64,000 bases of DNA, taken from contig OZ361257.1 in the NCBI GenBank assembly GCA_977018835.1, positions 1,240,001-1,304,000 on the forward strand, written 5' to 3'. The position numbers and the translations under genes are program-made. A model generated the notes under the pieces. The model saw nothing but the letters and a program-made list of their open reading frames with translations, made no database searches and was not told the DNA's origin. Of this stretch, positions 1 to 64,000 are shown piece by piece. How positions within the stretch are numbered: position 1 is the stretch's first letter; each line of letters begins with the position of its first letter. Source of the DNA: Minutocellus sp. GHC0000111. Taxonomy: Eukaryota.

Positions 1-70
1 TGTACGGCACAGTACGTCGTAAGCGGCCGTCCGGGTAAAACACGCATAACAAAAATAACAAACAAGGACA

Positions 71-1780
71 TCAAACATTGATATCAACTCCCTCGATCTC
101 TTCATAATCCTTCCGTTTATCCCAAATGAGAAGGCCTCCGTAGATAATGAGTCCCAATCCAACAATGACTCCAAGAGCGATCAGTTTGGCCTTGTCTCCG
201 TCGCCTTTGTGATATTCCACCTCGATATCTGACATGGTATCGGGCATTGCGCCACAACGGAACTTCCAGGTGCAGTGGTTACTCAAGCAATCCGTATGCT
301 CATCACATCTGGCGCCTTCACCGAGCCGAGCGCGACAAGTTGGGGCTGCAAGTGCGAAACTGGGTTCACATCGGCCCGAGTCACATTGCTCGTCGTCTGT
401 ACACACACATTCATTATCCATCCAACCCTTCGAGTTGGTACAACGGAAAAGCAAGCACTTTCCCGAATTGCAGTCCGAATCTTCATCGCAAGCCATGCTG
501 GGAATTTATATATATATATATTCATTGGTAAAAGAGACAAATAGAAGTAAGAAACAGAACCCGATTAACACTTCTAAATGTCAGCTGCAAACACCACCAA
601 CCAAGCCAGGAAAGAATCACGCAACTTACCAACTGCCAAGTTTGGGAAGGCAATTTCCAGAGTCACATCTTCCAGAATCACAATCCTTGTCCTTTTCACA
701 ATCGTCGGCATAACAGGTGCTATAACTAAAGTGTGTCTCCTTCTTGCACTGCTGAGTTTCACATTCTACATCCTTCGTGCACATCACCGGCGACATGAAT
801 CCGTTGGACCGGACGGGGAAGGTATTGTTGGCGTTTTTGATTAGAAACTCGATGCGATCACGATATCCCGGGTATTTCTTGGTACCCAGCATGGAATGTG
901 CCTCGAAGCCGTCCACATTGAGTGGGGTGAACATCTCATTCGAATCTAGTCCGATGAACGCCGTTCCGGTAACATCGCCACCCAGCATGATGAAGTGACC
1001 AAATTGTTCAGTGCCCATCCCCGGTGCAAAGGGAACGGGCTGTAGATGATAGATAGGCACACAGAGAGACATGGCGATAGAAATAAATGAGCATAGTGTT
1101 TTTGACCAAACAGTTGCCCAGGGTTTACCGCATCTTTTGTCATCAAAAAGTACTCACGTCATAGGTAACCCCGACGGTACCGATGGTCGTGTCCTTGGTA
1201 TTGACGAAGCGACACCAACGCGTGGACGTCACAGGCTGGCAGGGATAGTCAATGGTCGGTGGCTCACCGAAGGTCATCACGTATGGATTCAGATGTGCCA
1301 TCCGCACGGCCGCCAGGGCGGCCACCGCACCGCCCTGACTATGACCCGCGAGGACCACGCACTCGTTCGGGTTGGAACATTTCTTGGCACATTCGTTGAG
1401 GGACCTTTCGATCTCCTCGTAGTAGGATGCATGGTAGGCATCGTAAAATCCCTGCCGGGTGTTGCAGCAGACGGAGGAATCCATGGAGGTGCACACCGGT
1501 TCCGACCGGGGGTCAAAGTTCTGGTTCCAATCCACAAAGGTGAGGGTCGTGCCGCGGAAGACGCGCCGTAGCAATACCCATCCTTCTCGGCGAACAGTGC
1601 CTGATCGGGTTCGTCGATGTAGTTCGTCAACGTGCTGCAATCGGTGCAGTTGGGCTCTGGATTGTAAACCTCTGCGGATAGTTCGGCGGACGTTTTGGCC
1701 AAAGCCATGATCTTTTGACTGAGCACCACCTACCTCTCGGCATTGATTGACGACGACGACCGTGGTGGTGGTGTGGTGCC
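71..1780 (-). CDS. Class 3 lipase with Cys-rich repeats, one C-terminal TM helix and a short cytosolic tail (introns 1040-1157 and 498-629; frameshift ~1563; 5' end uncertain)
   Basis: FRGT and GHSQGG motifs; splicing rebuilds YD|PVP; AHSM candidate catalytic His; several C-x2-D-x2-C-x-S-x2-C repeats; hydrophobic LIALGVIVGLGLIIYGGLLIW; GT-AG boundaries keep frame. Confidence 0.85.
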
Positions 1781-1847
1781 GCCGTGGCAGGCCTGTGCTA
1801 ATAGTGCGAGAAGGCCACGCATGGTTGCAAGGTACTCGTTGTCCTCC

Positions 1848-1953
1848 CAAACTTCCACTCTTTGACTTCAAGAATGTGTTCGTCGTCGTCTAAACTTCCA
1901 CTCTTTGACTTCGAGAAATGTGTTCGTCCCAAACTCACTCTTTGACTTCGAGA
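1848..1953 (+). repeat. Three imperfect tandem copies of a ~40 bp unit (AAACTTCCACTCTTTGACTTCRAGAA(A)TGTGTTCGTC)
   Basis: Copies start near 1849, 1892 and 1931; the third is partial. Confidence 0.85.
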
Positions 1954-4920
1954 GCATGCATCCTCCGCGTCCTCATGCTCGATCAGCTCATCGGGGTGGA
2001 ATCCGTCCTGCCCCAACCCGGCGAGGCGGCCGGGTCCAACACCTCCGTCGTCCTCGTCTTCCGGACCGGCGACCGCGTGGAGATCGAATGCGGATCCGGC
2101 CCGCCCCCGATGGCTGGGCCCGATGCCGCGCCCGGGGCCGAGGGGGCCGGCGGTCCCGGCATGCGCCGGGAGAAATTCCTGTGGAACCTCCTTCAGATCC
2201 ATGCCATCCTTTGCACGGCCGTCGTGGAGCGGTACGGCGCCGCCATGGTCCGCGGTGGCAGCCGGGCGCGGGCGGCGGCCTCGTCCCTGCCCCCGCTCAA
2301 AACGCGCAACGTCAACCGCGCCGAGTTGCAGTATGCCTCGACGGCCAATGGCTTCCTGGCGTCGAGTCCTGCCCTCGTGGCGCTGCTGGAACGTCAGCGC
2401 AATCGAGGTCGCGAAGGCCGCGGAGGCGACGAGGAGAAGACCGGAGATGACGGCGGTGGTGCCGACGACAAGGGCACCGGCGAGGAAATGGACGGCCTGG
2501 CCTACGACATGCTGATGGGCAACTACAACACGCGCATGGCGCTGTTCGTCAGCGAAGAGGAGAAGCTCGATGCCGAGGAGGTCCTCAACTCCACCCAGTG
2601 GTATCAGCATGGAGAGGAGAAGTCTGGTGAGGGAGGCGATGCTTCTCGACACCACGATGCGGCCGCGTCGGCCGAGGCATTGGCGCAGATTCTGCAGAAG
2701 AAGATGCGCGATCTCGAAGCGGAAACATGTCGCCGTCTCATTGCGTGGGAAGATGAGAAGCACTATTCCATTACTGGAAACGTCCCCGACCATGCCCAGC
2801 GTGATACCGTCGATGCTCTGAGTCTAGCCGCACTCTTCAATACCCTTGACTTGCTCGACGTCGAACTAATCAAGCCTCTGACTGATGATTGCGCCGGCAT
2901 CGAGGAGGAAAACCGACAGCTCGAACAACAATGGAAGTCGTACGACGCCCTCGGCCAGGAGCTCCGAAGGCTGCTTGCCGGTCTTGATGTGCCACCTGCC
3001 ATGCGCAAGACACTGAGTAACCCCACTGGCGTCCTTCAGTACGACTCTGCTGGCAACGTCGACCCAAAGAATTCCGACAAGGGCATTGATGAGATCTACC
3101 AGGCCGGCCGATTCCTCAAGGACGCCATCGATCGAGTAGAGAAGGAGGGCGGTGTGCATCTCCGATCTGTGAGTGAACGAGTCGAGAAGCTTGCCAGCGT
3201 TGCCAATCACTTTTGCACATCGTTGGCGCAAATTGTCGTGACGGTGATGGAACAGCTATCATCAGATGTTGTCGCATCGACAGACTTTACCAAAAGCTCC
3301 AAGGGCGAAACGCACACCACAGTTGCCAAGAGAATCCGAGATGCCCAGAGGAAATTCCAGTCATCGCTTCTTGGCTACATCAAGCTCATCGAGGTTTTGG
3401 CACTGCTTAAACCGAGCATTTTGCCTGCCATCCGTGATGCCTATTCCGAGCTTGTCGCAGAAGGTATTCTCAGCAAGAAACGGATGAAGGTCTACTTTGC
3501 ATCTCTGCCACAACGCAGTAGCGTCAGTGGATCGAATGTGACCAAGGATGTCAAGGAATACAGCGCCGTTACCCTTCGTGGCAACAAGGAGGATACCAGC
3601 TCAATGCCCGTCAACTCCCAAGACATCCAAAAGGCTCTGAGCGAAATATTACCTGTGATTGCCAGCGAGGCTTACTTTACCGCGGCTCTCTTCGGACTGA
3701 GCTCCCGTCACATGGATGGCAGAGAAAAGAAACGCAATTTTGAATCTGCCAAGCGAAGTGTCGACCATTCTAGCCAGTACTTTCGCTATTACATGTCCCG
3801 TATCTGCGGTATCGCCTCCGAGGTTGATGCCGAGGGCAAAAAGGTCAGCGCCGACCCAATGCTTTCTCTCGTGTCCTCCATTCATCTCAATGAAGCGATG
3901 GATAGTTACATCGACCGACAAAAGAAGGGTGGTGACCATTCCCTTTCCTTAGCGTACGTTCGCGCCACTATCTTGGACATGAGAAAGAAGGTCGACAAGC
4001 AGTGGGTCACTTGGGTCGAGGAGGAAATCAAGTGGATCAAGACCAGCTCTGGAGTGCCACTCAACGGCAAGAGAGCCGGTGTCTTTGCCAGCTTTGCTCG
4101 TTTCCCGGCATACTTGGACCATGTCATGGTTTGCTGCAAGGCCGACCGACCCAAGGACTACTCGCCGAATCTGCACAAGATTAAGGTCGTATCATACTAC
4201 CTCCAGAAAATGGCGGGATCGTTATTCGCCAGTCTGCACGAGTGCGCCGAGCGTGAAACTACCGACCAACAGTATGCTGCGAATGTAATGCGAATGGAGA
4301 ACTCCTACTTCTTTACTCAAAGCATCAAACAACGAGGCAGTGAAATGACTACCCTCTTTCAGAAGCAAATCACCGCGGCAAGTGCCATCTGCAAGCAGAG
4401 TACAGACGCCTACCTCGGTTGGATGATCAAGCGAGAATTCAAGTCCTTGCATAGCCTCTTTTCCAATATTTCTCGTATCCGACGAGATGTTGGCGATGCC
4501 GACGTTCCTATTCACGTCCCTCGAGCAACGTTTGTTCGAACACTATCGAAGGAGTCCAGTCGAGAAGTAATGAAAGAAAAGATTAGTGTGATATATGCCC
4601 GAATGGAGAAGCATTTATCAGAGCAGGGTGGATTGTTACCGGTTGCCTGGAAGGCGTTGGTCAAGGTTTTGTATGAGTGGTTCGGACGGTGGGAGAAGCT
4701 TAGTACACAGTGCTACAAGTTTATCTTAGAGCCAAGCGCAGTGGATGTCGTCCGGATTGCCAAGGCGGCAGGCGGCGGAAGTCGCACCAAGACGCTGGCT
4801 TCAGAGTCGAAGACATAGACTTCAGCCGGTGCCAGCGGTGCGCCGGGAGAATCATCAACATCTCGGAGGAGCCGAAGCAACACAGCCGACCGCGGATCAT
4901 CTGGTTTGGCATACGCTTAA
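1918..4920 (+). CDS. SEC3: Exocyst complex component Sec3/EXOC1 (N-terminus probably incomplete; ORF stops at TAG 4816-4818, with coding-like sequence continuing to TAA 4920)
   Basis: 966 aa helical ORF; end of an N-terminal PH-like segment (EKFLWNLLQI), coiled coil IEEENRQLEQQWKSYDALGQELRRLL and VMRMENSYFF resemble Sec3. Confidence 0.75.
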
Positions 4921-5002
4921 TTGCAATTTCGTTCGATTCAATTTATAATTGCACTTGTAAACATAAAATATATTTACGAACACATGTATTTAATTTCTAT
5001 TT

Positions 5003-7610
5003 CTAGTACTCAAAGTCCTCCAAGTGAGAAGTAATGAGGTCAACAGCAGTCTTCTGGCGTGCCTGTCGTTGTTGCAGGTCGCGGCGGCGGAAAAATATCT
5101 CATCTTCCTCGGCGAAAAGGCGAAGCAAATCGTTATCGGTCTTCCTCTTTTCGCCAACAAGGCCGAGGCCATCAAGTAGCACCCGCTCACACTCGCTCTC
5201 GAAAGTACCAAGAAAGTGGTGCAACAGAAGATGTATCACATTTTCAACAAATACCTTTTGTTTGATCCTCAAAAAGCTCAGGGTGGAAACAATGACCTCC
5301 TTCACTTCATCATCACACACTCGATTGAGATCCAACATTTCCACGACATCCTGAAATTTGGACCGAGAATCAAGAAGGAAGAAGTCATTGAGGGCAAAGA
5401 AGGGAGGCTTCTCCATCTCGACAAGCTTGGATATCTGCTGGATTGACTCCTCCTCGAGCCGATTGACGTGCTTGGAAATGATGGCGTTCACTACTCTCTT
5501 CAGTTTCTTGTACCGAGGATTGACACATTGGTTGATGGCAGACTTTGGGGCATCGGCACCGAGCAAATGATAACGCAGCAGATTGTGAATAGTTTTCGAG
5601 CTATCAAATGCAGGGTCTTTCCACAATTCGACGGTCTCGCCGATGAGCTCTTGGCACACTGCAGAGGAACTGAGACGAATTCCGGGGAACTCGCGTCCGC
5701 TGGTATTTTCCAGCATCTCCTGTACTTCGGAAATGTGATACGCCCGGTCTGTAACATCCAAGGGTGTGTACGACAATATCTTGATCGACACGCCGATGAA
5801 GAAAGAAGATCCATTGTAAGGCCAACTGAACAGCTTGGGCTGACTGGGACAACCGGCCATTAGCGTCGTTTCTGTTCTCGGCAATTCGCCCGAAATGAGC
5901 GTTAGATTCTTGGTATCGAATTGCAGGACAACGCCAATGTTCTGAATGTCTGCAGGCATGTCCAGCGCAGTGAGCCTCACGGCTAAGTTTCCACTTTCTT
6001 GCCCGACCTGAAGTTGCCATTTCATGCCGCCAACACTCTGAATCGGCGATAATATCATCTCGTTGCTGCTGTGTGCCTCATCGACGATGGCTTGGAACTC
6101 ATCAGCACTAATGTGCATGGTGACGCTCTCACGAAGAAAGCCATCTGGCGTTGTATCGAGGTTCAGCAGGGAAGCAAAGATCACTTTGTCCCCGATCTGG
6201 AACATGGGTGACGTATCGTTGACTTTTGCATTGATATCCTCAAATATCTCGACCGTTCGTCTCCAGAATGACTTATCGCGAGTAGTACTTTTGATGGCCT
6301 CGGTGGAATGATTTGAGATCTTCCTTGCCAATTCAATCAATTCCATGCGTGCATCTGCTTCGCCCATTTCTTGTCCCAGGCCTTTCAATTCACTGTCAGT
6401 CTGAGCAAGAGCCATCTCCGCCTTGGTTTTGATGGCCGGAATATGTTCATCAATCATTGTTTGCAGCATAGAGGATAGCTTGTAAAGAAGTTTCGCGCTT
6501 CCACATCTCTCCGGTGCATGCTGGTAAAACACCTTGCCAACTTCGTGAAATTGGAAAAAATAATTCTCAATCGATCTGGCCTCCTCGAAAGCAGAAACGT
6601 TGGCATCGGATTCCTTGAGTTTGTTGAGCTCATCCTGTTTCGGCGTTCGCACGACATAATATCCCTGCGCGAGAGGATACTTTTCACCCTTGAGGATCGA
6701 GACGATGGCATCTTAACATCCAATGTCCACCTTGTCGGGCTTTGTCAAAACACCAATGGAGCGCTTACCCTCCGGGTCGACCCGCGCTAGCTTTCGGATG
6801 CTTTGGTTTTCCAAGTCTTCGTCACTTGCAATGCACTGCAGAATGACCGTCTCCGACGATGCCAAATATGACCGAACCAATTCCTCCACTCGTCCAATGT
6901 CACCCTCATCATCCTTGTTTTCGGTCGATTGGATGAGGCCCGGTAGATCTACCAGCGACAAATCCGGGCAGCCATCGCCCGCAATGTTTACACAGACAAC
7001 GTTGGCGGTAAAGTTGGTACCGTTCGTAACTCGTTCGAGCAACGTCTTTTTGAGCCTGTTCAATCTGCTCTGGCATATCCTTGGGTTCTTGCAGCACGCA
7101 GCATTCCTCAATGACGGGCGGGGAGTACTGTCCACCGGACTCATCATCGACGGTAATGCGAAGCGATATGCGACACATCCATGGTTGGCCGGGTGTATTC
7201 TTGGTCGTTACCTCAATAGGGCATCGAGTGCAAGTTCCGTAATGCCGCGGCAGCTGAACCGAAGTCAGTGCCTTGACGATGGAAGACTTGCCCGCCGACT
7301 GCTTGCCCGCAAAGACCAGCCGTGGCAATTCGAGATCGTACTCGGCACCGGCCTCCTTCAGCTTGGTCACGAGACTGATGGCACGCGAGGCATCATTTCC
7401 GAGCTTGCGGTAGGTTTCCACCGGAAAATAATTGGTTGTTGACGAGGCGGCGATGGTTGCAGCTGCTGAATTAATTCCATTCTCTGCATTCGTGTCCCTC
7501 GAGCTGCTGTCATCGCCACCATCTCCACTGCCACCAGTGAGAAAGTTCATTTCTGACTTATTGGACTTGGGCGAAGACCTGTCCTTCTTTGATGAGAGAA
7601 GGAACACCAT
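5003..7610 (-). CDS. Mx-like dynamin-related GTPase, disrupted as sequenced (frameshift in A-run ~7049; in-frame TAA 6713-6715)
   Basis: G1 GKQSAGKSS, LPRHYGTCTRCP, G3 LVDLPGLI, G4 LTKPD, stalk motif SGREFPG, GED-like C-terminus. Three ORF pieces join after one indel and one stop are repaired. Confidence 0.9.
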
Positions 7611-8030
7611 AATGAGAGACAAGTACCAGTGGGAAATTAAAGATGGTGGTGAGCACAAAGATGAAAAAGCTGCAGAGAGCACATCCATGCGAGAGCCGCA
7701 ACAGCCAGCCAACCAAAATATGAATCCCATCACTCACCTCCAAGGGGGGGGGGAGCAGATACAATGCGTGAGCGTCTCCGCTCAGGCAAACCTCTTGGCT
7801 TTTGTTTTGAATGCTCGGCTCCGCACTCTTTCACTCTTGGGTTCTTGCTTGGGCACTTGCGCCGCGTTGGCGGTCTGGGTCCCGGCAACTGCGCAGACAT
7901 GACTAAATTTTGACTCTCAGGCCACTGTACTCCTCATAATCCGGTCTCTTGTACTTTTCATTGGCCCGCGCCACCCGACCCGCCGCCCGCGCCACCGCAC
8001 CATTCATTCTTTCGAAGGCACCACCCAACC

Positions 8031-9422
8031 ATGCCGTTCCCTCGCATCGCTGCCACGCTAGCCGCTAGGTCGGTCACGGTGACGGAAATTCCTTGCTACC
8101 GGGGCCTCGCTTCGACCTCTACTCCATCACGCCCATTTTCGAGCACATCTGGTGCCGTAACGATCGGCACGAAGCGCAGTCGCCGGTGTCCGACTTTGGC
8201 GCCACGATCGCATTCGCATGCGACCCTGCCGAGGACGCCGGCGGTGGCGTCGTCATCCTCTTTCTCCTCCTCTGCAGCCTATGATACGTACGAAGATGAC
8301 CAGGAAAGCACTAGCATTTCGAGTGCTCATAATTATAGCCACAGCCACAACCACCATCATCACCATCAACAACACGACGACAGCCGATCCGGCTACCAAC
8401 ATTGCGACACACCGCAAAGTCGTCAGACGCAGCACCAATGCGAGATACCCCCCTCGACGCTAACCGAGGAACTCCCGCCGCCCCTCCCCGAACCCAAGTA
8501 TTCCTTCCACAAACGCCTCATGCCGTCCAACCTAACCGCACTGTCGTCTCGTGCCGGACGACGACGTTTCCTGGAAGCCCTGAGCAGCGACAATGCCGAG
8601 GCCTACCTGCCGCTGGCGGAACAGTTCTTGAACCAGTCCGACCCGGCGTACTGCGGCATAACGACGCTGGCCATGATCCTCAATGCCTGTGCGGTCGATC
8701 CCAACGTCCGATGGCGCGGGGGGTGGAGATGGTACGGTTCCGACGACGTCGTCCTCGATCGATGCTGTCTGGGCAGTGAACATGGACGGGAACGGGTGCG
8801 GAGGGCGGGCATCACCCTGGAGGAATTTGCTGGGCTGGGACTGTGTCAGGGCATGCGGATTGATATGAAACGACCGCATTTGGACAAGGTCGATGATAAT
8901 GCAACAACTTCCTATGGTACCTTGGACGACTTCCGAAGCGACATACAACGGATGGTGCAACTGCCACCGATTTCAGACGAGGACATTGATGGGAGTACAG
9001 TCGGGGATCCAAATGATGAGGAAAGTAGAGGGTTTCTCGTGGTGTCGTTCTCGCGAGCCCATTTGAATTAGACCGGGGCTGGGCATTTCTCACCGGTAGC
9101 GGCATACCATCCCGCAACGGATTCTTGTCTCGTGTTGGACGTGGCCAGGTTCAAGTACGCACCGTATTGGGTATCGGTCGAGGAATTGTACGAGGCCACC
9201 AAGCCACTGGATGAAACCACTGGCAAGAGTAGGGGGTGGTTCGTCATGAGACCACCAAGGGTGCAGCTTGATGCCGTGAATGGATACCAGGGCATCAACA
9301 AGCGAGATGAGGGCATGCGACCGGCGGATACCGTTCCGTTGGTAGGTTGTGACGAGAAAGCTTGCGTCCATAGTACGACCTCCTCTTCCCACAAGGAAAC
9401 CTGTCCCGTCGCTATTCGCTAA
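8031..9422 (+). CDS. PCS: Phytochelatin synthase with long N-terminal extension; in-frame TAG at 9069-9071
   Basis: QSDPAYCG (catalytic Cys), RWRGGWRWY, (Q)TGAGHFSP (His), LDVARFKY (Asp); both ORF pieces are in the same frame. Confidence 0.92.
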
Positions 9423-9479
9423 AACGGTCGATAAAAGTCAGTATCATAGACTACGATTTAGACTTCCAATTTTAATTGA

Positions 9480-11480
9480 TTAGCCTTTCCCCTCTTGTGC
9501 CTCGTTTGACTTTTGACCGGGCTTGCCTCGGCCCCGATTCCTTCGCCTACTGCTTCTCTTTTTGCCATCAGCTTGATCCTCTTTCGGAGCCTGGCCCTTG
9601 GGCGACTCCGGCTTCTTATCAGTCCCGCCTTTCGCATCTTTGTCGGTAGTAGACCTCTGGTCATTGCCGTTATTTGGTGTAGCCTCGCCATTACTTTTCT
9701 TGGGCCTTCGTCTCTTTTTCTTTGCACTGCCATCGGCGGCAGGAGTTTCGGGGGCGTCCTTTGCATGTTCAGAGCCTAATTTGGATGGCTTCGTTGGAGT
9801 ATTTGTTTCACTAGCAGCGGTATCTTGTACCTTTCCATGCTTGCTGGTGGAATCGGGCGTCGCATCGCTCGGCCTAGAGGTATCGCCCTTGCTCTTGCCC
9901 TTACCTCTCCTCCTCCTCGCACTCTTGGGAGTTGGGCCGTGTGCTTTTTTCGTCTTTTCAACTTCCTCGATACCCTGTACAATTTTGACCTCCGAACCAT
10001 CAATCACATCTTCAGTTTCTTCCTTCCGTTTGGGCGTTGACTGCTTCTTTGGAGTCTTGTTTTTCTTATTCTTTGGAGTTGAGGTAGGAGCTTCTTTCGG
10101 CCTTTCAACTTCCGCGATATCCTTCGCCACCTCCACTGCTGTGGAATCCAAATGAGCAATGTCATCCTTCGTCTCTTCCTCCTTTTTGGGCGTTGTCTGC
10201 TTCTTTGGTGTTCTCTTCTTCTTGCTCTTACCAGTAGCTGGTGACCTGCCACCACCCGGCGTCCGTGGCGGTGTTCGTGGTGGTGGACCATCCTGCCTCG
10301 TCTTCTGCCACGCCGGCATGGAATTCCGATCGTCTTGATCCACCCTACCCCCTCGATCGTACGTGCCGATATCAGCCTTCATGATTTGAGTTTGCGTTAC
10401 GGGAGCAAATCGAGTGGACGAAAGAAGAAACTGCTGCACCAGTCCATCGCCACTATCCACAGTCGTGTTGTTGGTATCATCGCATGCGGATAGTTCCATT
10501 TTGGCCAGGCTCGATGCAATCTCTCGAATTTCCATCTCGATCGGGTCCATTGCGGCCTCTTTTTCAGCCTCTTCTTCCACGCCGTCTCCTTGTGTACGTG
10601 TATCCTCACTCTTGACTCTATTTTGATCCGGACCACTCTTGACATGTCGTCGTGACCGGGCCATGGCAATCGCAGTCGCATCAAACGTTTGCATCATCAT
10701 CTTCTTTCGCAGGGAATAATCCGCCCGCAGGGCACGGTTGCATTCCACAATCTTGTCGATTTGGTCCGATGGGACGTGGGTGCTTTGCTGGAGTGCCGAT
10801 TTCATTTGATCATCGGACAGTTCTGTACCTGGCGGGGATATTTCTATGAGGTTTTGCAACAGATTGGCGTTGGGCTTTGCAGCTGGGGGCTTGGCTGGCA
10901 ATGTGTTGGTGATTGTTGGGTGTGATGGTGATGATGGTTCCAATTTCGATCCCGAATCTGGTTTTGAGATTCGTCGGCACTCCGCCTCGGTGGCCAAGAA
11001 CAATATCAGTTCCAATTTGCGATGCGCCTTGACGGCATTATCTTCCTTGTCGTTGTCTTCGCCCTCCTGCTCAATATTCGCCCCACTTGTACCAGTCCCC
11101 GTATACTCGTTGCACGTGGGACAACCCATCTGTCGACATACCGCCTCGATGTCCCCCCAAGTCATGATGCCACCCCTTCCCACGACGGCATGGTTCCGAA
11201 GCATCGACTGCATCTCCTTCGCCGTGAGGGCCATCCCGAGCAACCTGCGCGCCACGGTGAGGGACATGCCCCCCCGGTCCTGCTGGTAGGCCCTCCATAC
11301 CGATTTGTGGTAGGCTTCCTCTTTCTCTTGCTCCTCTGTCGTACACGTGCCCTGACTAGCCGTGGAGATGCCGCCGCCGACCACCAGCTGCTTTATGCCG
11401 AGATCGTCGAGGGCATCGGCCACGGCGGTGACGAGGGACGATGCATGTACTGCGCCGTTCTCGTCGGTGTCGTTGGTCAT
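9480..11480 (-). CDS. FAM98-like protein with Lys/Arg/Pro-rich disordered tail
   Basis: LILFLATE, DYSLRKKMMMQTFDAT, DRGGR and MPAWQK match FAM98 motifs recalled as EY-RR-ML--RLD-T, PDRGGRP, MP-WQKR. Confidence 0.65.
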   Translation of the reverse strand: MTNDTDENGAVHASSLVTAVADALDDLGIKQLVVGGGISTASQGTCTTEEQEKEEAYHKSVWRAYQQDRGGMSLTVARRLLGMALTAKEMQSMLRNHAVVGRGGIMTWGDIEAVCRQMGCPTCNEYTGTGTSGANIEQEGEDNDKEDNAVKAHRKLELILFLATEAECRRISKPDSGSKLEPSSPSHPTITNTLPAKPPAAKPNANLLQNLIEISPPGTELSDDQMKSALQQSTHVPSDQIDKIVECNRALRADYSLRKKMMMQTFDATAIAMARSRRHVKSGPDQNRVKSEDTRTQGDGVEEEAEKEAAMDPIEMEIREIASSLAKMELSACDDTNNTTVDSGDGLVQQFLLSSTRFAPVTQTQIMKADIGTYDRGGRVDQDDRNSMPAWQKTRQDGPPPRTPPRTPGGGRSPATGKSKKKRTPKKQTTPKKEEETKDDIAHLDSTAVEVAKDIAEVERPKEAPTSTPKNKKNKTPKKQSTPKRKEETEDVIDGSEVKIVQGIEEVEKTKKAHGPTPKSARRRRGKGKSKGDTSRPSDATPDSTSKHGKVQDTAASETNTPTKPSKLGSEHAKDAPETPAADGSAKKKRRRPKKSNGEATPNNGNDQRSTTDKDAKGGTDKKPESPKGQAPKEDQADGKKRSSRRRNRGRGKPGQKSNEAQEGKG

Positions 11481-11890
11481 GGTGGGGCGGAGCTCAGGAA
11501 AAATGAGGGCATAGCAGATACGAGTCCTTAGTATACGTACGTCTTCAAAAAATGACGTCCCGCTTGCGCCATGGAAACTGCTCGCCGACGGAAACTCGGA
11601 AACCATGCGTCCATCCATCCGTTTTTGGGCCTCGACTCGGTCGTTGACGTCGCGTCGGCCATCACATCAGTCAGGCAGGAAAACAGCCACAACAAACATG
11701 TATGTGCCAACGTAACTCCGCATGATAGAACGATAAGCATACTACTACCGATACCCAACTCAGAACGAAGAACAGGTTGGAACGTGGGGGGCAGCTCAGC
11801 TTCAGTGTTCGGCCCCTTTGCCTTTTGCCCTCGGCGTTCTTGATCGGCTTGTGCTGGGCTGATACTGAAAATACAGACATTGTAATTTGA

Positions 11891-14506
11891 ATGGTCCCCC
11901 GCCCCAACGTGCCGTCGGACGTTATGAGCATGCAAATGCAGCCCGTGCCGGTACCTGTACCGACAATGCCGCCCCACCAACCGACGGCAGCGAGCACGAC
12001 CCCGCCCCTCCCCGCCGACTGCCTGAGCCAGCAGCCCTGCCAGGCGACGGGGCAGCGCGGCCCGCACGACTTTGCCGCGAGCTGGAAGGTCGGGACGACC
12101 GATCGGTCGGCCGTGTCGACGACACCGGCGGCCGGAGCGTCGACGACGCAGCAAACTCAAACTGAAAATCAGCAGGTGTCCGAAAATGGCAACGGAGCAG
12201 CAGCAGCGACTGGCACCGGGTCGGTCTCGAACCAGATGGGAATTAGCACCGGCGGCGGAAGCAGTGGCAGCGGCAGCGGCGGCGGTAGCATTCTCAAAAA
12301 GGTGACGTCCCTCGAGCAGCTGTCGCAGGCCCTGCGAATCGGCGGCGACGGCAAGAAGCAGGCCTCCAGGGCACAGCAGCCTGCTGGCAGCCCGGCCCTG
12401 TCGGCGGTGTCGGCCCCTGCCAGCGGCAGCGGCGGCGAACAGACAGGTCCAGCGGCGGCCTCGGCATCGGCGGCCTCGGCGGCAGGGGCGACCACCCTCC
12501 CGGAACGACCGCACACGACGTCGCCGCCCCTCTCGGCGACATCCACGGCACCAGCACCAGCAGGCGCAGGGGCCCAGGTCCCCGCCTCCCCGCCGCTGTT
12601 CCAGTCGCAGTACCAGGAGCGGCTGTTCAACCAACCCTCCGACGCGGTCGAGGCCGTGCTGGCCGCGTCGTGCGACGTCATGGGATTCGACATTGCCGAA
12701 ATGTGGCTGAGGACCGGACCCAAGACGCACCAGCTGACCAACAGCCACCTCCGTCCGACGGCGCTGGAGGATTCGGTCCGGGCCGAGCTGGTCGACGTCT
12801 ACTACGGCGAGATGTCCAGCCGGCGGACCCACCGCCTCAGCCCCGCCCTGTGCAAGCGGGCCAAGGAGGCGCAGGACGTGGTGTGGGTGACGGCCAACAC
12901 GGAGCGGGGCGCCGAGGCCCTGCGGTGTTCCATCTCCGACGTCCGGACGGCCGTGGCGGTGCCCGTCTGCCACGAATCCAGCTCGACCAACATCACCCTC
13001 ATCTACTTCTCCATCCGGCGGGCCATCATGAGGCCGCAGGCGGTGGAATTTCTGGTCCACATGAGCCTCTCGGCCGCCGTCGCCAGCGTCAACTCCCTCG
13101 CCGAGGACGTCATGGTCGACGTGTCGCCCCATCGGCAGATCGGGGCGGCCCATCCGCATTCGCAGTCGGTTTCGGCCCATATCGGCGGCGGCGGCGGCGG
13201 CGGCAGGTCGGAATCGTCCCTGCCCGGGTACGGCCATCCCGGCGCGGCTCCCGCCCATGGCCATCCCCATCCGCCCCTCCATCATCATTATCAGCACGGT
13301 GTACCGTTGACCCACCACCAGCACCAGCAGCAGGCCTTTGCCCTGCAGCAGCAGGCCTTTGCCCTGCAGCAGCAGCAACGGAATCAGCAGCAGCTCCTGC
13401 CGCCCGGACCGCAGAAGAAGGGATTCAGCGTCACGGGAGCCTGCCTCGATCTCAAGTGGAACTCCCTCAAGAACGTCGAGTACCTCACCGACGGGGGCAA
13501 CAACTGGATCCACACGGCCGTCATGGGCGGCGGGCCCGTCGTCGTCAAGACGCTCAAGCCGGAGTGCCAGGACCTGGCCGTGGCCATCAACGAGATCGAG
13601 GGTGAACTGGAGATCCACGCCCAGCTCGACCACCCCAACATCGTGGGGCTGGTCGGGGCCGGCACCACCTCCAAGGGATCGCGCTTCGTCGTCCTGGAGC
13701 GCCTCGACGGGGGGACGTTGACGCAGCACCTGGGCTACGACACCCGCATCCGCGACCGGCGGCGGCGGTTCTGGAAGAAGAAGCAGTTCTCGTACCTGGA
13801 GGTGCTGAGCTGCGCCAAGTCCGTGGCCGACGCCATGGCCTACTGCCACGCGGGGGCGATTCCGGGTTCGATGGTGCTGCACAGAGACCTCAAGCCGGAC
13901 AACATTGGCTTTACGCTGGACGGTACCGTCAAGCTGATTGGTGAGTTTGTGAAGATTGTTCCCGCATTTTTACTGTTGTGATTATTTTCAGTTTCGGTAC
14001 AACAGTAACTAATATCACTCTTTTGACAATTCAATTCATTTTCCATCTGTCGCGCAGACTTTGGGCTGGCCCGAGTAGTGAGCGATGCGAGTCCGGAATC
14101 AGATGATGCGTACGAGATGAGCGGCGAGACGGGAAGTCTGAGGTACATGGCGCCGGAAGTTGCGGATTGTCGTCCCTACAATCACAAGGCGGATGTTTAT
14201 TCGTTCGGTACCATCCTGTGGGAGATTGTGGCGTACAAGAAGCCCTATGACGGAATGAATCGGGAGCAGTTTTACGAGGAGGTCGTTCATGGAGGAATGA
14301 GGCCGCCCCTGAGCAAGAAGTGGCCCAAGGAGCTGTCGCAGCTCATATCGGAGTGCTGGGATGTGAACTACAACATCCGACCGACGTTCCAGGAGATATC
14401 CGAGAGGTTGGAGGCCATGCGGGTCAGTGAAAAGGGTGGGGGCAAGAAGGCTTCGGCCCGGAAGCGCATCTCGGCTCTTGTGGATCGCCACTCGACTTGG
14501 TTTTAG
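11891..14506 (+). CDS. Tyrosine-kinase-like protein kinase with N-terminal GAF-like domain (intron 13941-14057)
   Basis: VVVK, HRDLKPDN, DFG rebuilt across the intron, GETGSLRYMAPE, DVYSFG; upstream globular block DVMGFDIAEMW...TAVAVPV is GAF-like. Confidence 0.92.
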
Positions 14507-15052
14507 AGATCAAGAGTCTATTGAGGACGACACCAACAGAGGAAAAACTAGGTCTAGACTACCACCGGTACCGATAGTACCGGTAACGTCATTCGAATTA
14601 TTGAATGTTTCCTCGGAAAATAGAATCATCACCACACAATGCACTGCACAAATCCACACCACCCGCTACTTCATAAAGTTGTAAAATTACTAATAGAGGT
14701 ACAAATATCTGTGAAGAGTGCGTCTATCTAGAGCTACATGGCATGTTTTGGAGGAAGCGGTGAGTGCAGTGTGAGGGCCGGTCGCGGCGGATACATGATG
14801 GTTCGCAGGCAAACAAGTAAAACAAGTGCGAACACCACCAGCCGTAGCCGCCGGTCGCGTCGCGCGCTTTTCAATGCTTCTTCACTCTCATCACTCAATG
14901 AACCAACCGCGAGACGGGGGCGACTTCCATAATATCGACAAATCCGAAGCAAAAAAACGCCAGACGGGCGATTTCCCTCCAGGGCCGAACGCCATACATG
15001 TACCAATTCCAACTGCTTTGCCTGTCTTCAAACAAACAAATCAATCTGATTT

Positions 15053-16926
15053 ATGACATCTGATACATCTCCCAACATGAAGGCATCAGAAGTCGTCAAC
15101 GACGATGAGCTTTTCGTCGAGGAAGACCCACCGACGCCAACGATTGGTGGCGACGAGAAGAATGCTAATACCAGTACTGTAGATAATGATACTCGCGCTG
15201 ACGCAAATGCGAATCATCGCGATACTACGAGAAAGACAGCAAGGAAGAGCACAATCCGAGGATCTGTCATGCGATCGGTGATGAGCACCACTGAGACCAT
15301 GGCGATGGTCCGCCAGAGTATGAAAGAGATGAGGCGCAAAGAAGCAATCAAGGGCTATACACGGGCCGAGCTCTTTGGCCTTATCATGGGGCCACTGCAA
15401 TCGTCCTATGCTTTGTGCCAATTTCGGAAGAATATCCCAAGGCACAGCTCATGGCGGGAATGACTGTGTGGATTGTAGTGTGGTGGGTCTGCATGGTAGT
15501 CCCTCTGGCAATCACTGCCCTTCTGCCGATCATTATGTTTCCACTACTGGAGATATCTACCGCCCGCAACATCACCGCATCATACTTCAACTCAATCAGT
15601 TGGCTGCTCATCGGTGCGTTTATCGTGGACTTTGGCATTGAAAAGGTTGAGCTACACAAACGAGTTGCTCTCAAAATTATCCTGAAGCTCGGGACTTCTC
15701 CCAGAATGCTTCTCCTTTCAATGATGTTGGTGTGCGCCGTTTTGAGTGGGTTCTGTTCGAATACAAGCACCACGCTTATGCTGGTTCCTTTTGTTTTGGG
15801 CATATTGGAAAAGGCGGAAGCAGAAGTCGTCGAAGAGGGTAGGCCAGAGGACCTTCAAGTTGTCCGAGATTATGGTCGTGCGCTACTCATTGGCGTAGCA
15901 TGGTCAGCATCGATTGGAGGCAGTGCGACTCTGATCGGGACTACCGGCCCATCCATCTTGGCGAACTACCACGCAGAGAATTTTCCTCAAGCTGACGTTC
16001 CAGTGACCTTTGCAACATGGTCGGCATACGCTGTTGGTATTTCTGCAACTATTTTCATTATCGCGTATACAGGTATGGCCCTATTCTATGTCAAGGCCTC
16101 CGCCATGAGAAATTTAAACAGGGAGAACATGAAGAAGGCATACATGGAGCTTGGAAACTTCACTCGGGATGAGCTCGTCGTTGCTATTGCACAGATCTTC
16201 CAAATAATCTTCTGGTTTCTTAATGGCGTCGTCCTCGAGCCCTTGGTCGGTACATGCACTGGCGCTGATGCGAGCAATCGCCAGGCTTGCTTCAACGAGG
16301 GTGGGACATGGACAAGCCGTTTTACTTCGTATGACTCTGGAATTGCCTGTCTCGCTGCTGCAACCCTGTTTTTGGTGCCTTCCTTCAGCCGCCCCGGAGA
16401 ACGGGTGCTAGATTGGGAGTTCGTTAACGCCCGGATGCCCTGGGATGTTCTCATCCTTCTAGGTGGAGGCTTTGCCATTTCGAGAGGTTTCAGTGATAGT
16501 GGTCTTTCCGTTGTGATCGCTGAAGCTCTAGCAGGGCTGCAGGGTCTTCCAATCAACGCAGTCATTCTCGTTATTACCCTCGTAGTTATCTTCCTTACCG
16601 AGTTCACAAGCAATACGGCAACTGCGTCAATTATGATCCCAGTCCTTGGCTCCGCTGCCGAGGGGATCGGTGTTAATCCTCTTGCTGTCTTGCTGCCGGG
16701 TACCTACGCTACCGGTATGGCGTTCATGTTACCCATCGCCACACCGCCGAATGCAATCGTTTATGCAACTAAGAAACTGCAGTTCACATCAATGGTCGGC
16801 GGTGGATTTATCCTGAACATTATTTCTTCTTTGGTGATCCTTTTATTTACAGCGACAGTTGGCATCAATTTTTTTGGTGGAGGCAGTTGGACGCCAGAAG
16901 AAGGAGAGTTTGTTCCAGACGAATAA
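15053..16926 (+). CDS. SLC13/DASS sodium-dependent dicarboxylate/sulfate transporter (frameshift ~15398)
   Basis: SNTSTT and TSNTATA motifs, SIGGSATLIGT, PWDVLILLGGGFA, AFMLPIATPPNAIVY; many TM helices. Confidence 0.92.
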
Positions 16927-17395
16927 GAATATAATCTCCTACGACTTATTTGTCAGCCTTCATTGCCGCAATCCACTTTCGATCTCAACTCTCAAAGTAC
17001 AACGATGGTGCTTGGTTTCCCCTCCAAGTCGGGATGCAACAACAACCAATTGCGTCAATGACATTACCCTTCTGGAGGAATTGTAGAAATTTGCTAGCTG
17101 TGTTCTAGTGTAGCTAGCGAAGGGATGGGCATGCTGCGGCACGATCCACTATCGTCAATGCCCGAATCATACCTTATTGCTAATTCTGCATTTATTTGTG
17201 GATGTCTTCGAATCTGTCTCTTCCCATAACGGCGACGCAGGTAGCTACGCAGCTAGACGGCACTTCCTAACAGCTACAGACGAAAGATACCTTTGTGTTC
17301 TCTATGCATGCCATGTTGAAAAGAATGTGTAACTCTAAACCTAAAGAATATATTTATTTTGTCGACCAATGTATCCATCTTTTCTTCATGCCTTG

Positions 17396-20308
17396 CTATC
17401 TCCTCGATGCAGCCTCAGCATTTGCCACTCCCATCCAGGAATAATCCTTGAGGTAATCGAATTGGACGTCGCCAAATGTTCGAGTATCCTTGTTGGAGAC
17501 TGCGCACGCCTCGGCAGTGCAGCGCGAATACGGGTTGTACCGGATACCGGATAATTCGTGGCTCCCCAGGATGGATTCCAGCGTTTCAGGATTCGCCTTG
17601 GGAACGTAACTGTTGACAATTTCTCCCAGTTTGTTGACAAAGAGCTTTTGGTAAGTTTCCTTCTTCCAACCTTCCATTGCCATTGTCCGAACAAAGTCGC
17701 GTCCATTCTGGGCGATGGTTTGGGCCTCGAGTGGGTGCTGTTCGGCCCAGACGTCTGCGAATCAATTGGGAGAAAAAAGTATTGGAAGGGCACAATAAAG
17801 TTGAAATGGGGTGGGTTAGGTACTTCCAGAGTATAAATGGCGACAACTCAATGTGCCGTTGTTCACATCATTTGAGAAGTATCACAGAACTTGAGACTTT
17901 ACTTCGCACTCACATTTCTCGGATAAATCCGACAGGTCCATCCGTACTGGGACGTAATGCTCCCATGCTTTGAGCTCGTCGTAGAACCAGTCCTTCATCA
18001 GGCTCTCATGATGGAAGAGCAGGCCTGGCAGAGCTAACTTGCGGACCGTGTCCTCCCAACTGGTTGCGCCGCCCGTTACAATGTCAATGTGGTACCGATA
18101 TGACGCCATCTCGTCGGCACCCATATACTCGGCAGTTGCCACCTCGGATCCGGCATCGAGGAACGGCGCGAACTTGGTATCATACAGCTTGTACGCTGGG
18201 GAGTGGCCCATGGTGAACTTGGCATCAATCCAGGGCTGAGGCCTGGGACCGTCGGCGGCTACATCCGCGGCGGCGGCTTGGTCGGCATCGATCCTGGCGC
18301 GCAACGAGCTGGCCACAGCCCTCCAGCTGGGCGTCAGCGTATCCCAAAGCTCGATGAGGCGGTCGGCCACCTCCTCGGTCGTCATCGTGTTGGGTTCGAT
18401 CCCAAGATCGACGCCGTGCTGAAGTCCAAGGTCAAAATTGTCGGCGAACGTGGTGTAATCGTCGCCTCTCCACAGAACCTGGGGCCTCAGTTCCGACCAC
18501 TGCTGCGCCGAGGAATCGCCCCTCTCCAGTGCGTTCTGTGCCAGGAGCCGGCAGTCCCTGACGAGGCACTCGGCCATGCTTGGAAATGGCATGGCGGTCG
18601 CAGTCGGCAATACGGTCGGATCGCGGGGTACGCTGCCGAAGCTGAGAATGGGAGCCAAAGGTGGTGTTGCTCCTCCTCCTCCAGCCTTGCCACTGCCGTC
18701 GTCGCCAAAATCACATCCACCGTCAGTTCCCAAACAGTTGAGATGGGGATAGTCTCCGGTGGTGTACAGGACCTGGAAAGGTGGAGAGCCAGGCGCAAAT
18801 CGCTGGGGGAAGTGGTGGTACAGTGCCCTCGCCAAGAGAAAGGCCGGCCAATGCCGCTTGCTGGGACCTTCCAGGTCGGGACCGTTCGGTACGTAGCATT
18901 CGATGGCCGACCGGGATCCGTCAAAGATGAGGAGGGCGGCCTTGTGGTGATTTTCGAAGATTTGCTGCGTGACAAGAACCTGTTCGGTATTGTAGGGCTG
19001 GGTGACGATGATGGGCGACGTCGAAACAACGTCAGTCGCTGGAATCATATCTACATCTGACGCTGCCTGGTCTGCCGTTGTTGCTGCTGCCGCCACATTG
19101 CCGACGGCAACAGAATCCGGGGGAGACGATCCCTCCAGAGCCTCGGTGAGATACCGGTGCCGGTCCAAAAGTTGATAGTTCTTCTTGTTGGCCTTGTACT
19201 TCTTGTGCTGCTTCTGCTTCTCGCGGTTGACGTGAAGGCTACTAGTATGATGACTGTGGTGATGATGGTTGCTCTTGTGGTGACTGCGATCGTACCGCCG
19301 CATCTGGACCTCCTCGTCTCCCTGGCTGACCTGTCGTAGATTCCGCCCCTCCCTACGACGTCGTTTCCCCCTAAGCCCGGTGAGGCGCTGGTGCAGGTCC
19401 TGGGCCGACTGGAGGTTGGCAAGGGGAGCTCTCCCGGCGGCGCACATGGCCATGTACGTGCGTTCGTTGCCGACGCCACCACCAATGCCGACATCGCCAC
19501 CGCCGTCTACGTGCATGTAGCTGTTCCCCCCGTACGAAACGAGGAGGCAGGACAGGCAGGCAAGGGACAGAAGGCCGAGGACCGTACCGGTCAATCGACG
19601 GGCCTTCCTGTTCCGATAGTTCCGATTCTGGTTGTTGATCCTGTCTCTTCTGCCGTCGGGGTTGCTCCTCGTTCTGCCGCTTGCTCGGCTTCCCGTCATC
19701 CTCGTCATGCCGACACCGATGCCGCCCTGCTGCTGCTGCTGTGATTTCGAGAAATCAGCCGTCGAGAGGAGGCCATTGTTGGAAAGGAAGGTTCCGATTG
19801 CAGACGATCGTCCTACTAGCATGCCCACGGCATGCAGCAAGCTTGTTCGCATCGTGGCCAGGAGGGGGGCAGCGGCCACTGCCAATTGGTGCTGGTGGTG
19901 GTGCTTCTGCTGCTGCCGGGCGTTCGTGCTGATGTCGGCATTACCATTGTCGTCGCAGTTGGGCATGTGCATGCACTCGTAATCGCAGCAGCCGCCGCCG
20001 TGCTCGGCATCGCATTCGCCTTCGCATGCGGCGGCCGCCTCGGCCCTGGATCGTCTCCTCCCCGCCTTCCTGCCAGTTACGTTATTGGTTCTGGTGCTGG
20101 TAGTAGTAGTAGATCTAGTAGTAGTAGTAGTACGGGTGTTGGTGGCGGTGGTGGCGGCGGCGCCAGCGCTGCTTCTTCGGTTCATCGTCATTGTGCCGTT
20201 GGCGATGCTAGAAGTAGCGCTGCTTCTTCTGCCGCCGCCGCTGGCGCCGGAACGAGCACTTCTGCTACCAACACTACCACTATAAGGACGGCGGGAGCGT
20301 TCGCACAT
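17396..20308 (-). CDS. Glycosyltransferase family 90 (CAP10/POGLUT-like), type II membrane protein (intron 17755-17913)
   Basis: WRG, YRYHIDI-GG--SW, DWFYDELKAWEHYVPVRMDLSDL, spliced to YVWAEQHPLEAQTIAQNGRDF; one N-proximal TM. Confidence 0.88.
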
Positions 20309-20727
20309 GCTTGAGCTGCCTGCCTGCCCGCCTGCCTGCCTGCCTGCCTACTTCGATGGGGAGGACATGCTTGACTCTGCCGTCACACGGTTGAAGTCGA
20401 CTTTTCTACTCGTACTCGGCTGGTGGAACGTAGCACTGCAAGTGGCAGGGCGCAGGCAATGAATTGCTGTAAATGACTGATGCCCTTTGCCCACTCTGTG
20501 ACTGTTTTGTTGCTTTGGTAAGGAATCCTACGTAGCATGCATTTCATGACGCCGTGGTCGTAAAGGCTTCGGCCATGCGGGGTGGGGCCGTTGGTTGGAT
20601 TGTGGGGTCATCGCGTCCGGGGTCATTTTCTAATTTCTGTCGCGACAGCCAGACAGACCAACCAGGCAAACCGTGATCGCCATCGAGAGTCGATCGGTAG
20701 AGCCTACATGTAGAGTAGGGGCGCAAT

Positions 20728-21123
20728 TAAGGGGCAGTTTGAGGTGATGTTGGTTTTCAGTGACTAAAAGTAAATGAAAATAGCTAACACTCTCGTAAAT
20801 TGAAGCATTGGGTGTGGTGGTTGCCTAAAAAAATTGGGAGATGCTCACTTTGACGAGAAGGTGCCGAGCAGAGGCAAAAGAAATTTCGAGGCTTCGCCTC
20901 TCGCTCTGACCGAGTGAAAAAATAAGGGGCTAACAAACTACTAGTAAATGTTGTTAGTCCCGCCAAAAATATGTTGGTCCCGTATCCCTCGAGACGGCCA
21001 GATGAGGGGATTGTTAGTGGTCAATTTCTCTAGTAGCTCTAGCTTCTACTAGCAATAGTCTAGTGGCTAATGCTAGGGTCAGCGGATGATGAATGGCTGC
21101 CCCTTATAAAATGCTGCCCCTTA
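20728..21123. mobile_element. Candidate MITE with short TIR AGGGGCAG flanked by TA
   Basis: TAAGGGGCAG at 20728; its reverse complement CTGCCCCTTA at 21097 and 21114; non-coding interior. Confidence 0.4.
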
Positions 21124-21231
21124 TTTGTGCACCTACTCTACGTGTTCATGTACCGGTATGTGTCCAGAGGGCCGCGAACTATCAAAAGATCTACTCTACT
21201 ACATGTACGTTGGTACCGGCAATAAATCTAT

Positions 21232-23318
21232 TTATTTATTAGCCTTCATTGCCGCGATCCATTCCTTCGATTGTTCGTTGCTCAGTGTGCGAAGGGATAC
21301 CTTTCGTGTCGTTGTCTTGGACATCATAATCATCGACGAGGCCCCGCTGCTCGGGACCTTCTCGCTAATTTCAAAGACACACGTCTCATCTTCGTCCTTG
21401 AACCGTAATGGTACAGTTCGGTAGAGCGAGGGACATGGACGGGTGGAGCATTTTGAACCAATCCTTCACTACCTTGCCGGTTACGTGCGTCTTGGCAGTG
21501 TCAGCATTGGGCACTTCAACGGGAGGTACAAGAGAATGGAAGGCCACTTCCGGTGCCGATCCGCTGCCCAGCTTGGCTGACGAAGGAATCTCGAACAAAT
21601 GCAAGAAAGAGTCCGCCGTCACGATCGCAAGCGTCGTCTTCCACGAGCTCATCATACCACTGCTCTTCTTCTCAATAACATTGGCCTTCACCAAGAGATC
21701 TGATACAAGGGGAGATGTCAGATTGTAATTCCCTTTGGTTGGGTCGATGCCCTTCAATCCAGGTCCCAAGTCCTCTTTGTTACCGGCGAGCTTTTTTGCC
21801 TTGGCCTCCTCTCTTTGCAATCCCTGTGCCCGAACCCGAATGTTGGTTTGAACCTCTCCCTCGATGCTCTCCCTATCCAGCGGCTTGTCTACCAAGTCCT
21901 TCATAACCGGCGTTAGAATGGAAGGCAGACTCATCCACAGTCGCTCCTGCCGGTTCAGAAAAGCAATGAGCAGCTCTCTCAGGCGGAACCGACGGCTACA
22001 TTCCGTACTTTTGAGAGTTCCAAATAAACTCGCCAGCTCCTTGGAACTCTTCTCCCAGGCCGTCGACAGAAAGGCCACCGACATGCGGTATCGCATCTCC
22101 TGCACCCACACGTCGGAACAGTTGTCAACGAAGGCTGCCGATTCTGCCTGCTCACCATTGGTCGTTGCGGCGCCTCGGCGCATATCGTTGGTGTTGGCAA
22201 AGCTCAGGGACTTCTCCGCCGAGGAGTAGTATGATTCTGTGTAGCGAGTCGAATGGAATCGAACCATTAGATTGCGTAAGAATAAGAAAATAGGATCAAA
22301 TCAAATCAAAGGATACAGATGCCATTGACAATACTCAACAATAATATCACTCACTCCACGCATCGTGAACCTCCCGCTCCGCGGCGTCGAGCTCCTCCTG
22401 GATGGCATCTCCGAGCTTCTCCATGAGCGTGACCTCCACCACCAGCGCCTGGCGAATTTCCACAATTTCCGGCACGGCCTCATCATAGACGTACTTGGCA
22501 TACTCGGCGAACCGATCAGCCATGATGCCCTGCGACTCAATCAGCGCATCAAGGATGCCATTGCCCTTGGCCGAGGACTGCCGCTCGAAGGACTTGTCCG
22601 ACACGTGCAGCTTGGACGACGAGGAGCCCTTGTCGTCGGACGTCGACTCTTCGGCGGCCAGCGTCCCCGCCGGTCCGGCGCTGGCCTTCTCCCGCCGCTT
22701 CTCCCGGCCCTCCATCAGCTTCTTCCGCTTCTTGGGATCGACGACCGGGCGGCCCTGCTCGTCGAGCGTGTCGTTGTGCGCGGCCCGAAGGCTGATGGCG
22801 TAGGCGGTGTTGGATTCGGCGCTGGCCTTGAAGATTTGCTCGGCCCGTTCCGTCTCCTCGATGGAGGAGTGCAAAAGTTCACGGAACGAGCGCCAGTAGA
22901 GCGACGACGAGGCCAACTTGGACTTGTAGGCCGATCGGCGGGCCGCCTCGTACGCGCGGATCTTGGACAGCGACGTCGTTCGGGATTCGTTCGTTACCGG
23001 CAGAGATGTGGCGGTGGGGGGCAGGTCGATGCTGGGAGTCTTTTGGATTTCGGCAGCAGCGGCGTCTTCGGTATCTTTCGTTTCATCATCTTCCGACACC
23101 TTCATTTCATTTGCTTTTGCAGCCAATTCCTCGTCCTCGGCTTTCTCGCCATTGCTGGCGGCGACGGTATCTTTGGGTTCCTCCTCCTCACCGCCTCCGG
23201 CACTTTCGTCATTGTTCTCTTCTGCCGGTTCCGGATCGGAGGGCGCTTCCATTTCGGCGCCGTTATCGTCGGGCTGGGTCTCTTCCGGGACCGAATTGGC
23301 GGTCTCTTCCTCACTCAT
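21232..23318 (-). CDS. Helical (BAR-like) plus C-terminal PH domain protein (intron 22237-22354; frameshift ~21403)
   Basis: Long coiled-coil region, then PH-like KKSSGMMSSWKTTLAIVTADSFLHLFE and, after the frameshift, VSLRTLSNEQSKEWIAAMK. Confidence 0.7.
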
Positions 23319-23632
23319 TGTGGTGTAAGTAATGAGATGTTAGGTATACCACTGGAGAGGGTCGGATAAGTACCAGCCAGAGCAACCAACAGCGGCGAAC
23401 ACAAGATGTGCCATTTTGGAGCTCCAATTTTCGATAGGATTTCTTTGTGACGTCAACAAAACTAAATGATGTAATTATGATATCATCAAAAAGTGGTCCG
23501 TCCGTGGTCCGTTCCACGCTGGCAAGAACGCATTCTTTTGGCGAGGTTTACAAGACCTCCCTCCGAAAGAAGGAAAGAACATTGCTGTGCGTTGGGTTGT
23601 AATACACAGAGATTTTCATCCCCAATAATAAT

Positions 23633-24607
23633 ATGAGCATGCGACTGGCCTCTACCGCTGCCACCGTGGCGGTTCTTGCCTCTACTTCGGTCGGCTCGGC
23701 CGCCGCCGCCTCGGCCAAGAACCAGCACACCGTCATCAAGTCGGGTTCCATCACTTCCAACTCCGTCGTCGGCCAACGCATCCTCGCGGCGGCCACGCGG
23801 GAAGATGCCCCCCTGAACGGTGGACGTGCCCTCGACGACCAGAACGCCAACGCCGCCTACGTGGCCAACTACTCCCTCAAATTCCAGGGTTGTCACGAGA
23901 TCACCCAGTGGAACGGTGAGGCCGACGGGGAGGACGACGTCCGCGTTTCGACCAAGCGTCTGGTCCGGTTCCGTCTGTGCCCCTCGGACTCCTGCCAGGA
24001 CGAGAGCAGCGCCGGATGCAATTCGGGATACGGCGACTACGTTATGGACATGAACACCTTTTTGGAGGCCTACCTGCAGGGCGTCGAGGATGAGAAGGAG
24101 TACCAGTGCCAGGTACACATGGAGAAGTGCGACGACCAATGCGGCAACCAGGACGATGATGCCTGCGATCAGGCATGTCTGACGGGATACGGCATGAGCG
24201 AGTGCTACGAGGGTGAGGACGGCGCCTTTGATCTGCAGGAGTACGTGCAGTGCGCCGAGTGGGCGGGCAACGACGGAGGCCGTCGGCGTCTGGACGACAA
24301 TGGCAATGCCTACTTCGTTGGCCCCTACTGCAGCGATCAGGGTGGGTCCATCCACCTCGGTCTCTTCACCGATGATACCTGCACCACCTTCTCGTCGAGC
24401 AGCTTCTACGCCATGGCGGGATACGAGCTGCCCTATTCCGATCAGAACCTGATCAACACCGCCTGCATGTCGTGCAAGGAGAACGCCGACGACAACAACG
24501 ATAACGATGCCGACGACGTGGCCGAGATGTGCGAGACAATGTACCAGATGAGTGGCAAGTGTGAGACGAACATGAACAACGGATATCAGCTAATGCCAAT
24601 TTATTGA
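23633..24607 (+). CDS. Silicanin-1-like silica deposition vesicle protein, 3'-truncated
   Basis: Signal peptide, RXL sites (GRALD, RRRLD), SLKFQGC, LVRFRLCP, GYGDYVMDMNTFLEAY, YFVGPYC, IHLGLFTDDTC; homology stops after GKCE with no TM helix. Confidence 0.88.
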   Translation: MSMRLASTAATVAVLASTSVGSAAAASAKNQHTVIKSGSITSNSVVGQRILAAATREDAPLNGGRALDDQNANAAYVANYSLKFQGCHEITQWNGEADGEDDVRVSTKRLVRFRLCPSDSCQDESSAGCNSGYGDYVMDMNTFLEAYLQGVEDEKEYQCQVHMEKCDDQCGNQDDDACDQACLTGYGMSECYEGEDGAFDLQEYVQCAEWAGNDGGRRRLDDNGNAYFVGPYCSDQGGSIHLGLFTDDTCTTFSSSSFYAMAGYELPYSDQNLINTACMSCKENADDNNDNDADDVAEMCETMYQMSGKCETNMNNGYQLMPIY

Positions 24608-24740
24608 GTATCAGCTCCGGCACTAATGTCGTCTGGACGTCTGGACCAGGTTTGGGCTGTGTTGCTTCACTATGAAAAAATGAAGCGAGGAGAAGCAAAG
24701 GCGATATCATCCATGCTAAATATTCATTATTTCTCGATTG

Positions 24741-24859
24741 ATCCCAGTTTGCAAACTGAGATTGTGCCTATGATCCCAGTTTCCAAACTGGGATAAATAA
24801 ATCCTAGTTCGCAAACTGGGATCCCAGTTCGCGAACTGGGACAGTGCGCATTTTGGGAC

Positions 24860-24888
<29 letters not shown>
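24741..24888. repeat. Four 22 bp palindromes (ATCCCAGTT-N4-AACTGGGAT) followed by a (TA)n tract; probable DNA transposon end
   Basis: Units at 24741, 24773, 24801 and 24821; TA repeat ~24864-24888. Confidence 0.8.
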
Positions 24889-24890
<2 letters not shown>

Positions 24891-25339
24891 GCATCTACCT
24901 ACACATACGACCAAACTTCGAACCCCGCTACATATATTGCGATACCCTCCTATTGTATAATTTATTCACGAACACTACACTGCAGCCGCATTCGCCATGT
25001 TACTAGCTAGTTAGCCAATGCACGTAGCTAGCTCACTACTAACAATTAGCACAGTAGTAGTAACCCCCGATATCCGGATCGCCAAGATCTGCTAACTTTA
25101 GTAGACACTCTTATGCGACAACCTCCTAATCAGTATACCGGTATAATAGCGATCCATAATAACATGTAAGAGTGGAATGCATGTAGTAGCGATCTTGTTC
25201 CTTACAACCTCGATTCAGTAATGCATTGCTATTGTCAGTATTGAAGCGATATATTCGTTTCAAAGGGCGTAGTTACCGGTAGTTAGTATTATTTGTATGT
25301 CTGTGGCTTCTATTGATTTTGCCATACGTGCATTTTTAT

Positions 25340-26038
25340 TCAAGCTGCCGTGGCAGCCTTTTGTCGTCGCATGCCGCGGACTTGGGCCTCGTCTTTAGCG
25401 CCTCGCATGACAGCATCGTCGGCACTTCTACTGGTATACATAATGGATATGGCTCTTAGGAATTCAGGGTCGTGCCAGTACCCCTCTTGCCATTCCTTTT
25501 CCTGGGCAGTCAATATGGCGTTGGTCAATTCCTCCCTTCGTGTCTTGAGACGAAGAGATGCGACTGGGAAGAGGTTTTCGAGACCACGGTCGCAGAGAAT
25601 GTCGCCATTGGTGGCTGGCACCTGTCCTGTACTGCCGGCACGGACGGCCTTGACGGTCTTCACGACTTCGTTGTGGCTAGCCTTTGTTTCGTCGGAAGTC
25701 CTCCAGAATTTTGCTTTTAGTTCTTTGCTCATGTCACGTTGAGATGGGATGATGCGGACCCTGGCCTTGGGGGAGAAGGATACTTGTACTGCACGATTAC
25801 TATCATCGGGCGGAAGAGTGAAGCGGACCCTGCGGGGCTCGTTGGTGCTACCGATACTTGTGCTGGGAATGTTGGGGGTATGTGACATTGGTTGCTCTTC
25901 GTTGGCAAAGGTGATTTGTTCCGGCACGACCAACGACTTGTTGGCAGGGGCGTCGTCGTTTTCTTCGACCGAAGCACGAAGATTATCGGAAGATCCGGAG
26001 AGGGTTCTCGTCGACAATGTAGCGATGGTACCACTCAA
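25340..26038 (-). CDS. Hypothetical protein (start uncertain, probably slightly upstream)
   Basis: 232 aa ORF with VSFSPKARVRII and CDRGLE segments typical of a common uncharacterised diatom family. Confidence 0.6.
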   Translation of the reverse strand: MSGTIATLSTRTLSGSSDNLRASVEENDDAPANKSLVVPEQITFANEEQPMSHTPNIPSTSIGSTNEPRRVRFTLPPDDSNRAVQVSFSPKARVRIIPSQRDMSKELKAKFWRTSDETKASHNEVVKTVKAVRAGSTGQVPATNGDILCDRGLENLFPVASLRLKTRREELTNAILTAQEKEWQEGYWHDPEFLRAISIMYTSRSADDAVMRGAKDEAQVRGMRRQKAATAA

Positions 26039-27159
26039 AGACTTGAGGTCGGTCGCTGAAAGTGAGGAGGAGTAGGAAGATGAAGAGGAGGTTTGAATGT
26101 AGGTTATTATTGTGCGTAGTTGAGAGGTTGGAAGATCAGTTGAGGTTGTTGGTTGTCAATGGTAATGAAAAGTGAGCATTGGAGTGATGTGAAATTGTGG
26201 GACGTAGCACAGTACCGTATTCCTCGGCGCGGCTCCAGGCTCTATGTGAACACCAAACCGCAGTACTTCCGGCAGTTTATGTGCGATAGGTAAAATGACT
26301 TTTCACGACGTGAACAATGAGGAAAGCGGTGTCCAAGAGTGGCCGTGCGGTCTCGAGTGGGCATTTCCGCAGTGTCTGCAGAAAAGTTGTCAGCTCATAC
26401 GATGAATGATATGAGGAGAAGGGAAATGGCCTGGGGTTTGAGTCATCAATTTCTGTGGCGGCCAAACGTTATTGACAGAAATGCAGGCAAGATTGGAGGC
26501 CTTTGTGTCAGATTGGGTCTTTCCGGTTTCTGTAGGCCGTTTTTAGAGCCTCCAAGCACTTTTCAATGCCTGAGACATCCCCGAGACAGCGAAGATGTCA
26601 ATACAGATGAAAGTCTCTCTACTAATCGCAAGGCAAATAATATGCAGATGCAGGTCAAAGATTGTGCTTTGCAGGGTCGTGCTCGGCGATGCTCATTTTT
26701 TAGAGCCTCTGAGCAGTCTTTTTGCTCAGCTCGGCACACATGGCTGTAGATCTAATTGCTCGGCGATGTCGGCACAGATAGATTCAAACATGAAGGCCAG
26801 AGATTGTGCTTTGTGGAGCGGTGCCGCGTAATTAGTACTACTTCATGACCGCTCGCCAGCAATCCAAAGCCTGAAAGTCGTCAAAGGGGATACGAAGTTT
26901 GCCTCCCCTCGGCTCGTGCCCTCGCCACGCCATGTCAGACCCCATTGGCGCGCATGCCGAGGAAAATTATGCACTTAGTATTGGTGTCTTGGCATGGCCT
27001 CCTACACGTGGTGTTTGTCCCAACGAGGCGCTAGATCTAGCAAGGAATCATGCACATAGCCAACATTGTAGGACAACGAAGATGTAATTGCATGCGCGTA
27101 TTATGCTAATTCGCAATAGATTTTCCATTATACTGCCGGTACCTATTTCGTCCTAAGTA

Positions 27160-28550
27160 TTACGTGCATCCCCTTTTGTGCGCGCCTCTTTCATCAAACA
27201 AATGGTACCAGCCGTTGGCTCCAAATTTGACGCCCTTTTCCACAGGCATCGCTTCGTGGTCCATCCGAGGGTCTCGGTTGCTATTCAAAACACTCGGCCA
27301 GAGCAAGGCGCGGCCTTTCTTGGGTTGGACAGTGATCATTGGATGCAACGCAGTGAAGCGGGTACCTCCACCTAGCTCCACATCGCTCAAATATAGGAAG
27401 AATGTCAAAATTCGAGGTCCGTTCTGTCGGTCTCGTTGGCTTTCGATGTAGTCGTGATGTGAATGGTAGAACTGTCCTTCCTCGTATCGTAAAATTTGGA
27501 GATCTTCCGAGTTATCGGCATCAATATTCATTACCCTCGACATCTTTTCAAGGATTTGCTTTACGATTGGATCATCTCTGCAGCCGGACTCTTCGGTACA
27601 CCAAGCGTTCTCAGAAGTACGACCCTCACTCTTCATGCTACTAAAGCTTCCATCGAATTCTCACCTACGTCTTCACTGCGAGCATACCCCGATTCGTATC
27701 CTTTTTCGATCAGATAATTGCACTCTTCGTCGGAAAGAAAATCGTCAAAACTTATTATCCATGGTGGTTGAGCCAGATCATTTTCAACGCTGAAAGCGCC
27801 ATCTTTCAGCAAAGACTTTGCTGCCGGTCTCGAGTGCACCGTCACTGAGTATCCTTGGCTCCCATCCGCCGCTTCACTCATTATTCGTTCAAACATTGAA
27901 TTGAGAGATCCCGGTACCAACGCTGGTTTGGCATTCGGGTCGATGGGACAACGACTATTCATATCGATCATGTGGCAACTCTTGCAAGAGGGCGCACACG
28001 TAGTAATCATAAATCCGGGGATCGCCTCGCATTCTCCTGTGGCAGCCCAAAACGAACACAGCTCATCTCTAAGCAAACATTTGCTGATGGTGTCCGCCGA
28101 CATATTGTGTGTCGGGTTCTCGCTTAATACAAAATTCTCCATATACACAATTGTCTCCTTCATGGCAAGTAGAGTTGCGCTGGCCAGTTCTCCTTCAACG
28201 ACTTGCTCTTCTCCATAATCCAGCATCAGCCTCTGGAGTCGGGTTTTCACGTCCAATGCCTTGGACACGTCGCGCTCGTCGTTGCCTCCAGAACACGTGC
28301 CACATGATACCGGGCAGTGGTTGTGCATGTAACCAGGATTGGCATCGCACTCGCCTTCGCTAGCCCAAAAATCGCAGAGATCGTCCTCGTCAGCGCATGC
28401 CGATGCCTTCGTGGCAACGGCGTCACAGTGGCCGGTCTCATCATTGACCTTGCATTCCTCTCCTACTTGCTCCTGGGCACTTGTTTGCAATTGCATGTTG
28501 TCGGCCAGGACCACCAGGAGAAGCACGTAATAGCGAGTGTGGCTCTTCAT
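27160..28550 (-). CDS. Secreted ShK-domain prolyl 4-hydroxylase (frameshift ~27660)
   Basis: Signal peptide, two ShK domains (CDFWASEGEC...CPVSC), GRTSENAW, LQILRY...HHDY, FFLYLSDV--GGGTRF, MDHEAMPV, KFGANGW. Confidence 0.92.
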
Positions 28551-28956
28551 ATTTGCTCTACGCCCAGTTGCAATCGGTTGAACACGCCGCCGCCGTCAAT
28601 ACTACATGTACGTAGTTTTCGACCAGCATGAAATGGTCGTTTCGTTCGCCCAAAAAGCAAAAGCAAAATAAAAAGCAAGCGCATGCATTGCGCCAACATC
28701 GACAGCAGACAGTGCAATCGCAAGGGACCATGACATGGAGCACGATTCGGTGAAGGGGCAGCGGCCAGACGGCCGGTTGGCGATGAATGCTGATCGTGAG
28801 ATCGTGAGTGTGATGTGAAACGACAGAGATTTCTATGGCCAATAAATCAAGAGCAAGAGCAAAGGAGAGTACCGGTACACTAGATTCTAAATGTCTCAAA
28901 GATTAAGATCGCCTTCGTGTACATATGTGTACCGATATGTGTGTACATGTACAATC

Positions 28957-30434
28957 TTATCTATTCCTCCTCAGAAGAGCAACGAAGAATCCACCCGTGT
29001 CTTGAGCCTGGGGCAGCAACCGAGAGCACAATTCCAAGCGCATGCTTTCGACGTCATCTTCGTTCACCCACATGCTCCTCTCGGCCTTTTCCATTCCACA
29101 TCTTCATAGGAAGCATAAAATTTCAGCTTGCCAAAAGTCGTCTCCGGTATCATCTTCGCTATCGTCCCCGGCGTTATCATCGGCCTGGCTCTGCTCATAG
29201 GAGGAAATCTTCCAATCGGTGACTCCTGGTTGTCTCTGGAACTTTGGAAGCAGAGCAGAGGGCCATTCCACCAACTCCACAGCGGGACTCTCGTCGGCAT
29301 CATCTTCAGAAGTACCATCACCATCTTTATTCTTGCTATTGAGCCTTCGAAGCGCTGCAGACACAACCGCCTCGTCTTCCACTGGGTTGAGGCTACAGGT
29401 ACTGTAGCAGACAATACCACCCACTTTGATCAGTTCCAATGCCCTGATCAATATCTTGAGCTGCAGTCCATGCAGTGCATTTCCAGTCGCTGGAGTCCAC
29501 ATGGGCAAAATAAACTTATCCTTTCTGATTGTTCCATCTCCAGAACACGGTACGTCGGCAATAATCGCATCAAACAGCTTGCCCGATCTTGGCGAAGGGA
29601 ATTGGCTGGCATCAAAATTGGTGTAGGTGATACGAGAAGTAAGGTCGTCATCCAAACCGGATCGACCAACGGCATCACGGAGAGAATCCAACCGACCGGC
29701 GTGGACGTCGTTGGCGATGACCCGCCCTCGCTTTCCACTTTTGGGATTGGTAGCCGCGGCAATTTCCAACGCCTGCATCGTCTTGCTACCTGGGCTTGCG
29801 CAGAGATCCAGTACTTTGCACCCCGGAATGATGGCATTGAGGGCCGACAGTGCCAGTACCGGTAGCATCGATCCCAATTCCTGTCGAGCGAGTGTGCCAT
29901 TGAGACTACCGTCGACCAGCAATTGCTTGAGTTCTGGTGACGTTCGGGACAGGTTCACCTTGGAAAGATTCGACTGTGCCGTTGCCTGATAGATGCTGCA
30001 ATCTGGATCATATGCAACTGGAGCTACCAGATCTGAATGTTTCTTGGCCAATTGCTTTGATACAACGTCTTGATATGTCGACGAGGCATCGGGATTGCGA
30101 AGGCGGAATGTCAATGGCAGTGGTCGCGACAGGGCATGGATATATGGATCCAGATGCGGATATTTCTTTGATTGAGACCTGTATGCCTGTGCCAGTGGAT
30201 GGGATTCGTCAACTGTAGGAATGTCTGTGGAACTTCCAGCTTTTTGGAGCTGCGGCTCTGATTCTGATGTGCTCGTCTGATGATGATGACCATTCTTCTT
30301 CTTGCGTCGCTTGGCAGCTCTCGACACGCCCTTGCCTCGTTGCTGCCCGCCGCTCTTGGTAGGCGATGCCGAAGCACTAAAATTGCCAACAGCAGCAGCC
30401 TTGTCTGCCACCACACCAATCGGCTGGCTACCAT
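28957..30434 (-). CDS. NOL1/NOP2/Sun-family (NSUN2/Trm4-like) RNA m5C methyltransferase (two frameshifts ~29135 and ~29090; start uncertain)
   Basis: RQELGSMLP, VLDLCASPGSKT, DVPCSGDG, YSTCSLNPVEDEAVV; terminal RLLPQAQDTGGFFVALL lies in a shifted frame. Confidence 0.92.
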
Positions 30435-30505
30435 AATACGATACAAAGAGAGCGTAGCCGGCACCTGACTTGCGATGCCACAGAGCCAGAGCATTCTGAT
30501 CTTGC

Positions 30506-31546
30506 TTGGCAATGCTCTTGCTCGCCGACGACTTGCGTGCATCCGAGAGGGGATTGTTGGTACCACCACCGCCGCTGCTCTTGGAGGTGGAAGACGCTTT
30601 GGTAGTGGCATCGATGGCGCCGTCGCCGTTTCTTTTGCACGACGTGTCGAGAAGATGCCTCGGAAAAGGAACGTCTTCGCAAGCTCAAGAAGCACTGCCG
30701 AGAGAAGTATCCCTGGGCCCTGTGTGTGTTTGGATCTGGTCGTTCGGGGAGTTTGTAACGGGTTCTGCGTACGAGTCTGTCCGAGCTTTGCGAAAGGCCG
30801 CCGCATATCAGCATCCGCGGGCGCTGATCGTTCTTGCCCAGCACTTGCTAGAAGGTATGGGATGTTCCGTCGATGTCGCCGAGGCGCTCTCCTGCTTCCG
30901 ACGATGTGCAGTAGTCGACCCATCCTACGAAGCCACTGCGCAAGAACTCTTGTTCTCGTATGCGGGCGACTCGGTGCAGAACGGTGACATCCGAATTGCG
31001 GTTGACATTTGCTCACAACTTGCAGCGGCTTGCAATGTCAAGGCCCAATACTTTGTCGCCGCCTACGGGATGTTGCTGGATCACGGTGGTGCTCGCGATT
31101 TCATGTATCGCTGGCTGGTCATGGCCAGCATAAACAACAGCGACTTGGCAAAGCTAGGCCCGGCCGAAGTAGCCTTGCGACTTGGCAAGGTGCCTCAAGC
31201 TCGTCTCTTCTTTCGCCGATATCGCCTGCTCGACGGATCGAATGTTATCGAGAGCACGATGGGTACCGTCGATGCGTCCACTTGCGTTGAACTCTTGCGA
31301 CAGACATTTCGAGATGTTAGGCGCAACTGTGGATACTGTGGCATCTCCCTGGATCGAATGACTCGGAAGCTTTGCAAAGGGTGCGAAACGGTAGCATTTT
31401 GTTCTCGTGATTGTCAGAAGATGGATTGGAATGGAAAGGACGGACATAGAAATGACTGCAAGGATGCAATGGCCCTGAGGGCTGAGTGCGTGGGGAGATT
31501 GTGTCCATTTGTTCTTCGAGATAATCTTGTTGTTAATGTTTTATAA
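30506..31546 (+). CDS. SEL1-like repeat plus MYND zinc finger protein
   Basis: LAQHLLEGMGCSVDVAEALSCFRR (SEL1-like); CGYC...CKGC...FCSRDCQKMDW...HRNDC (MYND). Confidence 0.8.
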   Translation: MAMLLLADDLRASERGLLVPPPPLLLEVEDALVVASMAPSPFLLHDVSRRCLGKGTSSQAQEALPREVSLGPVCVWIWSFGEFVTGSAYESVRALRKAAAYQHPRALIVLAQHLLEGMGCSVDVAEALSCFRRCAVVDPSYEATAQELLFSYAGDSVQNGDIRIAVDICSQLAAACNVKAQYFVAAYGMLLDHGGARDFMYRWLVMASINNSDLAKLGPAEVALRLGKVPQARLFFRRYRLLDGSNVIESTMGTVDASTCVELLRQTFRDVRRNCGYCGISLDRMTRKLCKGCETVAFCSRDCQKMDWNGKDGHRNDCKDAMALRAECVGRLCPFVLRDNLVVNVL

Positions 31547-31571
31547 CTGAATCAAACTACGAGATTCTTAA

Positions 31572-33084
31572 TCAATTGCAGCCTTTTCGCGCCGCTGAGA
31601 CATAGTCGTATTGGTGGATCCACGCGTTCGCAGCGAACTTGGTGCCCTTTTCGACGTCCAAGGCTTCGTGTCGGGTCCGTGGGTCCATCCTCATGGGCTC
31701 ATCGTCTCTAACGCTCGGCCACAGCAAGGCACGACCTTTTTTAGGCATGATCGTCAGTGGCCCAAGGTCAGGAAAATTTGTACCTCCGCCAGCGTCGACA
31801 TCGCTTAGGTACAAGAAGAAGGTCAAAATGCGCGGACCGCATTGACGGTCGACCTGGTGCGAAATATAGTCGTGGTGGGCTCGATAGTGCTGTCCATCTT
31901 CATACTTGAGAACCTGGAAGTCCTCGTAATGATATGAAGGGATGTTGGTTACATTGCCTATGCGATCCATGACGCGCTGGGCAATTTCGTCTTCTCTACA
32001 GCCATTCTTGCTGGTGCACCATGCGTTGTGGGAAGTGCGCCGTGTACTCTGAGTCGAATCGAACGATCCATCAAATTTTGCCCCCCCCACATCTTCACTG
32101 CGCTTGTACTCTGCCTTGTGCCCCAAGTTGATGAGATGTTGGCATTCCTCGTCAGTGAGGAACCCATCAAAAGTTACGACCCATGGAGGACCACCATATT
32201 GTTGGTCGCTCGTGTCTGTGGCCTTCTCCGCTTCCTCTGCCGTCCATGGTCTCGAATGCACTGTAACCGTGTAGGGAGGCATGTCAGAATCAACGTCCCT
32301 TTCCTCCACAGAACGATTGCCTGGAGCCGATGCTACAATATTCTCAAACATTTTGTTTAGCCCACCCACCTCAAGTCCAGGCTTCGCATTTGGATCTCTC
32401 GGAGGGCATCGGGTCGCTGGTCGATATGTGTAGATAGGTAAAGATATATGGTGAGTGGGTAAGCAAACATAATCAGCAATGTTACATTTACAGTTCTTCC
32501 TTTGGTCCGCCTTCACCTTCCTGAGACTCACCAAAATCAATCAGATGGCAACTTTGGCAACTGGGCGCGCAATTGCTGGCCATCCAGGCTGCGTTGTTCT
32601 CACACTCCCCGATGGCACTCCAAAAGGCACACTTATCGTGCCGATTGCGGCACTTTTGGATCGTATCCTCCGACATTGTGTGCGTTGGCTTGTCTCGCAG
32701 GACGAAATTGCGCATGTAACTGATGGTCTTTCGAATAACCAGCAACGTGGCCGATGCCTCCGCTCCCTCGGCTTCCTGCGGCTCTCCGTATTGCTTCACC
32801 AGTTCCAATATTTGCTCCCGATCGGCCGACGTTGGTTCCGGCGGTTGAAATGCCTGGCATGCCTTGGCGCAATTCTTTTGCATCCAATTTGCATTCGCCG
32901 TACACTCGCCCTTTTCGGCCCAGAAATCACAGTTCTCGTGCTTGTTCTCCAATGCATTTGCTGCCTCGCAGATCTTTTCGCCGTTTTCAGATACCCGGCA
33001 TTGCTGTTCATCTGCCCCCACATGCCTTTGCTGCTGGGCAAAGATGGAAAGCAGGAGGACGAGAGTCGTCAAGGGGGAGAACAT
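31572..33084 (-). CDS. Secreted ShK-domain prolyl 4-hydroxylase, paralog of 27160-28550 (intron 32417-32531)
   Basis: Signal peptide, two ShK domains, RRTSHNAW, HHDY, FFLYLSDVDAGGGTNF, TRHEAL, KFAANAW. Confidence 0.92.
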
Positions 33085-33521
33085 TCTATTGATTATAGTT
33101 ACGTTGGAATGCCAAGTTGCGGTACCGTGAGGTCGACGATATCGAAGGATCCCATCAAGTGGAAAATAAATTAGGCGGCGATGAACAAAACGGTCATCAA
33201 CATGCGCATCAGACGAACTGCCCTGATGACGGCCAGACCAGCACTTTGAATTTTCACCCAACTTCCAAGTGACGTGGCAAGCCAATGACGTCGGTCGCTG
33301 CTGCTGGCAGCTGCTGCTGCTGCCATCGCCAAGCAATTCGATTCCATTGCATGAATTTTCTCACTTGATGTGATGTATTGGTGGTCATTTGCCCATACCA
33401 TTGCTGGCTAGCGGAGTATTATCTGTCATTACGATCGTAGAAGAGTCCATTGATTGTGTGGTCCTCATTCCCCACTCGCTTCAGCCTTGACACTGAGAAT
33501 TTAATTTCCCAACATCAATCA

Positions 33522-34430
33522 ATGGGAGGAGGTTCTGCCGCCAAGGAGCATCCCTTTGAATACCTGGCCGCAAGCGCCATGGCGGCCTCAATCAACTATC
33601 CACTTTGGCGGGCGTCATGTATAGGCCAGGCGGGGTTTCGGGTGACGGCGTCGGCCGTGCCAGCCGCCATTGGAGGCATCGTTGCTACCGTCCCACCCTC
33701 AATAGCACCGTTCTTCTATGCCTTTGCGCCACCCTACAAGGGCATGACGGCAGTCATTTCCGGCATGACTTGGGCCAGAGCGGCCATCTTTTGGGGCAGT
33801 GATCGGGGCAAGGAGGTGCTCAAGGCGGCGTTTCCGACTGCGCCGTCAAGCTTCCACACGATCCTCCCACCATTGCTCGTTAGCACTGGCGTCCAATGCA
33901 TCAATCAGCCCATCGTGAGGGCCAGTGTAACGTTGCAAAATCCAGAGTCCAACTTGCCCAATACGAGGGAGGCAATAAAGTTTATGTATCGGAACCACGG
34001 CCTGGGTGGGCTATGGCACGGCACATCTGCGGGCATCTTGAAGACCGTGCCAAAATATTGCACAGCAATCATCATAAAGGATTACATGGAATCGGTGCTA
34101 CCGGTGGTCGATCCGACAAGTCCAACCTACAACACTGACGTATTGATCCGATCGGCAGCGAAAAGCATGGCAGCCGGCGTCGCTGGCGCGGCATTGACCA
34201 ATCCATTTGATGTCATCCGCAATGAAATGTTCAAGGAGAGCAAGAGTTTGGTCGACACGGTGAAATCGCTACAGAAGGAATTGGGTTGGAGATTCATGCT
34301 GCGTGGTATTGGCAAGAATATGGTTGCCGTTGCCATCCCCATCGCATGTACCATCTTTTTCACGGATGCATTGATCCAATTGAAATTGAAGAAAAAGCGG
34401 TCATCACTGGAAGGAGCGCAAAAGCAATGA
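33522..34430 (+). CDS. Mitochondrial carrier (SLC25) family protein
   Basis: Three-repeat layout with YPLWRA, QPIVRA, NPFDVIRNEM and GLWHG motifs. Confidence 0.85.
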   Translation: MGGGSAAKEHPFEYLAASAMAASINYPLWRASCIGQAGFRVTASAVPAAIGGIVATVPPSIAPFFYAFAPPYKGMTAVISGMTWARAAIFWGSDRGKEVLKAAFPTAPSSFHTILPPLLVSTGVQCINQPIVRASVTLQNPESNLPNTREAIKFMYRNHGLGGLWHGTSAGILKTVPKYCTAIIIKDYMESVLPVVDPTSPTYNTDVLIRSAAKSMAAGVAGAALTNPFDVIRNEMFKESKSLVDTVKSLQKELGWRFMLRGIGKNMVAVAIPIACTIFFTDALIQLKLKKKRSSLEGAQKQ

Positions 34431-34479
34431 CGCTGAAGAAGAAGCGGTCATCACTGGAAGGAGCGCAAGAGCAATGACG
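34387..34479 (+). repeat. 47 bp tandem duplication of the carrier gene 3' end including its stop codon
   Basis: TGAAGAARAAGCGGTCATCACTGGAAGGAGCGCAARAGCAATGACG occurs twice. Confidence 0.9.
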
Positions 34480-34671
34480 GCATTGTTTGTTTCTGCTCAA
34501 TACTTTTCATGTGATGTACTCTGTATGTCAGTTTTCTGTGTGGTTCATAATACTACTAGCTAATAGAATGATATGAAAGTTTCCCCTGAGTTTTACTCTA
34601 CATGCATTTGTAGCTAGGCATGGGCTATGTGTAGAGCCCAGCTATATGTACGCTGACCTTTGCTTTTGTGT

Positions 34672-35205
34672 TTATTTCCCCGCGTCATTGTCCGAGGAAG
34701 AGCCGGGCATGCTGAGGGCCTCTCTCTGTCTCGCTAGCTCCGCCAAATCTTCCGTCCAGAACTGACCACTCGCGGTCGGCATGCCTCCCCCGCTCTGCTC
34801 TCCGTCGACGCTGTCGTCGCCAACATCACAACCGGTTCGGGCACTCAGCTCTTGGATGAGACGGGCATTGCGCAGCAACGCATCGGCGGTCTCCCGGGCC
34901 AACACTTGGCGCTTCCCGCACAGATTTTGGCAGTCAGCCTCGAGCTGATCCATGGAGGATTCTAACGCCGAGATGCGTTCCAGGAGGCGCACAGGGTCGG
35001 GAATGGGTTGGCGGTTACCACCATCGGCATGCTGCTGTTCTGCTCCCAAAGCCGATACATGCACGATTTTCGTCAGCCTCCTCTTGATGGCTGAAAATTC
35101 GGAGCGCGTTCGGGACAGCTCGTCTGTCCATGACGCCGATGCCGTCTCCATAGTTCCAGTTTTGTTGAGTTGGGTCCGTTTAGGTGCTGTGGGTTGAAAT
35201 GGCAT
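34672..35205 (-). CDS. SKA2-like kinetochore coiled-coil protein
   Basis: SEFSAIKRRL...DPVRLLERISALE...LEADCQNL resembles the SKA2 NPV-LL-RL pattern. Confidence 0.55.
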   Translation of the reverse strand: MPFQPTAPKRTQLNKTGTMETASASWTDELSRTRSEFSAIKRRLTKIVHVSALGAEQQHADGGNRQPIPDPVRLLERISALESSMDQLEADCQNLCGKRQVLARETADALLRNARLIQELSARTGCDVGDDSVDGEQSGGGMPTASGQFWTEDLAELARQREALSMPGSSSDNDAGK

Positions 35206-35653
35206 CCGAAGTCAGTGCATCATGCAAGCTCGGTATTTCGTATTACATTCGATGTCTGCCTCATTTTCACTTCGTTCTCGTGCTCATCGTGGTTCTTGAG
35301 GGGAAACTCAAATATTGTCACGATGACATAGCAGAAACGTAACGCAATTGCCAAAAACGGCCACTCCGCGAAGAAACATGAAACGGCCGCCCATACCTAG
35401 GTACTCGTATGTAACAAAACCGAACAAAGAGATCGATGACCACAGCCCGATCAGGAAATACTTGGTTCCACCTCCCCCCAATGGGTTGCTTACGTTGACG
35501 ACAAACGACAGCGACGATAGCCTCCACTTCCTTTTCTCGAGCCGAGATCATTGGCTGAGTGGCTGGTCAAGTGACTGTTGCCTTTTTGGAAACCAAGCAC
35601 ATATTTCTCGTCTTGATTTATTCCCACCGAGAGGCAATAGAGAGTAGAAAGAC

Positions 35654-37876
35654 ATGTCGGGAATCCCGCCTCCCCCTCCCCCACCGCCGCCTCCTCCGCC
35701 ATACGAGAATAGCGGCCGTGACCGAAGCACAAATGCGGCCACGCACGGCAGCTCTCGGACCATGCACGCGTCCGTTGACGTCGTCGCCCAAACCCCGCCG
35801 CAGCCACATAACAGCCTTGCCGGCGGCGCACCTGGCGGCAGTTCGAACCATCAGCATGTGCATCCAACCTCGGCGCCGACGCCGTATTCCAGCAACGTGA
35901 CGGCGGTGCCACCGCCGCTACCACCGGGACCACGGACCAGTTCCGGCACGGCCGCCCGGGCCCACGCATACGCGTCAAGTCGGATGGCCTCGTCGAGTTT
36001 TGGGGATTTTCACGTCAGTCATTTGAACGGCGGCGCCGGGAGCTCTGCTGCGGCGGTGTATTATTCCGGCAATTCGTCGGCCACAACTGCCGACCACGTG
36101 TCGTCGGCTGCTCCAATGTCGAGCGTCGGAATACCGTCGCAGCAGCGATCGCTAAGCACGGACGATGCCGACATTGCCGCTGGGCTCTACGTGGGCGGTG
36201 GCAGAGGACGGCACGTCGCTGCATCGACGTCGTCCTCGAAGCATCAGCAACACCGCAGCAGCACCGGCGCTCGTCGCCGGGCGCCGCGGCAGAATGCTCT
36301 GGATGCCTTCCGGGATTCCGAGGCGGACTTTTTGAAGCTCAGCAGCGTCGGCAGCGTGGCGGGCAGTACTGGCACGGCGGGATACATGAGCGGGGCCGAG
36401 AGCAGCATCGGGACCATACTGACCCCACCCACCAGTGGCAACATGGTCTTGAACTTGCCCACCTTGGACAGCAAGGGCGAGGGCGGTGGGAAGGGCGCGG
36501 ATATCGACCACCGGGAGCAGATACTTGTCCTTGGCATTGATATTTCGCACCTGTCTCGGAAGAAGCAGTTCATCTATTGTGCTGGCGGAGTGTTTTTCTT
36601 TTCGTTGCTCTATGGGTTCCTCCAGGAACTCATTAGCGTGACATTGTGCTGTCGACAGCTGGGACTCTTCTTAGCAGTGGCGCAATTTTCGGGATATACC
36701 TTCTGGAGCTATCTATTGCGAGAGTATGTCAATGAAAAACAGGCCCGGCACCGAAGAAGAAGCATGAGGATGAATGGCGATGGTGGTGGCAATCATGCAT
36801 TGGAGTTGGATGGCGGTGCACATGGAGAATCGCCATCGGCTATATGTTGGCGCAACGGGTCCAGTATAGTTCGATCTATCTTCAGAAGAGGTGGCAAATC
36901 ACCAAGTGCTGGGAAGAAGGGACCGCAGGGCAAGGGAACTATTCCCGTTCCTATCGCAACTTATCTCGGCCTTTCCATCTTACGTGCAATTGATCTCGGT
37001 GCTACCAATCTGGCAATGCAATATGTCAATTACCCCGCCAAGACCCTCATGAAGTCTGCCAGGGTCGTCTTCACTATGCTCTTCGGCGTTATCGTAGCCA
37101 AGCGTCGATATCAGCTCGGTGACTACGCCGTCGTAATGATCATGGTCGCTGGTCTTGCCCTCTTTATGCATGCCGATGCCAACTCGAGCGCCGTCTTTCA
37201 GCCCTTTGGCATCATGCTCCTCGTCCTTTCGCTCAGCTGCGATGGTGCTATATCCAACGTGTCCGAGAATTTAATGAACCAGTTTGGTGTCGGCCAAGAC
37301 GAATTCATCTTCCGATTGTACAGTATCGCTACTCTTGCCATTTTAGCCGCGGCAACATTCAAGGGTGACATGACAGAGGGAGCTAGATTCCTTTTCCTTC
37401 CTGGAACTTACGATGAGATCAACAATGGCGAAGAGCCGACGTGGTCAGTGGCTAGAAAAATATTTGTCGTGGTTCTTTTTTCTACCATGGGATTTTTCGG
37501 TTCTAGCTGTTCCGCTGCCATTACCAAGCACTTTGGTGCCCTTACCATGTCTATTACCTCTACCGCAAGAAAGGCAACAACACTTTTCCTTTCGTTTGCT
37601 TTCTTCAATAACGTCTGTACCCTCGAGCATATTGGCGGTATTGTTCTCTTCATCACAGCACTCATCATGAAGAGTCTCAGAGCGAGTCGAAAGGGACGTC
37701 ATCGTAGTCATTCCAGGAAAAAGCGACTGCGAAGATCACCAGAAAGAACACCACTTGTGAACTCCACGAGTAGCATTGAAATTGGAAGTGGAGGTGCCGA
37801 TGCTGCTGCACTTCATCAGCGAAGGACTGGCAACAGCCCTATGCGCCATCCCAATCGTAGCTCCAATGTTGTATAA
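35654..37876 (+). CDS. UAA-family (SLC35B/PAPST-like) nucleotide-sugar or PAPS transporter
   Basis: YGFLQE, MQYVNYPAKTLMKSARV, HFGALTMSITSTARKATTLFLSF; about 10 TM helices after a disordered N-terminus. Confidence 0.9.
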   Translation: MSGIPPPPPPPPPPPPYENSGRDRSTNAATHGSSRTMHASVDVVAQTPPQPHNSLAGGAPGGSSNHQHVHPTSAPTPYSSNVTAVPPPLPPGPRTSSGTAARAHAYASSRMASSSFGDFHVSHLNGGAGSSAAAVYYSGNSSATTADHVSSAAPMSSVGIPSQQRSLSTDDADIAAGLYVGGGRGRHVAASTSSSKHQQHRSSTGARRRAPRQNALDAFRDSEADFLKLSSVGSVAGSTGTAGYMSGAESSIGTILTPPTSGNMVLNLPTLDSKGEGGGKGADIDHREQILVLGIDISHLSRKKQFIYCAGGVFFFSLLYGFLQELISVTLCCRQLGLFLAVAQFSGYTFWSYLLREYVNEKQARHRRRSMRMNGDGGGNHALELDGGAHGESPSAICWRNGSSIVRSIFRRGGKSPSAGKKGPQGKGTIPVPIATYLGLSILRAIDLGATNLAMQYVNYPAKTLMKSARVVFTMLFGVIVAKRRYQLGDYAVVMIMVAGLALFMHADANSSAVFQPFGIMLLVLSLSCDGAISNVSENLMNQFGVGQDEFIFRLYSIATLAILAAATFKGDMTEGARFLFLPGTYDEINNGEEPTWSVARKIFVVVLFSTMGFFGSSCSAAITKHFGALTMSITSTARKATTLFLSFAFFNNVCTLEHIGGIVLFITALIMKSLRASRKGRHRSHSRKKRLRRSPERTPLVNSTSSIEIGSGGADAAALHQRRTGNSPMRHPNRSSNVV

Positions 37877-38022
37877 TAGTATAATGCTTATATAAAGTAA
37901 AAGGATTTTGCGCACATGTAAAGTTGATATATTGGCCAATTACCGGTACCGGCGCTGGTACCGGTAGATAGCAGCCAGCCAGTCCTTGGCTTTTCAATTC
38001 TTGCTTTGCTATGCTCGCTCGG

Positions 38023-40645
38023 CACAGCCCCATCTCGTCTTGTTTCGCCGGTCGGATGAAGCGTTTTTCGGCAGAAGACGAACACTTCACGAAGAAACCC
38101 ACCAAAACCCAATCTCGTTCGTCACCCATTCTTTGACCGTCCAACTCCATGGTGGTCCGTCGGCGTTGCGCCGGCGTATAACTATATTTTCGTACCAAAC
38201 ACGCATTCATCATCATGTTTGGATGTAGTTGAAGCTTACTGTGTCCTCAGATTGGCCTCCGCTGCGTATCAACGCCACGAACCATCGGCCTACTTTTCCT
38301 CCATCTGTCGGCCGTTCGTTTCTCTGGGGTGGTACCATTGCTCCGTCTTTGTGCTCGTCGTGCTCCCGTTGTGATCCCCAGACCCTCTGGTGCTTTCCCA
38401 CGTTGTTGTTGATGACAAACTGCCGGGATTGCGCCGCACCCCCCGCATGACCGACTCTCGCTGATCCCGACCGATCGCATCCCCACTCGACCTCCCGGAA
38501 TTCCGACAATAATTTTGCGCCCGAGAGGAGACAGATAGTATTGGGATATGTTTATGCAACAATCAACCCGACAAAGGGACTTTTTGGTCTGGGAGATAAA
38601 TGGGTGAGTTAAGAAGGACGTGATGTGTTTGTTTGGGTGTACTATTTACTTTTTTGCTCAATCGCGATACTGTTTGTAAAAGTTGGATTATGCAATTCAT
38701 TTGTTGTTGTGTAGTAGTAGTGTAATTTCATTTTCTAATTTTATACATGCCCTGCTCCCATCTCTACATCCTCATCTCCATCGGTGGCCATCATGATCAC
38801 TTGTTGGCGCTTGTCATCAGTTTCTGCTTTAACAGCTTCGGTCCTTGTCCTTTTCCTTGTTCTTGCCACCCGAGAGTTTCGCTCCCGCCTCTCCTCGACC
38901 TTTGGATTGGATGCCCTCTCCTCAGCCTTGAACTGCGCCGTCGGTTGGGCCTCATGTCCCTTGACGCCCTGAGTCCGACGATCTTCCTTAACGCCCTCTT
39001 GGTGGGCTCGCTCTACAAACGATTCGTCGAGCCAACAGATGCCGCCCCATCCATTCTTCACTAGCCAAATGTGTTGGTCCAAGATGTGATCTTCGAGTAA
39101 GTGCCACTTGGGCGTCATGCTAATGCCGATTGCCCGTGCTTGCTTGAGGGCACTTGCAATCAATGCTTCAAGCTCTCTCACAGCCTTCTTTGCCTCATCA
39201 TCCCATTTCATGTGCACCATTTCAGAAACCTGGAACACATTGCGTCAAGAGTGTGGAGCAAATTAGAGCAAGCTTTGCAGAGCTCTTTGATGTCGTCATC
39301 CGTCATGCCATCTTCCTCGTGATTGTGCTCTAGGAGAGTTCCTTAAGTGGAGGTGTTGTGGTGGATGAACTCTGTTGTCCTTGGTTTCTTCTTGTTGTTG
39401 CCATCAGAAATATTAATGGATAAAGCTCTCCAGCATTCTGCCAGCACTGCCCTCATTTTACCTGAGTCGGCCGCCTCAATGCCGGCCTTTTTCAGGAAAT
39501 GGAAGTGAGGGGCATCGTCATCCTCGGCATCATCGACAGCTCCCATCTCTGGCTCGCCATCACCGTGCTTCTGACGATTGATTCTTCTCAAAGTGCTGCT
39601 GCATGCATGCTTCATGTGCAGCGTCCTCTCTTGCAACATCAGCTTCGTCCTCATAACAGGGCACACAGTCCTCGTCTTCGTCGTCATCGTCCTCACTGAT
39701 CTCGCCGGCCTCCGTCGTGGTCAGGGTGCCCACCGTCCCAACATCGTCGTCATTGTCCCACCCATCGTCCTGGCCATTGCACACCCACCAGGGAACTTCT
39801 GGGCCTCGAGCAACATCTGCCTGTTGATTTCGTAGTCCATCGCCGCACATCCCACTGCCATGTGTGGTGCGACCGACTTGAGGAATGCATTGCATGCCTT
39901 CGTCAAATTGAGCCGCGGCGGCGGCATTTCGAGGCGAAATTGTTGCTCGACCGTGACCATGTCGTCATGTCGAAAGCCAGCCATCCATCCATCATCATGG
40001 AGAGCGTCGGCTGCACAAGGATTGATAGAACCGAGGCGAACAAACATGCTCTTTTTGCATGGGGTTCGCTGAACGTCGTCGGCAAGGCAGTGTCTTGATA
40101 CCATTTCATCCCATCCATTCTGGTTGTCTGTCCTCACAAATGGCACATCGCAGTCTAGTCTTCGTGTTTCTTCTTCTTCAAACCCAAGGTGCCCGCAGCG
40201 TGCATGACGGCGCCGTACATGATGGGACTGCATCCCAACACATTCATCAAGGAGTCGTTGTTGTTGCCGATGAAATTGTAGTAATGAAGTTCCTTTCTGC
40301 GAAGACGGACGAGTAGTTCAGCCAGGGCGTCCTGCACCGCAACACTCTGTCTGCGGTGTTGACCGCGGGATTGCGGCCGTTATTTTTTTTGCTCATGGAG
40401 AGTTGTGGATCGAGACCAACGGGAATATCACCAGGATGTCGGGAGTACCTGGTTGGTCTCGTGCCGTAATTCTCCCACACCAGCGCGAGATATCGCCTTC
40501 GTTCTGCACGTAGCGGCGGCAATTTGAATTTTTGCCGCCATGGTGGCTCGCGTTGGGCGCGCCGGTCGGTTGCTTCGCGCGCCGGCCGGCCACCGAAAGT
40601 GCGACCAAAAGTATGCGAGTCATCCGGCTGGCAGATGGTGCTGTG
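38023..40645 (-). mobile_element. Internally deleted CAC-ended DNA transposon of the RAG1/Transib/Chapaev type with asymmetric ends
   Basis: Left end CACAGCCCCATCT and right end (reverse strand) CACAGCACCATCT match at 12 of 13; both are followed by CGGATGA; GG on both flanks; encloses a transposase remnant. Confidence 0.75.
38741..40396 (-). pseudogene. Decayed RAG1/Transib/Chapaev-like transposase (N- and C-terminal parts; core apparently deleted near 39345)
   Basis: TPKWHLLEDH...GGICWLDESFVERAHQ aligns with the H-x4-H zinc ligands and catalytic Glu of RAG1 (HKTLAH...GSIGAWASEGNESGNK) and with Chapaev ERFHQ; many stops and frameshifts. Confidence 0.7.
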
Positions 40646-43600
40646 GGAGGCGGCCACAGCAAAACACGTGCGTAGAAACGTGCGGTCTGTCGTAGAACCT
40701 GCTACTAAATCATTTTCGGTAGTGCCACGTCATTTCGAACCGACCAAACCTGCCCATCTCTTTTCACAAAAGTAACGCGCAGCTCTAATCTCATACCCCA
40801 GACGACCACCAAGATGACATGCAACCACCATGCCCGCCTCAGTATCCCTTCTCTACACATGTGCCTTGGCTAGTGAGTCGTCATTCTGAGCCTCTCGCTC
40901 CTGAAACTGACGAAAATCGACTTTCGGCGCATGTCACCGACCGACCTCGACCTCCACGACAGCTACAATCGCAAAGAAAAGTAACGACGACGTCAAGCTG
41001 ATGAGAGAATGCCGACATTTGACGACTTAAGATCGCCCTGATGGTGTTGTCGAGAGGCGGTGAGGCAGTGGTGTTGAGTTCGTACGCACAAGAGTCGTGA
41101 AACGCCGGCACCCTCCAAAAATTCTGCAATCAGGTTTCGTCTCAAAACCGGCTCTCAATGTAAATGTGACCTTATTGCTCGAAAAAATCCGCTAAGAGTG
41201 TCTATGCAACTTTTGACATTTCGCTACCATGACTCTACTGGGGCGATATACGTGCTTCTTCTGCGGTTTGGGTATCACCAAGCGGATCAATTCGTTGAGG
41301 CTTTGTGGATTTGCAGCAAGTTTTCCGGTGATGGGACAAGCGCCAACATCAGATGAGGTACAATAGTTCTTGAAATTGAACCCTGGGACACTGATTCTCG
41401 TTCAATCCGGCCAAGGTATGTAATAGAGAATGGAAGTGTATGTGTTGATTGTTGAGTTTGTGTTTGGAACCCATTGCATTCTCACACAATGACAAGTAAA
41501 ACCGAAACTTCCAGATTCTCCTCAACTTCTCCACCGCAATATCATAATTGCCACAGGTATACCATTCTTCGCCAAATCGATGATGTCGAGGCTTCCATTT
41601 GGACGGCATGTACCCACGATGAGGTCCGATGGCAATCTTTTGGCAGTTGGGTCGATAGTTCGGCCAAACTATGTCATGTTGTCATTTTTAGAGGGTAACT
41701 TTTATTGTGCTGGGAGGTCAAAAATACCAAGATGACGATTGTTTGGGTCCATGCGCGTCCATTCAACACACCAGTACCTTATTCCCGCCCGGATATGATA
41801 TAAGGTGGCTCATTGATGGAAAGTTTCGCGGGGTTGCTTGAAAGATTGACGATTTCATGAGCATCTGAATGTTTCGTGGAGGTCGACGCCTGATGTCGTG
41901 GGGTGCTGATCCCAAATTCCAATGTTGATACTGAACTACAAGGAATCACAACTACTCGATAAGAAGGGCATTAAACAACGGTCCTTGATATACCCGAGCG
42001 GCCTCCATGCTAATGAAAAGTCCTTTGTGCTGGTAAGGAAAGTAATGGAGGCAAATGGATGTGAAAATCTGACGATTTTATTGTAAACCTCGGCGGTCGT
42101 CGACCTCCACGAAGAGTCAGGGCCTATAACTCAACAAATAATCACGAACTCAATAACACTCTCATAGTCCCACCTCAGGGTGTTTATCTAGTGCGACTCT
42201 ATGGGTAGTAACTTTGGTAGAATGGCTTACTTGGCTATTTATAGATGTTGCACTATCTGAGAGTAAGGTCGGGGCCGTCGGCAGCCCCGTTGCAGCTACT
42301 GCTGATGATTGTGGCTACTAAGCTTCACAGAGTGGACAAGTATACATCATCTATGTAAAAATAACTTCTTATATGTATTTATAATGGAACGAAAACAAAT
42401 AGAATACTCTTGGTTGCATAAGCATGCCGATCTATCACCATCCTCTCTCAGCAAGGTTGAACTCCTGCAATTGGGCTGAGGCCCCATAAAAAATTGAATG
42501 CAGTCAATAAATTGATGACCATAACTCGCAGCAACCCAATGAAACTCATCAAAAGTCAAAAGATACATACAATAGAAAGGTATCTGCATGGAAGTGTTCA
42601 CGAGTTTGCTTGCACGGGGCGAATAGTATCAATTCCATGTCTGCAGTTCGAGGCGCCTTCGCTTCCAGCCCGTTTCATCCAGAAATCCCACATGCACCGA
42701 GAAGACATGATACCTGCCCCCGTTCTTCACCACCAGGCAATTTCCAACATCCTCACATATGAAGGTGTACGACAGAACCAATGAATCCAGTGAAAATCCA
42801 TCTACATCCATGTTGTCGGCACCGACAGGTCCACTTTGTGGTCAGATTTCTGTCTCGAGCATGCTCATTCAAAGTCGATTGAACGCCTATTGACGCAAGA
42901 TGGGCCACCTGTAAGGAAGTTCGGAAGGACCCATCGACCCACATACCCTTCAATGCCACGGCCCTAACCTCAAGCTACTTGGATTGGTCGTCACTCGATC
43001 ACATGTGCTGCAATTGTCACCGCAAAACATCTGGTCGGGCTGCCGTCAATTCTCGGGTTGGTCTGTAAATTTTTTTAGCTTGCGCTTCTCTTTCGCCACA
43101 GACATGGTGGCTACTGTCTCAAATTCAAGGGGGGTCTGGAATGTGGCCGAGGATCTTAAGTTTGAATTTGAGACTGTAGTGAGCGGGTCGGTGTTGTGAT
43201 ACTGGAGGCTCATGTCGGGTAACACAATCGAATCAAAACTTGTTCTTGCGTTTTTGCTTGCTTTGTGCGCGATGTTGTCGGACAGATGAAGGTGCGCGCT
43301 GAAAATGTCTTTTACCTGCTGCACATGCTTGGGTGTTTGCACTTTATCTCACTAGTAAAATTCCTTACATTTTGTGTCAGATTAATTTTTCTACGTAGGA
43401 ATCAGTACATTCCTACCACAGACGAAGGCTGTTCTGCTGCGGGCGGCGGCGGCGGGAGGCTACGAGTTGGTACGTACGTATATAATACGTACGTACGAGA
43501 TGAAGACTGTTGGGCCTGCTGCCCGCTGCATGGTGGGAAAAAGTGGTTGGTCGGTGTTGACATTTCGTTTTCTAGAACAGTAACACCGGCATCGTTATTT

Positions 43601-43879
43601 GATTAATGTGAAATACAGTTAGCTTTTACGCCTGCTCCCATTGCCTCGGGTTGACCTGAATGGTCATCTCCCCCTCTGTCATAATTCCAGACCCCACAAT
43701 TGTCTTGCGCACGCCATGCGCCAGCCAACGAGAGGATTCTTTTTCAACATCTGCGCCTCCTGAATCGCCTTCGGACTCAGCAGTTCGTCACCCTTGCTCA
43801 CAGCCACGACGCACTGGATGAAAATGGAATACGGAAATGAGTTGATGAGAGAACACATATTCCGCATGTTCCTAATAAA

Positions 43880-45230
43880 ACCATAAAAACAAACATTCAC
43901 TTGTGCGGTCAGTGTCGCATGTCTGCCTGCCTCAACTTGCCGTTGCACACGTGCCATCGGCCCCGCAGTCTCCCAATCAAAAAATTCTTGTTCAGTGTCA
44001 AATTCATTGATCTTGGTGACGCCGAGGCAGTCCCAGAGACTGGTGGCACTGTGGTTGTTGACAGCGATGTCTTTCGTGACGATCTAGCCGCGCCTTGGGT
44101 GTGGCACTTGGGCAGCTCTTTGGAGTCACTGACGACAGTGACGAGGATGGAGAAAGAATCCATCAGCTGGAATTTGTGCCTCGCTCAATATTTCGTTTGT
44201 TGGACAACCTGGCCTCCAGTGGCCAAGGAGCGATTTTTGCCGGCACACATTCCTCGGTAAAAGAAGTTGTGAGAGATGTCGACTACATGCTGGATGAGCC
44301 CGAGACTTGTCTCTTTGATCCCCATTTGAGTGAACAAGCAATGTCTATATTAGATGAGGAGGACAACGATGGTGAGGTGCAAAAAATGAACAACAATGCC
44401 GACAACGGTAACATGAGTGAGACTGACAGTGTGAGTGCTCTGGACGACCATGATGCGGCGTCTGTTGTTGAAGAATCGTCGGCAAAATCAGCCGCTTCGG
44501 TGACAACTGGTGCTGAGAGATCCGTCTCGTCATGCGCCAGTTTGTGTGGTGCAGGAAGAGAGAAGGATATCTCGCAGGGAGATGCGGAAGGCCTTTTGGT
44601 GGCCGGCTGCTCTCTGCATTAACTTTTGTAGGAAGCGCGGGAAGTGGCAATGCTGCGTCCACAGGCCTTTTGGTTCTTGAACATGCAACAAAGTTGGTCC
44701 GTTCTCTCCAGGAATCCATGCGTGGAGATGGAGATAATGATGCGTGCGCAATTGAACAGGACGTGGTTGAAAACCTGGCCGCAGAAGGACGATATAATTT
44801 TGTTTGGTTGACCACCAAGTCGGACGCACTAGCAAAGTCGCTGGCTGGACTGGCTGATGCCATCGAACCTGGTGGCTGGTTCCTGGCAACATTTTTTGGA
44901 AAAGCTGATGATGACGATGCGACCACTTCGAGCGCTTCCGTAACCGCATCAAATGCCGTGATGTCGAAATTCAGAAGCTTTGTCGGCATGGATGGTGTCC
45001 CACGAAATGATGGACGAGTTGCAGCGTTGCTGGATCCTACAGGCATGTTTGATTGTTCAACTTGTAAATCCAAGAGCGTCGGAGACATCAACGTTTGCGT
45101 GGTGCAAAGAGGCAGATAAAAGATGGTTCACCGGCACCCATCGCCTATCGGCACGGTCTCTAGCTAGATGTCTTTAAAGAACTAACTTATCTAGTCTGCC
45201 AATTTGACATGTGTTTCGCAGATTAGCGGC
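43880..45230 (+). pseudogene. Fragmented coding-like region of unknown family
   Basis: Overlapping 119, 175 and 195 aa ORFs with protein-like composition in successive frames; no recognisable motif. Confidence 0.35.
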
Positions 45231-45378
45231 ATGATCCGGAGTTCTCTCTGTGGCTGACCACCAAACAGCAGGCGTTGGTTGCCCGGCAGGATTCCTACAA
45301 TCATTATGACGTTGCAGAAAATTACGTAGCATGAAGACGAACGGACGCGCCGGACAGACCGGCTGCAACCATCGCATT

Positions 45379-45637
45379 CACAGCACCATCTGCCAGCCGG
45401 ATGACTCGCATACTTTTGGTCGCACTTTTGGTGGCCGGCCGGCGCGCGAAGCAACCGACCGGCGCGCCCAACGCGAGCCACCATGGCGGCAAAAATTCAA
45501 ATTGCCGCCGCTACGTGCAGAACGAAGGCGACATCTCGCGCTGGTGTGGGAGAATTACGGCACGAGACCAACCAGGTACTCCCGACATCCTGGTGATATT
45601 CCCGTTGGTCTCGATCCACAACTCTCCATGAGCAAAA
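45379..45637 (+). repeat. 259 bp inverted copy of 40387-40645 (12-type transposon end through the ATG)
   Basis: Only two mismatches seen by eye; both copies run from CACAGCA to ATGAGCAAAA. Confidence 0.95.
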
Positions 45638-46735
45638 TGGCAAAGACGATGCTGTGAGCACGAGTGCCAGTGGTGCTCTTGAAACACCCCCAAGCGCACC
45701 CCCAAAGCTGAAGGAGGTGGCGCTAGTGCTGGGAAAGTTGCTGCTGCTCTTGCTCCTCCTGCTGCTGTTGCCAGTCAGAGCACTGTTGCCATCAGTTCAC
45801 CTTCAAAGTCACCATCAAAACAGCTCAACCTGGACATTCTTGACATCAAGGTGAGACCAAGGACGTTGTTGTCCAGAAGCACAACAGTGCCAAGGAGGCC
45901 CGTGGTGGTGGAGCCAGTGGCTACAAGCTCACACAGTGAACCTCTCTGGTGTGGTCACAACCTCAGGCAGAGCCAAAGTTGTGGGTGTCGTCAACAACCT
46001 CGTAGACAGGCGCAATGCCCCTTGCTGGATTAATTCTTAAGCCTGATGTTCTCATTGACACTCTTCAAGCTTTGACCGAGAACCCCCATCTTGCGTGCGT
46101 CTCTGACCTTGCAAAGAGTGCCAAAGAGTTAGGTTCCTTTGCGCGACATTCCTTGCGGTGCTGATGTTGGGAAGCTGTCCTGCTCCAAGACTGGGTCAGC
46201 TTTTCCAATCACAACCACCATGTTTTCCCTGGACGTGTCAGAGAAGATTCGCCCTCCTGCCGAGGAGGCTGTTTGCCTGGTGCAAATGTTGCACGAAGTT
46301 GTGACATCCAAAGTGTTCAAGGAGGCCTGCACTGACATGATGGTGAACGGCGGTGGGCGGTGGGCCAAGCTTGGCTCTCAGATTGAGCAGGACAACCACT
46401 CCTGTTGGGTCATTTTCAAGGGGTGCAACCTGGAGGTTGTTGATCCTTCACCCCTGACTGAACACAGTTTTGATGGACAAAGACATCAAGGAAGCCATGT
46501 CCTTCTTGACTGACGGCGTTCCCCCTGGACGCTGGGCTGCCGATGCTTCGTTGCGGCAGTTTTGATGGACAAAGACATCAAGGAAGCCATGTCCTTCTTG
46601 ACTGACGGCGTTCCCCCTGGACGCTGGGCTGCCGATGCTTCGTTGCGGAAGATTGCTTACAAGGATGGGAGCACTCCAGCTGGCACGTTTGCGGAGGAGT
46701 GAGGAAGTGAAACTTTGTTCTCAGGGTGGCTGCTT
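45628..46735 (+). pseudogene. Decayed cargo ORF behind the second transposon end
   Basis: Starts at the repeat-supplied ATG; broken frames such as 46139-46513; TpA- and CpG-poor; not visibly similar to the transposase. Confidence 0.4.
46465..46648 (+). repeat. 92 bp tandem duplication, apparently exact
   Basis: CAGTTTTGATGGACAAAG...CTTCGTTGCGG at 46465 and 46557. Confidence 0.95.
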
Positions 46736-47853
46736 TCTGGTGGATTAAAATACTTTGCATTGTCTTAGGTAAGGGCTTGATCACACTTCAACCACAAAAA
46801 AAACACCAAACACACAAACACAAACACAAACCACTGTAAAACAAATGAAAAACGTTAAGCGCAAAAGTCATGAAGGAGGTCAAACACTCAGTCACAAATT
46901 CAGTCAGACCCCATTTTGCAATCAAAAAATCAAAAACTGTAATCAAACTACATAGTGATCAAAAAAGCCCCTCTTGTTTTTGCACCTGTTTGCTCCTCAC
47001 TGTGTGCTTCAACTTCTGCTAGTGCACCTCTCACTCATTTTTGTGTTCTTCACCTCCAGTTTTGGCACACATGGCATCTCTGTCAGTGATGCCAGACAGG
47101 AGAAGTCTGTTCTTCCCCCCCCTTTCAGGCCTCAAAAAGCCATTGCTGTGTCAACTCCCTGTGCTCGTGCACTCGCCTAGTGTTGACGAGGTGTCAATGG
47201 CTTGCAGCTCAACCAGCGTGTTCCAGCAACACAGGAGGCTCTTCAAGATGATGAGAAGCTGCATTGTTTCCTTAAATGTTGCCGAGATTGGGAGCACAGT
47301 GGAGCTGAGCAACACAGGGAACACTGTGTTGCAAAGCCCTCAGTTTTTGTGACAGCCCCATCTTGGTGCTTGGTGCTTGAAGTCAGCCCTCTTGGTGTGC
47401 CATCAAAGGGGTTTAGCTACTTTTTCATGGACAAGAAGGTAAAGGAGAAGATGAGCTTTGCTCTTTTGCACCAGACGCTAAAGCGTGGGCTGGCAAGGGC
47501 TTCCCTCAGGATGAAGCTGATGCCAGCAGCGCACAGCCCATGCCTGGTGAGGCTGTCTGCCAGCTTGGTTGCCGGCCCCAAAGAAGTTTGGTCAATCAAG
47601 GTCCGGTCACCCTTTAAATTGCTATTTGAGGTCAAGGTGAAAAGGACCTGCAGTGGCGGAACTTGTGGCTTCAAGTTGTGCTTGCCACTGAGAAGCCAGC
47701 AGGACGGGGCACAGTGGACATTGACTCTCTTCATGATGGGAACCCATGCCTTACGGTTTCAGAGGATTTGTAGAGGGCACACCAATAACCCCTAAAAAAG
47801 GTCATTCTTGCACCCATTTCTCATTTCCCACCACGTGTTTTGAGTTCCAGCTT

Positions 47854-48569
47854 TAGGTGAGCCGCTCGACCCAAAAACTGGACATTCGTCTTTCCGTCGT
47901 CCGTGTTTCCAACGCGGCGAAGTACGGGAAAAGTCGCAATTTCCTGCCGGACCAACTTTTCCCCCTGAAATATGGCAAAAAGACTTGATCGAGCCGGCCT
48001 GCCTCGCTTACGTCCCCATTCTAGACACATTCAAGGTTGGGGACATCGAAGGTCCGGCTCGAAAATTCCGCACACAGGCTGAGCTATCGAGGGGGAAAAA
48101 TCACGCACAAAAAACGATGACGACGCACGAAAATTTGCTCTCATTGGCGGCCGATTCGGGGGCGGATACGAACAAAAACCACAACAATCAACCATACAAA
48201 CATTTTCATACATATCTTGGGCGCGTATCTCTGCAATTCTGGGTGGATTGGGCGGCTGTGGCTCTCACGGTATCACTTCTCATCCGCGGCCCTTTTTCGC
48301 GTACTCGAACACAGGTTGATTGTTTTGATTTATATTTTCTCATACAATAGCATGCCAATCAAGCTGAAACTTTCGCATGCGTAGCGCAATGGTATCGGCC
48401 AGCCTCGGGAATGCCCATATCTTACCTTGCAAATGTGTAGCGGCCAGGAGCGGGGGTCACCATGATGAGCTTCGTTCGGGAGAAAAAATGGACGGACGTC
48501 AGTCTTTCCGTCGTCCGACAACGCGAGCGAAGTTAGCAAAATCTCCAATGTCCTGAAGTGCCTCACCTA
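47854..48569. mobile_element. Candidate non-autonomous element
   Basis: TTTAGGTGAG at the left and CTCACCTAAA at the right; 16 bp direct repeat GTCTTTCCGTCGTCCG near both ends (47888, 48502). Confidence 0.35.
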
Positions 48570-49554
48570 AAATGGGACCAACTCAATGTGTAGATCTACA
48601 TGTAGTGGTTTTAGAAGGCAGTTTCAACACTGTGGCACTTCGTGCTAGTTTTCTTTGGGAAACACTACGGCACTTCGTGCTGCTATGTTCGCGTGTCTTT
48701 ACGCGCGGGGAGCACTTTGGTTGTGTGGAATGGAAGCGATGCGCTGGACGTTTTGATGTGCTGGTTGGCCGTTTGACGTGCTGGTTGTTGGAAGACATGC
48801 TGCTGCTGCGGCGGCGGCGCACCGATCCGATTGCAGCACTCTTGAATAGTTACAATTAGTTTAAAAAATTTAAAGATTCACATAGAGGAGTGAGTGGTGT
48901 AGCAGCATGTCAAAAAAATGAATGACATGCTGAAAATGTTGACACGCTGACGGTGATGAATTGTGCAAGATTCGTCATGCATTCAGATTCACCTGTCATT
49001 GCCTCTCGGAAGAGACGCCAATTATCATGGGCATTGTAAGTTCTGCACTGTGTCGAGGGGAAGGGGTACAAGTTTCGGCTCTATCGATGTCTCCATCTAA
49101 TGAATGGAGACGATGACGCTGAGAACTGGAATGAGTTAAACATTTCGTTGAGTGACGACGAGTTGGAAAGGTGTTTTCCTGACACGGGCATAGTCGACAT
49201 GGAGGATGAAGTGGAATGGGATGAAGTGTTTGATGAATTGAGTGAGCAGCACTTGATGCTCGACTCGAGCGTTGAATCCTCGAGAAGTGATGCCAGTCAG
49301 TCTTCTCGACGGCATCGAGTTGGCAGAGAGTGAATCGGCTGAGGATTTTTCAGTCGGCATTATCGAGGTGTTAGAGGCAGTCGAAGCTGCTGAGATCATT
49401 GCCGATCTCTCAACGTCGAGGGAAGCATTTTCCGCATTTGACGATGGAACACGTTGTGCGGAATGCAATCGCGAATTCGACTCGGAGGGGGTTTAGTTTG
49501 GAAGATCCACTACAATAATTGCGCGTCGTGTTCGGTCTCCATTTGTCCCGCCTG

Positions 49555-50075
49555 TTATTTGGTGGTTCGCGGTTGATGAGGTTTGATGTGCTGCCACTGC
49601 CGCTGTGGTGTGATTGCTGCTGCGGCTTGACATGCTGGACGTTTTTAGACACATGCTGGTCTGTGTTGATGTGCTGCTGGCGGTTGGTTTGATCAGCTGC
49701 CGCTATGGATGAGAGGTTTGATGTGCTGCGGGGGTGGTCTGATGTGCTGCGGCTTGACATGCTGGACGTTTTGACATGCTGCCGCGGTTGATGAGGTTTG
49801 ATGTGCTGCCGCTGCCGCTGTGGTTTGATTAATGCTGCGGCTTGACATGCTGGATGTTTTTAGACATGCTGGTCCATGCTTGGCGTTCGTTTTGATGTGC
49901 TGGTCGATTTCTTGATGTTTGATGACATGCGGGTAGAATTGATTTGCTGCGGTTCGATACGCTGAACGTTTTGACATGCTGCGGGTGGTGAGTATGGTTT
50001 GATGTGCCGCTGCGGTTTGATTGCTGCTGCGGCTTGACATGCTGGTTGTTTTGACATGCTGCTGCGGATTTGATG
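49555..50075. repeat. Degenerate minisatellite
   Basis: Recurring GCTGCGGCTTGACATGCTGG, TTTTGACATGCT and GGTTTGATGTGCTG blocks; related motifs at ~48740-48820. Confidence 0.8.
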
Positions 50076-50728
50076 ATGCGCGTGACTCATTGAATCTGAA
50101 GCACTCCCTTTTAAAATACAAAAAGTCAAATCCAAACTTTCCCCACGACGGGGAGTACCTGCTTCCACTTGTGAGATCTTTGTTCCGAATGCTCGCTTGC
50201 TTTCACTTCACTTGTGAGATCTTTGTTCCGAATGCTGGCTTGCTTTCTAAAATCTGAAACACGATCTGCCTGCCACAGCCGTTCAAGTTGGCATCGCCTG
50301 TGTTTTGCAGATGTTTCTACGATGTAACACGAGAGAGAGCAAGCAGCGCCAAAATCGACGGAAATAAGCGTGGAACATGTGTTTCTTCGTCGACCTAGTT
50401 TATTGCAACAAAAAAAAACTCACACCCTCTTATTGCTAGATGGGCCGCGCCCACCCTCCAAGCGGTGACGACTGTCTGTCTTAGAGGGCACCCGGGCCCA
50501 CGTAGCCACGTCGCATGTGAATGTCGCAAGTGACGTTGCGCCGTTGCGCCTTTCACTCACAACCCACTCGCCACATCATCAAAACTGGCGGATGCCATCT
50601 GCTCTCAACCTTCAATGGCCTGACTTTGCCGCCGATTGCCCATTCTGACTCCTTCGTCCTTCTTCTTCATCCCAAAACCACATTGGAGATGCTGGTCCTA
50701 CTAGCCGCTACGCAGCACCTCGTGGACC

Positions 50729-53434
50729 ATGTCGCCTCCAAGACATGGGAGCTCCGAGCATGTCGTCGCCGCCGAGGGCATTGATCAGCAGAGGCCTCGA
50801 TTTCATGTCGCCGTGCCAGCCTCCCAAAAACAAAGACCACGACGAGACACAAACGCAAATGCCGAGAAGAACGGATCACACACAAGCAGCTCAGGCACAT
50901 CGTCGGTGACCACCAGCCGCAGCTTCAACAGCAGCGAAAGCCGGCACAGCAGCCACGAGAGCTTCAGCGTTAGGAGCGAAGGAAGAATAGTAGGTAGGGG
51001 CGGTACCACTCGTGGCGGCCGTGTCCGTGGCAGGCCGTCCTCGTCAATTACATCATCGACAGCACCAAACATTGCTGGGGACGAAGTCATCCGACGACGC
51101 CAGGAGCGCAAGGCACGGTCGGCTAGACTGCTATCGGACCTAGACAATCGGCAACACCATCGGCGGTCGTCGAATGACAATCATGGAGACCAAAAGTCAT
51201 CGTCAGAGCGGGGTCATCCTCGCTCAGCACAGATTCCTCTTCGTGTCGATGAACATGCCAGTGTCTTAGCAGACATAACAGGCGGCGACACCAAGGAAAG
51301 AGTGAGAACTAGGAGTGCTAGTAGTAGCAAGAGCAGGCGCCGCTCGTCCATGGAACACATGGAACATGTTCCTACCTGTACTCACGACATTCGGAGCAGA
51401 AGCAGAAGCGCGTCCCGTCGACGATCAATGGAACACGCTCCTCATGCTTCCTCGGTCAACTCAGCTACACAAACGAAGACATCGCTTGCAACGGGCAGAG
51501 GCCGGCATCATTCGATGGAACATGCTTCGAGGGAAAAGCATCATGCACGTGAAACTGCCCCCTCTCGGTCGACTACCGGTACTGCCAGCAGACGCCGTGC
51601 ATCCATGGAGCATCACTTTTCTTGGAGCAATGCCCAAAAGGACACATCTGATATCTGGAGCGCATCATCCTCTCGGTCCGTTCGTGCTCATACCAAAGAA
51701 TTGAGGCAAGAACACGGAAATAGTGACGACGTTCAAAGGCGATCTTCCAGCAGCACAAGCAGTGGCAATAGCCGTGTCCATCTGCGCGCCCGTCGATCGA
51801 CGTCGATGGGTCATGGAACTTTGTGCGAACAGCCCGGTGCGAATCACACTGGGATTGAACCCACACCTCCGTCTGAGGCATCAAGCAGATACATACGAGA
51901 AGGTGCCAACGACGACACTTCCAAAAACACCCCGGGCACATCTAGTAGCGAGAATGGCCCTGGAAGACGACGACATTCCATGGGCCATCACCGAAGTGGC
52001 CATCCCTCTTCGTCTATGACGGCACCACCTGACTCCGTTCCTATAGGGAACGAACAGTCTCAGCCTGAAAGTGAAAATAGTTCTAGCAGCAGTCGAATGC
52101 TACAGGTCCTTCGTAGGGCGTCGATGCAACACAGCATGTCATTTCGTCGACTATCTATCAGCAACCATCCACCGCCGGCTGTCCAGGAGGAGGACACAAG
52201 CCAGAAGGCCGAGCGCCGAGACAGCATTAATAGCACGTCCAGCTTCCTTTCCCTCAAGGAGGAGATTCTGCCCCCTCGCACTTTGCGGCACGATCTAAAC
52301 TCCAGTTTCCGACGTGCGTCCCTGGAATCGGAACAATGCGAAGTCCCTCCTCCATCGGCCCCGCCGCAGCGCAATCGCACGTGGAGCGAGAATATTTCAT
52401 CAGGTGGAGCCATCTTGTCAATTCTCGGGCAAGGATTTCGCCAAGAGACCGAGGCAACCGAAGACAATAGCGACGATATATCTGTTGCAAGCGCTAGAAG
52501 CACCAACACTTCTTCCTTGCCATCTCGCAAGAGTTCTATCTTGTCTGGCTTTATATCCAATCTCGATAAAGAAGAGGAAGCGCCGTCTTCATCCACGTCA
52601 TTCTTCGCCAAAAGGAAAAGCAGTCTCGAAAGCATCAGTAGCAATACCAACACCGCAAACCGCGCTGCAGCTCCTTGCTCAAGCACATCACTCCCGTGCG
52701 TGGCTACAAGCAACGATCAAGGCGAAACTTCCACCGATAGCAGTAGATGGATGCTTGGCCTCAAACGCGAAGCTGTCGATGATGCCCCGCATGCTGATGA
52801 TGATCAATCGGCAACTACGTCGACGAGAGCACTTGCAGAGACTTCAGTCGAAAAGGTGAATGAAGTGAAGCAGATTGGAGCGAATATTCGCCAAACCATT
52901 CGATCCAGTATTCACCAAATGGCAATCCCTGAAGTCGGTAGTATGTACGAAGTTGATACCCAATTCGAGCCTTCAACAGAAAGACTTCATCGGACGGAGA
53001 GGGGGCGACGCCGCCAATCCACCTTCATGGAAATGGTCACCAACATAGCGAATGAGGCCGAGAAGACGACAGCGCCATCGTCGTCAAGCGATAGCTTTAT
53101 GAGCCGAGCCAGTCGACGAGCATCGATGAGGGCACGCAACGCCGATCCTTCCGTAGGGAATTCTTCTCGCCCGGCAAGTATCGTTGGCAGTGATGTTGTT
53201 GGTGCTTTCGCTGCAGCGGCCGAGTCGATGCGCGAGGACAAACACCGAGGAGCTCGCAGTACTAGTCAGCCGCCACGTGAGGAAATGCGAGTCTTTAATC
53301 CTAATAATTCCAAGGATGATCTCGGAAAGGAGCTATGGGATAGTGGAACTTTCGAGGTAGTTGATGGACTGATTACACTGGCACATCCCGACGATGAGGG
53401 AAAGGAGCACCACCCGGTTTTTAACTTCCTCTGA
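50729..53434 (+). CDS. Ser/Arg-rich disordered protein with repeated RxxSM(E/G/Q)H motifs
   Basis: 901 aa uninterrupted ORF, low complexity. Confidence 0.75.
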   Translation: MSPPRHGSSEHVVAAEGIDQQRPRFHVAVPASQKQRPRRDTNANAEKNGSHTSSSGTSSVTTSRSFNSSESRHSSHESFSVRSEGRIVGRGGTTRGGRVRGRPSSSITSSTAPNIAGDEVIRRRQERKARSARLLSDLDNRQHHRRSSNDNHGDQKSSSERGHPRSAQIPLRVDEHASVLADITGGDTKERVRTRSASSSKSRRRSSMEHMEHVPTCTHDIRSRSRSASRRRSMEHAPHASSVNSATQTKTSLATGRGRHHSMEHASREKHHARETAPSRSTTGTASRRRASMEHHFSWSNAQKDTSDIWSASSSRSVRAHTKELRQEHGNSDDVQRRSSSSTSSGNSRVHLRARRSTSMGHGTLCEQPGANHTGIEPTPPSEASSRYIREGANDDTSKNTPGTSSSENGPGRRRHSMGHHRSGHPSSSMTAPPDSVPIGNEQSQPESENSSSSSRMLQVLRRASMQHSMSFRRLSISNHPPPAVQEEDTSQKAERRDSINSTSSFLSLKEEILPPRTLRHDLNSSFRRASLESEQCEVPPPSAPPQRNRTWSENISSGGAILSILGQGFRQETEATEDNSDDISVASARSTNTSSLPSRKSSILSGFISNLDKEEEAPSSSTSFFAKRKSSLESISSNTNTANRAAAPCSSTSLPCVATSNDQGETSTDSSRWMLGLKREAVDDAPHADDDQSATTSTRALAETSVEKVNEVKQIGANIRQTIRSSIHQMAIPEVGSMYEVDTQFEPSTERLHRTERGRRRQSTFMEMVTNIANEAEKTTAPSSSSDSFMSRASRRASMRARNADPSVGNSSRPASIVGSDVVGAFAAAAESMREDKHRGARSTSQPPREEMRVFNPNNSKDDLGKELWDSGTFEVVDGLITLAHPDDEGKEHHPVFNFL

Positions 53435-53643
53435 ATAATGGGCTTTCTACAAGATCAACTTTGTGCCAACAAGGCTGCCTGTGACTTTTCTTGCTATAAT
53501 TTCAATGTAATATTAGGCTATTCATTACAATGCAGTGTTCACCTAGCTAGTAGTTCGAAACGACGCATGAACTGCATCATATCGTTTTAGACACACTTTC
53601 TTCTTCGAAACCCTCCTAGTTCAAGAGTAATATGTCGTTCAGC

Positions 53644-54318
53644 TTATCGACTGGGTTTTCCGTCGCTTGCGCTCCAATGTCCCCCGTGACTATCGCTGAG
53701 GCCGTGGCCTTCCTCCAATCTCTGCTTCATGGTTGCCCTTCGGCTCAGCCTTCGTCGGTTGCGTTCCCAGGCCTCACCCTGACTCGTTTTATCCTCGGCC
53801 CAGTGACCAGAATGCGAATCGGTCAGCCCATGGCCTTCCTCTAGCCGCTGCTGCATCGTCTGCCTTCGGCTCATTCTGCGCCGATTCCTCTCACGTATCT
53901 CCTCCTCTCTCTCCTGTGCCCTCTGCAGATCTCGTTGATAGTTTGACATGCCACCAGCAGTCGATACGGGACCCTCCTTTTCCCCTGCCTCGTAAATCGG
54001 AGCTAGGGCGTGCACGCGATTCTTTCCAGCGGCAGTTGCCATAACGAAAGATCCCAAGGCACCACCTACCATGACGGAAAGGAAAGCCGTGTTACGGGTG
54101 AAGCGGAAGGGAACGCCATTCGAGCCTGCAACCCTGAGCTGTTGCTTCTCGGGAAGCTTGTTGTAGATGTATTTGCTTATGGCGTGCGCCGCGAAACCTG
54201 TGATGCTTCCGTATGCCAGACCAGTGAATCCAGCCGTCCAAATATTCCGTCGGACATCACCCAAGGTTCGGATGTCATCCTTGGAGAGGGTATCGGGAGG
54301 TGAAAAGGCTCGTGACAT
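53644..54318 (-). CDS. Hypothetical two-TM membrane protein with duplicated C-terminal module
   Basis: Two Gly-rich hydrophobic segments; ERNRRR(M/L)SRR-TM-QRLEEGHGL-DSH-GHW twice. Confidence 0.7.
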   Translation of the reverse strand: MSRAFSPPDTLSKDDIRTLGDVRRNIWTAGFTGLAYGSITGFAAHAISKYIYNKLPEKQQLRVAGSNGVPFRFTRNTAFLSVMVGGALGSFVMATAAGKNRVHALAPIYEAGEKEGPVSTAGGMSNYQRDLQRAQEREEEIRERNRRRMSRRQTMQQRLEEGHGLTDSHSGHWAEDKTSQGEAWERNRRRLSRRATMKQRLEEGHGLSDSHGGHWSASDGKPSR

Positions 54319-54842
54319 GCTGCAGTGAATTCTCACGAAGACAGCAACAAGATTGGGACAAGGACAGGCAGAGCAGATTAGCCGAAAAGAGAACTTTCAC
54401 CCTCGAAAACTTTGGATAGGGGATCGGTTGGCGACTAGCTAGCTACGTGTAGTAGCTACGCGGGCAGCACACAGGGTTGCGTGGGCTTCTGGATGCAGCG
54501 CTGACGAATAATAAAGGATGATGATAATACGATGTGCTGGCGGCGCCTGCTCAGTGCCTCGCGATCGCAGGCAGGGCGGCTGCCGCTCTTAACTCGACTC
54601 GTTCGACTCGACTCGACTGTAGCGAAAATGCAAGCATGGGGATGGCGAGTTTTGGATGCTAGCTACCGTAGATCTACCCCCCACCATGGGGATGGCGAGT
54701 TTTGGATGATACCCCCCACCACCCCGGGGCAGACTAGAGAGATCTACAGGGCAATACATGTGATGTGCAAACGGCACATGTACAATAGCACACTTCAAAA
54801 CAAAATTACTGAGCTTATGTGCACTTTACATGTACCTAGGTA

Positions 54843-56522
54843 CAGTCCGTTCTCACCTATAGAGTGATTTCACGAGAGAGCAGACACCCCCTCCGCGATG
54901 TTTCGTAAACATTGTACCAACTTCCTTTTATTGATGATCCTTACTCAGAAGGGTATTGTAGACCATAATCAACAATAAAAGGAAGTTGGTACAATGATCT
55001 TGGTGCTCTTTTAGCACATGATATAGATACGGTATTAGAGTGTTTCTTTTGGTACACTATTGTTTGAAAATTTATTTTTATGTCGTAGAATACACTTGTG
55101 CTGTTTCAAGAAAGAAAAAATACATCAAACTTTATAACGAAACAAAACCCATTTCGTTCAACGAATGGGGCCACAACATGTGTCGCCGACGTGCCTCCCA
55201 TTGAGAACAATCAAGACTACGGGGCACCATACCCTTGTAATAGCCTTTCACAACACTGTGGTGCAGCAGGAGACTTGCAATTACTTTTTTGAGCCTTGAA
55301 AAATTCGTTCGCGTTAGACCCGATTTTTTCGACAGTTTCCGACGTTCCATCACGACCATGTTCGCCCGATGTACAGCACCACCCCGGCCATCGCATACAC
55401 TCTGACCACCTAGATGCCTTCCTGAATATTACTGGAAGGGATTTTTGGGCGATAGCGGTGCGTCGGTGCGTGCCTGTACCGCGAAATGTGGCCCAGCGCC
55501 ATTACCACCCCCATTACACCACCCATCCGAAAGTTGGTCCGGATGCTTTTATGCGGTCCATGCACCACTTCCGTTGCACTGAGCCGTCGACGCTTCACCC
55601 ATATATATACCAAGCGCATTTGAGTGGGGGGTGGTGGCATTTCTTGACAATTCATAGAGAAAACTATTCCCAAAGTCCCGTGTCTGATGTCGGCACCAGA
55701 TTTCACCTTCATTGCTTCTGCCGCCCGAGAGGAACGAAACCGGAGAAAGCAGCCAAACCAACACGTGAGATCGATGGATGTAATATAGAATGAGCATCGT
55801 GCGTGCTGATATTGCGTGAAGGAACAGTGGTTGAGGCTTGAAGGGGGTTGTAGTTGGGGATTTGCTACTTTCGGATGTTTTTGCTTTCCATGGTGACGGC
55901 CACAATGATACAAAGATGGGGCCCAATATCGACCCTCTGGCGCAAACTTGCTCCCAATATTACCCAAGTGAAAGTAATGCCGGTCAGGGAGGATTGAAAT
56001 GGATGTAGACAAGCATCAGCCATCATTCTTTGCCATTTTGAGGGTAAAAAAATATTGAAAATTTCTGGGCATGAGGAGATGTTGCTAAAATAGCACATGA
56101 TGTACGAATGAGTTTGCTTTCAAGTATGCAATACTCACCTAACGCATGAAGTTGGCGTATACATCGGTTGGCTTGGAGTTATTTATCGTTATACCATCAT
56201 TTGGTGGCCTTCTTGTGGAGATGAATTCTCCTTGCTTTCGCAGTGTTGAGAGAGGCCATTTAGTGGGTTCATTTTTGCGCTGCATAAAGTATCGCACAAA
56301 AAAATTTCCTAGTGCCTTACTATTTACGGCGATTTTGTCGGCGGTCTCGTGGAATCACTCTATAAGCAATTGAGACTCGGGCCCGAGGTCTCAAATTGCT
56401 TATTTTGGAATAAGGAATAACATGGGAATGAGGTACCAATTAGCTCTTAGAATAAGCAATATGCTCAGAATCTCAGCCCTCACCTAAGCAATTACCAATT
56501 GCTTATAGGTGAGAACAGACTG
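54843..56522. mobile_element. Non-autonomous Tc1/mariner-pogo-type DNA element, 1680 bp
   Basis: TA|CAGTCCGTTCTCACCTATA ... TATAGGTGAGAACAGACTG|TA (18 of 19 match, TA on both sides); subterminal inverted match 54858-54876 with ~56345-56364; no transposase recognised. Confidence 0.85.
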
Positions 56523-56636
56523 TAGATCTACTCATGTTCGCTCACGCTCAGAATGAGCGAGCTCGCTCCTTCTCATCATCTCACACTCTCGTCGTCTCTC
56601 CTCCTCCTCCCTCCTCAAGTCTACCGGTAGATAGAT

Positions 56637-57500
56637 CTACTTCCCAGCCGGCTGGATGAAATTGACCAGTTTTCCTCGCCGATTTGCCGCATCTTTCCAA
56701 TCACCAACATTGCGCCAATATATTTCGCTATATGTTGCCGTGGGATATTTGAATAGCATCCTGAAATAGGCAAGTCGCTGTAACAGATGTAGGCACGCCG
56801 GGTTGTGACCCACAATCATCACCCTCTTGTATTGCGAGTCCAACCCAAGCACATATTCGATGTATCCACCACTCTTGCCGGCAAGATCATACAATTTTTG
56901 GTCATAGACGATCGGTATATTCTCCATGCCAAGGGCTTTCACGGTTGCAACTGTCCGGGCAGATGGCGACGCGTAGATGATTTCGGGTGGGTCAATCTCT
57001 TCACTTTTCAAGTAATGTGATATGTGTCTGATCTCGTCTTCTCCAGTTTTGCTCAAAGGTCGATCAATGTCCTTCAGGCTGGGATCATCCCACGATGACT
57101 TGGCATGCCGAAGCACAATCAAGGTTCGGCTGGTGCGGCCGGTACCTCCGAGCAGCGGAAGATGATGATGACCGATTACCGGCATTTCATCGGTGGTCGA
57201 AGATTGTGTCGATAAAACAGTGCCGACCCCAACAAGTAGAAACGCCATCAGCAATGCCCCAATAAAGACGTTGGACTTGAGAGCTGATGCAGTTTCCTGT
57301 TGCCGAATTTGCATCTCAAATGACTCCTGGTACTCGGCACTTTGCCTTCTGTTCTGTTGGGTGTGCATGCGATCATCATCACTACTTTCTTCTTGCACTT
57401 CTCCCTCCGTTTCTTCCCTTATCGATCCGTAGTGCATCGTGTCATGAGAGCACCTGGAACCGAAAGTATTTAGCCGCTGTTCGCGATATGTTTCTTCCAT
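56637..57500 (-). CDS. SixA-like histidine phosphatase with N-terminal TM anchor
   Basis: LIVLRHAKSSW, DIDRPLS, ASPSART, MIVGHNP; TM VFIGALLMAFLLVGVGTVL. Confidence 0.88.
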   Translation of the reverse strand: MEETYREQRLNTFGSRCSHDTMHYGSIREETEGEVQEESSDDDRMHTQQNRRQSAEYQESFEMQIRQQETASALKSNVFIGALLMAFLLVGVGTVLSTQSSTTDEMPVIGHHHLPLLGGTGRTSRTLIVLRHAKSSWDDPSLKDIDRPLSKTGEDEIRHISHYLKSEEIDPPEIIYASPSARTVATVKALGMENIPIVYDQKLYDLAGKSGGYIEYVLGLDSQYKRVMIVGHNPACLHLLQRLAYFRMLFKYPTATYSEIYWRNVGDWKDAANRRGKLVNFIQPAGK

Positions 57501-57766
57501 TTTCGCGAGAGGGATTTGGCTCTTGGCCCTGGGTATGAGCGGCTTTGCACGCGTTGAAATGATTGCGACATGGCTTGGCGATGGCTCGGCTGACACCAAG
57601 CAAGGCTCTTTTCGGTATAGGCGTCACTTTTGCATCCCAGAAACACTCGGCTTCCCGCCGAACTTCTTACTACGCGTACCTAGGTAGCACTGCAACTCAT
57701 AATTGACTGCAAACCAACCTCGCTCCAACCCTGCCTGCCTCCTACCTCCACCCACAACCATGTACA

Positions 57767-58570
57767 ATGCCCTACACGTATTTCCATCGCCGACCGATTA
57801 GTCCCCTGCACGCCACCGTTCCCCTATCGTGGCGTGAGCGTGTCGTCTGGTCAGCAGTGGCTGTGCATGTGATGGTTCTGCTGTATCTCAAGGTCACATC
57901 GGCATCATCAGCACCAGAGCAGCCGATGAGGTCACAACTTGACGTGCCCGCATTCCATGGCGGGGACCCGAACGATTCCATCTATGGCTCGTGCTTTTAG
58001 GGAGCCGATGGATACACGATGTGCAGCCCCTTTCTGTCCGTGGGAGTATTGCTCATCCCCGACCAGCTGCATATAACGTCCTCAACGCCGCCACAGGTTT
58101 TACTTTCGCATCGTCCAGGCGAGGACCTGGGCATACTGCAGCGGCAGGTATCGGCGGGCGAGACAGCAGAATCGACACTGCGCAATCTGATCAAGGAGAG
58201 GATTGGGCTGGACATTCAATCATTGCCCGAGGGGAAGGGTCCGTCACTGCTGGGAATGTATTCGAAGCCGCCATCAGAAAGTGGCGCCAATGGCGCTTCT
58301 GCTCGCAGGCGCCAGCATACTGCTAGAGCCATGTACGTTCTCCATATATTGTCAATGTCGCCTGAGAAGCCATACACGGATCTTGTCAAAGTGCCCTTAT
58401 CGAGAAACGCTCGTCGAGAGCCTCTCCTGAATAAGGTTTCGGATGCCGATCGGGCTGTCCTCGAAGATTATGTGGACAATGCCGCAGCTATCCGGTACGA
58501 TGCTATAAGTTCAAGAAGATCGGCACACAATCAAGAGATTGGGCCAGACGTTGTCCGATCACTGTGCTAA
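57767..58570 (+). CDS. Membrane-anchored NUDIX-like protein, degenerate; in-frame TAG at 57998-58000
   Basis: TM segment, then GETAESTLRNLIKERIGL (Nudix-box-like) and LLGMYSKP...RRQHTA; the two ORFs share a frame. Confidence 0.6.
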
Positions 58571-58781
58571 TTGATACATATTGGATATACAAAGCTCATT
58601 TGAATGGCAATCAATTGACAGATAGATAGATGGGATGATTGCATCCATTTTGGGCTACTACGAGTACATGTACCGAATTTATGATACGTCCGCTAAACTC
58701 TTGGGAGCAGCGCGAACAAAGATTGAGGAGGGAAAGTCAAGAACAATTGCGCATTCATTTGCATCGATGATTCAAATCTAT

Positions 58782-60312
58782 CTAAACGGGAGCACCGCCG
58801 AGGACACCAGGACCGAACCAGTCGCTGCGATCAGCCGGCGACGAGGCGTCCGGCATCTTTGAGGGACCTGGCCAATTCTGCAGGGACATCATATTGCCGA
58901 CGGGAGAGGTCATATCGGCCAGGGGCATGGCCGAGACCTCCTTTGTGGGGGGAGATATCATTGCGAGGAGAGCTTCGGCGATACTGATATCATGCTGGGA
59001 GGTGTTGGATGGGACGGCGGCATTGTCACCGGTAAAGAGATGAGGGTGACGAATGCTGTCCTCTGTGGACAATGGCTCTGCCTCGATTGTTGGGAGACCA
59101 AGCGCAGGAAGAGGTTCTTCTTGCACTGGAGACGGGACGGGCGGGGGGATACAAGTATAGTGGTGAGTAACTCCAGCAAGTGCAGGTGGCATTGCATTTT
59201 CGTCGAGCTCGTCTTGAGGATAGTATCCATCACGATCGGAATTGTCGTTGGCAGATGGACTCGCCTCGTTGCCGACGGATGGACTTATCGCCAAAGGGCT
59301 CGTGGGCGGCATCTTGGAGGTGCCGCCAGTATAGTTGGCATGCGGCACGACTACAACATCGACAGGTGCGGCGATCTTTTCGGGAGTGGTAATGACGGCG
59401 GCGCTCTTCGCCGTTGCTGTTGCTGTTGCCTTGGCGGCGGCGGCGGCGGCACCAATGATGCCGGCACGGCGGATCTTCTTGCTACCGTTCCACTTGTTCT
59501 TCACGCAGTTGGCAGTACGGCCGGGAAGCTGGGCCGAGATTTGGGACCACCTGTTTGAGTGCAATGGGATGGATAGTATTGAGATGAGGTGGTATGAAGG
59601 TGTTTGGGTGAGAAATGAGCACTTTATGCGTGGGTGGCACAGCGGCGATCTTTGTTCGTCTTCACCACTATACTAATCCACCACCAGTAATAGGCCACCC
59701 CCCCTACAACCAATCCTCCAATATACTACATTGTTGCCGCATAGCCAAATCAACTCACTTGTTTCCCAGCTCCTTCTGCAGGCGTATGACGAGGGCCGTC
59801 TCCTCCTCGGTCCAATCTCCGCGCTTTACAGCAGGATCAAGAATGTTGAGCCACCTCTCCCGCAGCTGCTTGGAATTGCGCGACGCGCCGTAGGCCTTGG
59901 CAACGTGGATCCAGCGGATGCCGCCGCTGACTCCGGCCCGTTGTCCTTGCTGGTTCTTTTTCTGCTGCCGTTGCTCCTGCTCGACGAGGAGGCGTAGGCG
60001 CCGGTCCTCGGCGGCTGTCCACGGGGCGCTCTTCTTCTTCACCACAGTCTTGGTGGCATTGGTGGCCGCTGTCTTCTTTCTCTTCTCCTTGGTCACGGTG
60101 GCGACTCTCTTCTTGTTCTTATTGGAGGAACTGGCCACGGTTGCCTTCATTGTCATTGCGGTTGGATTGCCTGCAGCAGCAGTGGCGGCGGTGGCGGCGG
60201 CGGTAGCCTTGACCTCCGCCGCCACCGCCGCTCCAGGGTCGAAATGGACTGGCTCCTTGCGGGAACGGGAGGTGGATCGGCTGCTAACGTTGGTAATGGT
60301 GCTGGACAACAT
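58782..60312 (-). CDS. Two-repeat MYB transcription factor (intron 59551-59758)
   Basis: WTAAEDRRL, RNSKQLRERWLNILDP, WTEEE...LGNK|WSQISAQLPGRTANCVKNKWN. Confidence 0.93.
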
Positions 60313-60528
60313 GGTGGAGGATTGACTACTGATCGGCTACTTTGGCCAATCTGCAAATCGTCCAGCCAAGCATAAGCCATCGCCAGGTTAGATCCTTCCG
60401 GGTTTCTTTTTACACATCGCCGCACTCGAGCTTCACCGAGATCGAGAATTTGCCTGGGATATCCTGACTACTACTTGACTTGTACATTACCACATTAACC
60501 CTTCTGCGTAGTATCTTGATTCAACGCA

Positions 60529-61317
60529 ATGAGCCTAAGAGCCCTTGGATTCTGCGGTGCTGATGATAGCGTCAGTCCAAAGCTGCTTGGCGTCATCTGC
60601 CAGTCCTATCCGTTTGTTGAATTTGGCGTCTTGTTCCGTCCCGATTTGGAGGGGCAGCCACGATATGCCACGGCGTCGTGGGTCCAGCAATTGGGCGACG
60701 TGGCCTCCAAATCGAATGGCAGGATGAAACTCGCGGCGCACTTGTGTGGCGGAAGGGTCATGGAGGTGCTGAGTGGAGACGATGCCTTCGTATCGACGCT
60801 GCCCGCGTTGGGATTCAAGCGTGTGCAAATCAATGCCACGGCCGTGAACGGGGTGGACACCTCGTCGTTGGCGGCGGCTGTGCCGGCCGTGGCGGCGTTG
60901 ATGGCACGTCATCCGGAATTGGAATTCATTATACAAAAGAATGATGAGACCGAACCACTATGGAGAGGACTGCTCGAAAGTGACGGTGAGAAAATGGGTG
61001 CGGTCGGATGCCTCTTATCGAATGTTGCCATGCTGGTCGATGAGAGCAAGGGAACTGGCGTACTGGCCTCCTCGTGGCCATCTCCACCGGAGGGGTACAA
61101 CATTGGATATGCCGGTGGTATTGGCCCTGCCAACATCCAAACGGTGTTGAAGGACGTAACGACGGCAGCCCAAGGGAGAGATATTTGGATTGATATGGAA
61201 AGTAGCCTGCGAAGTACCAAGAATGGCAAAGATGTCTTTGATCTTGACAAATGCTACCGGTGCATTGAGGCCGTTTGCGATATGGGAATATTTGAGCATC
61301 CCGATTATCTGAAATGA
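60529..61317 (+). CDS. Phosphoribosylanthranilate-isomerase-like TIM-barrel protein of uncertain function
   Basis: VEFGVL, AAHLCG, RVQIN, LVDESKGTG, GYAGGIGPANI, WIDMESSLR. Confidence 0.7.
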   Translation: MSLRALGFCGADDSVSPKLLGVICQSYPFVEFGVLFRPDLEGQPRYATASWVQQLGDVASKSNGRMKLAAHLCGGRVMEVLSGDDAFVSTLPALGFKRVQINATAVNGVDTSSLAAAVPAVAALMARHPELEFIIQKNDETEPLWRGLLESDGEKMGAVGCLLSNVAMLVDESKGTGVLASSWPSPPEGYNIGYAGGIGPANIQTVLKDVTTAAQGRDIWIDMESSLRSTKNGKDVFDLDKCYRCIEAVCDMGIFEHPDYLK

Positions 61318-61492
61318 GGGGGGTCTTTGTGTTTGGTGGGTTCTCTATGGAATATGCATATAATATATATGCCAAACAGCACAAAAGCCTTTTACTATGA
61401 AATGATATCGATATTATGACAAAGACTTGGCTAGCTAGCTAATAGTTGACAAAATCCAATAGCATTTTACGTAGTAAAAATATGCAACCAAT

Positions 61493-62425
61493 CTATGCAA
61501 AACTCGGTACAAGATCCTTGGCCCTTCGCTTGATGCGGGAGGAATGCATCTTGGATCGCATAAGCCACGTTACCTCCAACGATTGACGAGTTGGCTTCCA
61601 CGACGCAATTTCATATTCTTTTCCCCATTCAATTCTGGCCCACATCCGTTCGTACACAAACATGAGAGCAGTCTTGAAGATGGCGTCACTGCCTGCAATC
61701 TTGGATGCGACAGACAAGTCCTTAGATATGAGCAAACCAGCCGCCAGCGTATTGCATATGGCAAAAAGACGCCAAGTCAATGCCTTCACCAGGCTTCGTC
61801 CCACGTCATCGGCACCCTTGTCACGACCAGCGGAACTCTGGTTCATGAGTCGCTCCCCGATGAACATGGTAAGGGCCTTGGAAAAAAAGTCCGATCCGAC
61901 GATGGAAAGGGCAACCTTGAGAGATCCCGAGAATTGCAACGAGGTGAAGAGCGTCACAGATCCGGCAATGAACCTCCAAAGCATTGCCTTGATGGCACTT
62001 CGTCTTGCCGACTCGCTGAAGCTTACGACCTGGCCATTGATCTGCTCGACCAGGAGGACATTCTTCTTTTCCTCGAGGTCATCAACGAGACGCTGGTACT
62101 TGTTGGCTTTGGCGAGGTACTTGATCCGCTTTGTGTTGGCTTTTTGAAGGCCCCTGTCGAGACTGTTCAAAACAGCTTGATTGCCTTTCGACAGGGTGGA
62201 CGGCATTTGTCGCAGATTCTTGTCGTCAGGTGCCACTGCAGGCATGCCCAGGTGCGGATCAGCTGCGACCATGTGCAATGTAGCGATGTTGTGAGAGATT
62301 CGTCTACTTCTGCCCCTCCCCGTTGAAAGTGCCAATGCTGCTGCTGTGCTGGTTGACGACGACGTCGAGAAAGCCTCTACTGCCGTGGAGCAGAGGAAAC
62401 CGATGAGGAGTAGAAGGTGGTTCAT
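61493..62425 (-). CDS. Plastid-targeted membrane protein with two DUF2061-like repeats
   Basis: Signal peptide ending VEA-F plus Ser/Thr-rich transit peptide; RSAIKAMLWR and RSLVKALTWR repeats; YERMWARIEWG. Confidence 0.8.
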   Translation of the reverse strand: MNHLLLLIGFLCSTAVEAFSTSSSTSTAAALALSTGRGRSRRISHNIATLHMVAADPHLGMPAVAPDDKNLRQMPSTLSKGNQAVLNSLDRGLQKANTKRIKYLAKANKYQRLVDDLEEKKNVLLVEQINGQVVSFSESARRSAIKAMLWRFIAGSVTLFTSLQFSGSLKVALSIVGSDFFSKALTMFIGERLMNQSSAGRDKGADDVGRSLVKALTWRLFAICNTLAAGLLISKDLSVASKIAGSDAIFKTALMFVYERMWARIEWGKEYEIASWKPTRQSLEVTWLMRSKMHSSRIKRRAKDLVPSFA

Positions 62426-62783
62426 TGTCTGTTTCACTTTTATTTGTCGTCCAATGCCGAGATTCGATTCAATGGTGGCCAAGCCCTCCAAGCATCGGCT
62501 CATTGCCTGCCCAGCCACACAGAAACAATTTCTCCGAAAAAATAATTTGGCGGAAATCGGAAAATGTGGCCTCGGTTTTTAATGACGTGGCAAAAGTGCC
62601 GGCTTGCTCGCGAAAAGATGGTCCCTCGACCTCATTCTCTTCAAATAAATGGTGTGGAGGCCGGCGGGGAATGGGCGATAGCTAAGCCGGGCACGACGTC
62701 CATATTACACCAACTGCTCGGTACGCTAAAAACAATAGCTCTCTGCAGCATTCCAACGAGCGGACCAAGACAGCACAGAAGCA

Positions 62784-63347
62784 ATGGGCCTCCTGTCAAT
62801 CCTCAAAAAGGTGAAAGAAAAGGAGAAGGAGCTTCGGCTGCTGATACTGGGACTGGACAATGCCGGGAAGACGACGATTCTGCGCAAATTCTCCGGCGAA
62901 CCGATCGATACCATCGAGCCCACCCTAGGATTCAACATCAAAACTCTCGAGCATGGCGGATACAAGCTCAATTTTTGGGACATCGGCGGCCAAAAGACCA
63001 TCCGGGCCTACTGGCGCAACTACTTTGAGCGGACCGATGGACTGATCTGGGTCGTCGACAGCTCCGACCGGCATCGCTTGGAGCTGTGCCGTGCCGAGCT
63101 GCAGGATTTGCTGACGCAGGAGAAGTTGGCCGGTGCCTCCCTCCTCATTCTGGCCAACAAGCAGGATCTGGCCGGGGCCGCCTCGGCCGAGGAGATTGCC
63201 AAGATATTGTGCTTGGAAACCGATGACAAATTCGCCAATCGCCATTGGTCCATCTATGGGTGCAGTGCCGTGACGGGGTCGGGACTCGCCGAGGGGATGG
63301 ATTGGATGGTGTCTGATATCAGTGGCGGGATATTCATGCTGAGTTAG
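62784..63347 (+). CDS. ARL2: ADP-ribosylation factor-like GTPase 2
   Basis: [70 protein letters not shown]. Confidence 0.97.
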
Positions 63348-63968
63348 CTACCGGTAGGCTACGTAGCTGCTGCAGAGATTTGCTGAGAAAAGCCATTTAT
63401 TGGTCACGTAGCCCTCTCTAGCTAGTCTACATGTATCTAGGATAAGTAAAAAAATAGACTCCATGCATACGCGTGGGAAGGATGGATCATCGCCAATCTA
63501 CTGCATGCTCAATTCAATCCACTCGTTTCATTAGATCTACTTGTGAGAGCGACAATGCTGTTCGATCATCATCTCCATCCATCCATGTGCCATCAGTCAC
63601 AAGTTAGAAAGCTGCTAGATCTACATGTAGCTACGTAGATATCTAGCTAGAGCAGGCAGGCCTCGATCCAACGGGTCGGCTTCCTTTCTCACGCTAACAC
63701 ATTATTGGTACACTGAGAGAAGCCAGTCTGCCATCCGAGCTCATCCATCATCATCAAGCAGCATTTCGATTTCGTTTCATTTCAATTTATTCATCGAAAA
63801 TACCAATGTCCCATGTACACCCGCGCCACCGCTACCGCGGGGCTCGGCTGGCGAAAAATGCGCGAAACGACCCAGCATCCCAGCGACCGACCCAGCGCAA
63901 GATGAAGATGGCATAAAAAGCGAAGCCAAGGCGAACACACACAAGTGGCGTTTGACGACAAAACAATC

Positions 63969-64000
63969 ATGGCCGACGACTCGGAGGCAATGGACGATGT
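63969..64000 (+). CDS. Probable start of a gene running off the window (MADDSEAMDD)
   Basis: ATG after an A/C-rich leader, open to the window edge. Confidence 0.4.
   Translation, partial: MADDSEAMDD

Follow-up and report, generated by a model that had tools for sequence, protein, structure and literature searches.

A many-copy diatom transposon with one long and one short end, and relatives predicted to carry a RAG1-fold transposase

The window analysed here, a stretch of 64,000 nucleotides from Minutocellus sp. GHC0000111, contains a transposon of 2623 bp whose two ends share an outer and an inner block of sequence, adjacent to each other at one end and 11 nt apart at the other. Structure prediction and analogy with known systems suggest, with a probability of roughly 0.55, that this non-autonomous, many-copy element is moved by a transposase supplied in trans, which would have the core fold of RAG1 and the motifs of Chapaev, and which would pair one short end with one long end.

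Ends, boundaries and copies of the element

The long end (from 38023, plus strand) reads CACAGCC, 23 nt, CGGATGA, and the short end (from 40645, minus strand) reads CACAGCA, 12 nt, CGGATGA; the initial annotation had given both coordinates and sequences exactly. Global alignment of one end with the other has a single optimum, consisting of an outer block of 13 nt (12/13 identical), one gap of 11 nt and an inner block of 13 nt (11/13 identical), which bears out the 11-nt insert that had been claimed. The designation "12/23" arose because distances were counted from the heptamer to CGGATGA, and the figure varies with the start chosen for the second motif. The inner shared block begins 6 nt ahead of CGGATGA in both ends, and therefore the 11-nt offset is the firm feature, as a caveat of the initial annotation had rightly held. 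A description as two blocks, separated by 0 nt at one end and by 11 nt at the other, suits the ends best. The features of the element are as follows.

38023..40645, minus strand: whole non-autonomous element, 2623 bp, with no target-site duplication beyond GG (from depth, contigs and flank comparison)
38023..38059, plus strand: long (3') end, with 13-nt outer block, 11-nt insert and 13-nt inner block (from alignment; boundary from contig ends and depth)
38741..39330, minus strand: C-terminal part of the transposase, with K-x-H-x4-H and E-x3-E-x2-HQ and a frameshift near 39215
39330..39331, minus strand: internal deletion junction (from tblastn against the relative P0001)
39331..40396, minus strand: N-terminal part of the transposase, frameshifted, with ATG at 40396 (from tblastn and HMM matches)
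40620..40645, minus strand: short (5') end, with no gap between outer and inner block, on the upstream side of the transposase start (from alignment; boundary from the second copy)
45379..45637, plus strand: partial second copy, the first 259 bp of the short end, 99% identical (from sequence match)

The likeness of the inner blocks moderately exceeds chance. Their score of 9 is reached by random window pairs with P = 0.0045 at offsets of 9-12 (a range picked after the 11-nt offset was known) and with P = 0.025 at any offset of 0-29, and comparison with shuffles gives P = 0.026; for the exact 7-mer CGGATGA alone, P = 0.10. CGGATGA is absent from the terminal regions of the element outside the two inner blocks. 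The end pattern, which was derived from these same ends, occurs 3 times in the window and 0 times in 100 shuffles. The inner block is GC-rich and terminates in CGGATGA, unlike the A-rich nonamer of Transib and RSS, and the caution that CGGATGA is not the vertebrate nonamer was well placed. The termini fit both the 5'-CA..TG-3' of the CMCT clade and the CAC...GTG of Chapaev. The short end sits 5' of the transposase start and the long end 3', and the ends are known from a single family, as one long end and two short ends.

Contig coverage was obtained from 4 of 23 runs (X1, X2, X3 and X18). Depth stays level along the left flank, rises steeply within the bin containing 38023 and drops past 40645. 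Unique left-flank contigs stop at 38023 in two of the four runs (X2 and X3), the flank contig of X1 extends 27 nt inside the element without any difference, and X18 has a gap-free contig starting at 38023, in which the two differences listed fall past the end motif. Thus, the contig ends and the depth jump place the left boundary where it had been annotated. The right boundary at 40645 likewise stands, from the short-end copy at 45379 on the plus strand (257/259 identical), in which the match ceases exactly at the heptamer CACAGCA. A long-end partner for this copy was sought and rejected, none being present within the window, and GACAGCCCCATCT at 47351, which is without an inner block, was rejected as an element end. 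In run X3 the element contig has a depth of 16,556 and the flank contigs 127-147, a rough 100-fold excess that is not a true copy number. The element is a transposon, as first proposed, and both of its boundaries are real. The end motifs are free of differences among the 40 of 129 substitutions and 12 of 41 indels listed, and a spacer constant across copies is hinted at among these. In run X2, depth over positions 39706-40290 exceeds that elsewhere in the element about 2-3-fold and many substitutions are shared, so that this segment probably represents a further, more divergent subfamily.

At the verified ends the flanks have GG alone in common, as the initial annotation had it, and a 5-bp duplication obtained by shifting the boundary by up to 3 nt was rejected, none being found. 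In X1, X2 and X3 the contig bearing the right flank has 87-135 other letters ahead of 40646, and none of the joints listed (15 of 18) links 38022 to 40646. The right junction of the element copy seems to be absent from these three runs and may be the product of a later, adjacent rearrangement, which would explain the missing duplication; since other DNA comes before the right flank in three of the four runs, the two flanks may stem from separate insertions. One contig of X2 runs from 40645 into the left end, 4 letters separating the terminal GTG from CAC; its depth of 196 is near that of single-copy contigs. The simplest reading of this junction of a 12-end with a 23-end is a head-to-tail tandem with a shared 4-bp duplication, an excised circle being the alternative. 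From this one contig of one run, the target-site duplication would probably be 4 bp, duplications in the CMCT clade being 2-5 bp long.

Transposase remnant and full-length relatives

The window copy is non-autonomous, because 575 codons including those for both catalytic Asp are missing. What precedes the junction comprises an N-terminal alpha/beta domain, an acidic linker and the start of the domain ahead of the DDBD; the deletion removes residues 151-725 of the closest relative, P0001, and with them the DDBD, both catalytic Asp, the CxxC and LH motifs and the coiled coil. The H-x4-H and downstream Glu that had been reported are present, in the ORF at 38744-39244. To read them as a mark of RAG1 or Transib was an overstatement, since C(2)C and H(3-4)H motifs are common to the whole CMCT clade (PMC12730594), and H-x4-H therefore does not single out RAG1. 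The identical deletion junction occurs in 8 of 9 close protein clusters, which hold 188 of 197 member sequences, so that the deleted form would be the one that was amplified, moved in trans. The sister families P0006, P0007 and P0010 (40-73% identity) are likewise present as internally deleted forms, the junction differing from one family to the next. By arithmetic the undeleted element would be about 4.35 kb long. At its cut-offs Pfam assigned no domain to the remnant or to 9 relatives, and no kelch (RAG2-like) domain was found in the six element ORFs scanned, which are those of the deleted copy and not of the full-length element; some 700 bp at the 3' side are unoccupied. Nine RNA runs contain 0.31-0.48 of the words of the window, a figure for word content and not for expression.

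P0001 is 97% identical to the remnant and has the entire core, its own N-terminus being missing. With the C-terminal piece as query, 113 representatives were retrieved, of which the 10 that were checked are unnamed or "hypothetical"; a homologue search with a 12-sequence profile returned close copies only. The motif residues D339, D438, C455, C458, H527, H801, H806, E827 and E831, which fit the definition of the CMCT clade (PMC12730594), show no variation in 12 of 12 proteins (P0001 and relatives of 20-31% identity), and their layout in P0001 (C455-x2-C458, L-H527, H801-x4-H806, E827-x3-E831) includes the C(2)C, LH and H(4)H motifs of Chapaev. By analogy, E831 would be the catalytic Glu. Behind the LH motif lies a coiled coil of about 120 residues, and the full-length transposase, of about 1100 aa, combines this long insertion with an N-terminal domain of no recognised type. 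Among 10 long proteins (7 distinct clusters), none has a CxxC before the first Asp, the place of the Chapa zinc finger, and a RING before the core is likewise absent from the long proteins of the family. The C-terminal CCGHC tail (CTT) was found in 0 of 10 proteins, and a GRP, GRK or GRR triplet ahead of the first Asp in 3 of 10, at differing positions in a weakly modelled region.

The AlphaFold model of P0001 (mean pLDDT 79.5) predicts the RAG1 core fold from the DDBD to the C-terminal domain, with the DDBD, RNase H, ZnC2, ZnH2 and CTD parts that Transib and RAGL transposases share. It matches RAG1 residues 460-1007 with Z 22.2 (rmsd 4.1, 471 aligned residues, 12% identity), followed by BbRAG1L (Z 20.2), HzTransib (15.0) and the P element (11.1); the Foldseek E value is 4e-12. 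Identity in the structural alignments is 8-12% to RAG1 and Transib structures, and neither P0001 nor two profiles gave a sequence match at E 10 to RAG1, BbRAG1L, HzTransib or the P element in the PDB. Of the RAG1-like protein proposed in the initial annotation, the fold is retained as a prediction. No Chapaev structure is among the fold matches of P0001, and RAG1 may therefore win by default. The N-terminal region is modelled with low confidence (pLDDT 60.9). A fold search with the N-terminal 456 residues of P0012 returned only the RAG1/Transib DDBD (Z 7.2-7.9), with no nonamer-binding domain among the matches listed and a winged helix at just Z 3.1, and shows neither a new fold nor the absence of a nonamer-binding domain. 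In the ESM Atlas the N-terminal 200 residues had no usable match, and the core placed unnamed clusters above the RAG1 clusters, which is a lead only.

Placement in the CMCT clade and comparison with known systems

On its sequence features the diatom family is filed in the CMCT clade as a Chapaev-like lineage that is not a member of Chapaev, Transib or RAGL, because it has Chapaev-like motifs and no Chapa zinc finger, conserved GRP, CTT or visible RAG2. Of the group of RAG1, Transib and Chapaev named in the initial annotation, the family is nearer to Chapaev3 in its motifs and has no sequence match to RAG1 or Transib. An Arf-like protein encoded in the window belongs to a 90% cluster that also holds proteins of two named diatom species, in agreement with the diatom host given in the initial annotation. 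No relatives were found in prokaryote genomes or viral contigs, either by protein or by the exact end pattern. Scanning of metagenome contigs (48 of 64 parts) for the end pattern gave 120 loci with spacers of 9-31 nt, none of which matches the element by blastn or tblastn; a small spacer peak at 23 was set aside as unrelated, appearing by eye to reflect a shared coding frame. None of these searches yielded the end of a distant relative.

With Chapaev and Chapaev3 (PMC4079192 and PMC4411706) the family shares the CAC...GTG termini and the C(2)C, LH and H(4)H motifs, and possibly the duplication length (4 bp, where Chapaev has 3-4 bp); by eye, the motif surroundings of Garfield_BM (Chapaev3) are nearer to those of the diatom family than RAG1's are (PMC4079192). 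Unlike Chapaev, the diatom family has no RING before the core and no Chapa zinc finger, a feature of Chapaev, Chapaev3 and RAG1 (PMC4411706), and it differs also in its length of about 1100 aa, its coiled-coil insertion, its unrecognised N-terminal domain and its diatom host. No published long and short ends of Chapaev-like or diatom elements were found in the literature within reach, which excluded Repbase Reports, most subscription papers and figures. Two of four rows for Merrow (Chapaev3) in Fig. S6 of PMC4079192 have, by eye, an inner motif 9-10 nt deeper at the 5' than at the 3' end, whereas the two lamprey rows have no such shift; the Merrow motif is T-rich and of opposite polarity to the diatom element, and is a lead only. 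The Conan rows of that figure have the same first eight letters as the diatom long end.

Long and short transposon ends have been published for Transib, ProtoRAG, PflRAGL-A and AanRAGL (PMC9435367; PMC10629977), those of 12/23 type having been in print since 2005 (PMC1131882), and Transib has been termed the sole known case of 12/23 transposition outside RAG (PMC8355894). Transib5, Transib2_AG and TransibN1-3_AG, which have 12/23 ends, carry the short end 5' and the long end 3' (PMC1131882), as the diatom element does, and these families and the subgroup I Transibs (PMC9435367) likewise have a single RAG1-fold transposase, a CAC heptamer and non-autonomous derivatives. The diatom element differs from Transib in its GC-rich inner block where Transib has an A-rich nonamer, in the 5-bp duplication not seen at the window copy (whose flanks may be separate events), and in an enzyme with no sequence similarity and 8-10% structural identity to HzTransib. 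AanRAGL, from the pelagophyte Aureococcus, also has a stramenopile host and two-block ends with a 13-bp outer block, but its spacers of 4 and 13 bp give an offset of 9 bp against 11 bp in the diatom element, and it carries RAG2L, has 5-bp duplications and groups with RAG1, whereas RAG2 was not seen in the diatom element (PMC9435367). Vertebrate RAG1-RAG2, PflRAGL-A and ProtoRAG share with the diatom family the core fold (RAG1 460-1007) and a heptamer beginning CACAG, and a one-turn asymmetry is common to it, to RSS (11 bp) and to PflRAGL-A (10 bp; PMC10629977). Unlike RAG and RAGL, the diatom family has no nonamer, conserved GRPR/K or CTT, RAG2 is not seen, and identity is 11-12%. The ends of ProtoRAG are 27/31, with a short-end polarity as in the diatom element, and an asymmetric pair of them is more active than symmetric pairs (PMC8289069).

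Proposed pairing of unlike ends, alternatives and neighbouring sequence

By analogy with RAG and Transib chemistry, a transposase dimer would grip both ends by their outer 13-nt blocks, and the fold suggests that cleavage at CAC would proceed by nick and hairpin as in those systems. The inner 13-nt block would be read by an N-terminal DNA-binding module, which would occupy the place of the RAG1 nonamer-binding domain without being recognisable as one. With an offset of one turn, the block would face the same side of the helix at both ends, and a tilting dimer could accommodate one short and one long end. Because the N-terminal model is weak, the identity of the inner-block reader is a guess. 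The element would be moved in trans by the transposase of an intact relative, and integration would yield a short duplication, probably of 4 bp. The likeness of both polarity and offset size to the Transib and RAGL precedents was counted in favour of pairing. Against pairing count that mouse RAG1 without RAG2 is reported to have no 12/23 preference (PMC8355894), the diatom element having no visible RAG2, and that the GRP motif does not appear conserved in the 10 long proteins.

It is possible, though doubtful, that the same element and enzyme follow no pairing rule, an 11-bp indel having been fixed in the founder and tolerated, either because one turn preserves phase or because the enzyme reads just the outer 13-17 bp. 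The ends come from one family only, and the 11-nt offset could therefore be a single fixed indel; the outer block by itself is 12/13 identical, and invertebrate RAGL has been suggested to use mainly the terminal 15-17 bp, asymmetry mattering relatively little (PMC7204232). The unseen RAG2 and the unconserved GRP motif also favour such an indel, which the precedents in Transib and RAGL for both offset size and polarity argue against.

It is improbable that the element simply inherited asymmetric ends as a far-diverged member of Transib proper (subgroup I) or of RAGL. HzTransib scores below RAG1, which gives the best structural match, asymmetric TIRs occur in all subgroup I Transibs (PMC9435367), and the length of the target-site duplication is labile within Transib (bioRxiv preprint), but a structure-based identity of 12% compares with an average of 26% between RAG1L and Transib (PMC9435367), and there is no PDB sequence match, no CTT (0/10) and no A-rich nonamer. 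The motifs are Chapaev3-like, and RAG1 may lead by default among matches that include no Chapaev structure. It is very improbable that the inner block is a chance likeness and the true TIR just 13 bp, as the P of 0.10 for the 7-mer and the offset range set after the fact might suggest, given P values of 0.0045-0.026 for the whole block and no CGGATGA elsewhere in the terminal regions.

The design of unlike ends is likely to be older or more widespread than described, because the enzyme of the intact relatives is RAG1-like in predicted fold yet only distantly related. In vertebrates, the 12/23 rule is tied both to the nonamer-binding domain and to RAG2. A family that shares this offset and polarity, differs in the second motif and is only 12% identical to RAG1 would push the design deeper into CMCT, and, being recently amplified and apparently a one-protein system, would offer a direct test bed for the pairing rule; were the offset incidental, this would be an ordinary new diatom transposon family. 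More speculatively, there may be a protist-wide RAG1-fold branch, without RAG2, nonamer or recognisable nonamer-binding domain, that enforces one-turn pairing by its own N-terminal module. In that case, 12/23 geometry would predate the split of Chapaev-like from Transib/RAG transposases or would have arisen twice, and a one-protein system would reveal how pairing works. In published models of how RAG arose, asymmetric ends are already a feature of the Transib/RAGL ancestor (PMC9435367; PMC10629977).

Near the element, a gene for a UAA-family nucleotide-sugar transporter (Pfam PF08449; 35648-37876) ends about 150 bp to the left of the long end, and another multi-copy repeat (40792-41028), with raised depth and many divergent contigs, lies about 150 bp to the right of the element. 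An imperfect inverted repeat of 97 bp that starts CACAGAC (43097-43193) is possibly a tiny CAC-type element. Directly after the partial second copy, 45638-47900 is degraded and CpG-depleted (observed/expected 0.2-0.6), contains a 98-bp tandem duplication (46465-46654) and looks like an old methylated repeat. A region of degenerate tandem repeats is present at 49568-50061.

Follow-up and report, generated by a model that had tools for sequence, protein, structure and literature searches.

Directional loss of TpA steps preceding a pyrimidine, with small tandem duplications, in repeats of a diatom-like genome

The question raised by this locus is why the repeat DNA at 45661-47760 of the window (the whole stretch of 64,000 nucleotides that was analysed) is almost devoid of TpA dinucleotides. 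A preliminary description had proposed a distinct process that converts TA to TG/CA in repeats, such as adenine deamination in a TAY context. We examined this proposal by base composition and by comparing the repeats with their sister copies at the DNA and protein levels.

Setting and composition of the TpA-poor repeats

With a GC content of 52% and dense intact genes (Sec3, dynamin-like, phytochelatin synthase), the window is eukaryotic; its overall observed/expected ratios (o/e) are 0.59 for TA and 0.97 for CG. The closest named proteins by identity to its ARL2 protein are those of Thalassiosira exigua (79%), Stephanocyclus meneghinianus (79%) and Chaetoceros tenuissimus (77%), and we therefore term the host diatom-like; two longer plant entries, although near the top of the E-value ranking, have identities of just 64-65%. 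Elsewhere in the window, 27110-33360 holds a cluster of genes that, judging from their motifs, presumably resemble prolyl 4-hydroxylases with ShK-type cysteine motifs, and a near-perfect 46-bp tandem duplication lies at the 3′ end of a gene (34387-34479).

A 13-kb repeat cluster occupies the space between the end of the upstream gene (~37900) and the beginning of the next one (~50700), and its features are collected in Table 1. Element 1 belongs to a family of 195 clustered proteins of up to ~1100 aa, the copies being mostly internally deleted, for which 609 representatives were found at E up to 0.001 (proteins P0001, P0015 and P0018). Six residues (D339, D438, C455, C458, H806 and E827) are invariant in 28 sequences, and these candidate D/D/E and zinc-binding motifs would be equivalent to those of RAG1. 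Atlas neighbours of the element carry RAG1_RNase_H at 0.87-0.90, and its terminal inverted repeats match at 12/13 bases from CACAGC at 38023 and 40645. With the Transib/RAG1-like DDE transposons, element 1 has in common the putative DDE residues, a CxxC, two His and short inverted ends that start with CAC. On the side of differences, Pfam gave no RAG1 or Transib match for element 1, nor anything above cut-off for 13 remnant frames, PDB sequence searches yielded no RAG1 or Transib match but nothing or coiled-coil noise, and no 5-bp target-site duplication flanks the 38023-40645 copy, whose flanks differ. This duplication is reported as a feature of the group that varies within it (10.64898/2026.08.26.747230). 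On these sequence features we treat element 1 as RAG1/Transib-like, its membership being putative.

The flagged stretch belongs to element 2, whose left end is cut by the 259-bp inverted copy of the element 1 end; loose contig ends also lie at 45638. Its proteins form a cluster of 24 members, and in run X1 its contigs are ~11-14 times as deep as those of the gene at 37500; this ratio, like the other depths below, is approximate and gives no copy number. Intact relatives of its gene A have 515-531 aa and are 71% identical, and 4/6 family Tyr codons of gene A are Cys or His in the window. The metagenome scan found a single locus, L001 (L001:2755-5104), with the gene order kept, in which the second frame also lies downstream of gene A (47% identity over 78 aa). 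The element 2 genes had no match in Pfam, PHROGs or viral contigs and no usable match in the Atlas. The flagged element 2, which had been called transposon DNA, is a repeat without a family match. It is present in RNA runs as contigs. Downstream, the depth jumps again at ~47745, where a further high-copy repeat (47745-48560) contains similar 68-bp stretches at 47880 and 48494, and 49568-50250 is a degenerate tandem array, rich in TG and with units of 52-84 bp, that has a 39-bp direct repeat and a TA o/e of 0.29.

Table 1. Features of the repeat cluster, in window coordinates (depth relative to the gene)
Feature	Position	Strand	Remarks
Element 1, internally deleted high-copy DNA-transposon-like copy	38023-40645	-	both ends start CACAGC
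Element 1 gene remnant	40396-38744	-	
High-depth repeat	40646-42900		host-like TA o/e 0.66; depth 16-60x gene
Low-depth TA-poor block	43650-45040		TA o/e 0.27; depth 1.3-1.7x gene
Inverted 259-bp copy of element 1 right end	45379-45637	+	abuts element 2 at truncation
Element 2, 5′-truncated two-gene repeat copy	45638-47744	+	TA o/e 0.20, RTAY o/e 0.03, CG o/e 0.36
Gene A remnant	45638-46702	+	frameshifted by small insertions
Second reading-frame remnant	46971-47744	+	tblastx with locus L001
Private 92-bp tandem duplication, 100% identical	46465-46648	+	skipped by all four runs
TA-poor blocks	38744-40400, 43650-45040, 45638-47744, 48900-50100		TA o/e 0.20-0.29
Private TA to TG/CA, A>G on + strand	46024, 46182, 46329, 47082	+	
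Private TA to TG/CA, A>G on - strand	45880, 46684, 47697	-	
Ten private 1-4 bp insertions, element 2	45684, 45853, 45865, 45930, 45992, 46029, 46127, 46796, 46977, 47325		
Further private 4-bp duplication	near 46455		
Private 1-bp deletion	near 47654		

Recounting bore out the composition reported in the preliminary description. There are exactly 7 TA in 45661-46740 (o/e 0.12) and none in 46132-46657, although this TA-free run is lengthened by the 92-bp tandem duplication; the whole of 45661-47760 holds 26 TA (o/e 0.21), and its CpG is scarce as described (o/e 0.36). The surviving TAs are indeed often CTAG, TTAA or TTAG, 13/26 being of the form YTAR (these three and CTAA), and Tyr is absent from the three open reading frame remnants named there (46139, 47417 and 38741; 124, 105 and 165 aa). 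The 259-bp arms differ, as stated, at one TA/TG and one CG/CA. Two points were corrected: the frame at 47417 lies on the strand opposite to the one conserved in a relative, and the arms both represent one and the same end of element 1, not the two ends of the flagged element. In 569 overlapping GC-matched host windows (1080 bp, GC 0.50-0.58) the minimum TA count was 18 and the median 34, and 16 host ORFs had TA o/e values of 0.31-0.67. At the host rate, the probability of 526 bp without TA is 1e-8, or 4e-7 with the duplicated part removed. The flagged DNA lies far below all of these GC-matched host windows; the family consensus proved TA-poor as well, yet a directional excess is present (see below).

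Compared with the remainder of the window, the most depleted trinucleotide of the flagged stretch is TAT/ATA (0.08), ahead of TAC/GTA (0.25), TAG/CTA (0.49) and TAA/TTA (0.84), and gains are seen for CAC/GTG (1.72) and ACA/TGT (1.66). Each TA step presents one A on each strand, with a pyrimidine following both As in RTAY and neither in YTAR. Elements 2 and 1 had RTAY o/e values of 0.03 and 0.13, respectively, compared with 0.87-0.89 in host DNA, while the YTAR o/e was 0.39-0.41 in the elements (0.41 in element 2) and 0.31-0.37 in host DNA; in counts, RTAY:YTAR was 1:13 in element 2 vs 622:233 in the host (p 6e-7). Within the window, the RTAY o/e ranged over 0.03-0.29 in the four TA-poor blocks and 0.50-1.14 in the 16 host ORFs. 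The ordinary low TpA of host genes shows the reverse context pattern, with YTAR low and RTAY high. Rather than TpA as a whole, TAY is the target, and TAR is largely spared.

Direction and context of the changes

At the DNA level, comparison was made with assembled contigs of four runs (at most four samples from two studies; runs X15-X23, with small word shares, were left out). Against the family majority in these runs, the window copy of element 2 carries 13 private substitutions, including 8 transitions, with 7/8 being TA to TG/CA and the remaining one AAT>AGT (46674); none is at CpG. Cover is thin beyond 47130, site 47697 being seen in one contig of one run. Changes were found at 7/58 TA bases vs 1/918 other A/T bases, an enrichment of ~110-fold (p 2e-8), and at 0/43 CpG in this copy, few CpG changes being found in element 1. 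All 7/7 private TA changes are transitions, six in TAY (five of them TAC) and one in TAG; counted by strand-sites, 6/19 TAY and 1/39 TAR were changed (Fisher p 0.004). For the whole cluster, the 40 best-supported difference rows out of 2177, which are not a random sample, comprise 26 transitions, 13 of them at TA, and when the TA transitions listed there are combined with those of element 2, 18/20 are TAY (p 0.005). The outgroup gives the same direction: 8/14 aligned TA of L001 read TG/CA in the window, with 0/4 in reverse. A minor class outside TpA, AAT>AGT, is seen at private sites 46674 and 38800 and is possibly a secondary target of the same mutator. The idea that TACG is protected came from two columns and was dropped when site 43905 contradicted it.

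At the protein level, 75 of the 195 element-1 cluster members and 15 of the 24 element-2 members were compared. Excluding two very short proteins (P0012 and P0048) left 73 element-1 copies among those listed, which were polarised on the shared residues of an outgroup family 72-73% identical. A Tyr codon yields Cys by TAY>TGY and His by TAY>CAY. Tyr was replaced in 238/352 copy-residues, by Cys in 119, His in 117 and Ser in 2, and Ile in 206/687, nearly always by Val, Thr or Met; Asn was replaced in 62/520, and every other residue in <4%. These copy-residue counts are not independent events, given the common ancestry of the copies. Nevertheless, 14/20 Tyr columns of element 1 contain both Cys and His, which a single inherited change cannot give, and each such column therefore records at least two independent events. 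Among the 39 element-1 columns in which three or more copies carry a minor residue, classed by hand, 26 are direct TA transitions, 6 would be TA if the preceding base is T, and 7 are other, 3 of which fit AAT>AGT; Asn to Ser occurs at columns 72, 144, 181 and 246. In the 15 element-2 copies, Tyr was changed in 7/62 cases (5 Cys, 2 His).

Taken together, the direction of change, the near-purity of transitions, the involvement of both strands, the preference for TAY over TAR, the sparing of genes and the recurrence in individual copies of two unrelated families are shown.

Age, targeting and accompanying duplications

The TA o/e of the element 2 family majority is 0.24 vs 0.20 in the window copy, and in the intact relative at L001, from another metagenome, gene A has a TA o/e of 0.34 and a CG o/e of 0.63, with 0.58 and 1.39 in the flank. 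Since the majority state is nearly as TA-poor, most of the loss predates the insertion of the window copy, and part of its deficit is inherited. The element 2 family has therefore long been under TA-loss pressure, with further loss in each new copy. The proposed directional TA to TG/CA process with TAY preference is upheld in the sister copies, with the qualification that the loss is mostly older than this copy. The claim of accompanying CpG loss holds for the element 2 family but not for the recent changes, 0 of 13 substitutions being at CpG.

As to what is targeted, 5 of the 9 listed differences in 43747-43930, within the low-depth block, are TA lost in the window, and the high-depth repeat at 40646-42900 keeps a host-like TA content (Table 1); the latter has many relatives at 80-85% identity. 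With the low-depth block changed and the high-depth repeat largely spared, duplication alone does not appear to be the trigger, on depths that are approximate. “Repeat-targeted” describes the locus in that TA loss affects repeats and spares genes, but apparently not in the sense of being triggered by copy number. Element 1 has a CG o/e of 0.83 and an interior TA o/e of 0.28, and its termini (38023-38743 and 40400-40645) keep both TA (o/e 0.64) and CpG (1.20), which could reflect selection on the ends or the boundary of a targeting mark.

Small insertions accompany the TA loss. Perfect tandem duplications make up 8/10 private insertions in element 2 and 3/5 in element 1, and in the flagged copy indels outnumber non-TA substitutions by ~2:1. 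Distinct in-frame insertions and deletions numbered 32 and 8 among 64 copies of element 1, and 11 and 0 among 15 of element 2, which makes 43 insertions vs 8 deletions for the pooled sister proteins (p 7e-7). For these indel counts P0009, one junction artefact (“LL”), columns without clean flanks and eight long-type element-1 copies were also excluded, the last being counted apart with 1 insertion and 3 deletions. In Phaeodactylum, indels are reported at only ~3% of the substitution rate (1.58e-11 vs 4.77e-10; PMC6604790). Per copy, TA load and insertion load showed no correlation (rho -0.002, n 59). The 1-4 bp duplications likely come from end-joining of staggered breaks, with which their sizes agree, and footprints of transposase visits are another possible source. 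Duplications described in yeast from trapped Top2 and end-joining are alike in being of 1-4 bp, in unique sequence and biased to insertion, and unlike those here, which are confined to repeats of a natural genome and occur alongside TA loss (10.1101/2020.05.03.075358).

Candidate mechanism, rival explanations and significance

Enzymatic deamination of adenine in DNA fits best: the changes are practically all transitions, they fall in one fixed trinucleotide, and they affect both strands of an element that resembles a DNA transposon. We propose, with a probability of roughly 0.6, that a host adenine deaminase acts on silenced repeat DNA, with TAY as its target, as a genome defence. The candidate enzyme would convert adenine to hypoxanthine, to be read as G at replication, so that repeat DNA changes from A:T to G:C at TA steps with C or T next on both strands. 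Its substrate would be chromosomal DNA, since element 1 is DNA-transposon-like and both strands are affected, and it would be guided not by copy number but by the state of the chromatin, which is presumed to be silenced and probably marked with 5mC. Past decay of 5mC is the simplest explanation of the CpG deficit. The putative staggered breaks behind the duplications might stem from repair of deaminated adenines. A fuller scheme, in which a diatom editor of double-stranded DNA adenines with the TAY rule is steered to silenced selfish DNA, and the edited bases are excised from opposite strands of the TA palindrome, leaving staggered breaks that heal into 1-4 bp duplications, so that one pathway both recodes and frameshifts transposons, is speculative and we consider it unlikely as a whole.

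A single process could also be sought in the repair of patches of methylated repeat DNA by an error-prone, polymerase-eta-like enzyme, giving A>G at WA together with duplications by slippage or end-filling. Polymerase eta has WA hotspots and prefers A>G (PMC4042646), and with TA the main target and AAT the minor one, an AATT o/e of 0.40 in element 2 vs 1.05-1.31 in host DNA, and abundant insertions, the locus offers it several points of agreement. Yet wild-type somatic hypermutation, in the cited Table 1, has 9.1 A/T transversions to 15.5 transitions (PMC4042646), whereas transition products account for 236/238 changed Tyr and 7/7 private TA changes here, and there is no matching G:C load, with CpG changed at 0/43; we regard this reading as doubtful. 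More doubtful still is a modified adenine (6mA or another mark) at repeat TA sites that decays passively or miscodes to G, much like the change of 5mC to T. Such a mark would produce only transitions, on both strands and restricted to marked DNA. The majority state of element 2 has a low ApT o/e of 0.54, and TAT/ATA is the most depleted trinucleotide; but 5/7 private changes are at TAC, which is not ApT, and eukaryotic 6mA is reported at ApT in transcribed genes, not enriched in transposons, seemingly weakly mutagenic and absent from Phaeodactylum (10.1101/2024.10.28.620566).

Assembly or sequencing errors confined to repeats could in principle mimic such a pattern, above all the small insertions, since the private alleles of element 2 are mostly absent from the compared runs, the sister proteins may share the assembly of the window, and repeats are harder to polish. 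For the insertions, error is unlikely because gene and single-copy pieces match with 0-1 gaps (37500-38023 or 38049 in three runs with 0 gaps; 42719-43139 and 42971-43606 with 1-2 substitutions; one gene or single-copy piece with 1 gap), and because the 3-bp insertions that sister copies carry at 39743 and 39989 are found in contigs from two studies. Host genes retain uninterrupted ORFs of 700-970 aa, most of the insertions are of 2-4 bp rather than homopolymer slips, and errors would neither favour TAY nor restore the Tyr of the outgroup, all of which makes this explanation very improbable. A purely inherited TA deficit, in which the element families simply have this composition or codon bias and no process is active today, agrees with the TA-poor family majority and the low value of the L001 relative, but it leaves unexplained the ~110-fold enrichment of private changes at TA and the occurrence of Cys and His from the same Tyr codon in 14/20 columns where outgroups retain Tyr. 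As the sole explanation it is refuted by the private TA enrichment and the Tyr changes of sister copies, and we give it next to no weight.

The TpA loss also has a counterpart. In Bigelowiella natans, integrated viruses undergo TpA to TpG/CpA hypermutation, measured de novo at a rate raised ~1000-fold and active in only some lines; TpA-poor ORFs are enriched for transposon domains, an affected NCLDV region is single-copy, and an ADAT2-type deaminase (ADAT2/3) is a proposed candidate, as stated in the preprint (Mettrop et al., bioRxiv 10.64898/2026.01.13.699255). The two systems share A:T>G:C change at TpA, near-pure transitions on both strands, foreign or selfish targets that include single-copy DNA, and long-term TpA depletion with gain of CpA and TpG. 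B. natans is a chlorarachniophyte with NCLDV and virophage targets and evidence from mutation accumulation, while the present host is a diatom-like stramenopile with a DNA transposon and an unclassified repeat, and the evidence is comparative, with a relative enrichment of ~110-fold. The main text of that preprint reports neither a 3′ context nor a small-duplication signature, and its Table S2 and supplements may bear on both.

The preliminary description had argued that 5mC deamination accounts for CpG loss but not for TpA loss and that fungal RIP runs the opposite way, and both arguments hold, with 0/43 recent changes at CpG and the high CG o/e of element 1 in spite of its strong TA loss. 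Fungal RIP changes C to T at CpA, creates TpA and needs sequence duplication. It is alike in that transitions at a specific dinucleotide pile up until repeats are ruined, whereas genes are left alone; the direction is opposite, TpA being destroyed here, and, as far as depth (no copy number) can tell, here a low-depth block is changed and a high-depth repeat little affected. The CpG decay described for DNMT5-methylated diatom transposons (PMC9998398) can account for the CpG deficit of element 2 (0.36) but not for the TA loss, and no ongoing CG>TG/CA excess is seen here.

In the literature searched, which left most subscription journals outside its scope, no report of TpA hypermutation in diatoms or other stramenopiles was found. 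The process seen here is real: it is a directional, context-specific mutation of a kind described only recently, now seen in another lineage, where its target rule (TAY) is sharper and micro-duplications accompany it. A GC-biased, adenine-directed counterpart of RIP had been measured in one alga only, where the enzyme is a candidate, and its diatom-like occurrence extends the process to a second SAR branch. Since diatoms have CRISPR-tractable model species, the enzyme question becomes testable, and the TAY rule is a fingerprint by which candidate deaminases can be ranked; a natural adenine editor of chromosomal DNA, if true, would matter for base-editing tools. For the genome itself, the signature distorts transposon dating that assumes uniform substitution, and annotation is distorted by spurious ORFs, such as the antisense frame at 47417, because TA loss removes stop codons as well as Tyr. 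The insertion-biased 1-4 bp duplications constitute a second inactivating force on the repeats.
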